Below, piece after piece: positions 1 to 64,000 of a stretch of 64,000 nt of DNA (within the stretch, counting starts at the first letter, position 1; each line of letters starts with the position of its first letter). A program made the position numbers and the translations under genes. Origin of the DNA: Octopus sinensis. Its lineage: Eukaryota. The stretch covers positions 51,770,001 through 51,834,000 of the forward strand of contig NC_043006.1 of assembly GCF_006345805.1 (NCBI RefSeq), read 5' to 3'. Below the pieces are notes generated by a model that was not told the origin of the DNA, searched no databases, and saw only the letters and a program-made list of their open reading frames with translations.

Positions 1-3000
1 CGACAAAGCGTTCTGCTTGTCCGTTAGGTTGTAGGATGGGATGGTGCCGTAGTTACATGTTCTACAGCGAATGTTTTACAAAACTTTTTAAATTCAAAAG
101 ACATAAGTTGCTTCCCATTGTCAGACTCTTTCGCGTCTGGGATACCAAATCTCGCAAACAACTCATGTAAAAAAATTTGTCGCAGTTGAGGAGCTTGGCT
201 GTTTACACTTACAAATTTCTGGTCATTCAGAGAAAGTATCAACTACCACTAAGTAGTATGAACCGTTTAAAGGATCAGCGAAATCGTTGTGTAGTGTCAA
301 CCACAGAACATCTACCTTTAGCTAAGGTTCTCTTTTTATCGTTGGTAATTTTACTACTAGAGCACATCCTCTACAGCCTTTCACTAAATTTTCGATTTCT
401 TTATCCATTTTTGGCCAATACTCGTAGCTACGCATTAAGCTTTCATACTCGAAATACCAGGATGTCCAACATGAAATTCCCTCAACATTTTGTTTTTTAA
501 TGTTCCAGGTATTACTACTCTCTGTGCCTACGTCAGTAAGCCATTACAAATTGAGTATAGGTTCACGTCTTGGTTTCGTTTCGCACCAATCCTGTTCCTA
601 TTTACTTTTCCTGACCACAGTATTTTTTTCATTTCTGTTATGAATTTGTCCTCTCCCGAATTCCATTTTATGTCTTTTAGGGTTACCAGTAATTCGCGTA
701 CCACATTCCACATTGTATTTTTTAAAATTTCTCCTTCTGATCTTAGAAGCTGCGATTACCATATCTTTGAATGGTTCGCAGTGTTTGAAATCAATATGGA
801 CAAACCATCTGCATGCCCAAGTGTTTTTGACGGGAAATATTTCATTTTATAATCCTAATTCAATAATGTAGTGCTCCATTGCTGTAGTCTATTTGCTGTG
901 TGTGTTGGTATTCCTTTTCTAGAGCCATATATTGACAGTAGTGGGCGATGGTCAGTTTGTAGACAGAAACTTCTTCCATGAATAAATCTATGGCATTTTT
1001 ATTACATTACATATGATTGCTAACGCTTCCTTTTCTATTTTTACTTCCATCGTCATATTTGTGCAGGAGCACGGCTCCTACACCGTAATCACTTGCATCT
1101 GTAGCCAATATAATATCCAACTTTGAATCAAAATACGTTAACGATAAGTTCAATGTTAAAATACTTTTTAATTTGCCAAATACCTTCTGGCATTTATCAG
1201 TCCTGCGCCATTTTGCATTTTTCTTTAACAAATCATTGAGCGGGACCCTTACATTATGTCTATTGGGAATGTAAATTTGACAGTAAATCTAAAATGCTTG
1301 TAGTATAGTCACATTATTTGGCTCGGGCATATTTTTTATAGCAGTTATTCTGGATGGATCCGGTTTCCGTTCGTTTTTATCTATTATGTCTCAAGTATTT
1401 AATTTTTTTCAGAAAAAATCGCGTTTTACTTCCGTTAACATGAAACCGTATTCTCCTATCTTTTCGAATACCCTCTTTAACATGTTTTACATGTTGTTCA
1501 TGTTATCGTCTAAATAGGCGGTAGCAAAATCACAGCCACCCTGCATTGTATCCATTATTTGCTGAAATATGGAAGGAGCCACTTTTACACCGAAGGGAAG
1601 CCGCTTAAATTTAAATAAGCCACGGTGTGTATTAATGGCTAATAAGTGAGCATTCTTCTTCTACTTCGATTTGTAGATATGCTTCCAAGAGATCCAATTT
1701 TGAGAAGAATTATCCTCCATTCAATTTCGCAAACATTTCCTCAGGGCTCGGCAATGGGTGGTTATGTGAGATTAGGCAATCATTCAACCCCGTTGAAAAA
1801 CTGCACAAACTCTTAACTTTTTCCTTTTCTTTTTCATGTAGACCGTAGGCGCTTGCCCAGTCTGAGTGGTCCGTCTTCTCGATTATTCCTAGGCTTCCAA
1901 GTCTTTCAAGTTCCTTATTTAACTGTTCTATTGCCGCAAAGGTACATTCCGTTTTGGCTTAAATACAAATGTTGCACTTTGTTTTAATATAATTTTTGCC
2001 TTTGTTTTCGTGCATCAGCCTAATTCCTCCGAGAAAATATCTGGGAATAAATGTTTTACTTTTCGTTTCAGCCCCTTAGCCACATTCCAACCTTCGATTG
2101 AACCGACTATATTCCCATAAAAATCACTCTATGCCGAAAAAATTAACTGAATTTTTTAACTCATATACTTTTGCCGTTTTCATTTGATCATGAAATGTCA
2201 CGTTACACACGAATTCACCTACAAAATACAATCTTTTACCCGCAACACCGCGTGCTACTTTTGTAGATTTACTTAATTTCGGTTTACTGATATACTTCCA
2301 AGTTTCTTCATTCATAATGTTAACTTCACTTCCAGGGTCTAATTGCATTTTTACTCTTATACTTTCAATTTTCACATTTACAAATTTTCTCTTTGTCACA
2401 TCGCCATTTTCTTTCAATGACATCTTATTTATTCTTGGTTTTACAGTTTTACGCGTCCAATTTTTCAACAACGGAAGCTTTCTTAAATGGACAGTTTTTT
2501 CTCAGGTGTAGACCTGCACGTGTAGATGCACTTGTTTCACTTGGGATCAATCTTTATGTTCAATTTTCTCTGTGTCGTGTTTTAAATTTACTATTCTTTC
2601 ACACTCTTCTGAACTTGTTGTAAAGTTACAGTTTGGTTTTGTTATAGCTTAGCGAGAATTCTTGTTCTTACTTCTGCGTCTTTTACTACAGTTAGTCCCT
2701 GAGTAAATATCAGGCGCTTGAACATACCTGGTGTTAATTTGTCCAGTTTGAACTTTTCACATTCTCTGTTAACTCTAACAGCATATGTGATATAGTCTTC
2801 CTCGTTGTTCTTTTCTTGGTTCAAACATTTCCAGCTTGTATTGAACAACGATCTTTTCTCGCTAAATATTATACACAATATGTCTATTGTATCTTTAAAG
2901 TTTATGTCAGAAGGATTTTTTTTCGGGAGCACGTAATCGCTGTAATGCTCATGTTCTCCTGCTGACAGTTTTCTTAAGATTAAACCCGTTTTCATATCGT

Positions 3001-3306
3001 CGTCCCAGTCTTTGCACTCTTTATTGAAGATTTATTCGTATCTTCTATAGTACGCCTCGAAGTTAACTCCTTCATACTTAAATTCTGTTTTCGCGTTTGC
3101 AACATAATCTGGTAAGGAACTCTTTTTAGCATTTTCTGACGTAATAGTAATTGTTTTCTTACTGTAATAGTAATTGTTATTGTTGCTGTTCTTTTAGTTG
3201 CTGTTGTTGTTGTTTTTGCAACTCGAGCAAACCGGCCAACAATTTTTCTACAATTTTACGATTTTGTATACCGTAAAATTTCGTAACTCCTTGTGAATTT
3301 GTTAAT

Positions 3307-3318
3307 TCCTCGTCGCCA
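3307..3318 (-). promoter_or_regulatory. Primer binding site TGGCGACGAGGA
   Basis: Lies 1 nt inside the LTR end. Complementary to the 3' end of eukaryotic tRNA-Ser(GCT), ...TCCTCGTCGCCA (recalled sequence). Confidence 0.75.
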
Positions 3319-3319
3319 A

Positions 3320-3506
3320 TGTTGTAATCCTTTCGTCTGACTATTATTGCGCCCGCTCTGGTATAGCAGTAAGACCACGACTATCTATGACCATCTACTT
3401 CGTACTCGCTATCATTATGACACTGACTGACAGTATTTATAATGACTATCACATACCATTTGTCACGTGGGAGGGGTGTACCATTATTACTATTATCCCC
3501 ATAACA
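3320..3506 (-). repeat. Putative short 5' LTR (~187 bp) of the Gypsy element
   Basis: Bounded by TGTTG...TAACA and directly adjacent to the primer binding site. The partner LTR lies outside the window, so the outer boundary is inferred. Confidence 0.6.
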
Positions 3507-3700
3507 TGATAATACTCACTGTCCTTAAGAGACAAACCTTCTGTCAGAGCTCTACCGGGCTTTGTATTCCAACTTCCTTCAGCCATTTATCTATATCTTT
3601 ACTTACTGTTCCCAACATACCAAATATTATAGGCATGACCTTTACTTTCTTATGCTCCAAGTTCTTCCTATTTAATTTTTTTTCGTCCTGTTTCTTTATG
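3507..3700 (-). mobile_element. 3' fragment of an R4/Dong-like (restriction-like endonuclease) non-LTR retrotransposon
   Basis: KVKVMPIIFGMLGTVSKDIDKWLKEVGIQSPVELLQKVCLL is the typical C-terminus of RLE elements; homologous to the copy at 50300-51200. Confidence 0.75.
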
Positions 3701-3930
3701 ATCCTGGAATCAAACGGGCATGATGGGTCGATCTTCTTCTTCTTCTTCTTCAGAAGGCGTTGCGTTCTACATTTTTTTTGTGGTGTCCTGTACCCATATA
3801 TGCATGTATATATACATATAGATGTAGGTATGTACATATATGTATGAATGTATGCATATGTTTTATTTATTAAATTGTTATTATATGATTGAACGCAACG
3901 CGTCTTCTTCCAAGTAAGTTTTATATATAT

Positions 3931-4812
3931 ACTAGCAGTATTGCCCGGCTTTGTGTGGCTATTAATCGCACTGAGGAAAATCGATTAATCTGCGGGTGCA
4001 AAATCAATACTTTCTTACACAATGTACGTACGTGCGCTCGTGCGTTCTATGCACGCGCGAATTAAGCTAAACTTGGATGAAGTTCAATCAAAATTCAATT
4101 ATTTGGTTTTAAAATCAAGCATTTAATGCCCTCTATTTTTGCGCTTATGTGTTCCATTTCTTCAATAGGAAGTACGTAGAAGCGTTTCATAAATTTTTGT
4201 TGATCAAATAATTGCATTGTTGAATTATTCTTTTAGATCAGTATTTCTCAACGGGGATTTCAGGGAGTCGCTGGCGATGTATCGTGATGATCAAAAATCC
4301 GGCCTGCTAAAATTTGGTTAAAGTGATTCAAACTGCAGACTCAACGCAAAATGGTCACATTTAATTCAAAGCGTTAAAAATGTTATGAAAACAATTGGTA
4401 TGTGTTCACAAAGTCCAAACGATTAATAACGAAAAAACCCTCAAGCCTACATCCTGAAAATTCCTTTCTTTGCCAAATTTCTACAATGTTTACGGCGATT
4501 CGTTTTTATATCTTGATTTTTTAAATTTTTCACGCAATTTACGCATGCTTGCACGCGTGGTGAACACAGTTCACGTCAAACAGCTGACTGAGTAAAGTTC
4601 ACTATTCAATGCATGGGATAAGGCCTAAACAAACACATTATCGATTTTTGCACTTGCGAGATGAATTTCGGAACAGAAATAGCGCAGTTCAATTTTCATT
4701 CGCCTAAACTTTAAGTGACCCATTTTTGGTGGTTCTACGATTTGTTGGCTAGGAGGAGATGTGCCGGGAAGTTAAACACACAGACACACAAGTTGAGTTT
4801 TATATATATATA
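3931..4812 (+). mobile_element. Helitron-like non-autonomous element (Lep1/DINE-like organisation)
   Basis: Starts ACTAGCAGTATTGCCCGGC after (TA)n and ends ...GGAGGAGAT..ACACACAGACACACAAGTTGAGTTTT(TA)n. No TIRs or TSD. Same layout as 53408-54366. Confidence 0.55.
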
Positions 4813-5965
4813 TATATATATAAACAAATTTATAACCCTGGAATCTTTATATATTTACCATCAATCTCACCGCAAACTAGATGCAGTGAAATCACGTCAT
4901 CACGTCAGTAACCAGGCTGCAGTTGGTGATACAAAAATTTTGACAATAAACATTTAAGTAACCTTAATTGTCTTCACGCGTTATTGAATGGCTAATGTGT
5001 ATCTTCCATGCTACAGTTGTGTAAAGGAAACTATAATTCAATTCCAAAATGTCAATAAGTTGAAAATAATGAATGTTTTTTTGTCTATTAGACATTTATT
5101 ACATATGATTAAATTGCTGAATAAAGTACATGCATACATGACAGAATGTAGTTAGATACTGTCTGTCAGTTTCTATCTGCCTACCTGTATATCTGTTTGT
5201 CGCTATTTGTTTTTATTTATTTCAATAGTTCATCGATTTCTGAGCGTTACCCATAACATAATATATGATGGTGATTCTTGTTAATTTCTCCAAGGATGAA
5301 GAACTTGTTTGAAATAATATTATTGAAAAAAAATTTGAAATGAGAATTGTGATGTCTATGCATCTCCCTCAAACATTAAGTCGTTGCTATTATGTTAAAT
5401 TGTCGTATGTCCAAATTTGGCCAAATGCGTTTTTTTCAATATTTATTTTTGCTTGCTATAGCCGGTTCTTTTGGTCAATCTACGGTATCTCCAGCTGCTT
5501 CAGATACCAAGATATAAAAAATTATCAAAGTGTAGTACAACGGTTTTGCTATGGAATGTTGAAACTATGACAGCTGTATCATACAGGTTGAAGATGGGAA
5601 GGGTGGCTTCCCTTTGTAAATATTGATAGGGCACAGAAAGTGTGTTAATAGCCAGCTGGAGGAGATGTCCTCCTGGGGCTACAAGCTGCAGTAGCATCCA
5701 CCCTTAGGGGTTAGCCACATTTAAGTGGCAAATACTTCACGAACTATTTTTTCGTTTTCTGACAAAGCAACGTTTTGAACTTACGACACTTTTGCATAAT
5801 AGCAACGAAGTACATTAAGGAATTGATGGGAACATAATTATGAACTGTTGAGTTTTTAACTCAGAGCCAACTCACTACTCTACATAGTTTATTGCTTCAG
5901 TGTATATAGAATGTAAAATAATTACTGGTGTTGGTCATCTATGACAGCTGTGAAGATTACCAAGG

Positions 5966-6138
5966 TTAGAGTGCATTATTCAGATTAAATACAGTGTTAA
6001 CGAAAGTTGCTAGAGGTTCCATTGATCTGTGAGGAATTCGAGATGTTGACTTGTCAGAACCATGGTACGGTTTATATACAACAACAGCCATGGCTATGAA
6101 CAGAACTATTAAGGTAACGCATATTCCACATGTTAGAC
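5966..6138 (-). CDS. Terminal coding exon of a single-pass membrane protein (TM helix plus short cytoplasmic tail)
   Basis: Strong acceptor TTTTTTCTCTTTTCAG|, phase 1. Translates to (G)LTCGICVTLIVLFIAMAVVVYKPYHGSDKSTSRIPHRSMEPLATFVNTVFNLNNAL*, with a ~21-aa hydrophobic segment. Confidence 0.75.
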
Positions 6139-6200
6139 CTGAAAAGAGAAAAAATAGAAATTTTGAGAAAGAGAATATGAGAAAACAAAGGTAGAAAAAG

Positions 6201-6231
<31 letters not shown>

Positions 6232-6861
6232 GAGAGTGATAAAGGGAAGAGAGAAGGGGTTTACTGTAAATTTCTGATTATAATGGGTAAAAGGTAGTAG
6301 GAGCTGGAAAAGTTGTTACGGTGGTTTTCAAAGCCACCCCTTATCAAATACAGATGACTATTCAATTGGTAGACTGACTCTCTCGTTGATATAATGATCA
6401 GACACTACTACGACTACTACCATGCTGCGACTGCCACCACTAGCATACTATTTCTTCCACTATTACGAACCAGTCCTTAATATCAACATCGCCACTAAGG
6501 TACAATAAATTATTTTCTGTGTTAAAATAGTTACTGCAATTATGACTCAGAAAGCATTAAAAGGAGACCAACAACCACTGCCATTTGAACAGTCTAAGAA
6601 AAACTTGTAAACTTTTAATATTGCTATCATGCAAGTTTAATTTAATTAAATTCAATTTATTTTCCTTACTATATGAGTACATTGTCTTAAACAATTAAAA
6701 CCGGTTATATATTTCGATAAAAATATAAATATTTCTCCTTTTATTTACCATTCTCAAAGCCGTTTTTCCTTTTGTTTTCGTGTGAAACTTAAATTTCTCA
6801 ATGTACATACATACGTACATATGTACATACATACATGCATACATATATATGTATATTTATA

Positions 6862-6896
<35 letters not shown>

Positions 6897-7089
6897 CATG
6901 TGTGTGTATATGTGTGTGTGCGTGTGTGTGTACATTTGTGTGTGTGTGCGTGCGTATATGTCGACCATGGCTAGAAGACCAAAGAAATATTTCAGAGACC
7001 AGCTAAGGATCACTTTAAAGAGAAGTGACATCAGCCATTCAAGAGAGTAAATATTGCTACCAACCATTCATTCATTCTGTTAGTTTCAC

Positions 7090-8260
7090 TTTAAGAGGAT
7101 AACAGAAGATATATATAGGAGAAACGAACTCGCCTCTATTATGTTCAGCAAAGTAATGTGGCATGAGCACAAAATTATATTGTCTCTCACCATAGATTTA
7201 CTTGTCCCATCTTTGACTGTAGCTGTCCACTAAAGATTGGTATGTACCGCCATCAACTGATCCACAAATAAAGAAGATCGTTATCATAGCATTCGATCGA
7301 CAACCATAAGCATGTCAATATATTGAGAGATCTCTATATGTATTCTCTTTCCCTTTCTATTTTCCTATCGTCAGTTCGTTTCATCCCTCTTTAGAGTTCA
7401 TCGACTCTATTGCTTATCTTGCAGTCACTCACTCTTGACATATTCTGTCAGCTTCTTCTGATCGCTCCTATCTCGACCTACGTCCTCCCACTGACTCACA
7501 CCCCATCCACAATCTTTCAATTCCACCACATCTGCCACCCTCGTTGCTGTGGAAAGTCTCGTTTATATAGACTATAAGCAGAAGCCGTCCCTAAGGAACA
7601 CCACTGGTGATTTTACTGGGGTTGAGTGGATTTCACCGATCACAATATGTTGTGTTCTGCTCTCCAGGAAATACTCAATCCAGTGTAGTAGTTTTCCACC
7701 GATTCCAAAATTTGACAATTTTGTCAGTAGGATATTGTGGTCGACTCTGTTGAACGCTTTACTCATGTCAAGATATATGACATCAGAGTTCGGACCTGAT
7801 TCCAAGGCTTTAAGAACATCATGGATGTTGTGTAAGAGCTGTGTTAGATAGTCCCTGCCGCAGCGAAAACCATGCTGGTTTGAATTTAGGAGATCGTTGC
7901 TCTCCAGGAAGCCACCTATCCTTGATCGTACCACCCTTTCAAACATTTTAATGATATGGGATGTGAGTGAGATTGGGTGATAGTTGACTGCGAGGGATCT
8001 GTTTCCCTGTTTGGGAAAAGAGCTGTTTCGGTATATATCATGAGTCTAAAGAATTTCTCCAGAGGTTGGTTAGAAGGGCTGCAAGTTGGTATCTACATTC
8101 TTTCAGACTAACAGGGAAGCTATCAGGGCCTACAGTAGAATAGTATTTGATCTCATTTATTGCTGCTATGATATCTGAAGCAGTATAAAAGTTATATCCG
8201 AGATTATATGTTGAAGATCGACTTCGTTCACATCCCTTACGTCAATATCAGTGGGATCAT
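7090..8260 (-). mobile_element. CR1/L2-like LINE reverse transcriptase fragment
   Basis: NY.PISLTS..IKMFERVV..NQHGFR..YLDMSKAFNRVDH (ORF 7572-7946), followed by a frameshifted GVP.G motif; degraded flanks. Confidence 0.85.
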
Positions 8261-8267
8261 TAAAGGC

Positions 8268-8322
<55 letters not shown>

Positions 8323-8331
8323 ATACGCACA

Positions 8332-8362
<31 letters not shown>

Positions 8363-8387
8363 CACAACACACACACGTAGATATATA

Positions 8388-8645
8388 TTCTTTTATTTCT
8401 TTTACTTGTTTCAGTCATTTGAGTGCAGTCATGATGGAGCACCGCCTTAAAGGGTTATAGTCGAAGAAATCGACCCAAGGACACCAAGACTTATTCTTTG
8501 TAAGCCTGGTACTTATTCTATCGGTCTTTTTTGTCGAACTGGTAAATTACGGGGACATAAACACGGCAACATCGGTTGTCAAGCGATGGCGGACATCGGT
8601 TGTCAAGCGATGGCGGGTGGGGTGGGGAATGAGGACAAACATAGA
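8388..8645 (-). mobile_element. SINE family B (OR/CORE-like), 3' half
   Basis: Reverse complement of the 3' half of the full copy at 40279-40785; contains a 24-bp tandem duplication at ~8570-8615. Confidence 0.85.
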
Positions 8646-8751
8646 CGCACATACAAACATACAGACACACACATACATACATACATACATACATACATAC
8701 ATACATACATACATACACACACACACATATATATATGCGTGTGTGTGTTTG

Positions 8752-8958
8752 TGTGTCTGTGTTTGTCCCCCTAGCATTGCTTGACAACCGATGCTGGTGT
8801 GTTTATATCCCCGTTACTTAGCGGTTCGGCAAAAGAGACCGATAGAATAAGTACTGGGCTTACAAAAGAATAAGTCTCGGGGTCGAGTTGCTCGATTAAA
8901 GGCGGTACTCCAGCATGGCCGCAGTTAAATGACTGAAACAAATAAAAGAGTAAAGGGT
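8752..8958 (+). mobile_element. SINE family B, 3' half
   Basis: GTTTGTCCCCCTAGCATTGCTTGACAACCG...GACTGAAACAAATAAAAGAGTAAA matches 40580-40785. Confidence 0.9.
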
Positions 8959-9225
8959 ATATACATACATACACATACTTACATACACAAGTAGACATAC
9001 ATATGATTGTGTCTGTATGAATGTTCGTGTAAGTCTGTGTGTGGGGTTTTGTGTGTGAAGGCGTGTGTACGTTTATTTGTACTGTTAATACACATTGTCT
9101 AATAGCATATACTTAGTCCCCCTTACGGTATAGAAGGGACAGGTGCGTGGAGTAGATGTGAGAAGTGGTGCGATCGGAATCGAAATTTTGGAATGCATGC
9201 AGGATAGCGCTCTCTCTTGACACCC

Positions 9226-9307
<82 letters not shown>

Positions 9308-9417
9308 CACACACACACACACACATACACACAGCGTAGTTGGATTACCAACGCGCGGGAAAAAGCAAGTATTATGGGTAGACGGCGCTAATTAAAAAAA
9401 ATTATTGTAACTTTGTA

Positions 9418-9448
<31 letters not shown>

Positions 9449-12400
9449 TACATATATGTAGTGCTGAAAACTCGAAGTAGTGAAGTAGAAAAATTCAGCA
9501 AGTTTGTATAAGAATACAGTTGCTTTAAACGCGTACACACACACTCACACATACACACGTACATACATGCACACATACATATTCGTAAATATTTGTGAAC
9601 GAATATATTATATTAAAATGATGTTTACCTAAATCTTGCGCTTTTAGTACAGCTATTGTGTTTGCCTCTTTCATTGTATGCAATCATCCATTTGACTTTT
9701 GCTATATGCAGACGGTAGAGGTTGTTTGATAACAAGTGTCACGCGGTTAGATTGCTATCATATCCATTTGACCCTTGCTACCGCTCACAACTTTGACAAG
9801 TAATCCTCTGTGATAAATCTGGTATATAACCACAAACTACACTTGACCTACAATATGTATATACACTTTAATCGCTTCTAACTTAAGCACAAGCACCCAA
9901 CTTTTCGAGGAGTGAACAGGTCATTAGATCTGTCGTGATATTGTACAAGTACGTATTTCATCGACCCCGTGAAGAATGAAGGTGATATCGACCTCGATAG
10001 GATTTGATTTAAGAACTTTACAGTTTATACTGAAATGTAAATGAAATAAGTGATGCGGTAGAGTATAAAGTCAGTTCCAAGTTTGCTGAATTTGAAAATC
10101 GGAGCTGTACACTACTTTGACCTTACAATTTGATATATTTGTAACGGTGGAAATTGGTTGGTAAACAATATAATGATGATGTGGTCAGCTGGTGTGACGA
10201 TAACTATTTTGTTGTTAGGACGGCAAGTTGTAAGATGCGAAAGATGAACAATGCATGAAATTTTAAGGAAATATTTATTTACCGTTACGTTACAAATACC
10301 TTGCCTCGACGGGTAGGTTTTGATACATCCAAAAGCATGCGAAGTAAAGTTTGAGTTTGGGTTCTCTTCATTGTTTAGTAGTAATTGCTGAGACAGATAG
10401 AATGATGCTGTAAGAGAACAGAATTGGAGCTAGTGAGAGTGAGAAAATGTGGGACGTTGTCTTTCTTTTTCCCTCTGGCCGTTTTGTTTGCTTGCCTCCA
10501 CGATTCTAGTGGTCGGTTCACTAACTGATGTTAGCTCTCTCTAAACTCACGAGTTTGTCACCAAGGTGACTAACTGATTTTTGCTTGGCGTATGCTTGCT
10601 TATATAAAGATCCAGAAGGATAGATATATCATTGAGAACATTAGTTTTAGTTGGTGGTCTTGTTATCTCTATTCTAGCTTTTAGTGAAGTAGAAGAGGTG
10701 AAGTGGTGAAGACATTATTTCGGCCTAGCTAAAGGCATCTGGAAAATCTAAAACTGCTGTCACAGAAAAACCATTGTTCCATCGTGGGAAAAGTTCTGTT
10801 GCAGTGTTAATTTAAATTTGGCTGTAGTGGATCGAATCCACTTCATGCATGCAAGATCCACTACATATTCTTGTAAATATGAAAAACCCTTTAACATTTT
10901 TCTGAAACATCCTAGATGTGAATGGAGTCATAATAGGATAAATAAATACTAAGACTAAGATTCCGACGGAAACATTGAGCATTGTAATATTCATGGATCT
11001 TTGGAGTATGTGATAAACAATGAAAATACAGCCCTCATTCACTGCAGTTCTTTGGTGATAAAATCACCGCAGTGTACTCACGCAAATGATACGTCATAAT
11101 CAAAAGTCTTATTAAGAAGGCAAGATTATTAATTTATTCCTTTGCTGCAAACAAGACTCATATTTTTGCTTGCTGATAGCTCTAACGAGTGTAAATGCTG
11201 TCAGTGGTTTAGAAACCCACTTTCAGTTGATGACAGCTTTTCATGCCGAATTGGGTTTATTTCCTTAAACCAGCCTCTTTTAAGATTCATATAAAATAAT
11301 GTAGATGAGAAATGAGAGAAAAAAAAACTAGGAATTCGAAGAACCTGATTCAAGATCCAATGCAAATAATGCAAAAGTACAAGCAAGAACGAATGGAGAG
11401 TTCTCTTCTTTCTATTTGCTCGTATCCAAGGAATACTGCATTGGATTCTTGATACGTTCATTCAGTGTAGTGTTCACTTCGGCAGGTTTTTAATTCAGAA
11501 GAGAAAGGGGTGTAAATACACATATCGCGTTCTAGCGAATTGGTTACTCTGTCATTTTTATTCTACTGGAATGGACAATTGAAAGGGAGGGATGTATTAG
11601 ACTCAATCGATTCTAAAACATGATAATGACTCGAAAAATTTTGTAATAATAGACAATCACTGTACAAACTTACAAACTCAAAGAAACAGTCATCTGTGTA
11701 TCATCGTTAATGTAAATACATTGTTGAAAGGCAAATTTACTGCGGTCTACGTCCAAAGATATCGCATCTCAGGGACGAGCTGTGTTTAAAAACATTATAT
11801 CAGAGGGAGACGATAATCATTCCAGCAGCGGCTAGCGCGAATGAAAGATGCATTTCGGCCTTGTTGGGCTTTGCCATTGTGTGTACTCACAACCAGCTGC
11901 ATGCTTATACAACATTTGTCACCTCCGATACATAGAAAAACAATCAAAAACATTCATTGGTATTACGAATAGCAATAAAACCGTTACATGCAATAAAAGT
12001 AGGATTAAATTTAAAAGAAAGCTACTGAGAAGGACCACTGAAGTTGAAATCTGGTATTCACACTAACTTCTGCTGGAACGATTTTCATCTCTCTCCGATA
12101 TATATTGTGTTTCTAAATACAGCTCGTTCATAAGGGATGATATATCTTGAATACGGCAGTAAATTTGCCATTCAACAATGTTTTTACATTAAGAAAACTA
12201 TTTAAATGTAACACTGCTTTTCTTGCACGTAACAGAAAGAAACATTCATTTATAGGAATTTACGGAAAACTGAATCAGTAAGTTGAACACTTAAGATATC
12301 AAATGTGTGAGACAGACTTTTGATATTGCATGACAAAAGAAGCATTGATTTTTTCATGCGTCAGTGTCCTAGTGGATAAAAGTATTACTGCGCTTTGCTT

Positions 12401-12580
12401 AGAAATGAAGGTTTCAGTTCACTCCATTGCTATGTACGCATCCAAAAACATGAGATTTGATGAGGACCAGCGATCAAGCTGATTGAAACGTTGTTTTTAT
12501 ATACATTTTAATATAAATATCAAAATATTTTTCATCTCTGATAATAAGATTAACAGCCCGAAATATTACAATCGTATATA

Positions 12581-13866
12581 TAGGGTCATCCCATAAGAAA
12601 TGCGGTTTTTTTACATTTCTTTTATTTTTTAAAATTAAGAAAAACAAAGTTCTTTTTTAATCTAAAATATACTTTCCTTCATTTTTTTACAATGCATTTC
12701 CACCTATCTGGTAGACTTGCAAGGTCCCTCTTCCAAAATTCACTTGTCCGTGAAGAAAAATACTCTTCCAGTACTGTTCTGACCTCGTCTACAAAATTCC
12801 TATTTTTCCCGTCCAAATGATTTTGAGGACTGCGGAATGAATGATAACCAGATGGGCAATGTCCGGCGAATATGGTGGGTGAGGCATCGTTTCCCATTCA
12901 AACTGCCCCAGCCTTTGGAATGTCATCCTCGCTGTATATTGCCGAGCATTATCCTGATGGAAGAACATCTTCCGTCACGAAAGCAAATATGGTCGTTCTC
13001 CTTCTAGCGCTGACTTAAGTCGCTCCAGCTGCTCGCAGTAGATCTCCTTTGTTATCATTTGTTTTCTGTTTAAAAATTCAAAGTGGTCTAAACCTTTCAT
13101 ATCCCACCAAACAGATAACAACACCTTATGTGGGTGAAGACCTTCTTTAGCCTGGGTGCAGGTGTTTCTTCTTTACCTATCCACTATCTTCGACACTTGA
13201 CATTTTTATAGAGCATCCATTTCTCGTCACCAGTCACTATTCGGTCTTAAAGAGGTTCATTCGTGAGACATGAAGCAAAGAAGAGCACACATTCACTCTT
13301 TGCGCGCAATGAGACTCGAAAAGTTTGTGAGGAACACATTGACCCAATTTGCTGATTTTTCCGATGGCATGCAAATGTTGATGAAAGGTTGAATGACCAA
13401 ATCCAAGCTTCTCTACTAGTTCCTCAACAGTTACGATGGGATTTTGTTCCACTAGGGTTTGTAGGACGTCCTCATCGAGCTCTACGGATCTTCCAGGGCG
13501 AGGCTTGTCTTTCAGGCTGTAGTTTCCGGCTCGGGATTCTGGAACCACTGTTGACACTGGCTTACGCTTATTGTCCAATCCCTATATACTGCATTAATAT
13601 TCCTTGTACTTTCTGTTGCGTTGTTGCCTTTATTGAACTCATGAAATAACATATGCTGAATATGCTCCTTTGTCACTTCTGTTATAGCTTTGAAAAAAAT
13701 AACTGTTAAAATCGAACTGTACTCTTCAAAACTTGCACTAAGAATAAGTACAGGGTAAAATTACTACCTGATCTTATAGCAAGTTGATACAGGTAGTTTA
13801 TCCCGCCCTCCTTCAACTTCTAGTTCAAGCAATTGAAAAAACTGCATCATTTATGGGATGACCCAG
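12581..13866 (-). mobile_element. Full-length degenerate mariner (DD34D type) transposon
   Basis: TIRs GGGTCATCCCATAA...TGC(G/A)GTTTTT at both ends, TA flanks, ~1.29 kb. Transposase relics: PGR, CVPHKL (WVPHEL-like), TGDEKW, QDNAR, YH.FRS.QNHLDGK. Confidence 0.92.
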
Positions 13867-13869
13867 TAT

Positions 13870-13912
13870 ATTTATGTATGTATGTATGTATGTATGTATG
13901 TATGTATGTATG

Positions 13913-13965
<53 letters not shown>

Positions 13966-13992
13966 TATGTATATATATGTATATATATAATA

Positions 13993-14037
<45 letters not shown>

Positions 14038-14075
14038 CATGTATATATATATATATCTGTGTGTGTGTGTGTATT
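13870..14075. repeat. Compound (TATG)n/(TA)n/(TG)n microsatellite
   Basis: Seen directly. Confidence 0.95.
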
Positions 14076-15321
14076 GTCAGCTCAGGGGATATTGGAAACG
14101 AGAATGTAAAGAAATGCAACTAAAATGTGCAATTCTGTCAGTTGTTCTATTTAACACCCATTTTTAAACTCCGAATATAAATGACCAAACAGCAGGATAA
14201 TCTTCCTCAAGTCACACTCTATTCTCATAAAGTATGGAATATATTCTGAAGAATGCACTCTTTGATATAGAAATTGACAGAACGATCATGGCTGTAATGC
14301 TTTGGATCATAAGTATGTTTGCACGTACACACACACACTCGCGCACGCACACACACATATTCTCTGAATGTATGAAAGCAAACATGAACAGTAAAATTTA
14401 CTGAGCAGATTCACCTTTAAAAATGTTATTTTTTAAAAGACGAGCGGAGGCAGAAGGAAAAAACAATATGTCTTACAAGCGCTGAGACTGAAAAGAAGGA
14501 TGGGAGAATAAACGAGCATAAATAAATGGACAATACAGAATAGGAGGACAAATAAGATAAACAGAACAAAAGCCCTCATCAACTGTCATCTAAACGTTTA
14601 TCGCAGTTTCGGACACATTTAGACGGGATTACAATAGTTAGTAGTGTTCGACAGCTATGGCTTGAAGCTATCAGGGATAAACATTAAAGAGAAAGAAAAT
14701 GCTAAGAATGCACATGGAAGAACACAAGATGTGCGACAACTCTTTTGACACAGGCAGGATAATACAGGAAATTTAAATAGCGTTACGACTCGACGAGGCA
14801 AAGTGTGTAAAAGATAACAGAAAGCAAAAGTATAGTAAAGACTTTCGACACGAAGAATTGCGGAATAAGGCAGAACAAAACAATACGACTGTCCATGAAC
14901 AAAAGGTACAAACGATGAAGAAAAACAAGAAATGAAAAAACGAATTAAACTGCTTTCTGGGAAAAGAAGTTGCAAAAGGCAGAACGGAAGGGATAAACGA
15001 AAGTGAACAAAAGAGAGAAGGTCAGAGAGAAAGGTGGATGGGGTGGGGTGGAGGTAGAAAACACATGCACTATTTCCCAACAGTCTATATTATATACAAG
15101 TATATATAAATACATACTGTGCATGTGTGTGTGTGTATGTATGTGCTTAGTGTGCATGTGTGTGTGTGCGTGTATGTTGAGATAGAGATAGAGAGAGATG
15201 GGAAAGTGATAGGAAGAGAGAGGGGGAGCGAGAGGGAAGAGGGTGGAAAGAGAGGGGGAGAGGGAGAGAAGGAGAGAAAGAGAAAGAGAGCTAGAGATGA
15301 CAAGAAAAACCATGCACTTAC

Positions 15322-15397
15322 CGTTTTCCCATCATGCACAGTATCTGGGTTTGCCCCGCCACTCCCCGTCAATACGAAACTTGAAACTATCCGATGG
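15322..15397 (-). CDS. Internal 76-nt exon of the signal-peptide/TM gene; reading frame ambiguous
   Basis: Long polypyrimidine tract and TTGTAG| acceptor; ACG|GTAAGT donor. Phase 0->1 frame gives PSDSFKFRIDGEWRGKPRYCA*WEN with one TGA; phase 2->0 frame gives HRIVSSFVLTGSGGANPDTVHDGKT and is open. Confidence 0.6.
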
Positions 15398-16199
15398 CTA
15401 CAATGGAAGGGAAGGCTTTTGTGAGGACCAATACCACGAAGGAGGGTTTTAGTGAAAAGAGAAAGAAAGAAAAGAAAAGTTAACAATGTTATGGTAGTGT
15501 GAAGGCGATGTGATTGTAGCTGTAGATGTGGTGTTGATGGTGTTCGTATTGGTGACGTGGTTATTGTTGTTAAACCCTAGGCCGGTCCAATTCAGCACAC
15601 CTATGATCAAAGACGATTATACTGTGGGCAGGGATGTAGTCAAGTTCTAAAGTTAGTGGGAGCAAACACATAAAAATGAAAGGCGCCGTGACACATGTCA
15701 GACAGTTTTTAACTCAATGATTATATATTTTATAAAAAGCGCTAATTTTGAAATATGTGTTCGGAGTAAGCGGTCACTCTCTTTGTTTTTCTATTAGCTA
15801 CGTCACTGACTTTGAGCATCCCATCTATTTTTAGGCATAGTTTGCCCAGCAAAAATTATCCACAATGTTCATTTGAAATGGGTGGCGTCTGATTTGAGCA
15901 AGATTTGATTAATATATTCATCATGTCGTATGGGTCGTATGATCCTGTTGCTGGGTTGTGCAATTGTTGTGGTGGTGATATTGAAAAGGGCTTTTGTGTG
16001 TTCCCAGAGAATATTACTCTCAGGGGCGCTAGTGTTGGTATATTCGTGATTAAGTTACTACCAGAAATAAGTGCATCTATTGTTTAGGAAAATACTATTT
16101 ACTTGTTTAAGGGTTATACTGGATAAATTGCGAAATAACCCTAACAATTCAAATACTAAGAAATAAGCATATTCAATATAATTTTTGCCAAATAATTTA

Positions 16200-16487
16200 G
16201 GAAAATGAATGTATTATTTCCCTTGGCTATATATAAAGATCCCTTCCCGGGGCGAATGGGTTATTTCCTTTGGTTTTTAAAATAAATATTAGATATATAT
16301 ATAAGGATCCCTTCCAGGGGCCCTATTATCGATTTTTTCAACAATCTGAGTATGCCATAAGATTTCCAGACATGAGTTCTACTCACGTGTCAAGTTTCAT
16401 CAAAATCGATAAAACGATGTAAGCGGAGTTAGCCAACAACTTCACAAACACACCCACAAACAGAATTTCCCACATATTTAGTATATA
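16200..16487 (+). mobile_element. 3' portion of a Helitron-like non-autonomous element
   Basis: Closely matches 54090-54366 (GAGTTCTA.TCACGTGTCAAGTTTCATCAAAATC...CCACATAT.TAGTATATAT). Confidence 0.7.
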
Positions 16488-16634
16488 TATAATATACATT
16501 ATATGTATGCATGTATGTATGTAGATACATATGTACGCATATACATCGAGAAAAAGTGTGAGAAGGGGAGAGAGATAGCAATAAATATATACATAGTTCG
16601 TGTTAAGCGGTATGAGAATTGCATTAGAAATATT

Positions 16635-17012
16635 GTGAGCTGGCAGAAACGTTAGCGGTGAGCTGGCAGAAACGTTAGCACGCCGGACGAAATGATTAGC
16701 GGTATTTCGTCTGTCTTTACGTTCTAAGTTCAAATTCCGCCGAAGTCGACTTTGCCTTTCATCCTTTCGGGGTCGACTAATTAAGTACCTGTTACGCACT
16801 GGGATCGATGTAATCGACTCAATCCGTTTGTCTGTCCTTGTTTGTCCCCTCTATGTTTAGCCCCTTGTGGGCAATAAAGAAATCAGAAACGTTAGCACGC
16901 CGGGCGAAATGCTTAGCGGTATTGCGTACTGGGGTCGATCTAATCGACTGCCCCCCACCAAAAAAAAAAAAAAAAAAATTTCGGGCATTGTGCTTAGAGT
17001 AGAAAAGATTAT
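16635..17012 (+). mobile_element. SINE family A (OK-like) with duplicated head, followed by an internally deleted second copy with the alternative tail
   Basis: GAGCTGGCAGAAACGTTAGC occurs twice; full body ends ~16883; second copy 16884-17012 ends GGGCATTGTGCTTAGAGTAGAAAAG. Confidence 0.85.
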
Positions 17013-18119
17013 TTTAAACATCGTTGAGTCATTGCAAACTGAGTCTTTAGATTTGCCCGTGATACATTCCAGGTAATAAAAAGTTTATTCCTCTCTGGGA
17101 CACACTATAGTTACTGCCAGATGGTACAAAACGGGCTGTTCATTTCTGTACAAATGCAATGAAGACAGTTGCGGTATCAGGTGTCAATCAGCTACAGAAA
17201 GAATTTCACGAAGAATAAAAATAAAAATAAATGAGTGCTTATCTTTAAATCCAGCTTCTGTCAACATTGAGGTAAGGCATGTGTCTTATTTGAGCAATCG
17301 TAAGTGGAAAATAAATCAATAATACGGTAACTACTGAAAAAGATATCTTCCACTTGATCGACATTTGGTTTCAAGGACAATCCTATTAGCTAACGTTCTT
17401 AGAATACAAACACTACTTTTACATTATTTCAAAACGGTATTAAGTTATTTTCCAGTCTTTAATTTTTGGCCAGTTTCTTTATTTTAATAAATAAATAAAT
17501 GAATGAATTAATTAATGCTTATCTAAATGAGGAAGGACTGTATGGCATTTTTCAAGCCCTCTAAGGCTGGGAGGTGAAAGCTACTCGCAGACCAGAGACT
17601 TGCAACGGCGTGCACACTGCTAAAGGCCGTTTGTTAGAAAGGGAGACGGCTTAGGTTTACGAACAATTAAGTGGGGTGGGGTGCTGAAGGGACGGTATGA
17701 TGTATAATATAAGGTAAATTTGAATAATACTTTAGAGAATGTTCTTGGTTTAATTGACTGCAGGCTGGATTCAGGACACACTGCACGAATGAAAGTGTTC
17801 ACACTATGCATATACAGACATATTCATACACTTACACATACATGTGCATGTACACACAGATATACACATATGTATGAGTATACATGTATATGAAATTATA
17901 CACTCGGACATACCAGTATACAGTTTCATGATCCAATATAAGTTCCAGATCCAACAAAGAGAATGTTTCAGGTAGGTTGTTTATGTAAAATAAGAACACA
18001 AATGGAATAAAGCTTCACTACAGCTGTTTCAGACGCATTTGTTATTGATGAATGATTCGATTTCATCATAAAGAAAACCGTTTTCTTCAAGTGAATTGAA
18101 AAGTAAAAAATTGGAGCGG

Positions 18120-18206
<87 letters not shown>

Positions 18207-18282
18207 TGTTTGTAAAAACCATAAATTCGAAAGAAGCACACTCTAAGATGTAGAGTAGTATATATTACAAATGGGGAAGGCT

Positions 18283-18420
18283 GGTTTATGGCGTATCGTC
18301 AGATCCCCAAAACCTGTTGTTGACCCATGATCTCTTAAAAATATGGAGGCATTTCCCCCTCCATATTTTTAAGAGGCCATGGGCCAATAGGTTTTTGGGA
18401 TCTGACGATAAGCCATAAAG
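18283..18420. repeat. ~65-bp-arm inverted repeat (hairpin)
   Basis: TTTATGGCGTATCGTCAGATCCCC...AATATGGAGG pairs with CCTCCATATT...GGGATCTGACGATAAGCCATAAAG around an ~8-nt loop. Confidence 0.9.
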
Positions 18421-18509
18421 CTAAACTCTTTATGGACGGGATACCTATATATATATATATATATATATATATAGGTTTCCATAAAGCTAAACTCTTTATG
18501 GACGGGAAA

Positions 18510-18570
<61 letters not shown>

Positions 18571-20454
18571 AATGATAAATATATATATATATATATATTC
18601 CCCTTCTTATACAAGTTTCTATATTATATTAATCTAAATCTGTTTAAATTCAGAAATACTCGTTAACTGGTAATTCTAACTACTGTATATTTTTCAATTC
18701 ATTGCTTTTGAATATTATCTCTCCTGTTCTTTTAATGTTGCACAGTTCTGCCGAAAGCTGTGCATAGAACACATCACACACTCACACACGCACAAAATAC
18801 AAACATCTGATTAGCTTATTCTCTCGTATAGAAATATACTTTAAGTCACTAATAACACTCCTCTCTCTTTCTCTCTCTCTCTTTGATAGAGATGCACATG
18901 AATGTACTATCTCTTACACGCGGTCTTATGCACATAAAATCCTTCCAATAGAAACACAATCTATACAACACATGATGTTTCGTTCTCCGTCCCTCTCCCC
19001 ACACAAACTCATCTCACCGTTTTGAACCACGAATCTGTTACCAGGCAACATTGGATATCCTGCTGTATACATACATACATACATACATACATACATACAT
19101 ACATACATTCGCTCTCTCTCTAACACACATACTCTCACACAGACACACTCACACACACACATAAGGTCATGTGGCTTCACAAATGCCTTCTTACTTAACC
19201 GCTTTGTCAGCAAAATTCTGTAACCGGAAACTACGCAAAAGCTCGTACCTGTTGCTGCGTCATACACTTCATCCGTTGCCCACTTTAAGTTTACCATTTC
19301 CCTTTAGGCTCCTTAAATAGAGTTCCTCTTGTCACAAATATTCAGCTATGCATTCCGGTTGTATTGCAGCAACATTTCTTTCACTAAGCCATAAAAAAGA
19401 TACATGCATATACGCTCACAAACGCGCACATATGCCCATATACATTCACACGCATTTAGTACATTTGAACGTATATTGACGTTTGTTTTTGACTATGTTC
19501 AATAACTTTTGTTCAGCACGTTTAGTTCACAAGTTCGTTTTAATGTTTTATGATTTTTAAGTTCTTGGGATGAACAATGTCCTTTTTGATGATATTTCTC
19601 TGTTTTCTGTATTGCTTTGCTTCATAGTTATAATGGGCGATTAATGTTTGAGATTTGGTGTTTGTATTAGTACTTTGCAAGAATAATCAGGTGTAGACAT
19701 ATTTGATATATTGTGCTAATCTTTTGGGCCTCTGTTTCTTGTCTGTTAATTCCAAGGCAACTTTTATATTTTATATGCTTTGACATTGCTGAATTAAATG
19801 ATACTTCTCAGATGATGAAACCATGATGATATCCGTTACGTGGCTGAAGATGGGATGTATAGGCTTGATGTTCTATTTTTTATGTGTGCGTGTTGTTGAC
19901 AGCCATCCTTTTGTATCTTGTGGTTCTAAGTTGGTCTTCATTGAAATTCTTTCGTGTAGAGTTAAACTCGTTTAGGGAATTCTGGAGTTCTTGGATTTAT
20001 GGTGGCTTTGTTGTATATATTACACCATGCATTGATATTATGTGACTGCCTTCATTAGGCTCCTAACTCTGGTAAATGTTATAGTTGTTTAGGGATTTGT
20101 AGTTTAGGGATGTTCTGTTGCATTATCTTTAAACGTACGCACATCTCTTTTGACGAATAAAAGAGAATACTCTGCACAGTCGCTCAACCTCGTAGAGATA
20201 TTAGCCCAGACATCCTTCAAACCACATTCTACCATCAAAATAGGACTTTATATATGCCATATAGACGAGTTTTCCTCACACATCTATTACACACGAACCT
20301 CGTTAACACTTCATATTTTCTTTTTGTTTTATTGTTTATAATGTTGTTATAATGTATATCGATCCCTCAACCTATTACTTTACTCTTCGTTATTAATAAG
20401 ATTTTTCGAAATAATTGACTCTATCTTGTCTGCGTAATTCTTATTTATGCTTCT

Positions 20455-20685
20455 TATTTCTTTATTGCCCATAAGGAGCTAAACATAGAGGGGACAAACA
20501 AGGACAGACAAACAGATTAAGTCGATTATATCGACCCCTGTGTATAACTGGTACTTCATTTATAAACCCCGAAAGGATGAAAGGCAAAGTCGACCTCGGC
20601 GGAATTTGAACTCAGAACGTAACGGCAGACGAAATACTGCTAAGCATTTCGCCCGGCGCGCTAACATTTCTGCCAGCTCGCCGCC
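20455..20685 (-). mobile_element. SINE family A, full length
   Basis: Reverse complement of 45849-46079. Confidence 0.92.
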
Positions 20686-21203
20686 TTTATCTAATTTATG
20701 CTTCTATCAAGCCTGCAAAGCCAAACGTTTTTACACCCATTATGTAGGCTGCTTCCAAAATAGCCTCTTCAGTTGGTTGACAATGATTCGGTCGTTAACA
20801 CGCTACAACCACTAAATTACAATCATGTTCTTTTTTCTCATATGCTCCTCAACGGATATTACAGTGACCTCTGATTTTCTGAAACGGATATCATTACATG
20901 CCATCTCTTCTCAACATCTTTATTGTATTTACTTTCCATTTAGACTACAAAAGCCATGGCTAATGCGCATGTACACACGCACAAGCACACGCGACCGCAC
21001 ACACACTCACAAACAGATATAAACACGCAAGTGTAAGCAAGAGGAATAAAAGATTGTAGTCAATATTGAAACTAGAGTGATCTAATTTAAATTATATATG
21101 CACGCACATATACATAAATATGTAATATATATGTATATAGACACATATATGATTCTATCTACATATATACAGATATATATATATATATGCATATATACAT
21201 ACA

Positions 21204-21249
<46 letters not shown>

Positions 21250-21340
21250 ATATATAAATAAACATACATACCTACATATACACGCATAAACATGCGCGCA
21301 CGCACACACACACACACACACACACACCACACACACACAC

Positions 21341-22620
21341 ACGGTGTCCCAAAATTTAAGCAACCGAGTTATTTTTGCCAAAGTGAAATATTGTTATATT
21401 TCGGGTTCGAGCGTTTCAATGCAATAGCAAAGGAAGCATAATTATGACACTGCCACATTTATTCGATATGACCACCTCTGTTTCGAATCACAGCCTTAAG
21501 TCTAGGTGCGAATTCTTCACACGCGGCATACAACTGTTCTTGCAGAATCGACACCCATTCCTGGCGCAGTTTTGCCTTAAGAGCGTCGAGCGAAGCATCA
21601 GGGGTGCTCGAGACTCTACTCTTCAAAATGGACCAAACAGAAAAATCCAACGAGTTGAGATCGGAGCTTTTTGAGGGCCGTATATCCTTGCCCATGAATG
21701 AAAGAATGTTTTTCTGAATCCAGTGTTGTGTCTGTTTGGAGCTGTGGATTGGTACCGAGTCCTGTTGGGGGCTCCAAGACGCGCCTTGAAAATGCTAATT
21801 TGCCCATGGAAGCAGTTCAGTTTCTAGAATGTCGCTAATGTATCGCTAGCTGTTAATTTTTATACCCGAGGGCGAGAAAACGAGAAGGGGCCAGGCAGTG
21901 GCTGACACAGCCGCCCAAACCATAAATGACTGTTGATTTTGACTTCAATTCACGAGTCCACCCTCGACAGAGTCAGATACACCCCAAAGTCGGCCATTCT
22001 GGTGGTTTACTGTCTGTTCGCTGTTAAATTTCTTTTCATCAGTGAACACCAGGTTGGGTAGTGTGCCTTCAACAATCTGACACAGGATCAAACGATCTCA
22101 TGGCCTTATAAACTTGCGGGAGCTTATGACGGCAAATCATCTTGTATTTATGGGTCCTGAGATCCTCCTTCAGCACTCGATACATCAATGCTTGGCTTAG
22201 TTTTGCTGTGGCAGCCAGTTTACTGACTGAACGACGAGGATTTCACCATATCTTTTCTCTGGTACTATTGATAAACTGAGGGGTTCGCACACTTCTTTTC
22301 GGCCACGTCCAGCTCGATCATCGGTGGAACCAGTCACTTAAAATTTCTTGGCAAATTTCGAAACAGTTGTTCGTTAAGTTCTTTTAGCTTTTTTTTGCTA
22401 TAGTTGTATTACTTTCGCCTCCTTTGTGGAAGGTTATGATTGTATTTCGGTCTATAGCCGGCATTATCTAATTTATATATCTGAATTTATTTAGCCTGAA
22501 ACAAAAAGAAGACACACTAAGCTTTTTTATAATGATGTATACTTTTCATAATACCTTATCACATTTATTGATAGTTATTAAAGCCTGAAACTTCGGTTGC
22601 GTTAATTTCGGGACATCCAG
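21341..22620 (-). mobile_element. maT-type (DD37D) Tc1/mariner transposon, degenerate
   Basis: TIRs G(G/A)TGTCCC(A/G)AAATT...GCAACCGA at both ends. VFTDEKKF and QQDSVP...SDLNSLD motifs with 37 residues counted between the 2nd and 3rd Asp; C-terminus RLKAVIRNRGGHIE. Confidence 0.88.
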
Positions 22621-22819
22621 TTTATATATATATACATACACTCATAATAAATCGTCTTAGTGGCGTATCTCTAAGACGATACACCTATAAATAAATAGTT
22701 GTTGTTGTTGTTGTGTGTGTGTGAGGTAGAGAGGAAGTGTGTGAGTGAATATGTACAAGTAAGTATATATGCATATATGTATATATGCAACTACATATAC
22801 GGATTCATTTATGTGTATT

Positions 22820-22960
22820 TCATTTTGCTGTTAAATTAGATCGCACTAGAATTTTTTTCTTTTTTGTCCGTAGCTTAGGATTAAGATTGAAGCAACTGGT
22901 TTCTTTATTATTTAATAATTGATCAGGATCCACCCGTTTCTCCTCAAAGTTCATTGTAAT
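22820..22960 (-). CDS. Candidate alternative terminal exon of the signal-peptide gene
   Basis: CTAAT branch-like motif and CATATCACAG| acceptor in phase 0. Translates to ITMNFEEKRVDPDQLLNNKETSCFNLNPKLRTKKKKILVRSNLTAK*; no strong donor before the stop. Confidence 0.3.
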   Translation of the reverse strand: MTMNFEEKRVDPDQLLNNKETSCFNLNPKLRTKKKKILVRSNLTAK

Positions 22961-23059
22961 CTGTGATATGTGCATGGTATTAGTTATCGTAGCACTGCAT
23001 CCTTCAAACATTCCATGCTTCCTGAGATTCGCCAACACTACACCTGATTTTTTCCCCCT

Positions 23060-23241
23060 CTGTACACATGCAAGCATGTATCTGACTCATACACTGTTCA
23101 CTTTCTAGACATTTGTACATTACTGCATATGCTTTATACGCACTTTTGACAAGTTGTGGTGCATCTGAGCACTGTATACAATAAATTCATTATTATTATT
23201 ATTATTATTATTATATTATTATTATTATTTTATTATTATTA

Positions 23242-23290
<49 letters not shown>
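23060..23290 (+). mobile_element. Probable LINE 3' end with an (ATT)n tail
   Basis: Unique segment ending CACTGTATACAATAAATTC directly followed by ~100 bp of (ATT)n. Confidence 0.4.
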
Positions 23291-24513
23291 GTTTGAGGAT
23301 GTTTTGTTTGTTTGTATTTGTCTATATATGTGAGCTTGCTTGGTCTGGGAATCCCACTTCAAACAGTACTAAAAACAATAGCCGAACGTCAATAAAATCA
23401 TATTCTACCGTCTTAAATAAAGAAAGATGCTTTAGACAATATAATTCTTGATGACAAGATTGTTACGGCAGTTATGCCTTTACTTATACGTCTGCTGGAT
23501 CAGAGAAGACCCAAGTTTAAACAACAATAACTCAAATCACAAATATATTTTTACAGATATATTATAGTCATTATTATTGATGGATTAAATAAAAAAATTA
23601 ACATCATTCGACATATAGATATCTTTATTTTTAAATAAAAAACCTTTATCATACATTAGTTTCACATAAAAATATTATTTCACTGGTACTTACTTTCATC
23701 GTCAATACAGCAAAGTGAATTAAGGAGATATTGAAAAACTTCTACTTTGTGCTACAGGTATCGAATTAAATATATTTATTCTGTTCACCTCTGATCTATA
23801 GAGTGGGCAAGGAAATAAGACGTTGTGGTTCATATGCTTTGAAGGATACATTAGCAACCCAACTGAAGTGAAATTACTTCAACTAAGATTAGGAATCGGG
23901 AGAAGGATTCGGGTCGCCAAGACACAAGCTATCACCAGTATATTTAACCCAATACTGAAAGAGAAAATCCCAAATTCGGTATTCTTGATAAAACTAGAAA
24001 TAGTTTGAAAAAATATTTCTAAGGATCTGATATCTGGCAAAGTTTGAATGTAACACAGGAAGTTTTTCTATGACCACAGTCCGCGATTCAATTTCGTTAG
24101 AGTCATTTTCTGGCCACAATTTATATTTCATCATGAAGACTGATATCAGAAAAGCTAAGGCGACTTACATTTCCTTTGAAATACTATAAGAAAAATATTG
24201 CTTTGAGTAGAATGATTATCTTTCTTACTATATTTGACTATCACAACATATCTTTGAGTTATTGTCATTGTTGTCTGAATGAATATACTCTGATGATCAA
24301 CATTACTGACAGAAGATATTTACTGTTGCTTTCAAATGTGCAGCAGTTTCTGTAGAAATATTCAGTCGTATCACACTAATGATTGCTTTGATAGTATGGA
24401 ACAGTGTGATCTTATGCGCAAAGTTCTTCTGATGCTTCATGATATGCGTTGCTGTTTATGAGGGATGTACTAGCAAGGAAAGAGATAGTAAACGAAATAA
24501 GAGGTATTCTTAC

Positions 24514-24648
24514 CTCCAGCTTCTCACAAAAGACCACAAGACCCAGCAGTGGAGGATTTTCAACGCGTTCAATGTAGCCTGAACAACATGGTTCAGAACA
24601 GAACACAGCTTTTCTCATTCTTTTTACACCTTTCATACAGCACAGCAA
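24514..24648 (-). CDS. Internal Cys-rich coding exon (phase 0->0)
   Basis: GTATTTACAG| acceptor and GAG|GTAAGA donor; 135 nt with only one open frame, LLCCMKGVKRMRKAVFCSEPCCSGYIERVENPPLLGLVVFCEKLE. Phase matches the upstream exon. Confidence 0.62.
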
Positions 24649-24770
24649 CTGTAAATACATGCAATAGGTAGACATTTGAAATATGAACACCAATGATATA
24701 TGAATTTATGAATTTCACATCATTTCACAATTCATTTATCGGTTTGTCTTATTGTCTGGCAGTCTTTATG

Positions 24771-24804
<34 letters not shown>

Positions 24805-24926
24805 TGTATGTATGTATGTATGTATGTATGTATGTATGTATGTATGTATATGTGCATGTATGTATGTGTGTGTGTATCATATGTATATTTCTATACTATA
24901 TATACATATACATGCACGTACACACA

Positions 24927-24978
<52 letters not shown>

Positions 24979-25568
24979 GCATTAACATACATAAATTTGA
25001 AAATACCGCGCGTAAGTCATAAGATGCAGAAAAAATAACGAAAGAAAGTGTACAATTCCATTGCTATAGTAATTTAATAAAACAAAATGCTTTATTACAT
25101 ACCGGTTTCACTTCTTATGTGAGATAATCATTGAGCCATCTACGTGTGAAGTGAAATTTGTAAGTAATAATGTATTCTGGAATTTACAATAATATGTTTT
25201 GAAATACTTTGATTATAACAACGTATTTTGGAATAATTATATGTTCATTGTATACCTGTTTTCACCTTATATAATACTCATATGTTTGACGTTTGTCTTA
25301 TATGTTTAAGCTTCATGATTGTCTCCGTCTTATTCAAAAACCAACCTTATGGATATTGCTATCGTATCATCATTCATTTTTATGTGATCGGATTTATTAT
25401 ATGTATATTAATCGTATTATTCATCGGTACATTTGGTAAGGATCGACGAGACGTTATAAAATAGCTAATAGTTAGATACAAGTAACAGAATATATATATA
25501 TATATAGTATGTGATGTTACTAGTGAATGTGATAATAACAGTGCAAGGAGGAGTCACCAGACACTTAC

Positions 25569-25634
25569 CTGATCATCTGCTGCAGTCATCGTGATCAACA
25601 ATATAACGAAACATAATATTCTCCAAGACTTCAT
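25569..25634 (-). CDS. Start-codon exon encoding a signal peptide (exon spans 25569-25656)
   Basis: MKSWRILCFVILLITMTAADDQ; consensus CAG|GTAAGT donor (phase 0); acceptor TTTTGTTTTATATTCAG| at 25657. Confidence 0.72.
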
Positions 25635-25879
25635 GTTTCTTGCTTCTCTTAACTCTCTGAATATAAAACAAAAACAGAAATATGTTTGAAAGCGCGCGCG
25701 CACACATACACACACACACGCACACATTCATACGCACGCACACACATATACACACACCAATGTGTGTGCGTATGTGAGTGCATGCGTGGATCTGATGAGT
25801 GTACCAACACATATGCATACACACACGTATATAATGTATGTATGTCATTGTTCGGTTTTATTTCAAGATTTCTTGCCAA

Positions 25880-26611
25880 TAGAGAAAGAGCCAGTTTCTA
25901 ACCTAGATCCAAGGCTCCTTTATTGGAATTTCAACTTCAATAACAAGGTATTTTTGTATGTATGTATGTCTTTTCTATTTTTTTAATGAGTATAAATCTT
26001 CCACTAAGGAGGGTGCCGGTTTCCAACAAAGATACAAGGCTCCATCTTTCGGATGTAGTTAACACAGACAAATTCACATTTGGATCTCGAGAAAAGACTT
26101 GCATATTTTTACTGTTCCATTCACAAATTGCATTTGTAATGTGCGAATTAGCCCGTCGATTTCTCTTTCTCAAAATACCAGTTTATCCAGATTCTCCTTT
26201 AAGCATTTACGAACAAAACCAATTATTATTGGTATGAATATGAATTCATCGTCTGGATATAGAAGCTGGAGGTTTCGAAGCAGTTGTCTATAGATATCCT
26301 CTTTTTCTTTGATTTTCAAAGAGATATTTATATCTGCAGGGTAGCTGTCTTCTAAGATGGTACACACCTTTGCATCTCTGTTCCTAACAACAATATCCAG
26401 CCTGTTATATTTACTTTTGACAGAAGTTTTGATGGGAATATTCCATCAGTTTTCCTTGAGTTGGTGTTTATGAATGTCTTCCATAACAGGGATTTTCTAA
26501 GTTTATTTCAGGACAGTCTTTTTTTACGGATGGCATTGTAAATTTTTTTAACAACAACATCGTGCCACGTAGGGAGGTAGTACCGTGACGACATTTTAGG
26601 ACAGCTGCTAA

Positions 26612-26612
<1 letters not shown>
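25880..26612 (-). mobile_element. 3' fragment of an RLE-type (R4/CRE-like) non-LTR retrotransposon
   Basis: ISSCPKMSSRYYLP..HD zinc-knuckle remnant, WNIPIKT, YNRLDIVV (PD-like) and KIKEKEDIY..L; presumed 3' UTR to ~25880. Confidence 0.8.
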
Positions 26613-26705
<93 letters not shown>

Positions 26706-26725
26706 GCACACTCACACACACACAC

Positions 26726-27216
26726 ATAACAACAATAATTCTAGGATAGAATTTATAAATATTTAATGCATATTTAGTATAGAATTTATAAATATTTAAT
26801 TTATAAATATTCAATATTTAACGCGCGTTTCCACAAATCACATGACTTTAATATCAGAGTCCGTATCCTTGATATGATTACAGCATAGTCCCTAGCGTCC
26901 ATGGGCATCCGGTTGATCATCATCATTGATTTATTTCACCAGGTGATACTGCATTAGTGGATGAATCACGGATGTTTATAGCTAGATTGGCCATCACATT
27001 GACAAGAAGGGATAAACATCCCTCTATGATTGATCTACTAATACACTATCGCCTGATGAAATGAATCAATGATGATGATCAACCGGATACTCACGGATAC
27101 TACAGACTATACTGTAATCATCTCAAGGATACGAACTCTGATGCTAAAGTCATGTGATAAACGCGCGTAGCGATGCATTAAATATCTATAAATTCCATCC
27201 TAGAATTATTGTTATT
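26726..27216. repeat. Foldback (MITE-like) element with ~200-250-bp inverted arms and a ~30-nt loop
   Basis: Arms align throughout by eye, e.g. CCGGTTGATCATCATCATTGATT / AATCAATGATGATGATCAACCGG. Confidence 0.88.
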
Positions 27217-27497
27217 ATTATATTTATCTTACATTATATCGGTATAACCATGATGCAACCACGAAAAACTGAGTAACTAGTCAGCATCATCAGATGATAG
27301 CTGGCATAATGAAATAGCAGCTTTATTTGCATGCCCACACAATTTGTAAATATAAAAATTGGTTTTAGAATTTTCTATGACGGCCCAATTCGTTAAGTTT
27401 GAATGTGTAACCCGCTATTTTAGAAAATAAGGGAAAGCAGTCATCTGGTTAATATATCGTTCAATATTTAGTACTTTAGATGTTAGAAAAAAAAGTC

Positions 27498-27660
27498 GCC
27501 GGCATGGATGTATGGTAAGAAGTTTCTTTACCAACATGGTTTGGTTTACGGTTCAGATCCATTGCATGACAGCTCAGCGTCTTCTACAATAGCCTCGAAC
27601 AGACAGAAAATTTTTGAGTGATTTTGGTACATGAAAACAGAATCCTGTCGTATATATATG
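27498..27660 (+). mobile_element. Highly diverged 5' half of SINE family B
   Basis: Recognisable head (GGATGTATGGTAAGAAG), TCTTCTACAATAGCCTCG and CCTGTCGTATATAT. Confidence 0.55.
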
Positions 27661-28081
27661 GAGACTATATATGTATCAAACAACTCACTGTGAGAATGTT
27701 ATGAAGCTTTAAGGCGCTACACAAGTATTCAGTATTCCTTTGATCCAGCGCTTACAAGTTCATTGCGTAGTGCAATAAGGTATTACCTTAATGTTACGCA
27801 ATATTCGTTCGGTGAGTCTTTTGAAATAATGTCTAGTGCATTATTACCTATACTATTGCCTTCCCCAACAGATTTATTATCGTATAATTAGCAACTTTGT
27901 TGCTATATACTGAAGTTGTATAGTGGCGGTCATCGTCGAATTTTCTATCCAGTTCAATATGGAACAATGTCTGTTGGATATATTGATTAATAAACTTTAT
28001 CGATCACCTACTTTGTGTTATCTGTATAGCCCTTGACTGTACTACGACAGTGGCGGATCTCACTAATGTATTATATATATA

Positions 28082-29863
28082 GGGTGGAGCGAAAAAGGCA
28101 ACTTTCGAAATTGGTAACCAAGAATCAATATTTTGTTGCGAATTAAGGTAAAAAAAAATGTGTGTAAAGAACTTTGCAGTTAGATATTTTTTCAGACTCC
28201 GCAAAGCAATTAGAATTTTTAAAAGTCGCTATTTTTGGTAGAATTTTGAATTTCATGGAGTATAAGTCGTAACGAATACAAATTTCTACATAGCAGAATG
28301 CAAAACAGTAAATATAGTATCCTTAAGAGGTTACATACTAAGTTGTAATACATTTGGCTCATATCTTGAGGTTCTGTATTGACTACAAAGAGAACGGGAG
28401 TGTGAACTTCTCTCCAGGGCCGCTGCAACGGTCGTTGCGTGAGGACGTACGTCGTACGTGTTTGAAGTTTTCTACTTTGTACCTTGACTATAGGCCACTG
28501 TATTAAAATTCATGATCGTGTTAAATTTAGTGCTAATAACGTGTGAAATAATGAATGCCAAATATTTGGTACTCCATGTGATCTTAGCGAGCGAGTTTTG
28601 CCAACTTACAAGGACGTACCAAAATGTGTTTTATTTGACCGACAAAAAGAAAACAAATCGCCAAGATTGTAGCAGAAAAGACAATTCTTCTTTGGCAAAA
28701 GGCATCCATTCCTTGTGTTACGATTGAGTCAGTTAAACCGAAAAATCTTAAACTTTTATCGAAAGTACTAAGTATTACTAAAATCTGTGAAAACTAGAAA
28801 AAAAATGTGGCATTTCAAACAAAGTGTAATGTGTTTCAAAACCATGCAACAAAAGATTTATTTGACATTTCACGTTGCAAATGCAGCTCCTTTAAAAATT
28901 GCAGTTGTAGGAGAGACAAAAAAGTACCACAGAGAGAATAAAATTTTTTACAGGATCAACGGACAAATCGAAAAATAATCATTGACGGAATAGATCAAGC
29001 AGTATCTAAACAGAGTGTTGAGAGGTTGATTAGAAAGAATCGGCCAGATCACAGTCGCCCTTCTACATCAGCAAAAGATTCTGAATTGATAGCGATTTTA
29101 TCAAGGAGTGAATCTGGAAATGGATCAGCGGGCGAAGATGAAAATTTTCCAATTCCATTTGCCACGAAACGAAAAGACGTCAGCAAAAACGTAAGTTCAA
29201 AAACACCAGTAAAACGAATGAAATTCCCAGAATTCTGCAGGTGACCGCACCGGTGTGTCAGACCATACTGCTGCTCTTCTTACAAGTTCGGTCAACAGCG
29301 ACTTAACGGCATGTTAACAGAATGTTCTTTTGTTATGGACAGATCGAAAGTAAGGCGGGAATGATCCAGGTAATGTAAATCCCTGCAGCAGGAAGGTAGG
29401 CCACATCAACCATTGTTTGCCGCATATTTTGACGGAAGAGGGACACAACTTTCATAAGTGAACAAATGGGAAAAACATTTCGTAGTAAAGATAACCAAGT
29501 CGAAAAGTCTATTTATTTCACATAATTTCGACATTTCAAGTGCATTGCGGAGTCTGAAGATATACACTATAGAGTGTGAAATTTTAACACATTAGTTTGT
29601 AAGAGATTTTGCAAAAGAAATTAGGTACGTAACAATGAATGTATAAAAAATAAAAATGAGGAACAACAAACGTGTTATAAATTGATTTTCAAACGTGTTA
29701 TGAACTGATTATTCAAAATTTCAAGTAGGCTGCGGAGCCTGAAGTTGTAAATTTAAGAACTTCAGATTTTAACACAATTGTTTTAAAGGATTTCGCAATA
29801 GAAAAATATAGTCTTGAAAACATTTCGAAAATCTGTGTAAAAAGTATACTTTTCGCTCCATCC
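28082..29863 (+). mobile_element. Internally deleted TIR DNA transposon with a Sola-like transposase N-terminus
   Basis: TIRs GG(G/A)TGGAGCGAAAA with TA flanks. Decayed ORF motifs LPTYKDV, WQKASIP, LFDISRCKC..C.C..KVP, DQR, DRTGVSD, MDRSKVRRE and YFDGR. Superfamily assignment is from motif recall. Confidence 0.65.
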
Positions 29864-29897
29864 TAATACACACGCACACACACACACACATACACGT

Positions 29898-29928
<31 letters not shown>

Positions 29929-30032
29929 TACATACATATATACATACATACATACATACATACATACATACATACATACATACATACATACACGCATACA
30001 TACATACATGCATGCATACATACATACATACA

Positions 30033-30063
<31 letters not shown>

Positions 30064-30422
30064 CTTTGGCCGCCTGATCCCGACGAGATACGTTCCTGTG
30101 AGGAGTCTATTGCATGGGGCCAAATCAAACTGTTTTAAAATATATATGTATACATACATACATACATACATATATATATATACGTTTACTATATATATAT
30201 ATATATATATATATATCTATATATAGTAAACGTTAATGGCGTTTAAAATATTCAGAAACTATTTCGATAGAATTTATTTAATGTGGTCCTAAAACATTAC
30301 CTCATAATATATAACACATCTTCATAAGGCAACATTTTCAACAGTTAAGACCTGGACATCACCAACATTTGTTTTGATTCTTAAGGAATTCTTATTATTA
30401 AGGTATATATTTTATCTGGTGT

Positions 30423-30470
30423 GTATACGTGTAGACTGATATCTGTTTATATTTTATCTGATATAAATAC

Positions 30471-30544
<74 letters not shown>

Positions 30545-30548
30545 ATAG

Positions 30549-30642
<94 letters not shown>

Positions 30643-30742
30643 ATATATAATATACATATACATACACACACACGCACATATATATATACATATATATGTA
30701 TGTATATCAGATAAAATATAAACGGATATCAGTCTATACGTA
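30423..30742. repeat. Microsatellite block enclosed by ~45-bp inverted repeats
   Basis: TAGACTGATATCTGTTTATATTTTATCTGATATA pairs with TATATCAGATAAAATATAAACGGATATCAGTCTA. Confidence 0.88.
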
Positions 30743-30823
30743 GTTGTGACCTATGACGTGTCTTGGGTACTTTTAGAGATGAGGGAGACCATCCCTCTCC
30801 AGGTCTCACAACAGCGGATTTCT

Positions 30824-30911
<88 letters not shown>

Positions 30912-31399
30912 AGGAGGGAGGTAGGGAGGGAGCGATAGTCGGAAAGAAAGATAGAGAAAAATCGACTTCGGTACTTTAGTACAAAACTAGTACTTTATTA
31001 ATTGCAATAGGTAAAGACAAGTAGTCACCATCGGCAGGATCAAAACTGAAAACGTTGACAGTCGGAGCGAACACCAAAGGCTTTAACCACTCGGTGGCCA
31101 GTTCACCGTATTAATACCATTAATCTACAAAAGCTACTTCGCAAACGTATGGTTATGAAGTTCTCTTCACAGTCATACAGATTCGGTCAGGGTTAGGGTT
31201 AGATTCCACCATACTGCATTTTGGACGAGTCACCTTTCACGAGTTACCCCAAGCATTGTAAGTGAAATTTAGTTGATGAAACTGTGCGGAAGCTCATCCG
31301 TTGTACTTTAGTTGTTACCCAGTTTAATACTACCAAGTAGCTCTTGATATTTTTGAGTGCAGTTTTGTGTCTATTGTACGAAATAAATAGATCTCAAGA

Positions 31400-31812
31400 C
31401 AATTATCTTTAATTTTGGCATGCGGTCATTGATTTTAGCGGGAGGGGATAACTCGATACCATAACTCGATACCATAGACTCAGTAGTTGACTGAGGCGTT
31501 ATTTTTCCGACCCCGAAAGGATGAAAAGCAAAATAATGTTTGGCTTGATTTAAGCTCAGAACTTAAAAGAACTGGAAGAAATACCTATTTCTTTATTACC
31601 CACAAGGGGCTAAACACAGAGGAGACAAACAAGGACAGACATAGGTATTAAGTCGATTACATCGACCCCAGTGCGTAACTGGGACTTAATTTATCGACCC
31701 CGAAAGGATGAAAGGCAAAGTCGACCTCGGCGGAATTTGAACTCACAACGTAACGCAGACGAAATACCATTAAGTTTATTGCCTAACGCGTTAATGTTTC
31801 TGCGAGCTCGAT
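31400..31812 (-). mobile_element. Two adjacent SINE family A copies (decayed alternative-tail copy plus a near-full copy)
   Basis: 31586-31812 matches the reverse complement of 45849-46079; 31400-31585 is a decayed copy. Confidence 0.8.
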
Positions 31813-31967
31813 GTTGTTTGTGTAAACAACAGAGCATAATATATTTAAAACATGTGAGATTAGGGTGATAGACAAAGGGTTAAATCAAAAGAAATTGGTA
31901 GAAATGTGGTAATGAGGTTAAATTTAAAATAGACTATTAGAATATACAAAGTAATTTAACAATGATT

Positions 31968-32235
31968 ATAAGCGGATTATGGTTCGCGGTTTCGATTCCC
32001 AGACCGGGCGTTGTGAGTGTTTATTGAACGAAAACACCTAAAAGCTCCACGAGGCTCCGGCAGCGGGTGGTGGCGATCCCTGCTGTACTCTTTCGCCACA
32101 ACTTTCTCTCACTCTTTCTTCTGTTGGCCTGCTCGCTTAGCTAGCGGGGTGGCGTCATTTGAAGGCTAAAACAATGCGAAGCACATTGTAACCAGCGATG
32201 TATAGCAACATCTGATAGCCTGGTCGGATTATGGG
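31968..32235 (+). mobile_element. 5'-truncated tRNA-derived SINE of another family (D)
   Basis: B-box-like GGTTTCGATTCCC followed by a GC-richer body unlike the flanks; single copy in this window. Confidence 0.5.
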
Positions 32236-33469
32236 GATACTAATCGAAGTGATATATGTGTGTGAAATATAGAGTTTGAATCAAAATAGACTTCAGAATT
32301 ATCGTGAAAGATTACGTGAAGCGTAACGCATCAATAAATGCGCGCTTGACTAACTAGAAAAAGCTGCCAAATTTCCCTCAACACCTTACGTATCAAACAC
32401 GAGAAGGATACATTGGATAATATACCCCAACGCAGTTGGAAAACGACGACATGGTCACAGGTGTAAAGCCTGTGATCATAGTTCTGTTCGAACAGGATCG
32501 ACCATAGCGAATAGGATTGAACGATAATGACACGAGTTAAAAAATAAACATAGGTGTTGGACATGATTTTAAAGCAAAGGTGTTACTAAAAGAAGATGGT
32601 AATGTACTAAGGGTACAGTTAATGTTGACACGATTAATCAAAAGTGAAAAATGTAAAGGGTGAAGTAAAGGTCGGGAACGCAACAGGTTACCGTCTCGTA
32701 GTGAGATTAGATAGGGAGAGGAGCATCATTTCAAATAGGGATAGAAATTTGGAGCAGCAGCAGTGGCAGCTAAAAAAATATATATAAAAAGATCTATGAG
32801 GACGGGACAATAATTGAAGGGTAAGGATTAGGCGTGGAAATAGAGGAAAAGCAGAACACGAATATATAAACAAACAGGGTTTGGGCGGATGTTTTTTTTA
32901 TTTGTCAAGTAGTAAAAGTTTGTAAGTCGAACAATGATTTTTGATATTGGCCCAAACGTAAACATTTGAGAGGGTGAGAGCGATCTCACTCGTGTTTATT
33001 TGGTCGATTCAGTACAGAGATGGTTTCTATTTAATCAATCCCAACGATATACAACTGGTACTTTTTCCTTTATCATTACCAGAAATATGAACCCAGAACG
33101 TAAAAGACCGAAACTAAATACGTAAAGATATTTTTTTGTTGGACGTGGTCATATTTTAATTCTTTTTTTTTTCCAATACCAAAGGAAATGATACTTCCTA
33201 ACATAGGTACAAAATCATAAATTTGTACTTTAAAGTACCAGTCAAATACTGGGGTCAATTACATTGATCCCAGAACTTTACTGGTACTTTATAATATAGA
33301 TCACAATAAAATGAAAGGCAAAGTTGATCTCGGCGCGAGCCAGAGGAATAATAACAATAACAACAAGAATACTTACTGTGACAGAATATAGGAGAACAAT
33401 TCCTATGTTGAGGAACAAATGCAATATTAAGGTGGTGCTGATGATGCTGATAATACTACTACTATTATA

Positions 33470-33738
33470 TTAGTATTATTATTAGTAGTAGTAGTAGTAG
33501 TGGTGGTGGTGGTGGTGGTGGTGGTGGTGGAGGTGGAGGTGGTGGTGGTGTTGGTGCCGGTGACAATCTCAGCACTCGCTCGTGTTATGTTAGGGTTTGG
33601 ATGCAAAAATGAAACAGTGTGGGAAATAGTAGCGATGGAGAGATAGTTGAGTATGTGTGTGTGTGAAGCCTCTTCCTCTATGTGCACGAGGCTTCATTAT
33701 GTAAGAGAGAGAGAGAGAGGGAGAGAGAGAGAGAGAGG

Positions 33739-33770
<32 letters not shown>

Positions 33771-33790
33771 GAGAGAGAGCGAGAGACAGA
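33470..33790. repeat. (TAG)n/(TGG)n and (GA)n simple repeats
   Basis: Seen directly. Confidence 0.9.
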
Positions 33791-34724
33791 GAGTCCATCC
33801 TGTGTGTGCGCGTTTGTGTTTGAGATGCGTCATTGCGTGTGTATTGTAAGGGATTCATTTTGTATATGCGTGTGTATGTATCTGGCTCTGCTACACCATT
33901 TAATCTATCTTTTCATTTCTTCCCATCATTCTTTCTCTCTCTAACTCACCCTCTGGCCATCCTCTTCCTTTTCATCTTTCTCTCTATCTCTGTTCCTGTC
34001 TTTCTGACTCACTGTATTTCTATTTGTCTTTTCCTCTCTAATTCCTCATACCTCAATCTATATAAACTTTTTGTCTCTTCCTCTTTTTCTTCTCACTCAC
34101 TCACTATTTCACTCTCCCCCTCTATCACTCTTCCTCTCACTGTCACTCCATATCGTTCTCTCGCAATGCGTGTATATTTCTCTCTGTTTGTCTCTCTTTA
34201 CATTTAGCTCTTACTCCCATTCTCCCAAACTCTTTTACTGCCACCATTTCCCATTTACCTGCCTTCCTTCTCCCTCTCTCACTTGAAATCGCGCTCCATC
34301 TTTTTCTCTCTTTCCCTCTTTTTTCATTCTATCCTTCACTCAAGAAATTATTTAACATCCTTCTCTTCCTCCTACTCTTTTACTTTCCCATTCACTCCCA
34401 CTCCTGCTTCCTTGTTCTACTTTCACTATCACAACCACTAACATCTTTACTCAGTATGGTAACTATTGTGAGTGTGTGTGCATGTGAGGAAATGCGTGAA
34501 TGTGTGTGCATATGCGTGTGTGTATGTGCATGTGCGCGTGTGTGTGTGTGTGTGTACGTGAATGTGTGTGTGAGTGTATAGTGTGTGTGTGTGTGTATGC
34601 TATGTACCTTATGTTCACGTGGTTCTAAATTGTCCTGCATTAGGATTCTAATATTGGTAAAGATGATATTTGTTTAGGGGTTCTTAGTTTATGTAGGTTT
34701 TGTCACATATGTATATATAATATG

Positions 34725-34828
<104 letters not shown>

Positions 34829-35022
34829 CGTTTAACAGGTTTACAATATTTTCAGAGTCGAAGCAGACGACAACGCGAGAGAGTACCAGTACAAGGAGTT
34901 AAAATCAGTACTTAAAATCTTTTGAACTCTACATTTTTCTCAGTTTACATAATTTTCTTCAAGTTTTCTTAGTAAGGATTTAGCATATCGACAGTTTTCC
35001 ATTCTTCTATAATATATTTGTA

Positions 35023-35477
<455 letters not shown>

Positions 35478-36041
35478 AGTTTAATATCTTTAGTCCTTCT
35501 CCATAACCAGAATCGCTTTGTCCAAGTAAAACCATAAATACATTTCCCAAAAGTTGTCCTGTCAATTCTGAAGCGCATGTTTTGGAATTATATAAAGGAT
35601 TTAAAAATGGCAAACATGTAAAGAATTGTTCATATTGTTAGCTACACCGACAAAAAACCTGGCATTATAATGTTTTAATGGTTTTCCGTTTTCCTCTCCG
35701 TCACTCACAAAATTGCTTTAGTTGTACTACCTGAATTCTATGCATCAACCAAGGTTTCAGCTGTCTCACTTGGAATATAGGTGTACAGCCAAAGATCTCG
35801 CCTTGTATTTCCGTATCAGGAATTTTGCATGGAATTATGTAAGGTATCACTTAAATAGATTTTCAATGTGAAATCGTTACAATGTTTAGCTAACGCAGAT
35901 CTAGCCAGTGGTTCAGTTACATTAAAAATTACGGTTTCCCATTTTGATAGCCCTATGCGTAAATTTGACGAAAACAATTTTGAGTCCAAACTTGACGAAT
36001 GGTAAACTGTCTTGAAACTCTAGACGTTAGAAACTGTATAA

Positions 36042-36250
36042 TAATTATTTCTACTCTAGGCACAAGGCCTTTAAAAAATTTTGGGAAAGGGGGTTAGTCG
36101 ACTACATCGACCCCAGTACATAACTGGTGCTTATTTCATCGACCCCGAAAAGATGAAAGGCAAAGTCCAATTCGGCGGAATTTGAACTCAGAACGTAACG
36201 GCAGACGAAATTTCGCCCGGCTTGCTGACGATTCTGCCAGCTCGCAGCCT
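36042..36250 (-). mobile_element. SINE family A, alternative-tail variant
   Basis: Family A head and body with the CTACTCTAGGCACAAGGCC tail. Confidence 0.85.
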
Positions 36251-36510
36251 TCAAGAAACTGAATAATAATAATAATAAAAAAGAGGTGGTTTCTTTAACC
36301 GTGAGGCATCAAGAAGCATCAATTCAATGATATGTTTTTAATAAAGTATTGTGTTATGATGAACTATCAACAAAACACTAGCCGTGGTAATTGTAAAAAA
36401 AATCTTTAATATCCGATCAACTTCGTGCGCTACATATAACCCAGCAAAATAGCGACTGCATTATACTGTTCCCATAAGCTTTATTTTAGACGATGGTAAT
36501 CATTCAGTGT

Positions 36511-36671
36511 AGGAGTGGCTGTGTGGTATGTAGCTTGCTTACCAGCCACATCGTTCCGGGTTCAATTCCACTGGTGACGCCTTGGGCAAGCGTTTTCTAC
36601 TATAGCCTCGGGCCGACCAGAGCCTTGTGAGTGGATTTGGTAGACGGAAACTGAAAGAAGCCCGTCATATA
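36511..36671 (+). mobile_element. SINE family B 5' half, interrupted by a mariner
   Basis: AGGAGTGGCTGTGTGG...GAAAGAAGCCCGTCA TA matches 40279-40440. Confidence 0.9.
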
Positions 36672-37787
36672 CGAGGGGCGTTCAATAAGTAATGCCTCTG
36701 ACCCACTTGCAGTTGTTTGATCTCGCTGAAATTTTGCATGTGCAATTATTTATATCTCTATAGATTAAGTGGCAAATTACAGCTCTGAACTAATTGTGGT
36801 TTCCGATTTACAGGTGTTTGAACTGAGTCAAGTGTGAAATGGAGCATGTTGAGTGTCGAGCAGTGATCCGGTTTTTGTATTTGAAAGGACGCACACCACG
36901 GGAGACTTTTGATGAAATGAAAGTAACTTATGGTGATGATGCCCCATCATATGACCTTGTAAAACGCTGGCATCGTGAATTCAAACATGGTCGGAACTCT
37001 GTGGAAACAGCTCCCAGATCTGGTCGCCCCCTTCTGCCATTGATGAGGCATCTGTCTGTCAAGTTGAGGCTGCCATTTTGGAAGATCGACGCATAACTAT
37101 TCGCCAAATAGCCCATGAGGTCAAGATTAGTACCGGGTCTGTGGAAACTATCATTCATGACCATTTGCATATGCAAAAGGTGTCTGCCAGATGGATTCCC
37201 AGGTTGCTCACACCTTTCCAGAAGCAAGAACGCGTCGATTGCTCGAGGATGAATTTGGAGATGCGCCAAGAAGATGAGTCAACATTTTTCAAAAGACTGA
37301 TTGCATAGGATAAAACCTGGGTCCATCACTATGATCCAGAGACCAAATCCCAGTCAATGCAGTGGAAGCACCGTGACTCACCTCCTCTAAAGAAGGCAAG
37401 GGTGCAGCCCTCCGCTGGCAAAGTCATGCTTACAGTCTTCTGGGACCAGGACGGAGTAGTGAAGACAGATTTCCTGGCAAAGGGTGCCACAATTACTGGA
37501 GTCTATTATGCTTCACTTTTGAAGAAATTAAGAGAAGCTATCAAAATCAAGAGGCGGGGCAAGATCAGCAAAGGCATCCTCCTCCTGCAGGACAACGCTC
37601 CGATCCACAACTCGCGTGTCGCCAGATCAGAAGCACAGGCGTGCGGCTATGAACTCATCCCCCATCCCCCCTACTCTCCGTAACTCTGGGTGGTTCCTAT
37701 GTAGAAAAAGACTAATAACTGTTCCAAGTTTCGTTGCTCTACTGCTATGGGAAGTGGGTCAGGGGCATTACTTATTGAACGCCCCTC

Positions 37788-37788
<1 letters not shown>
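36672..37788 (+). mobile_element. Mariner (Himar1/irritans-like) with intact TIRs and a 3' internal deletion
   Basis: 37-bp TIRs matching at 36/37 positions, TA TSD. Transposase MEHVECRAVIRFLYLKG..WIPRLLT..QDNAP..HPPYSP with one frameshift, one stop, and truncation right after YSP. Confidence 0.95.
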
Positions 37789-37863
<75 letters not shown>

Positions 37864-38120
37864 ACATACACACATACATGCACTCACACACACGCACCCA
37901 CACTCATACACGCGCACACACATACACTCACACACACATATATGCATATACATATACATGCACATACACACATATTTATAAGTTTCATAGCTGGAGGGAG
38001 ATGAGCTTACAAATGTCCAAATACGCGGTAGGACATGAAGGAACCCCTACACCTCTATCATGTGCTGAATATCCAAGAAAAGGAATCTCTCTCTCGCTCT
38101 TTTCTTTCTTTCTTCTCTCC

Positions 38121-38185
<65 letters not shown>

Positions 38186-38344
38186 TTGACAACCTACTGT
38201 GGCAGTCCCATTTTGGGGCGAATGCTAGTGTTGTTTAGACCCAAGGGACATCGTCTCCATCTGGCTATGCGACACACAAATCTGTGTCCTTATATTTTCG
38301 AGCAGGGGAGGTTAGTACCCCCCACCAAGCACAAATCAGTACCT

Positions 38345-38550
38345 TATTTCTTTATTGCCTACAAGAGGCTAAACATAGAGGGGACAGACAAAGGGATTAA
38401 GCCGATTACATCGACCCTAGTGCGTAACTGGTACTTAATTTATAGACCCCGAAAGGATGAAAGACAAAGTCGTCCTCAGAACGTAACGGCAGACAAAATA
38501 CTGCTAAGCATTTCGCCCGGTGTGATAACGTTTCTGCCAGCTCGCCACCT
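38345..38550 (-). mobile_element. SINE family A with an internal deletion
   Basis: Family A tail and head present; ~25 bp missing near the B-box region. Confidence 0.8.
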
Positions 38551-38844
38551 TATACAGATACAGCACACAGATACAGGACAAAGCAGTATCTGTGGACCGT
38601 ACCGTTTCAGGGTTATTTCTTTTCGTCGGCACAGAATAACTCTTCGGCTGAGATGGCGCTGTTAAACACCCGTTCGAAAATATATATAATTTTCTTAGTG
38701 ACTCACAGTCACTGATTTAATAAAATAGAAACATTGTTGTTCCTAAATCTCTCAACGAGAGATATTCAGTAGCAGCACTTTAAAGTAACGATTTTTTGCC
38801 AACGATGTTTCCTTAGATACAATAATGTTTCTATTTTATCACAC

Positions 38845-38890
<46 letters not shown>

Positions 38891-39359
38891 TACACATACA
38901 CACATAAATATATATGCATACATACGCACATATATGCGCTGAGGTACATGCATACAGTACTAAAATACTGATGTTGGCATAAGTTCCAAAGAGTTGTTTC
39001 TAGGTTGGAAACTGAATGTTTTTCTATTGGTGCAAAATGTTTGACAACGAAAAAAACAAAAAAAAAACATATATGTCGAAAAAAAAAAAAGATTAAAAAG
39101 AAATAGAGTTGAACGCATTGAGATCAATGTAGCAAAGGAATTTTGATGGAACTTAAAAATATGAACAGTAATCAAATTAAAACACAAGCGACCTGATACT
39201 GTTGTTTCGAACCTTAAATAAATGCAAGAAATATGGAAGTACGCTATCAACTTCACGTCAGTGTGGTACAGAAAATATAGAAGAAAGACATCTATGGACT
39301 AATAAAGAAGAGTTTGCAAATCCAATACATAGATTTTCATTATTATTATAACGACATAA

Positions 39360-39525
39360 GGCGGTGAGCTGGCAGAATCGTTAGCACGCCGGGCGAAATG
39401 CTTAGTTGTATTTTGACCACTTTTACGTTCTGAGTCCAAATTCCGCCGAGGTCGACGTTGCTTTTCATCCTTTCGACATCGATAAAGTAAGTTTCAGTTG
39501 AGCACTGGGAACGATGTAATCGATT
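39360..39525 (+). mobile_element. SINE family A, 3'-truncated
   Basis: GGCGGTGAGCTGGCAGAATCGTTAGCACGCCGGGCG head and body. Confidence 0.85.
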
Positions 39526-40278
39526 TACGCAAAGAATAGCGAAGAAAACAAGCCTCGATTTATTTCTTAATGTTTGGAGTTAAGCAAAAACAGCCTCCTT
39601 ATTGTGGTTCCTAACAAGGGACACTGTAGAAAACTATACCACACTGTGGTATGTACATACAACCAGCTCGGCAAGGAGGCTGCATGCATATCTCTCCCTT
39701 AAATCAAACAAAACGCCTTAACAGCGATACATTTGACGTGTTCCTTGAAACAGCATGGCTGAATAAAAGACTGCATGTTTAGGGTAGGAATAAGTTTGAT
39801 CGACAAAATTAAAGATGCGTGAATTGAGCTGTTGTTAGCTTGACAGTCTAGTGTATTGGCTATGGGAAAATATAGACATCCAGGAGTTCGATCATCGAGA
39901 TAATCTACCCATTGGACTAGAGTACCAAGTGGCTGAGTACTCTCAGATGCGTATACCTTTATGGTAATTCTGAGGCATAAACAGTGTGGTTCTCCATTTT
40001 ATAAAGTTTCCGCCTACCCAAATTTATTCATAAGGTTTTGGTTGACACGAAACTATTGAAAATACCTCGCAGGGTGATTGAGCTCTGGAACGGCCATGAC
40101 TACTTCCTGTATCTACTTGCAGTTGGTCATGGGTACACTGCAGTGAACTACATTCACACTGTAGTGGCTACTTACAGTTAAGTGGACAGAGGTGTATTTC
40201 GCTTACCAAGGGGCTCAGTCGTCACGTGCAAGCCAAATTTCAGCGACCTTACATGCATATTAAACACTAAGGATAAAC

Positions 40279-40435
40279 AGGAGTGGCTGTGTGATAAGTA
40301 GCTTGCTTGCCAACCACATGGTTCCGGGTTCAGTCCTGCTGCGTGGCACCTTGGGCAAGTGTCTTCTACTATAGCCTCGGGCCGACCAAAGCCTTGTGAG
40401 TGGATTTGGTAGACGGAAGCTGAAAGAAGCCCGTC

Positions 40436-40511
<76 letters not shown>

Positions 40512-40785
40512 TGTGTGTGTGTGTGTGTGCGTGTGTGCGTGCGTGTATGTATGTGCGTGTGTGTATGTATATATTTGTGTCTGTGTTTGTCCACCCAAAC
40601 ATCGCTTGACAACCGATACTGGTGTGTTTACGTCCCCGTAACTTAGCGGTTCGTCAAGAGAGACCGATAGAATAAGTACTAGGCTTACAAAGAATAAGCC
40701 CTGGAGTCGATTTGTTCGACTAAAGGCGGTGCTCCAGCATGGCCACAGTCAAATGACTGAAACAAGTAAAAGAGTAGAAGAGTAA
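40279..40785 (+). mobile_element. Full-length SINE family B (tRNA head, CORE-like CCTTGGGCAAG, internal microsatellite, AAGAGTA tail)
   Basis: A-box TGGCTGTGTGAT and B-box GGTTCAGTCC; internal (TA)n(TG)n; the halves recur elsewhere in the window. Confidence 0.92.
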
Positions 40786-41769
40786 TAAAATGTCCATTTT
40801 ATCGATTTTCATTTTCCATTTATATTTCGAAGACACCAAACACTTAACGAGACACATCCAGACCCATGAATGACACCCTGGGCGACTTTCCGAGTTGCTG
40901 TTACCTTCACCCAGCCCTGCACAATACAGTGAACTGTCCGGCAGTTCTCAGTATAATGTTAAGTGGACTGAGCCATTAACAGTCTGACTTTTAAGTATCT
41001 CATTCATAGACATTGCAGCCGGATATAAATCTCTAATCACCTAGATGGCTGTCGACATCGTTGCTGGCCTGGCCAGCATTTTGCAAAGTGAAAATATTCT
41101 AATGACAATGATAAAAATTAACAGGAGAGATACAGAGAATTCGAGGGAAATAATATAAGAGAAATATATAGACAAATAAGATCGAGTGGACAATTGTAAT
41201 AGAGATAGGCAGCACTTTTGATAGATAGATAGATAGATAGATAGAGTGGGAGAGAGAGAGAGAGAGAGAGTGAGAGTGAGAGTGAGAGAGAGAGATAGAG
41301 AGAGCGAGAAAGACAGACAGAGAGGAAGGTAACAAGAGATAGAGTGGTGGACGAGAGGGGGACTGAGTGAGATAAAGCGTGTGTATAAGTGTGACACTGT
41401 GTGTTTCTGTGTGTATATTTGTGGATAAGACCGTGTATATATCTGTGTGAGTGCAAGTATGAGTGTATGTGTATATGTGTCTGCGCGTTAGTGCGCATGC
41501 GCATGTGTGTATATATATCTATGAAAAGGAAAGTCTGGAATGTTCTATGGAGCAATGCTCAATTTAAATAATACTAAAATGGCTAATGACAGGAAATATT
41601 AAAGGATGAGTGAAAAGTTCAGGATTTTTATAAAAGGGTAAATTTAGTTAGTGCATATGTGTATGTATTTGTGTGTGTGTGTATGAATGTATATATGTAT
41701 GTATGTGTGAGCATGCGTGAGCAAATAAAATTTACATACATACATTCATACATACATGCATATATATAT

Positions 41770-41811
<42 letters not shown>

Positions 41812-41899
41812 CACACATACACGCACATAAATCTGCACACATACATAAATACATACAGACATACATTACACACACACACAGACACACACACACAGACAC

Positions 41900-41965
<66 letters not shown>

Positions 41966-42399
41966 ATATCCCGGTGTTTATACGTTCTGCAAGTGACTTG
42001 ATTTGAGACCGTTGATTGCAACTGAAACAATTACATCGTAGAAGAGGCTTTCCAGCCATTTATTAACACAAAAACTTATATATTCACTTTTCGTTTATTT
42101 CTTAATAACACTGATTATCACAAAGCGTCAATAAACTACGTTGTGCTTTTATAACTAGATAGTACAACTCTCTTTTGTGTGTGTTTCAACACTGGGAAAA
42201 ATCAGGGTACACATTATCGGCGATACTTTTCAACAGTGTGACTGTCTCTGTATTGGGCTTCCGAGAGAAATTTTTCAAGAAAGTATAATCTGCCTTTGGA
42301 CAACAGAATGAGGGGTCCGAAAGTGGTGTCTATAAATTTTATTTTCTTGAGCGAAGAGCCGTTACTACCATTGGCATAGCCCCAGCCACTAATGCTATC

Positions 42400-42436
<37 letters not shown>

Positions 42437-42439
<3 letters not shown>

Positions 42440-42637
42440 TTACTCTTTTACTCTTTTACTTGTTTCAGTCATTTGACTGCGGCCATGCTGGAGCACCACC
42501 TTTAGTCGAGCAAATCGACCCCGGGACTTATTCTTTGTAAGCCCAGTACTTATTCTATCTGTCTCTTTTGCCGAACCGCTAAGTGACGGGGACGTAAACA
42601 CACCAGCATCGGTTGTCAAGCAATGCTAGGGGGACAA

Positions 42638-42668
<31 letters not shown>

Positions 42669-42823
42669 CATATATACGACAGTTTCCGTCTACCAAATCC
42701 ACTTACAAGGCATTGGTCGGCCCGGGGCTATAGCAGAAGACACTTGCCCAAGATACCACGCAGTGGGACTGAACCCGGAACCATGTGGTTGGTTAGCAAG
42801 CTACTTACCACACAGCCACTGCT
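42437..42823 (-). mobile_element. Full-length SINE family B
   Basis: Reverse complement of 40279-40785 with a shorter microsatellite. Confidence 0.92.
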
Positions 42824-43326
42824 GCGCCATGTTTTTGTACACATATATGTTTGTATATATGTTTTTGTACACATGTATACATTTATCGTTGTGTAGATTT
42901 ATATACGCCTCTGTTTGTGTATGTGTGCCTATAGTGTTATGTATATACATAAGGGGCATCGGTTACTCTACTTGCATATAACCCTACACCCTCTATTGTC
43001 TTCAAAACTCACTTTTGTTACTTGAAATCTGTTTTGAAACCAGGTTCTAATTTGCTTATTGCTTCCTGTGCCTCAGTAAGGAAATTTTACAATACTTTAC
43101 CATCTCTGCCAAACAAAATGTCTGGACTTTATGACCTTGCAAAATTATATTGTCAAGAAATATTTACTATCAAAATGTCAATCTGTTCATTCCTCATTGA
43201 TACTTCTTACACTAACTTCTCTTCCCTTAATCAACGAACAACCGTCCCACTTCCAGGTCATCGTGATTTCCTTTTATAAGCAAGTTCATCCACTATGTAA
43301 TAATTATATTTATTCGCAATGGTTAT

Positions 43327-43500
43327 GGAGGCGCATGGCCTAATGGTTAGGGTGTTGGACTCATGATCCTAAGACTGTGGTTTCGATTCTTGGATCGGGA
43401 GATGCGTTTTGTTTTTCAGCAAAACAGTTCATTTCACGTTGCTTCAGTCCACTCAGCCTGTAAAAATGAGAAGTCCTGCAAGGGACCAGCCCCATGTAAC
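43327..43500 (+). mobile_element. Diverged SINE family C (tRNA head)
   Basis: GGCGCATGGCCTAATGGTTAG A-box; TTTCACGTTGCTTCAGTCCACTCAGC is shared with 47701-48040. Confidence 0.75.
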
Positions 43501-43837
43501 TTACGGGAGTAATGTGAATAAACCATGACTTAATGACTGTAGGTCAGTCGATATGTATTATATAATCGCTATAACGATATCATTGCTCTCTTCTATGTCT
43601 TCATGCATGGTATATGAACTGTCACCAACATGTTATGGAAATAATTATAAACTGTAGAATAAATGTGATACTAATCCCATTCTTCACTTGTTATTTATCG
43701 CCCGCGACCGAAGGTAACCTTCTGGTTTTCTGTTTGTGTGAAACTAATGTTTCTATTGAATAAGTTCCCCTTCCTACACATTCGGATAGCTGGTGCTGCC
43801 TGAGCTAACCTTCTGGATCCTCGGCTCTCTTCTGCGC

Positions 43838-43876
<39 letters not shown>

Positions 43877-45267
43877 GTAGATGTGTGACGAAAGATTTCA
43901 GGACAATGGCCATGAATTAGATTAGGAACAAAAATAAACGAGTGAACAACGAATATATAGTGCGTGTGTTTATTTGGCAAAAGTGAAAGAAAATGACCAT
44001 ATATATTAGTTAGATAATAATTAATTTAGAAAATGATTAACTTAGATTAATTAGATATGTTTCGGCCAAAGATTAGTTCAGGCCATGTCTAACTTAATAA
44101 CATCACCTGATAGGATCTGCTACGTCATTTTAAAGTCAAGTATCATGACCCATTCAATTAGGGAGTTGTTGTTGACTGAGATGTATCCAGGTATACGTGG
44201 CTTATTTGGTATCACTTGTTCCAAGTTTCGTTTGGGAAAGATGGGATCTTTTTCTTTGATTTCTTTTGGGAAAAATGTTAAATAGAGCAGGGCCTGCTGA
44301 GGAAAAGAAATTGTGTTGCAGTGTATTTGTGTGTTCAGATTCTGAATAGTGGTACATGGCCCTAGCCTTGAATGAATTCTGAATTTAATGTTAAGGTTGT
44401 TTAGGCAATACTGATGGTATATTCTCCACGTTGTGCAAATGATGTAGTGCTCACGGAGCCGCGCGCGCGCACACACACACGTGTCTGTGTGTGTGTGTGC
44501 GTGTGTGAAGGTCCATATAAAAGACAACTTGGACAAAGTGACACGTAGTGGGATTGAACCTTGAATCCTAATGTTACGAAGCAAACTTCTTATCTACTCA
44601 GCTATGTTTGCGCCAAATTTCTTAACTGCCTAGCCATGTTTACCCTAGACAAGTCGATATCTTGACAGTTAAAACATTTACTGTATCCACCATCAAAATT
44701 ACTGCAAACCATCACAACCTGTCGTTGCTTTATCTCAATTTTCAAAGTATCAAGCGGTCGGCATTTCTCTGCCTTCTACATTTGTGTTTTAATGTTAAAG
44801 GGATTCCTATTCATCGTAACCTAGGGTGTTCGACTCATGATCATTAGGTCGATTTCTTTTATTTAGGCACATGGTCTTTATAAAGAGGGGATACCACAAG
44901 GACAGAAAAAACAAGATATTGGGATACATATAAAACACATATCGAATGGACTATAACTATGATAAAGACATAAGGATGAAATGGCTTACTCGCCCCACAA
45001 AGCAAGCAGTTTCATTTTACTGTTCTTTTAAATTACAGTTCACTTTAGTCATATATCTTTTTTTTAAAAAACACAAAAAACAAATGTTGCATAAGATCGT
45101 CGAAAATTACAACAGGCGGCAACTAGTCGTATCTAAACTGAAGTGGTGATATTAAAACTCTTTTTTTTGCCAAACAGTTCTACTAATCTCTCCCCTCTTT
45201 TTCTCTCCAATAGCACGCCCTTCTTCTGAGTTTGCCAAGCGGCACGCTGTGTTCTTGAACTATCTTT

Positions 45268-45708
45268 CTATCCACTCAGTCGAAGTCGACTCTCGGTTAC
45301 TCGATGAACCAGTGTTCTCCAGCCAGTTCTAGCCTGGATCGCTTCTTTCAGATTGGCTATGGCCATTCCTGTGTCACTCTTGATGGTATCAAGCCGGCCT
45401 CTTCCGCTCTTGCCACTGACCATTCCGAGCATGATGTCCTTCTCCAGGGATTTTCTCCGCATAATATGACCAAAATATATCAATCTATGCTTGGTGATCC
45501 TAGCTTCTAGCGACAGTTTCGGCTTGATCCTGTTAAGAACTTCTCCATTGGTGAGCCTCGCTGTCCATGGAATCCGTAAAAGTCTTCTCCAACACCAAAG
45601 CTCGAATGCATTAATTCTCTTCTGGTCAGCTTTCTTTAGTGTCCATGTCTCGCATCCATATGTTGCTATTGGGAAGACGATTGCATTCGCCAATCTTGAA
45701 CATGACAC
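45268..45708 (-). mobile_element. RTE/BovB-like LINE, C-terminal ORF fragment
   Basis: YGCETWTLKK..RINAFELWCWRRLLRIPWTAR..YFGHIMRR.SLEK..MLG..RVTESRLRLSG*, open for ~146 codons. Confidence 0.92.
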
Positions 45709-45848
45709 TTTATTTCACGTTGTTCCAGTCACTCAGCTGGAAAAAACGAGTTGTACTTATAACTCAAAGGTTCAGTCTTGTCACATTCGGTGTGTTACAC
45801 TGAATCTCCCTGAGAACTACGTTAAGGGTATGCGTGTTAGTGGAGTAC

Positions 45849-46079
45849 GGCGGCGAGCTGGCAGAATCGTTAGCACGCCGGGCGAAATGCTTAGCCGTAT
45901 TTCGTCTGCCGCTACGTTCTGAGTTCAAATTCCGCCGAGGTCGACTTTGCCTTTCATCCTTTCGGGGTCGATTAAATAAGTACCAGTTACGCACTGAGGT
46001 CGATATAATCGACTTAATCCGTTTGTCTGTCCTTGTTTGTCCCCTCTGTGTTTAGCCCCTTGTGAGCAGTAAAGAAATA
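45849..46079 (+). mobile_element. Full-length SINE family A (OK-like) with a 22-bp TSD
   Basis: TSD GGTATGC(G/A)TGTTAGTGGAGTAC at 45827-45848 and 46080-46101; inserted into an older repeat. Confidence 0.95.
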
Positions 46080-46599
46080 GGTATGCATGTTAGTGGAGTA
46101 CTCAGCCACGTGCATGTTAATTTCAGGAGCAGGCTGTTCTGTTGATCCGATCAACTGGAACCTTCGTCGTAACCGACGGTGTGCCAGCTTTTTCAGACAA
46201 GCTATTTCAAATATAGGGTTAGTAAAGATGAAGGTAGGTTCTTACTCGGCTAATCCTATCGCCTGCTGTTCAGGTTAAAAATAAACTTGAGTTTCTCATT
46301 ATTTATTTATAAAATACATTACAGTGGTATAATACTTGTTATTGCTTAGCCCTTGAACAGTATCGATCGAACAGAAGCAGATCAATGATCAAAAGAATTA
46401 TAGCCGTTTTCATTCTTTCTTTTTGTTGTGTGCGGAGAAATCCTTTATCTGTTGGATGAAGGGTCACTGGTTTCCATGCATACAAAAAACCGGAAAGATA
46501 AGATTTAATGGAGATTTGATCGTTATTTCTAGCAAGGTGAGTGACCACGTAAAAGCTTCCACGTTTGTTCATGGTAGAATATTTATATGGCAAAGTATA

Positions 46600-46681
46600 G
46601 TGGTAGTAGTAGTAGTGGTGGTGGTGGTTATGGTGGCTGTAGTAGTAGAAGTAGTGGTGGTGGCGGCGACGGCAGTGGTGA

Positions 46682-46722
<41 letters not shown>
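46600..46722. repeat. (GTA)n/(GTG)n triplet repeat
   Basis: Seen directly. Confidence 0.9.
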
Positions 46723-47408
46723 AGCTCAACAGTATCAGCATCAAAATAAATTGTCTTTGTTATAAGCAAGAGAGAAAAACTTCAGCAAAGGTTATGAGTT
46801 GGTTTCTTCGAAAGGAAAATAGCGCTCAGGAGCGACCGACCTCAAAACATGTTTCAAATCGTCTGCTGTAATTTCTGGAACAACGACAAACTTGTCTTTG
46901 TGAAGTGTCAACATTGAAATTGGAAGAGACCGAGGATGTGAATAAGGACAGATGAAATGAATAAAAATGAATACAAAGAACGAAAACTGAACGTAGAAAA
47001 AACAGACATTAATAGAAGCACGAAATTTTGTGAAAGACCTTTAATGGGTAATCGTTATATTGACAGGAAGTAAAGATATGTTAAACGAAGCTTTGTAGTT
47101 CGGTTATTTCAGAGAGGGAGAGGGAGAGAAAGAGAGAGAGAGGGGGGAGAAGAGTGAAGAGGGGGAGAAAGAGAAAGTGGGAGAAGAGGCTTAGGAGAGT
47201 GGGATGGAGTGAACGACAAAAAGAGAGCTGAAGGGCGTATGCTGGCACCATTGAAAGTAGGTCGTTTCAAATGAGTAACATTTAAAGTATATATGGAAGA
47301 GGCATGAATAGACGCACGCACGCACGCACGCACACAGACATACACATACACACTCACACACGAAAATATATATATATGTATATATGTGCGTGTGCGTTTG
47401 TGCATATG

Positions 47409-47448
<40 letters not shown>

Positions 47449-47467
47449 TATTTAAGTATATATGTTT

Positions 47468-47652
47468 TATCTTTTACTTGTTTCAGTCATTGGACTTACA
47501 CCGCCTTGAAGGATTTAGTCGTGCAAATCAACCCCTGCACTTACTTTTTTGAATGAGTGGTATTTACTCTATCGGAATCTTTTGGCGAACCGTTAAGTTA
47601 TTGACACATAAACAAACCGATATCGTTTGTCAAGTCGTGGTGGGTACAAACA
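47468..47652 (-). mobile_element. Decayed SINE family B 3' half
   Basis: TTTTACTTGTTTCAGTCATT...GGCGAACCGTTAAGT matches the family B tail. Confidence 0.7.
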
Positions 47653-47658
47653 CATAAA

Positions 47659-48851
47659 TAGGGTGGCTCAAAAGTTACTGTGGGGTTGTAATCTTTGATA
47701 TCTGAGACCCCCTTCAGTCACGACACAGACAATGGGATTGCACCAAGAAAGTTACTCTCCAGGCACAAGTCCGGGCAAGGTTGTTTATGGAAGACTAGCA
47801 GTCGCCCATGCATACCGGCCTTCTCTCTCCACGCCACCAGTGTTATCCAAGGGAAAGGCAAAGGCCGATACAGCTTGGCACCTGTGACGTTGCAACTCAT
47901 TTCTACAGCTGAATGAACTGGAGCAACGTGAAATAAAGTGTCTTGCTCAAGAACACAACATGCAGCCCGGTCCGGGATTCGAGCTCACAACCTCACGATC
48001 GTAAGCTCGACGCTCTAACCACTGAGCCATGCACCTTCACAATCTTTGATAATTCTTTTACTTTTTGACCTTTTCTTTTTTCTTTTCAGAGATTTTATGG
48101 ACTAGGTCCTGGAAATCGATTATGAAAAATATGGCACTGCACAACGCACCCAAGTGGTGAAATTGTTCTATCAAAATTCGGGGTCAATTATTTAAACCCA
48201 GAGAGCACCAAAGTGAACTGCATCCATAAAGTGTACAGTATGGTGTGCAATTACAGTGGATGAGATAATCGGGCCTTATTTCTTTGAGGACAATGATGGG
48301 AATGCTATTACTGTGACTGGTGAGCGGTATAGGTCCATGATCGAGAACATTTTACGCCCGGCCATACAAAATAGGCCTGACATGTGGTTCCAGGTAACTG
48401 CTCATACTACAAGAGAGACAATACAGTTGCTGAGGCAATATTTTGGAGAAAGAATCATCTACTACGATGTCAACTGGTCATCGTGTTCCCCAGACTTGAC
48501 TAGCCCTCTGACATGTGGGGGTACCTCAAGGGGATGGTTTATGTCAACAAGCAGAAACCCTGGAGCAATTGAAGGAGAATATCACTAGAGAAATCAGGGA
48601 AATGGACCCTGAAACCCTTATAGCAGCCATGGAACATATTTGGGAAAGGGCACGGACGTAGGAAACTGTAAATAGATGCCATCTGAAAAATATCACTTTT
48701 CGTACATAATGCAGAAGTATGACGAAAAAGGACTAATGCAAATTAATCTTCTTTATCTCCTCTATATTGAATCAAAATTTCATACACCTATTTGTAAAAA
48801 TAAGGGAGTAATTAAAACTTATAAGTCCTTAGTGACTTTTGGACCACCCTG
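47659..48851 (+). mobile_element. Internally deleted rosa/DD41D-like Tc1/mariner element
   Basis: TIRs AGGGTGG(CT/TC)CAAAAGT(T/C)ACT. Relics IIGPYFFE..TVTGERY..MWFQ..TAHT..W..SPDL; the QDG codons are deleted. Confidence 0.8.
47701..48040 (-). mobile_element. Full-length SINE family C nested in the Tc1-like element, with an 11-bp TSD
   Basis: TSD AATCTTTGATA at 47690-47700 and 48041-48051; tRNA head TGGCTCAGTGGTTAGAGCG...CTCGAATCCC; GTGTTCTTGAGCAAGACAC core. Confidence 0.92.
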
Positions 48852-48891
48852 TACAAAGACACAGATACATATATATATATATACATATATT

Positions 48892-48947
<56 letters not shown>

Positions 48948-49080
48948 CAGACACACATATATGTGTATATATATATATATATGCATATATATATATGTGT
49001 ATATATATATATAATATATATATATATATATGAATAAGCGCTCAATGAGACAGCATCGCTATATTTAAATTTATATATAT

Positions 49081-49366
49081 GACTTGACCTTGCACCAACT
49101 GACTATCACTTTTTCCATGCATTAAACAACTGTTTGCTAGGAAAAAACTTCAAATCTGGAGAAGATGCAAAAACAGCCTTTCGTGATTTCATCACCTCTT
49201 GCTCACCAGAACTCTTCGCCGCCGGTATAAGTAAGCTACCGATAAAATGACAAAATTCTGTTAATAATTTAGGTGCGTACTTTGATTAATTGCATGGCTT
49301 TTTGTTGAGATAAAGTAAAATAAACTTTCAGTTCAAAATCGGACATTTCCTTCTTAATGACCTTAT
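49081..49366 (+). mobile_element. 3' fragment of a mariner (C-terminus plus right TIR)
   Basis: [22 protein letters not shown]...GAYFD*, followed by TIR-like GGACATTTCCTTCTTAATGACCTTA. Confidence 0.85.
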
Positions 49367-50299
49367 ATAATAAGGGTTGTATCGTCAGAACGTGGACAAA
49401 ATGCAAAGAGTTTCTGTCCCGGCCCTTTACATTCGAAGGTCAAATCTCTGAACTTCGGTCAAATTTACCTTTCGTTCTTTCAGGGACAATAAAATAAAGC
49501 AATGAAGTCGATGTAATTAATTAATATTCTTCTCTCAAAATTGGTGGTCTTCTACCTAAATTAGAAACCATAATATATGAAAGAGGAATTAGGTTGCAAA
49601 CAAGGTAGAAAAAGTGAAGGAAGATACGCGAAAGAAAGCGAAAAAGAAGAAAGATGACAAGAAAAGGAAGGAAAAAGAAATCGAATTGGTAGAAAGAAGA
49701 GGACGAAATTGAAGAGCTAGAAAAATGGCGAAGGAAAAGGAGTCATTGAAGTTAAGTTGCGGCTGGATGTGTCACTTTTATAATTGATTATTTAAATAAA
49801 GAAATGAACTAAATATGGTGAATGATAGTTGAATATTAAATATTGATTTTGTAGGCGGGTATTTATAATTAATTTGGAGTCGTGTATGGAAAACGTGTAT
49901 ATAAACGGAATTAAGAGAAGATAAATTTGTATGTAAACTGAGTAGAAAGACAAGCTCAGGACTGGGTTTTATTAAAAAACCGTGCGTGTTAAAGCACATC
50001 CTAAACTAAATGAAAGTTTAATTTAGAGTTCCAGCTATTGTAAATTGTGTATGCACGTTAAATATTTGATATTTGTCGTCGGGCGTGGACGCACTTATAC
50101 ATACGAGTGGATACAAAATACTTATACATATCTTTACAGACATTTATATTTGTGTGTATGCGTGCGTACATTGTGTGTATGTGTGTATGTATGCCTGTAC
50201 ACGCGCACACACATGCACACACACACACACACATACACACACAAACACGCGCGCGCGCTCATATATATTCATACAAACATTTATAAAGAGGTACTGAAA

Positions 50300-51200
50300 C
50301 AGTAAAAGAATTCAGAAACAGAACGAAGAACGACAGGACAAGTATATTGAAAGAGAAGGAATCGTATGGTCAATTCATACAACAAACCGAACAAGCTGGG
50401 AGTAGAGAACGCTGTCTGTGACTGATAAATTGGAACCTGAAACGAGGAATTGAATCGCTAATTATAGCCTCTCAGGAACAAGTCATTGGAATGAAGTTGA
50501 TGATTACTATAATTGATAAAACTCAGCGAGAGAGAGGAAACGCAGAATGTGTGGAAAGGGAGACGAACGTATGAACCATGACTTAAGAGAATGCAGTTAG
50601 TACAAAAACTGGCACATCGTGAATACAAAAGGCAACAATACAATGTGGCAAGAATGATCCCTTGAGAGCTTTGGGGCAATTATGTCATAGAAAGATCAAA
50701 GACGTGATATGACCAAATCCTAAAAGGAGTTACTGACAGTGTGGGTTTTTAAAATTCTGTGAAATGCAATTATTCAGTGTGACCATCATATTAAACATTG
50801 AAAACCTGACATTGTTGGAGTGAACGAAAAAGTGCCTGATAATTGACATAGCATGTTCTGGTGAAAACAGGTTTGAAATCAAAGAAGAAGAAAAAGTGAA
50901 CATCTACGATGAACTTTGGTGGAATATACGCAGGTTATAAGCAATGAAGAGAGTTGACGTGATACCTGTAGTAACTGATGCAACTGGAAGTATCAGTACC
51001 CAACTACCAACATGGATCAAAATGACTGGAATAAATGTAAAGATAGAACACCTACAAACATCATCATTGTTTGGAACTGCAAGAGTACTCTGCTGGGTTC
51101 TTGAAGCATGATCAGCAAACAAATGTCACCTTAGTCTGCTGGCTATGGACAGCTGACACTTCCATCATAGCCAGCAAAATAAGCTGAGATTTCTTTAGGA
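50300..51200 (+). mobile_element. R4/Dong-like non-LTR retrotransposon 3' fragment (zinc knuckle plus RLE)
   Basis: CRMCGKGDE, IQCDHHIKH.KPDIVGV..CLIIDIAC and DVIPVV..TG..IEHLQTSSLFGTARVL motifs, with frameshifts. Confidence 0.88.
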
Positions 51201-53132
51201 TATAATTATAATAGTTGTTCTAGGAAGAATCGTTAAAGCGTCGGGCAAAAAGCCCAGCGAAATCTCTACAGATAGTTCGCGTTCTGAATTCAAATCTCCT
51301 GAATTCAAATGCCTTTCCTCCCAATCAAGTACTGGGTGCCGATGATATCAATCTTGTCCGCTCAAAACTGTCATCCAGAATCACATGAGCGTCGAAAAAA
51401 ATTCCTTACGGCATTTGTTCCGGCTATCTACTGCCTGGGTTCAAACTCCATCTAGGTTAGCTTTCATCCTTTCAAGGTTGATAAAGTTAAGTTCCAGTCA
51501 AATGGTAGGATCGATGGTATTAACAGATGCCTTCCTCTCAAAACAGCCGGCCTTGTGCCGAAATCGAAACCATTATGATTGCTGCTGTTGCTTTCGTTAG
51601 TTGGTACCTTAGAACAGCAGTAATGTATTAGGGAGACACTATTCTCAACTGCAACCATTTTATTCCTTAACTGGAATATATGAAAGCAATTCTAACGCAA
51701 AAGGTCATAAGAGAAATTCTGACGTCACTATTGTTACTAAGTCAAAAACATAAACCATATTATCCATAAGCTTACTGCTGATGATTTTTATGTTTCAAAT
51801 ACGACAAATTTCTAACCTTGAACACAGTCTGCTGATTTTCTCTTTAAGCAACTTTATTACACGTAAGAACTTATATTTGGTATGTATTAAAAAATTAACG
51901 CCATTTGGATAACATATACACTCATATCATAAAATTCATTATACTATATACGTGTATGAATGCGTGTATGTATGTATGTATGTATGTATGAATGTATGTA
52001 TGTATGTATGTATGTATGTATGTATGTATGTATGTATGTATGTATGCATGCATGCATAAATGCATGCATGTATGTGTGTGTGTAAGAATAAATATATACT
52101 TATTTTACCATACCCATAAAAAAAGCTGAGAAAAACCAATTATTTTCTATTCCAAACATTGTTATTTTGCTTTATCTATTCTTATATCTAATCGAAACTT
52201 ATCCATACATTTTTCACTTCATTCCAGAATCAAGCGCTCTTAGTTCTTATGCATTCATAGGCACGCACACATGCACGCACGCATGCACGCACGCATGCAT
52301 GCACGCACGCATGCATGCACGCACGCATGCATGCACGCACGCATGCACTCACGCATGCACACACGCACGCATGCACGCACGCGCGCACACACACACATAC
52401 ATGTATGTATGTATGTATGTATGTATGCATATATGTATATATGTATGTATGTTTCTATATATATGTATTATTTTATACGTACATATTCATATGTATGTAT
52501 ATGCGCATATATATGCATACACACATACATGACTGAAGCAAGTAAAAAATTATATATATATATTTATATATAGAGAGTGAAAGAGAGGCAGAGAGAGAAA
52601 AAGAGAGAGAGAGAGAGATAGAGAGAGAGAAAGAAAGAGAGAGAAACGTGTGTATGTACCACAATGGCGTGAAATTGTATAAACGTGCCTCATAATCCAT
52701 ATTCTGTGAATATGGAATGTACTGTTACCGGTTCACGTACTAAACAATGATATTATTTACGATAGAAATAGAACAACAGGAACAAGCCAAGACCAGGTTA
52801 ATACGTAGAAACATGAGCATGCTGGAATGTTCAACTAGGTAATGGTGTAGTGAATATCCTTTATCTTTTCTTCATTTCAATTCTTGGGTTGCAGCCATGT
52901 TGGGATACCGCATTGAAAGATTTCTAGTCGAACAAATCGACCGCAGTAGTTATTTTCAAAATCCAGTAGTTTGTCTTTTTTGCTTCCTCTGACGGGGAAA
53001 TAAATAAACCAACACCAGCTGGTGGGGGGACAGACACAAAAACGCGCGGACACATATACATACATACATACACGCATACACACATCTATATCTTTTATCT
53101 TTTCTTTGCAAACCAAATCCAAAAACGAAATA

Positions 53133-53407
<275 letters not shown>

Positions 53408-54366
53408 ACTAGCTGGTGTAACCGGTAATTCCGGGAGTAAAAATGTTCTATTCAAACGCCCTATTATTCTGGTATAAGAAAGCAATTTCGTTATAACTGC
53501 CACAAAAGGTGTATATTCCGTCACGAAAAAGTACAAAAAACCATCAGACGGAGGAGGGAAAGGTTGTTGGAGATTGGCGAGAGAGGTTTTCGGAGGTTGC
53601 CAAGAAAGCTTGTCGGAGGTTGGTGAGAGGCAAAGACATTATTCTGCTTAGCGAAGGCATCTGGTAAATGCATAACTGCTGTTATTCACAGAAAGACTAT
53701 TGTTTTACCGCGAGAAGAGCGTTGTTGAAATGTTAAGTGAAATTTGGCAATCGAGGATCGAATCCACTCTATACCTGCATGAAGCCACTACAAATACATT
53801 GCAGAATAAAAAAATTATCTCCTGTCATGGAAAAAGTGTAATTGTAAAAATGCAGAATTATCGGAGTAATGGGCATTCAAAAAGGTATGTATATATAGAA
53901 ATGCATGAATGAAGTCTTTAATGTTTAAGATTCAAATTAAGGAAGTGCAATAATGATGTTTAGCAGTTCAAAACTGTGAGTAGTGAAATGCAGAATTAGG
54001 TCAAATAAAGTATAAAAGTTATATTGTCTGCAAAAATTAGAAATAGGACACACAAAAAATCAATATTCAAAGTAATCGAACACAAACGATGAAATGGGTT
54101 ATTTCCCTTGAGTGTTAAGAATATATTGTACAGGTGCTATGGGTTATATCCCTTGAGTGTTTAAAAAATTAGTTATATGAGGTAGATGTAAAGGTCCCTT
54201 CAAGGGGCCGAACAATCGATTTTTTCAGCAATCTAAGTATGTCACGAGGTTTTCAGACTTGAGTTCTATTCACGTGTCAAGTTTCATCAAAATCAATAAA
54301 ACGGTGTAGGAGGAGTTAACTAACAACGCCACAAAGAAACACACACCGATTTTCCACATATGTAGT
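53408..54366 (+). mobile_element. Full-length Helitron-like non-autonomous element inserted in (TA)n
   Basis: 5' ACTAGCTGGTGTAACCGGTAATTCCGGG; 3' AAGTTTCATCAAAATC...CCACATATGTAGTA; (TA)n on both sides. Relatives at 16200-16487 and ~10700-10830. Confidence 0.65.
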
Positions 54367-54439
54367 ATATATATATATATATATATTAATATACATATAT
54401 TAATATGTGTGTATATATATATATATATATATTTTAATG

Positions 54440-54555
<116 letters not shown>

Positions 54556-54556
54556 A

Positions 54557-54605
<49 letters not shown>

Positions 54606-54780
54606 TATATAGTTCACATTTGACACCCAGAGACTCTCCATACAGAAGACACTTAGTGGTGCTCAAATGATTCAAACTTTGATTCCAATGTCTTTAGAGA
54701 GGGTCATTCCACAATGTAAAGAAAGGGAGATCAAGTTGTGCAGGTACAGAGGCAATTATGCGGATAAAACGAATTAGACT

Positions 54781-55699
54781 CACCAAATCTATTAAATATA
54801 TTAAATACATGAAATACAAAATATGTATATATGTGTATATGCAAAATGAGAGAAAACAAAAAGTGGAAACTTTCAGATGATGAATTTTTATGTATAAATA
54901 TATAGATATTTATATTATCGGTTCAACTTAACTAGAGTGAAAACGACAGACAAAATTAAAGAGGTGTAAGAAAGGTGTTATATGTTCAACAGCTGTTTCT
55001 AGGGGCTCGGTGATCCATAATAATATTGGTAGATTTAGTTCATCACAATGTGCAGCCGTATGGAAGCAATTAACATCGGATAAGTCGAGCCTCCGTCGTC
55101 AGGGTAGAGAAAATCTTACATATATCTTAATGCAGAGAAGTCCAAAGCTGGAGTCTTTGCGTCAGTATATATATGTGTGTGTGTGTGTATGATGTGTACG
55201 CATGCGGGCGCGTGTAACGTCGTAGCCTAATTTTCTTAATTTCCTCTTGAAGGAAGCCGGATTTATTGTAATAGCTCTATGTCCTTGTTTAATGGGTACA
55301 TGCCCAATCTTTTTGCACATTCTCTCTGCAAAGTATTGACATATTAATTATTAGGTAAATCTGAGCTTCCTCAAACTATCGAGTTCAGAAATTTTGTATT
55401 CTCTTCATAGCTTTATGCATTTTTTATTGTCTATGTAATATATTCGTGCAAAAATATTCTCTGTCGTTTGTATTCTGTGTAAGTTGAACGTATTAACATG
55501 AATATCTATATATTTATACATCAAAATTCCCACATTTTGCTTTCTCTTATTTTGCATGTATATATACATATATACATATTTTGTATTTAATGTATTTAAT
55601 ACATTTAATGCATTTGACGTGCTTAATTTGTTTATCCGCACAATTGCCCCTCTCGCTCACTCTGCATGTATATATATATATATACATACACACACACAC

Positions 55700-55748
<49 letters not shown>

Positions 55749-55867
55749 CATATATACTACGGTCGATCTAATACACTCACAAGGTTTTGGTCGGCTCGGG
55801 GCTATTGTAGAAAACACGTGCCAAGGTGTCACACAGTGGGACTGAACCCGGAACCACACTGAGACGT

Positions 55868-55953
<86 letters not shown>

Positions 55954-56365
55954 GACAATTGGCAAGAGTTAGATATGCTCGGTATAGAAAAAAGATAATC
56001 GGGCTCAAATGGATTTTTGAACTTGGACTCCGAATTACTCATCCAGGACTATGTCCTTGGCATCAAGAGTGCCTATAAAAGAAATCCAAGGCTAGCTGAT
56101 ATGGAGGAAGTGATGCAGATAAACACAATTAGGCTTGATACATGCACGCGCACACACACATACACACATATCTACATGTATTATATTTTTATAGACCATA
56201 AAAGATACAATACACTCAACAGCTGTTTCAGGGAGCTCAGATTTACGTAATGATCGCAATGTTAATAATTTGCAGATGGAATGTGCAAAAGATCTTGGGT
56301 ATACAACTATTAAACAATGACATAGAGATATTACAATAAATCCGGTTTCCTTCAAGAGAAATTTG
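54781..56365. repeat. Three related Penelope-like repeat segments in alternating orientation (+,-,+)
   Basis: 54781-54930 is inverted relative to 55480-55622; 55240-55395 is inverted relative to 56212-56360; ACAGCTGTTTC motif at 54989 and 56219. The Penelope assignment is inference. Confidence 0.6.
55770..55865 (-). mobile_element. SINE family B 5' half fragment
   Basis: CACAAGGTTTTGGTCGGCTCGGGGCTAT...GGGACTGAACCCGGAACCA. Confidence 0.8.
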
Positions 56366-56877
56366 GCAAAAATTGGCTGTGACATTACACGCGCGCGCAC
56401 ATATACACACTACGTATACAGACACACAGACACACAGACACACACGCATATGTACTCACACATACGCGTATATACACGTACATACATCACACACATACAT
56501 ATACTATTAAAGGTGATTGACTACTTACTACGGGCACAAGTATGAACATTCAATTCAGAATCATCATCAACATCATCCTCATCATCATCATCATCCCTCC
56601 CCCATCACCACCACTACGAACTTACAGGATAGCTACAGCACCGGGAAAAATGCTTAGAGGCATTTCTTCTGACTTTACGTCCACTCGACTTCCATTCTTT
56701 CCAGATCGATGGTATAAGTGCCAGTTGGACATTACGGTGTACGTAAGTGACTTATCAACTTCCCTGAAATTGCTAGCCTTTTGTCAAAATTTGAAATCAA
56801 TATTTGGTTACTACAGCCTGTGATGTTGGCTTTGCTGTTGAAATTCTTGGTGGCAACAAAATAAAATGCAAGTCAAA

Positions 56878-57085
56878 TATTCTTTTCTACTGTAGGCACA
56901 AGGCCCGAAATTTTGGAGGAGAGGGCTAGTCGATTAGATCGACCCCAGTACAAAACTGGTACTTAATTTATCGACCCCGAAAGGATAAAAGCAAAGTCGA
57001 CCTCGGCGGAATTTGAACTCAGAACTATATAGCCGGAAGAAATACCGCAGGTTTTTTTTTTCGGACGCTCTAACGATTCTACTAA
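56878..57085 (-). mobile_element. SINE family A, alternative-tail variant
   Basis: Same body and tail as 36042-36250. Confidence 0.85.
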
Positions 57086-57882
57086 TACATCACTTGATAA
57101 CTCCTGCTAGGCTGCTAGTTGCATCGGGAAAGTTGCTGTCGAGTGACTTAAACTACTACAGTATTTGTACCAATTCCATAGACACCGTAAGAGTGTCGAC
57201 AGAAGAATACCTTCAACTGAATCTCGAATCATAACGTATAAGTTATTTGGAACGACTCTGATATTTCTGTCTCTCTGTCACCCTTCTGCTATTTAATCAC
57301 CTAGAGTCACTACGAACAACTATAACAAAAAAAAAAAGAACAACAACATCAACAACCAATAAATTAACATTTTTTTTAAACAGGAAACAACAGGTCAATT
57401 ATTCATAACGTATGACAAGTCACGTTTCGTTGGAAATCAGTTTTAAAGTTGACATATTTACTACTGAATTTTGTATTACGTCATATTTGAGTTAAGTCAT
57501 ACATGAAAGTATTGGACGCCATCTTCTCTTGTCCATCATAATCGCGTTCCCCTTTTCTTTCATTCTCCTTGGGAACTTACTATTTCTGACCAATACAATG
57601 TTTCTAAATTAGTCTATGGATGGATAAGGCAAGGATTTCACAAAATTTATCACCAATATTTATGAATCAACATATTCTTTTTCATTTTTTTTTATGTATT
57701 CAATGTTGTGAAAATTACAAATGACCGCATAAGGAAATGTTTTCTTACGTAAAAATACATGTTCAAGTATTTTGGTTCTACTCCGAATATACAAATTCCG
57801 CTCTTTTATTTTTTAACTTTTACAATTCCCAGCAAAATGATGATAGTACCTTGATATAGTGTCAGTAGCTCACTCTTCTTCC

Positions 57883-60800
57883 TCAGCCGATATTTTTATC
57901 ATCACTACTAGACCCTTCATTCTCTACTGCATTATTGACATCACTAACCTCTTTAGCGTTCTGCATATCTTCCTCCGCGCTGACGTTAGTTTCACCGTCT
58001 CCATTATTTCTGTCTGTAATTATCGGTGGGACAAGGTTACCGTCCTCATCCTTTGCAGTACTGTTCATATTCTCTGTTGATTTATCATTATCACTATTGT
58101 GCTCAGTATTACTGTCCGTCACTCGTTTGTCAGCATACGCTTCATCACTGTCTACATTATGACTGTCTGTAACTTTCATTACATCATTGTTCACATTTTC
58201 ATCTCCAGGAGTAGTTTTTGTAACCCCTGAAGCAAGAAGGTTTGTGTCACCATCAACAGGATTACTCTCTGTAACTTCTGATGTAGCATTGGTATCATCT
58301 TCATCTACAGTAGAAAACTCAGTCTTGTCGGCAATATTGTCAGTAGTAGCACTATCTATAATTCCTACCGAAGCAGTGTTAATGCTATCGTTATCAGTAG
58401 CCTTCCCTGTAACATCCGATTCACCATTGCTAACATTATCTTCAATAGCATTCTTCTCTACGACTGCATCTTTATTAACATCACCAGCTAATGTAGTACT
58501 TCCTGTAACTTTATTAACATTGCCATCTTCATCAATACTCATTGAAACTTCCTGTGAGACATCATTACCACCACCATCTCTGCTGTCACGCCTTTTTACT
58601 GTGTTATCATCAGTATTTGCAGCAATAGTCTCTGCAACATTTACAGTGCTTCCGTTAGCCTCACCACCTTCGGTTGGGCTACCGTTACTATATATGACAT
58701 CTTTAATCGTACTCTCTGAGTTTGTTCTTGTATTCTGCACATCTCCATCGTTACTCGGTTTAACTTCTACACTGTCACCAACGTCAGGTTCCGTAGAACC
58801 GTCCTCCGCGATATTTACATCATCATTCGTTTCATTATTGTCTCTAGTTAAACTAATAGTTTCTCTACTTCTCTCAGTAACATCACCTCCTTTACCATTG
58901 TCATCATCAACAGCATCATCATCCCTTCTGTGACCGTCACCATCTACATCTCCATCATTATTTTCATCATTATCACGTTCTTCTACACAAGAAGAACTAT
59001 GTTGGTCTTGAGTTTTGCTATCTGCAGCAACGAAGCCTTCACAGTCAGAGGTCATGTTATCAAGCTCAGTTTTCTCGGTCCTAATATCGTTTTTCTCGCG
59101 TAGGGATGTTTTATCTTCATTTATGTTCTGAGTATTGTCTTCTGTATCAGCGATTCTCAAACTGTCATTGCTGTTATCAAGCACGTCAGGAGTTCCAGAT
59201 TTATCTCGAGCAGTATCAGATAAAACTTCGATTCCGCCAACATTCTCGTTCTGAAAGTTCCCATTTTTACTATATGTAACATCATCGTTTTCGGTATTTT
59301 CCACATCTGCGTTTAAAATGTTATCACTTTCATCCATTTTACTAGTTTCACCAGATTTTCTGTCGTTATTTTCGACGAAACTCGTCATCGCTGGCGAATT
59401 GTCTTCAAGTCGGTTTCCATTGTTAACAGAAGGGTTCAACGTTTCATATCTATCATCTATAAAGTTATCAACACTTTCTCCATTAGAAATATTTTTCTGT
59501 TCTTTAGACTGGCTATTTTGACCATTATTTGCATTTATATCACTGGTCTCTTTATTGCTGTCAGCAATAGGCTTTTGGGGTACATTATTTGGTATTTCAT
59601 TTGAGGAGTCTTCATTATATTCATCATTTCTCGTGTTTCTGGAACCATCATTAAAGTTCTTTTCTATGTCATTTGTTTCATTTTCTACTCCATCTTCACT
59701 GTTAAAGTGAGATGGGACATCATTTTCTTGAAGGGAATCTCGTCTTGCCTTGTCTGAATTCACATTACTACGGACTAAGCTTACACTGTCAGGTGTGACG
59801 TCTCCCAAATCATTGGAGTTTTGAATATCACCTGTTACAGCAGTGTCTTCAGATATATCAGTGACTAAGTCTTTATCAGTTTGGTGGGAAATATTTCCGT
59901 CATCAACAGCTTTCGTATCGACCCCTTCATCAACTACAGTATTTGTGTTGTTATTGATAGTGTCAGTATCAGAGACAGCATTATCATCTGAATGTTTAGA
60001 TGCATTATTATCAATATTTACATCTCTAGAAACATTTGAATCACTGTCGATAACTTCAGCTGCTGTACTTGTCTCTTCTGTTGGCTGTTCTGCATTAGTT
60101 ATCACATTTTCACTCATAGAATCCTTTGCAATTATCTTATCGGGCAAATTGCTGTCCGAACGTCCATTTTCATTATCAGTTTTTGCAGCATCAGTTACAT
60201 CAATATCATCTGTAAGATTCTCAGCTGTAAGTTCCATTTCATTCATATCAGTATCACCACCTGCATCCTTGGTTTTTGTCTCATTGTCTCTTTCCTGAAC
60301 ATCATTAATAACTTCCTTTTGGTAAGCAGCAAGTCTATTCACATCATCACCATCATCATCATCTACGGAAGTGTTATGAAGTGATGGAGAATTATCCAAA
60401 GTCTCACCGTTTTCTTCATCAGTTTCTGTATACTTCTTAGGAGTATTTCTTTCTAATATGGAATCAGATTTCCTCTCTACAGAGTTAGGTTCATTGTCAA
60501 CTGGAAATTGTTCTTGTTCCTTCTCTTGATTAATATTGATATTTTCATTGGACTCTCTGGTTTTTAACTCTGGAGTTTGCTTTAAGTCCACAGTAGATGA
60601 TTCTGAGACGTCATCTACTTTTTCGTTAGATTTTTGTGGACTAAATCTATCACTAGTGTGCGTAGCATTAACATTGTCTCGAGATGTTTCAGATTTCATA
60701 TCTTCATTGTCAGATGTATGCTTTTCTTCTTCACTCGTTTTAACATTCTCTTGGTCTGTTTTATTTACGTCAGCTGAAGTAGTATCTATAATTGGGTCAT

Positions 60801-61541
60801 TTGTAACCTCTGATTTACTTTCCTCCTTTTCAGTATTATTTGAAAAATTGTCGGCATTTCCACTATCATCCTTGCCTTCAGCGTTACTCTCATTTACAGA
60901 AACTACTTCACTTTGTTTATTTACATTTACATCAACTGGTGATTGTCTTACCATTGATTCTTTATTTTTCTCTTCATTACTATTGGAATAATTATCAACG
61001 GTTTCTTCATTGTTCATATCGTTCTTACCAGTTTGAGTATTTTTTATATCTGGGTCAGCGTCATCGTTTTGTTTAGAATATTCGGGTAACTGGGAATCAA
61101 CAGTCTTGCTACTTTTTCTTAGAACTTCAGTATTTTTATTCGATTTCTTTTTTAATTTTTCCTTCCTTTTAGTCTGTTTGATATTTTCACGTGTGTTTAC
61201 ATCTTTTTTCCCTGCGATTTTATCTTTCGCACTATAATCATTTACTTTGGAATCATCTCTCGGTTGATGTTTCTCTTCTTCAACATCTACTGTGACTGTT
61301 TCATCTTTGGCTGTTCTTTTACGACCTTTATTCTTGTTAGGGTTTCGTTCAGAAATTCCACGTGGGAAGTTTGTTCTGTTATTAGTTTTCTCTACAGGTT
61401 GGTTGGAATTGGAAGTATTTGTTAGGTTATCTTCTTCCTTCCCTGTCGTTTGACCCTCCATCTCTTCTTTTTCTGATCCTTGTTCTTTTTCAATCTGACT
61501 TTTCCCTCTGTCAAAGTTTCCACGACCTTTCCGACGTCTCC
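57883..61541 (-). CDS. Giant (~3.66 kb) coding exon, probably terminal, of an acidic D/E/N/S/T-rich intrinsically disordered protein
   Basis: 1192-codon ORF, open for 26 more codons upstream (RRRKGRGNFD...) to a TTGGTTTGTTTATTCAG| acceptor at 61542 (phase 1), with an in-frame stop just upstream in the intron. AATAAA at 57805-57810 lies ~75 nt after the stop. Not transposon-like. Confidence 0.85.
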
Positions 61542-63519
61542 CTGAATAAACAAACCAATAGACTTTCGTTTAATAAATGAACAAGGAATTATTACATGGA
61601 TACACATACATAATTATACATAACTCAAGCGTTCGTTTAAATATATAACCATTTATTCGTTTATGCCTCTATCTTATGAATTCCCTCCTCTCTAAATTAA
61701 TACACTTCCATAAATTCTCTCACACACATTCTACACACATAGACACCCCAAGCACACACAGTTGTCAGAGGCGTTGGACAACATGCTTTGCGTAATTTCT
61801 TTTCATTTTACGTTCTATCGAGGTCAGCTTTGCCTTTCATCCTTTCTGCATCGATAAAATAAAATACTTGGATTAGTGAAACTGTTAGAACTCCGGACAA
61901 ATTGCCTTGTGGCATTTGTTCCGACTATGAGTTCTGATTATTTTGGGTGGTAGACTAACTAAATCCATCACCGACTAGTTGAACATCATCATCTGGTCCT
62001 TGAGTGTCTTTCGCGGTTTTAAATCAGCTCCAAGCATTTGGGCTTGTCTTCGATTTAAGGATGAGTGCGTCTTATATGTCTCGTGGGTGGAGGCGTTGAA
62101 AAATAGCCAAAGGGATATAGACAGTTTCTCTCGGTAACTAAATTATACATGTATATACACTCTGACAATAACATTCTGGCGGGAATGTCTATATAAGCAT
62201 GAGCAGCAATCCAATATAGGCAGAAACCCAAACCGGTCTACACTCGGAGAACGAGGCGAAGATAGCCTGTAAACATTCATAAAGGTGACTATTGCTCCAA
62301 ACGAACAATAAGGGTTTGATTCGTAGATACAAGTGAACTTTAACGAACATGAATAAATTAGAATGTAGTCTTGTTTTCAATAAAACATCTTAAAAAGAAA
62401 AGCTGTTCTCCATATGTCCATATGTGTAAATGTAAAAACATACATACATACATACTACATACATACATACATACATACATGCATACATACATACATACAT
62501 ACATACATACATACATACATACATACATACGCACATACACACGTGCCTCCATATGTCCATATGTGTAAACACACGTACATACATACACACATACACATGT
62601 GCACACAAACACACACACAGACACACGTGCACACACACACACACACACAAATTATGACCACTACTCGCAAGCGATTACACTTTGGTGGCTCACATCATGA
62701 CTTCGCTAATTGCTTAAGTGCATATACAGGGTGTGATAGCTATTTGAGGATATAAATGTGGTAATTTTATAAACCAACTCTAATCTAACAAAGACCAAAT
62801 ATATTTTAATAAAAAAAAAAACTGTGCATATATTTTCGATAAACTTTCTTATAAGATCATTCTAAATGTATCCTCTTGAGAAGCGCTTCTGTGATCTTTT
62901 CAGCCATCCCCGCAACTTTGAGTCGATCTTTTATTTCATCAAAATTTCCTGTTAAAATTTTTTTTTCGGCTGCGCTCTTCAAATGATAGAGTTTTCTTTT
63001 CAATTGGCCAATTATTGTTTCAGTTTGAATTCAAAGCTTCACTTTTCTCTTAAGTCCAAATATTTTTTTCTCTTTTTCAATTTTTGCTGATGAGCTATGT
63101 ATATATATTTATTTGTTTACATTTCAGCACATAGTTGATAGCCTTCCGTAGATCAACAAACTTGTCGTTTTCCAAATCCATTTTGGCTTTTTATGGTATT
63201 GTATTGTTTTTGCTTTCTTAATTTTTTAAAATATTAAGCAGTTGTGGAAAGTATAAAAAACATGAGTTTATTTGTCAAACTTAAGGAATATCACACAAAT
63301 GAGAATATTCTTAGCTATATTGTCAATGAACGCCAATGAAACCCCCTGGAATTTTTTCAGTTAAATATGGTCAGTCTCGTAGTCGCAGGTTTTGAATAGC
63401 CTCAATCTTCCCTCGCAACATTTCATTAAAAATACATTTCAGCTCATGTTTTTGCTCTTCCAATTCGAGAGACAAAAAGAGTTGTAACTGCTTCTTTGAT
63501 CAGGCTCATTGCAGGCTAA

Positions 63520-63726
63520 TAGAGTGGCTCTCATTTCAAATTTTTGCCACAAGGGCAGCTTGGGATGAGTTGATTACATCGACCCCAGTGGTACTTATTT
63601 TATCGACCCTGAAAGGATGAAAGGCATAGTCGACCTCGGCGGAATTTGAACTCAGAACGTAGCGATAGGCGAAATACTGCTAAGCATTTCGTCCAGCATG
63701 CTAACCATTCTGCCAGTTTGCCGCCT
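63520..63726 (-). mobile_element. SINE family A, alternative-tail variant
   Basis: GGTACTTATTTTATCGACCCTGAAAGGATGAAAGG...TTCTGCCAGTTTGCCGCC. Confidence 0.85.
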
Positions 63727-64000
63727 AATAGAGTGGCTATCGTTGGCTAAAGTTGATATGTTATTGAACTGGCATCATATTTCTGTGGATATATGTCCTA
63801 TTTAGAAGGAAATGTTGTTTGTGAGATAGTAACAGTGAACTGTTTTTACTAACAATTACAATCAGCAACCAAACTCTTACGTTCAACAAATGTTCCTTGC
63901 AAACATAACTTATTTTCCTTTTTGAGAAAAAAAATGTTCAGTGTGATTTTAGTTTAGTATATTTTAGTTCTGTTTGAGTACAACAATCTGCTTCTGCAAT

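What the first reader, a model, noticed from the sequence alone, without database searches (positions are those of the whole stretch)
5966..25656. Hidden four-exon gene whose splice phases join only through an in-frame TGA: candidate stop-recoding switch between secreted and membrane-bound forms
Seen in sequence: four minus-strand exons with canonical splice sites and phases 0, 0->0, 0->1, 1. They join into MKSWRILCFVILLITMTAADDQ-LLCCMKG...CCSGY...FCEKLE-PSDSFKFRIDGEWRGKPRYCA[TGA]WEN-GLTCGICVTLIVLFIAMAVVVY...NAL*. The TGA (15334-15332) is 10 nt before a GTAAGT donor. Read as stop, it gives an 88-aa secreted Cys-rich precursor; decoded, it gives a 149-aa single-pass protein. Established: coleoids recode mRNA extensively by A-to-I editing, UGA->UGI reads as Trp, and a stop <50 nt from the last junction usually escapes EJC-dependent NMD. 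Inference: editing or readthrough may control membrane anchoring. Sec insertion is an alternative, since it would add an 8th partner to 7 extracellular Cys. Caveats: a 5' G neighbour is disfavoured by ADAR; the exon's other frame (phase 2->0) is open and would fit if exons were missed; pseudogenisation or assembly error are also possible.
Basis: partly seen in the sequence, partly recalled or inferred. Interest (0 to 1): 0.8.

Follow-up and report, generated by a model that had tools for sequence, protein, structure and literature searches.

The report
Annotated octopus secreted-peptide gene; stop unproven as switch
The four exons and the in-frame TGA are real, but the gene is already annotated in two octopus species as a small secreted cysteine-rich protein ending at that TGA, and nothing testable here supports editing, selenocysteine or programmed readthrough, although the membrane-helix-like reading frame after the stop is odd enough to deserve a look in RNA data.

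Summary
Observation confirmed. The four minus-strand exons, splice sites, phases and the TGA at 15334-15332 are exactly as described.

The gene is not hidden. O. vulgaris carries three annotated isoforms, of 88, 72 and 102 aa, and O. bimaculoides has an 88-aa model. The 88-aa products end at this stop. The O. vulgaris genome (about 98% identical to the window) has all four exons identical, TGA included.

Exon 2 encodes a six-cysteine domain shared with about 50 uncharacterised secreted proteins of crustaceans, chelicerates and copepods. None of the genome-annotated members has a membrane anchor.

All three annotated isoforms stop in exon 3 or at the second codon of exon 4, so exon 4 is essentially 3'UTR. 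They differ by exon 3 inclusion, an acceptor 18 nt upstream, or exon 3 skipping.

Tests of recoding were negative:
- no SECIS element;
- no unusual RNA structure;
- a G 5' of the A that would be edited;
- UGA-U rather than a known leaky context.

One oddity remains. The 60 post-stop codons are open across the junction and encode a convincing membrane helix, which is hard to get by chance.

Best reading: an ordinary conserved stop (about 0.68). Recoding is not excluded (about 0.2).

The parts
34949..35002 (-). 5' exon 0a. Only its 3' part is mapped. It carries an upstream in-frame ATG (MENCRYAKSLLRKLEEN[D/Y]) used as the start in O. vulgaris isoform CAI9727920.1, followed by the donor GTAAAC.
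   Evidence: The peptide of P0002 maps here. The window differs from O. vulgaris by one non-synonymous change (D->Y).
33377..33402 (-). 5' exon 0b, 26 nt (ELFSYILS + CA), with flanks ag| and |GTAAGT.
25569..25656 (-). Exon 1: acceptor tattcag|, 22 nt of leader, ATG at 25634, signal peptide MKSWRILCFVILLITMTAA, then DDQ, donor CAG|GTAAGT.
   Evidence: It is 100% identical in O. vulgaris. The family consensus 'ADD' follows the signal peptide.
24514..24648 (-). Exon 2: the whole conserved six-Cys domain (CC-x12-C-x3-CC-x18-C), phase 0 to 0.
   Evidence: AF2 pLDDT is above 90 over residues 31-60. A homologous exon in an unrelated eukaryotic contig appears to have the same boundaries (reading of P0016 against the hit coordinates).
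15322..15397 (-). Exon 3, 76 nt, phase 0 to 1. It encodes the tail PSDSFKFRIDGEWRGKPRYCA, then the stop, then WEN and G-. An alternative acceptor lies 18 nt upstream (exon start 15415) and gives PSLPL-TAG.
   Evidence: P0003 88 aa; P0004 72 aa. The AF2 tail has low confidence, about 50.
15332..15334 (-). In-frame TGA: the stop codon of the 88-aa isoform, 10 nt upstream of the ACG|GTAAGT donor. Its context is UGA-UGG.
   Evidence: identical in O. vulgaris; the O. bimaculoides model ends after the same Ala.
5966..6138 (-). Exon 4, first part. Read in phase 0 (exon 3 skipped) it gives V-TAA. Read in phase 1 it is open for 57 codons (GLTCGICVTLIVLFIAMAVVVY KPYHGSDK...NAL-TAA), which looks like a TM helix followed by a basic tail.
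   Evidence: (the CDS of P0002 ends 6 nt into this exon).
5870..5965 (-). The rest of terminal exon 4, 3'UTR in every reading, with the first AATAAA at 5893-5888. The exact 3' end is not mapped.
   Evidence: No SECIS was found.

Best explanation
This is an already annotated, transcript-supported gene of the Octopus vulgaris species complex. It encodes a small secreted protein with a signal peptide, a 39-residue six-cysteine domain and a short variable tail. The TGA at 15334-15332 is its ordinary termination codon.

Alternative splicing around exon 3 gives three short C-termini:
- exon 3 included: a 21-residue tail ending ...RYCA, with a seventh, unpaired Cys;
- an acceptor 18 nt upstream: PSLPL;
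- exon 3 skipped: V.

In all three, translation ends in exon 3 or at the second codon of exon 4, so exon 4 is almost entirely 3'UTR. The stop lies 10 nt before the last junction, so the message need not be a target of nonsense-mediated decay.

The transmembrane-like frame that continues through exon 4 is not translated. It is either a coincidence of a locally T-rich exon or the remnant of an older membrane-anchored form that was truncated before O. bimaculoides and O. vulgaris diverged.

Shown: the exons, the stop and its conservation, the isoforms, the family and its lack of anchors. Inferred: that exon 3 is spliced to exon 4, that the tail is not translated, and the remnant-versus-chance origin.
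For: - The 88-aa product is identical to O. vulgaris CAI9727921.1. O. bimaculoides A0A0L8HSE8 is 88 aa, 95% identical and ends at the same residue.
- Two further O. vulgaris isoforms (72 and 102 aa) also end early. They map to the alternative acceptor at 15415 and to a direct exon 2 to exon 4 join.
- Alternative forms in that annotation came from PASA updates using Iso-Seq and RNA-seq.
- All four exons, including the TGA, are identical between the window and O. vulgaris, against 1.8% divergence over the whole gene.
- About 50 homologues share only the exon 2 domain. All named members are short 'uncharacterized' proteins of arthropods with hydrophilic tails. Their best 19-residue Kyte-Doolittle score is about 1.0 or less, against 2.82 for the read-through tail.
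- No SECIS was found.
- RNA structure does not exceed shuffles.
- There is no polyadenylation signal for 1.6 kb after exon 3, and the first one lies 72 nt after the exon 4 TAA.
Against: - The frame after the TGA stays open for 60 codons across the splice junction, in exactly the phase exon 3 hands over.
- It encodes a 21-residue hydrophobic helix followed by K/R/H-rich sequence, as in a type I membrane protein.
- Shuffles of exon 4 are open in 2.9% of cases, and open with an equally hydrophobic 19-mer in 1 of 100,000.
- Only one other non-repetitive ORF among 401 in the window is as hydrophobic.
- A relic kept open since before the O. bimaculoides split would need some luck (my rough estimate is 15-40%).
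- No RNA reads, ribosome footprints or peptides could be examined.
Confidence: 0.68

Rival explanations
1. Translational readthrough of the UGA. A fraction of ribosomes inserts an amino acid (Trp, Arg or Cys by near-cognate tRNA) and continues into exon 4. This would make a 149-aa type I membrane-anchored isoform beside the secreted 88-aa form.
For: - UGA is the leakiest stop codon (established knowledge).
- The extension is open, in phase across the junction and strongly TM-like, which chance explains poorly.
- The stop is conserved rather than mutated to a sense codon or followed by decay in the two genomes seen.
- The stop sits 10 nt from the last junction, so the mRNA should be stable.
Against: - The context is UGA-U-GG, not UGA-C or UGA-CUAG.
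- No stable structure is predicted downstream in the spliced mRNA (z +1.87).
- No genome-annotated family member has an anchor.
- The window and O. vulgaris have no substitutions in the extension, and local divergence is only 0.65%, so there is no evolutionary signature either way.
Confidence: 0.12
2. A-to-I editing of UGA to UGI (read as Trp) by ADAR removes the stop in some transcripts or tissues.
For: - Coleoids edit coding sequence massively. Stop-loss editing (UAG->UGG) is frequent enough that editome pipelines handle it explicitly.
- Those pipelines keep only ORFs similar to Swiss-Prot proteins. This gene had no Pfam match or named relative in the searches run here, so they would probably have skipped it, and its absence from the catalogues means nothing.
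- The same open TM-like extension applies as for readthrough.
Against:
- Neither 676 nt of pre-mRNA around exon 3 (z +0.15) nor the 572-nt spliced mRNA (z +1.87) folds better than shuffles. No long duplex covers the site.
Confidence: 0.05
3. A rare splice form bypasses the stop. It could use a cryptic donor inside exon 3 (ACT|GTGCAT at 15339, which would join ...PRYC to LTCGICV... in frame), or an unannotated exon could replace exon 3. Either would give a membrane form without any recoding.
For: - The cryptic donor at 15339 is in the right phase and even recreates the Cys codon.
- Exon 3 is already alternatively spliced at its acceptor and by skipping.
Against: - The cryptic donor scores 0.2 bits on a generic donor matrix, against 10.6 for the donor actually used. 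That is the median for any GT in the window.
- A crude scan found no other open phase 0->1 exon with strong sites between exons 2 and 4.
- No such isoform is among the three annotated from long and short reads.
Confidence: 0.06
4. The UGA encodes selenocysteine, giving an eighth redox-active partner to the seven Cys.
For: There is an in-frame UGA directly after a Cys-Ala, and the number of extracellular Cys is odd.
Against: - No SECIS was found at gathering score in 64 kb, and none at E<=10 in 3500-6200 or 14300-15700.
- The 104-nt 3'UTR folds no better than shuffles and not into a SECIS shape.
- The six family Cys already form a closed set, and the seventh is not conserved outside octopus.
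- No homologue has Cys or Sec alignable to this position.
Confidence: 0.01
5. The locus is a decaying pseudogene or a non-coding transcript, and the stop is one of its lesions.
For: Only two protein clusters from octopus exist in the database searched, with no entry from other cephalopod annotations.
Against: - There is a single stop only, placed after the complete conserved domain.
- All six invariant Cys, G29, G46 and the signal peptide are intact.
- There are no substitutions in 201 nt of exons 1-2 CDS, where about 4 are expected from the flanks.
- All splice sites are strong.
- Transcripts are annotated.
Confidence: 0.03

Closest known systems
Unnamed six-cysteine secreted protein family ('uncharacterized protein LOC...' of decapods, Limulus, Centruroides, Tigriopus, Artemia, Lepeophtheirus)
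   Same: A signal peptide ending in ..ADD, then CCMxG(W)K-x7-C-x-(A)PCC-x-GY-x16-C. All six Cys, two Gly and the spacing are invariant. Phmmer E-values run down to 1e-12, and profile E-values to 1e-27.
   Different: The octopus tail (exon 3) is not alignable to any other member and carries a seventh Cys. Only the octopus gene has an in-frame TM-like continuation after its stop. The family has no Pfam model, no literature hit and no significant PDB fold match.
Stop-loss A-to-I editing in coleoid cephalopods (UAG->UGG, STOP->W)
   Same: The outcome proposed is the same: an edited stop read as Trp, extending the ORF. The clade is right.
   Different: The documented class cited there is UAG, where the edited A follows U. 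Here the A follows G, and no duplex is predicted. No RNA evidence is available.
Programmed stop-codon readthrough giving C-terminally extended isoforms (for example Drosophila readthrough genes; mammalian AQP4ex, LDHBx and L-MPZ, from my own knowledge)
   Same: A UGA stop followed by a long in-frame extension that would change localisation.
   Different: There is no leaky +4 context, no downstream structure and no evolutionary signature yet measurable. The extension crosses a splice junction 10 nt after the stop.
Eukaryotic selenoprotein genes (UGA plus a 3'UTR SECIS)
   Same: An in-frame UGA next to Cys in a secreted Cys-rich protein.
   Different: No SECIS at any threshold tried.
Secreted versus membrane-bound isoforms made by alternative 3' exon use (for example immunoglobulin mu chains, from my own knowledge)
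   Same: The terminal exon holds a TM-like segment, and upstream splice choices decide the C-terminus.
   Different: None of the three annotated splice forms reaches the TM frame.

Membership tests
Six-Cys secreted protein family (unnamed; arthropods and octopus) | N-terminal signal peptide followed by the pattern CC-x12-C-x3-CC-x18-C with conserved G, K, P and Y | tested here: met
   C25, C26, G29, C39, C43, C44, G46 and C63 are invariant in 35 and in 52 sequences.
Six-Cys secreted protein family (unnamed; arthropods and octopus) | A short soluble product with no membrane anchor after the domain | tested here: met
   The annotated 88, 72 and 102 aa products have none. Named relatives score about 1.0 or less on a 19-residue Kyte-Doolittle window. 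The feature would fail only if the TGA is decoded.
Selenoprotein gene | In-frame UGA within the ORF | tested here: met
Selenoprotein gene | SECIS element in the 3'UTR | tested here: not met
   Rfam found no hit at gathering score in the whole window and none at E<=10 in 3500-6200 or 14300-15700. The 3'UTR fold has z = -0.12.
Selenoprotein gene | Homologues with Cys or Sec at the aligned position | tested here: not met
   The tail after the domain is not alignable, and no conserved Cys occurs there.
ADAR stop-loss recoding site | The edited A lies in a favourable neighbour context (5' U, A or C, not G) | tested here: not met
   The sequence is U-G-A, so the 5' neighbour is G. The neighbour preference comes from established knowledge.
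ADAR stop-loss recoding site | The site is embedded in a stable RNA duplex | tested here: not met
   Fold z-scores are +0.15 for the pre-mRNA and +1.87 for the mRNA. This is in silico only; a distant editing-complementary sequence is not excluded.
ADAR stop-loss recoding site | An A>G mismatch between RNA and genomic DNA at the site | not testable with these tools
   No read data are available.
Programmed translational readthrough | A leaky stop context (UGA followed by C, or by CUAG) | tested here: not met
   The stop is UGA, but it is followed by UGG GAA.
Programmed translational readthrough | A long in-frame extension with protein-like properties | tested here: met
   There are 60 sense codons, a TM-like helix and a basic tail.
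Programmed translational readthrough | Purifying selection on the extension across species | tested here: inconclusive
   There are 0 differences in 173 nt against O. vulgaris, but only about 1.1 are expected from the local 0.65% divergence. O. bimaculoides DNA could not be reached.

The most novel reading that the evidence does not exclude
The conserved UGA is decoded in a fraction of messages, by near-cognate readthrough or less likely by A-to-I editing. One octopus gene would then make both a secreted six-Cys protein and a type I membrane-anchored version of it, with the choice made 10 nt before the last exon junction. This would be a lineage-specific gain, because arthropod relatives of the family have no anchor.
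Probability: 0.17. Interest if true: 0.6.

Novelty: already known. Interest (0 to 1): 0.3.

Why it matters
As it stands, this is an annotated small secreted-protein gene with an ordinary stop codon. Two modest points of value remain.

First, the exon 2 domain defines a conserved six-cysteine family shared by octopus and many arthropods. It has no Pfam model, no solved fold match and no literature hit, and the model here is confident over the domain.

Second, the TM-like frame after the stop is statistically odd. Published cephalopod editome pipelines, which keep only Swiss-Prot-like ORFs, would probably have skipped this gene. It is therefore a cheap and well-defined test case for stop-loss recoding or readthrough in a coleoid. 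One look at existing Iso-Seq and RNA-seq data, plus a comparison with other octopod genomes, would settle it.

If the stop were decoded, it would be a new example of a known kind of mechanism rather than a new mechanism.

Tried and rejected
- **Full 149-aa read-through protein in the exhaustive representative search:** I searched with the O. bimaculoides 88-aa protein instead.
- **Orthologous O. bimaculoides DNA:** The exact-product look-ups of P0001, P0003 and P0004 found nothing. No neighbouring gene lies within 10 kb in the O. vulgaris locus. The decisive cross-species test of the extension could therefore not be run.
- **Paralogous exons in the window:** a tblastn of each exon peptide against the window found nothing beyond the exons themselves.
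- **Pfam:** no family for the protein or for 35 relatives. The weak MARVEL hit to the TM tail (E 0.07, 13.6 bits against a cutoff of 32.8) is dismissed.
- **Literature:** a search for the family's motif strings gave no papers.
- **Foldseek against the PDB:** nothing significant. The best matches were tachystatin A and a spider toxin at E about 1, so I make no fold assignment.
- **Closest non-octopus relative (L002, an unknown eukaryote in an ENA assembly):** it has two tandem domain exons but no recognisable exon 3 or exon 4 homologue and no nucleotide similarity to the window. It is uninformative about the tail.
- **My first folding script:** it timed out and was replaced by the fold tool.
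- **Liscovitch-Brauer 2017:** the id I tried was not held in the library. The statement on ADAR neighbour preference rests on general knowledge.
- **Splice-site matrix:** the donor matrix uses generic consensus frequencies set from memory. Its scores are only a rough ranking.

Full report
**1. The observation**

- 25634-25569: ATG...CAG|GTAAGT
- 24648-24514: ...acag|TTGCTG...CTGGAG|GTAAGA
- 15397-15322: ...ttgtag|CCATCG...AAAACG|GTAAGT
- 6138-5966: ...tttcag|GTCTAAC...CTCTAA

Exon 3 is open in one other frame. Exon 4 is open only in the frame that exon 3 hands over.

**2. The gene is not hidden**

A protein search found two octopus clusters. Their members are as follows:
- O. vulgaris CAI9727921.1: 88 aa, identical to exons 1-3 of the window, ending ...PRYCA at the TGA.
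- O. vulgaris CAI9727922.1: 72 aa, ending ...EKLE-PSLPL.
- O. vulgaris CAI9727920.1: 102 aa, with an N-terminal extension and ending ...EKLE-V.
- O. bimaculoides A0A0L8HSE8: 88 aa, 95% identical, ending at the same Ala.

PSLPL-stop is what one reads from an acceptor 18 nt upstream of exon 3 (aaaag|CCTTCCCTTCCATTGTAG). 'V-stop' is exon 2 joined directly to exon 4 (GTC TAA). The CDS range of that gene in the O. vulgaris chromosome ends 6 nt into exon 4.

The N-terminal extension maps to two further 5' exons, at 35002-34949 and 33402-33377.

In that annotation, alternative forms were added by PASA from Iso-Seq and RNA-seq assemblies. Exon 3 inclusion, its alternative acceptor, exon 3 skipping and the exon 4 acceptor therefore have transcript support in a sister genome.

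The junction from exon 3 to exon 4 is not directly shown by protein records. There is, however, no AATAAA or ATTAAA for 1.6 kb after the exon 3 donor, and the first AATAAA comes 72 nt after the exon 4 TAA. I therefore infer that exon-3-containing messages also end in exon 4.

**3. Conservation of the stop**

The O. vulgaris locus (OX597822.1, L001) aligns to the window at about 98% identity with several kilobase-scale indels. The window therefore comes from a very close relative or another haplotype of the O. vulgaris complex; O. sinensis is my guess.

All four exons are 100% identical, TGA included. The O. bimaculoides model stops after the same residue. This rules out assembly error and a private nonsense mutation, and dates the stop to before the O. 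bimaculoides / O. vulgaris split.

It does not discriminate between a true stop and a recoded stop. The identity of exon 4 is not informative either. Local flank divergence is 0.65%, so only about 1.1 differences are expected in 173 nt. For exons 1-2, about 4 were expected and 0 were seen.

**4. What the protein is**

An exhaustive phmmer search with the O. bimaculoides protein found 48 proteins at E<=0.001. All match over residues ~22-67, which is exon 2.

The alignment shows a signal peptide ending in ..ADD, then CC-x12-C-x3-CC-x18-C, with all six Cys and two Gly invariant. Named members are 'uncharacterized' proteins of decapods, a mantis shrimp, isopod, amphipod, krill, Artemia, Limulus, a scorpion and copepods. 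The rest come from marine metagenomes.

There is no Pfam family, no literature hit for the motif and no significant PDB fold match. AlphaFold2 with the 52-sequence alignment models the domain confidently, with pLDDT above 90 for residues 31-60 and three short strands. The exon 3 tail has low confidence, about 50.

Tails after the domain are short, variable and hydrophilic. Named members from annotated genomes reach at most about 1.0 on a 19-residue Kyte-Doolittle window, against 2.82 for the octopus read-through tail. The few higher values are unnamed, apparently prokaryote-style calls on metagenome or unnamed contigs (P0021, P0029, P0034, P0078), which I take (unchecked) to run into repeats.

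A secreted, unanchored product is therefore the family norm. The seventh Cys (C87) is specific to octopus.

**5. Tests of the proposed recoding mechanisms**

*Selenocysteine.* Rfam finds nothing at gathering score in 64 kb. No SECIS appears even at E<=10 in the 2.7 kb containing exon 4 and its downstream sequence, or in 1.4 kb around exon 3. The 104-nt 3'UTR folds no better than shuffles, and its AUGA is not in a SECIS-like arrangement.

*Editing.* The A has a 5' G, the least favoured ADAR neighbour by general knowledge. The pre-mRNA around exon 3 (676 nt, z +0.15) and the spliced mRNA (572 nt, z +1.87) show no excess structure.

Stop-loss editing is real in coleoids, but the class named in the pipeline description is UAG->UGG. 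Those pipelines keep only ORFs with Swiss-Prot similarity. With no Pfam match or named relative in the searches here, this gene would probably never have been examined, so its absence from catalogues is not evidence.

*Readthrough.* The stop is UGA, but it is followed by UGG GAA, not C or CUAG.

*Alternative splicing past the stop.* A cryptic in-phase donor, ACT|GTGCAT at 15339, would join ...PRYC to LTCGICV. It scores 0.2 on a generic matrix, against 10.6 for the used donor. A crude scan finds no other strong open phase 0->1 exon between exons 2 and 4. There are no paralogous exons in the window.

**6. What remains odd**

The post-stop frame is open for 60 codons across a junction. It encodes LTCGICVTLIVLFIAMAVVVY followed by KPYHGSDKSTSRIPHR, which has the layout of a type I anchor.

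The figures against chance are these:
- In this repeat-rich window, 8-9% of random positions have 60 or more open codons. Base composition alone gives 1.4%.
- Shuffles of exon 4 are open 2.9% of the time.
- Shuffles that are open and as hydrophobic occur once in 100,000. That shuffle removes local T-richness, so it overstates the case.
- Empirically, 29 of 401 long ORFs in the window reach the same hydropathy. All but two, exon 4 included, are (TG)n-type repeats.

Because the exon and its phase are fixed by independent annotation, chance is an uncomfortable explanation, roughly 1e-4 to 1e-3. The priors for a preserved relic or for functional recoding are similarly small.

I therefore hold the ordinary-stop reading at about 0.68, covering the untranslated tail whether it is a relic or a coincidence. 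Decoding of the stop by any route gets about 0.17, a cryptic splice route about 0.06, and a decaying or non-coding locus about 0.03. These estimates are rough and leave a little unassigned.

**7. Comparison with what is known, and verdict**

The gene belongs to an unnamed six-Cys secreted family; that membership was tested and met. As a candidate it resembles coleoid stop-loss editing sites and readthrough genes in outcome only. The defining features that could be tested were not met: neighbour base, duplex, leaky context and SECIS. Those that would decide the matter could not be tested: an RNA-DNA difference, ribosome footprints, and selection on the extension.

The finding is a correct piece of sequence reading and an already annotated gene. 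Its recoding hypothesis is unsupported but cheap to test.

Noticed in passing
window 35002-34949 and 33402-33377 (minus strand): Two short 5' exons carry an upstream ATG that is in frame with the main ORF (MENCRYAKSLLRKLEEN[D/Y]-ELFSYILSQ-ELREARN-MKSW...). The 102-aa O. vulgaris isoform is annotated from it, which would bury the signal peptide 34 residues inside the protein. The window differs from O. vulgaris by a non-synonymous D->Y here. It looks more like a 5' leader or a longest-ORF annotation choice than real coding sequence.
   Followed up: partly
window 57883-61461 (minus strand): An uninterrupted 1192-codon ORF encodes a very acidic, Asp/Asn/Glu/Ser/Thr-rich low-complexity protein. 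It lies upstream of the gene on the same strand and is probably a large exon of a neighbouring gene.
   Followed up: no
window 45268-45708 (minus strand): A 146-aa ORF (…WCWRRLLRIPWTARLTNGEVLNRI…) looks, from memory, like the C-terminal part of a non-LTR retrotransposon reverse transcriptase. It was not searched.
   Followed up: no
L001 14619-16977 and 42059-44724, against window ~30145 and ~6865-6894: O. vulgaris carries about 2.4 kb and about 2.7 kb of extra sequence relative to the window inside the gene's introns. The second block lies about 0.75 kb upstream of the exon 4 acceptor. L001 21647-22111 matches window 42396-42860 in inverted orientation, a dispersed repeat just after exon 1. 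These are presumably transposon insertions or deletions between close relatives.
   Followed up: no
window 3796-3862 and 15085-15180: Microsatellite-like stretches give sub-threshold Rfam hits to the mir-297, mir-466 and mir-3149 families (at most 37 bits, against gathering scores of 75-100). They are low-complexity artefacts, not miRNA genes.
   Followed up: partly
L002 10061-10198 and 10720-10851; protein P0005: A contig of an unknown eukaryote (ENA assembly ERZ25072384) holds two tandem copies of the six-Cys domain exon about 520 nt apart; the first, read via P0016, appears to share the boundaries of octopus exon 2. A 1936-aa metagenomic protein (P0005) matches the domain in 11 stretches. 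The domain therefore also occurs in tandem arrays.
   Followed up: partly
window 15398-15415 (minus strand): The alternative acceptor 18 nt upstream of exon 3 reads straight into the TAG that forms the normal acceptor (CCT TCC CTT CCA TTG TAG). The stop of this form lies more than 50 nt upstream of the last junction, so on the vertebrate rule that isoform, unlike the other two, would be a target of nonsense-mediated decay.
   Followed up: no
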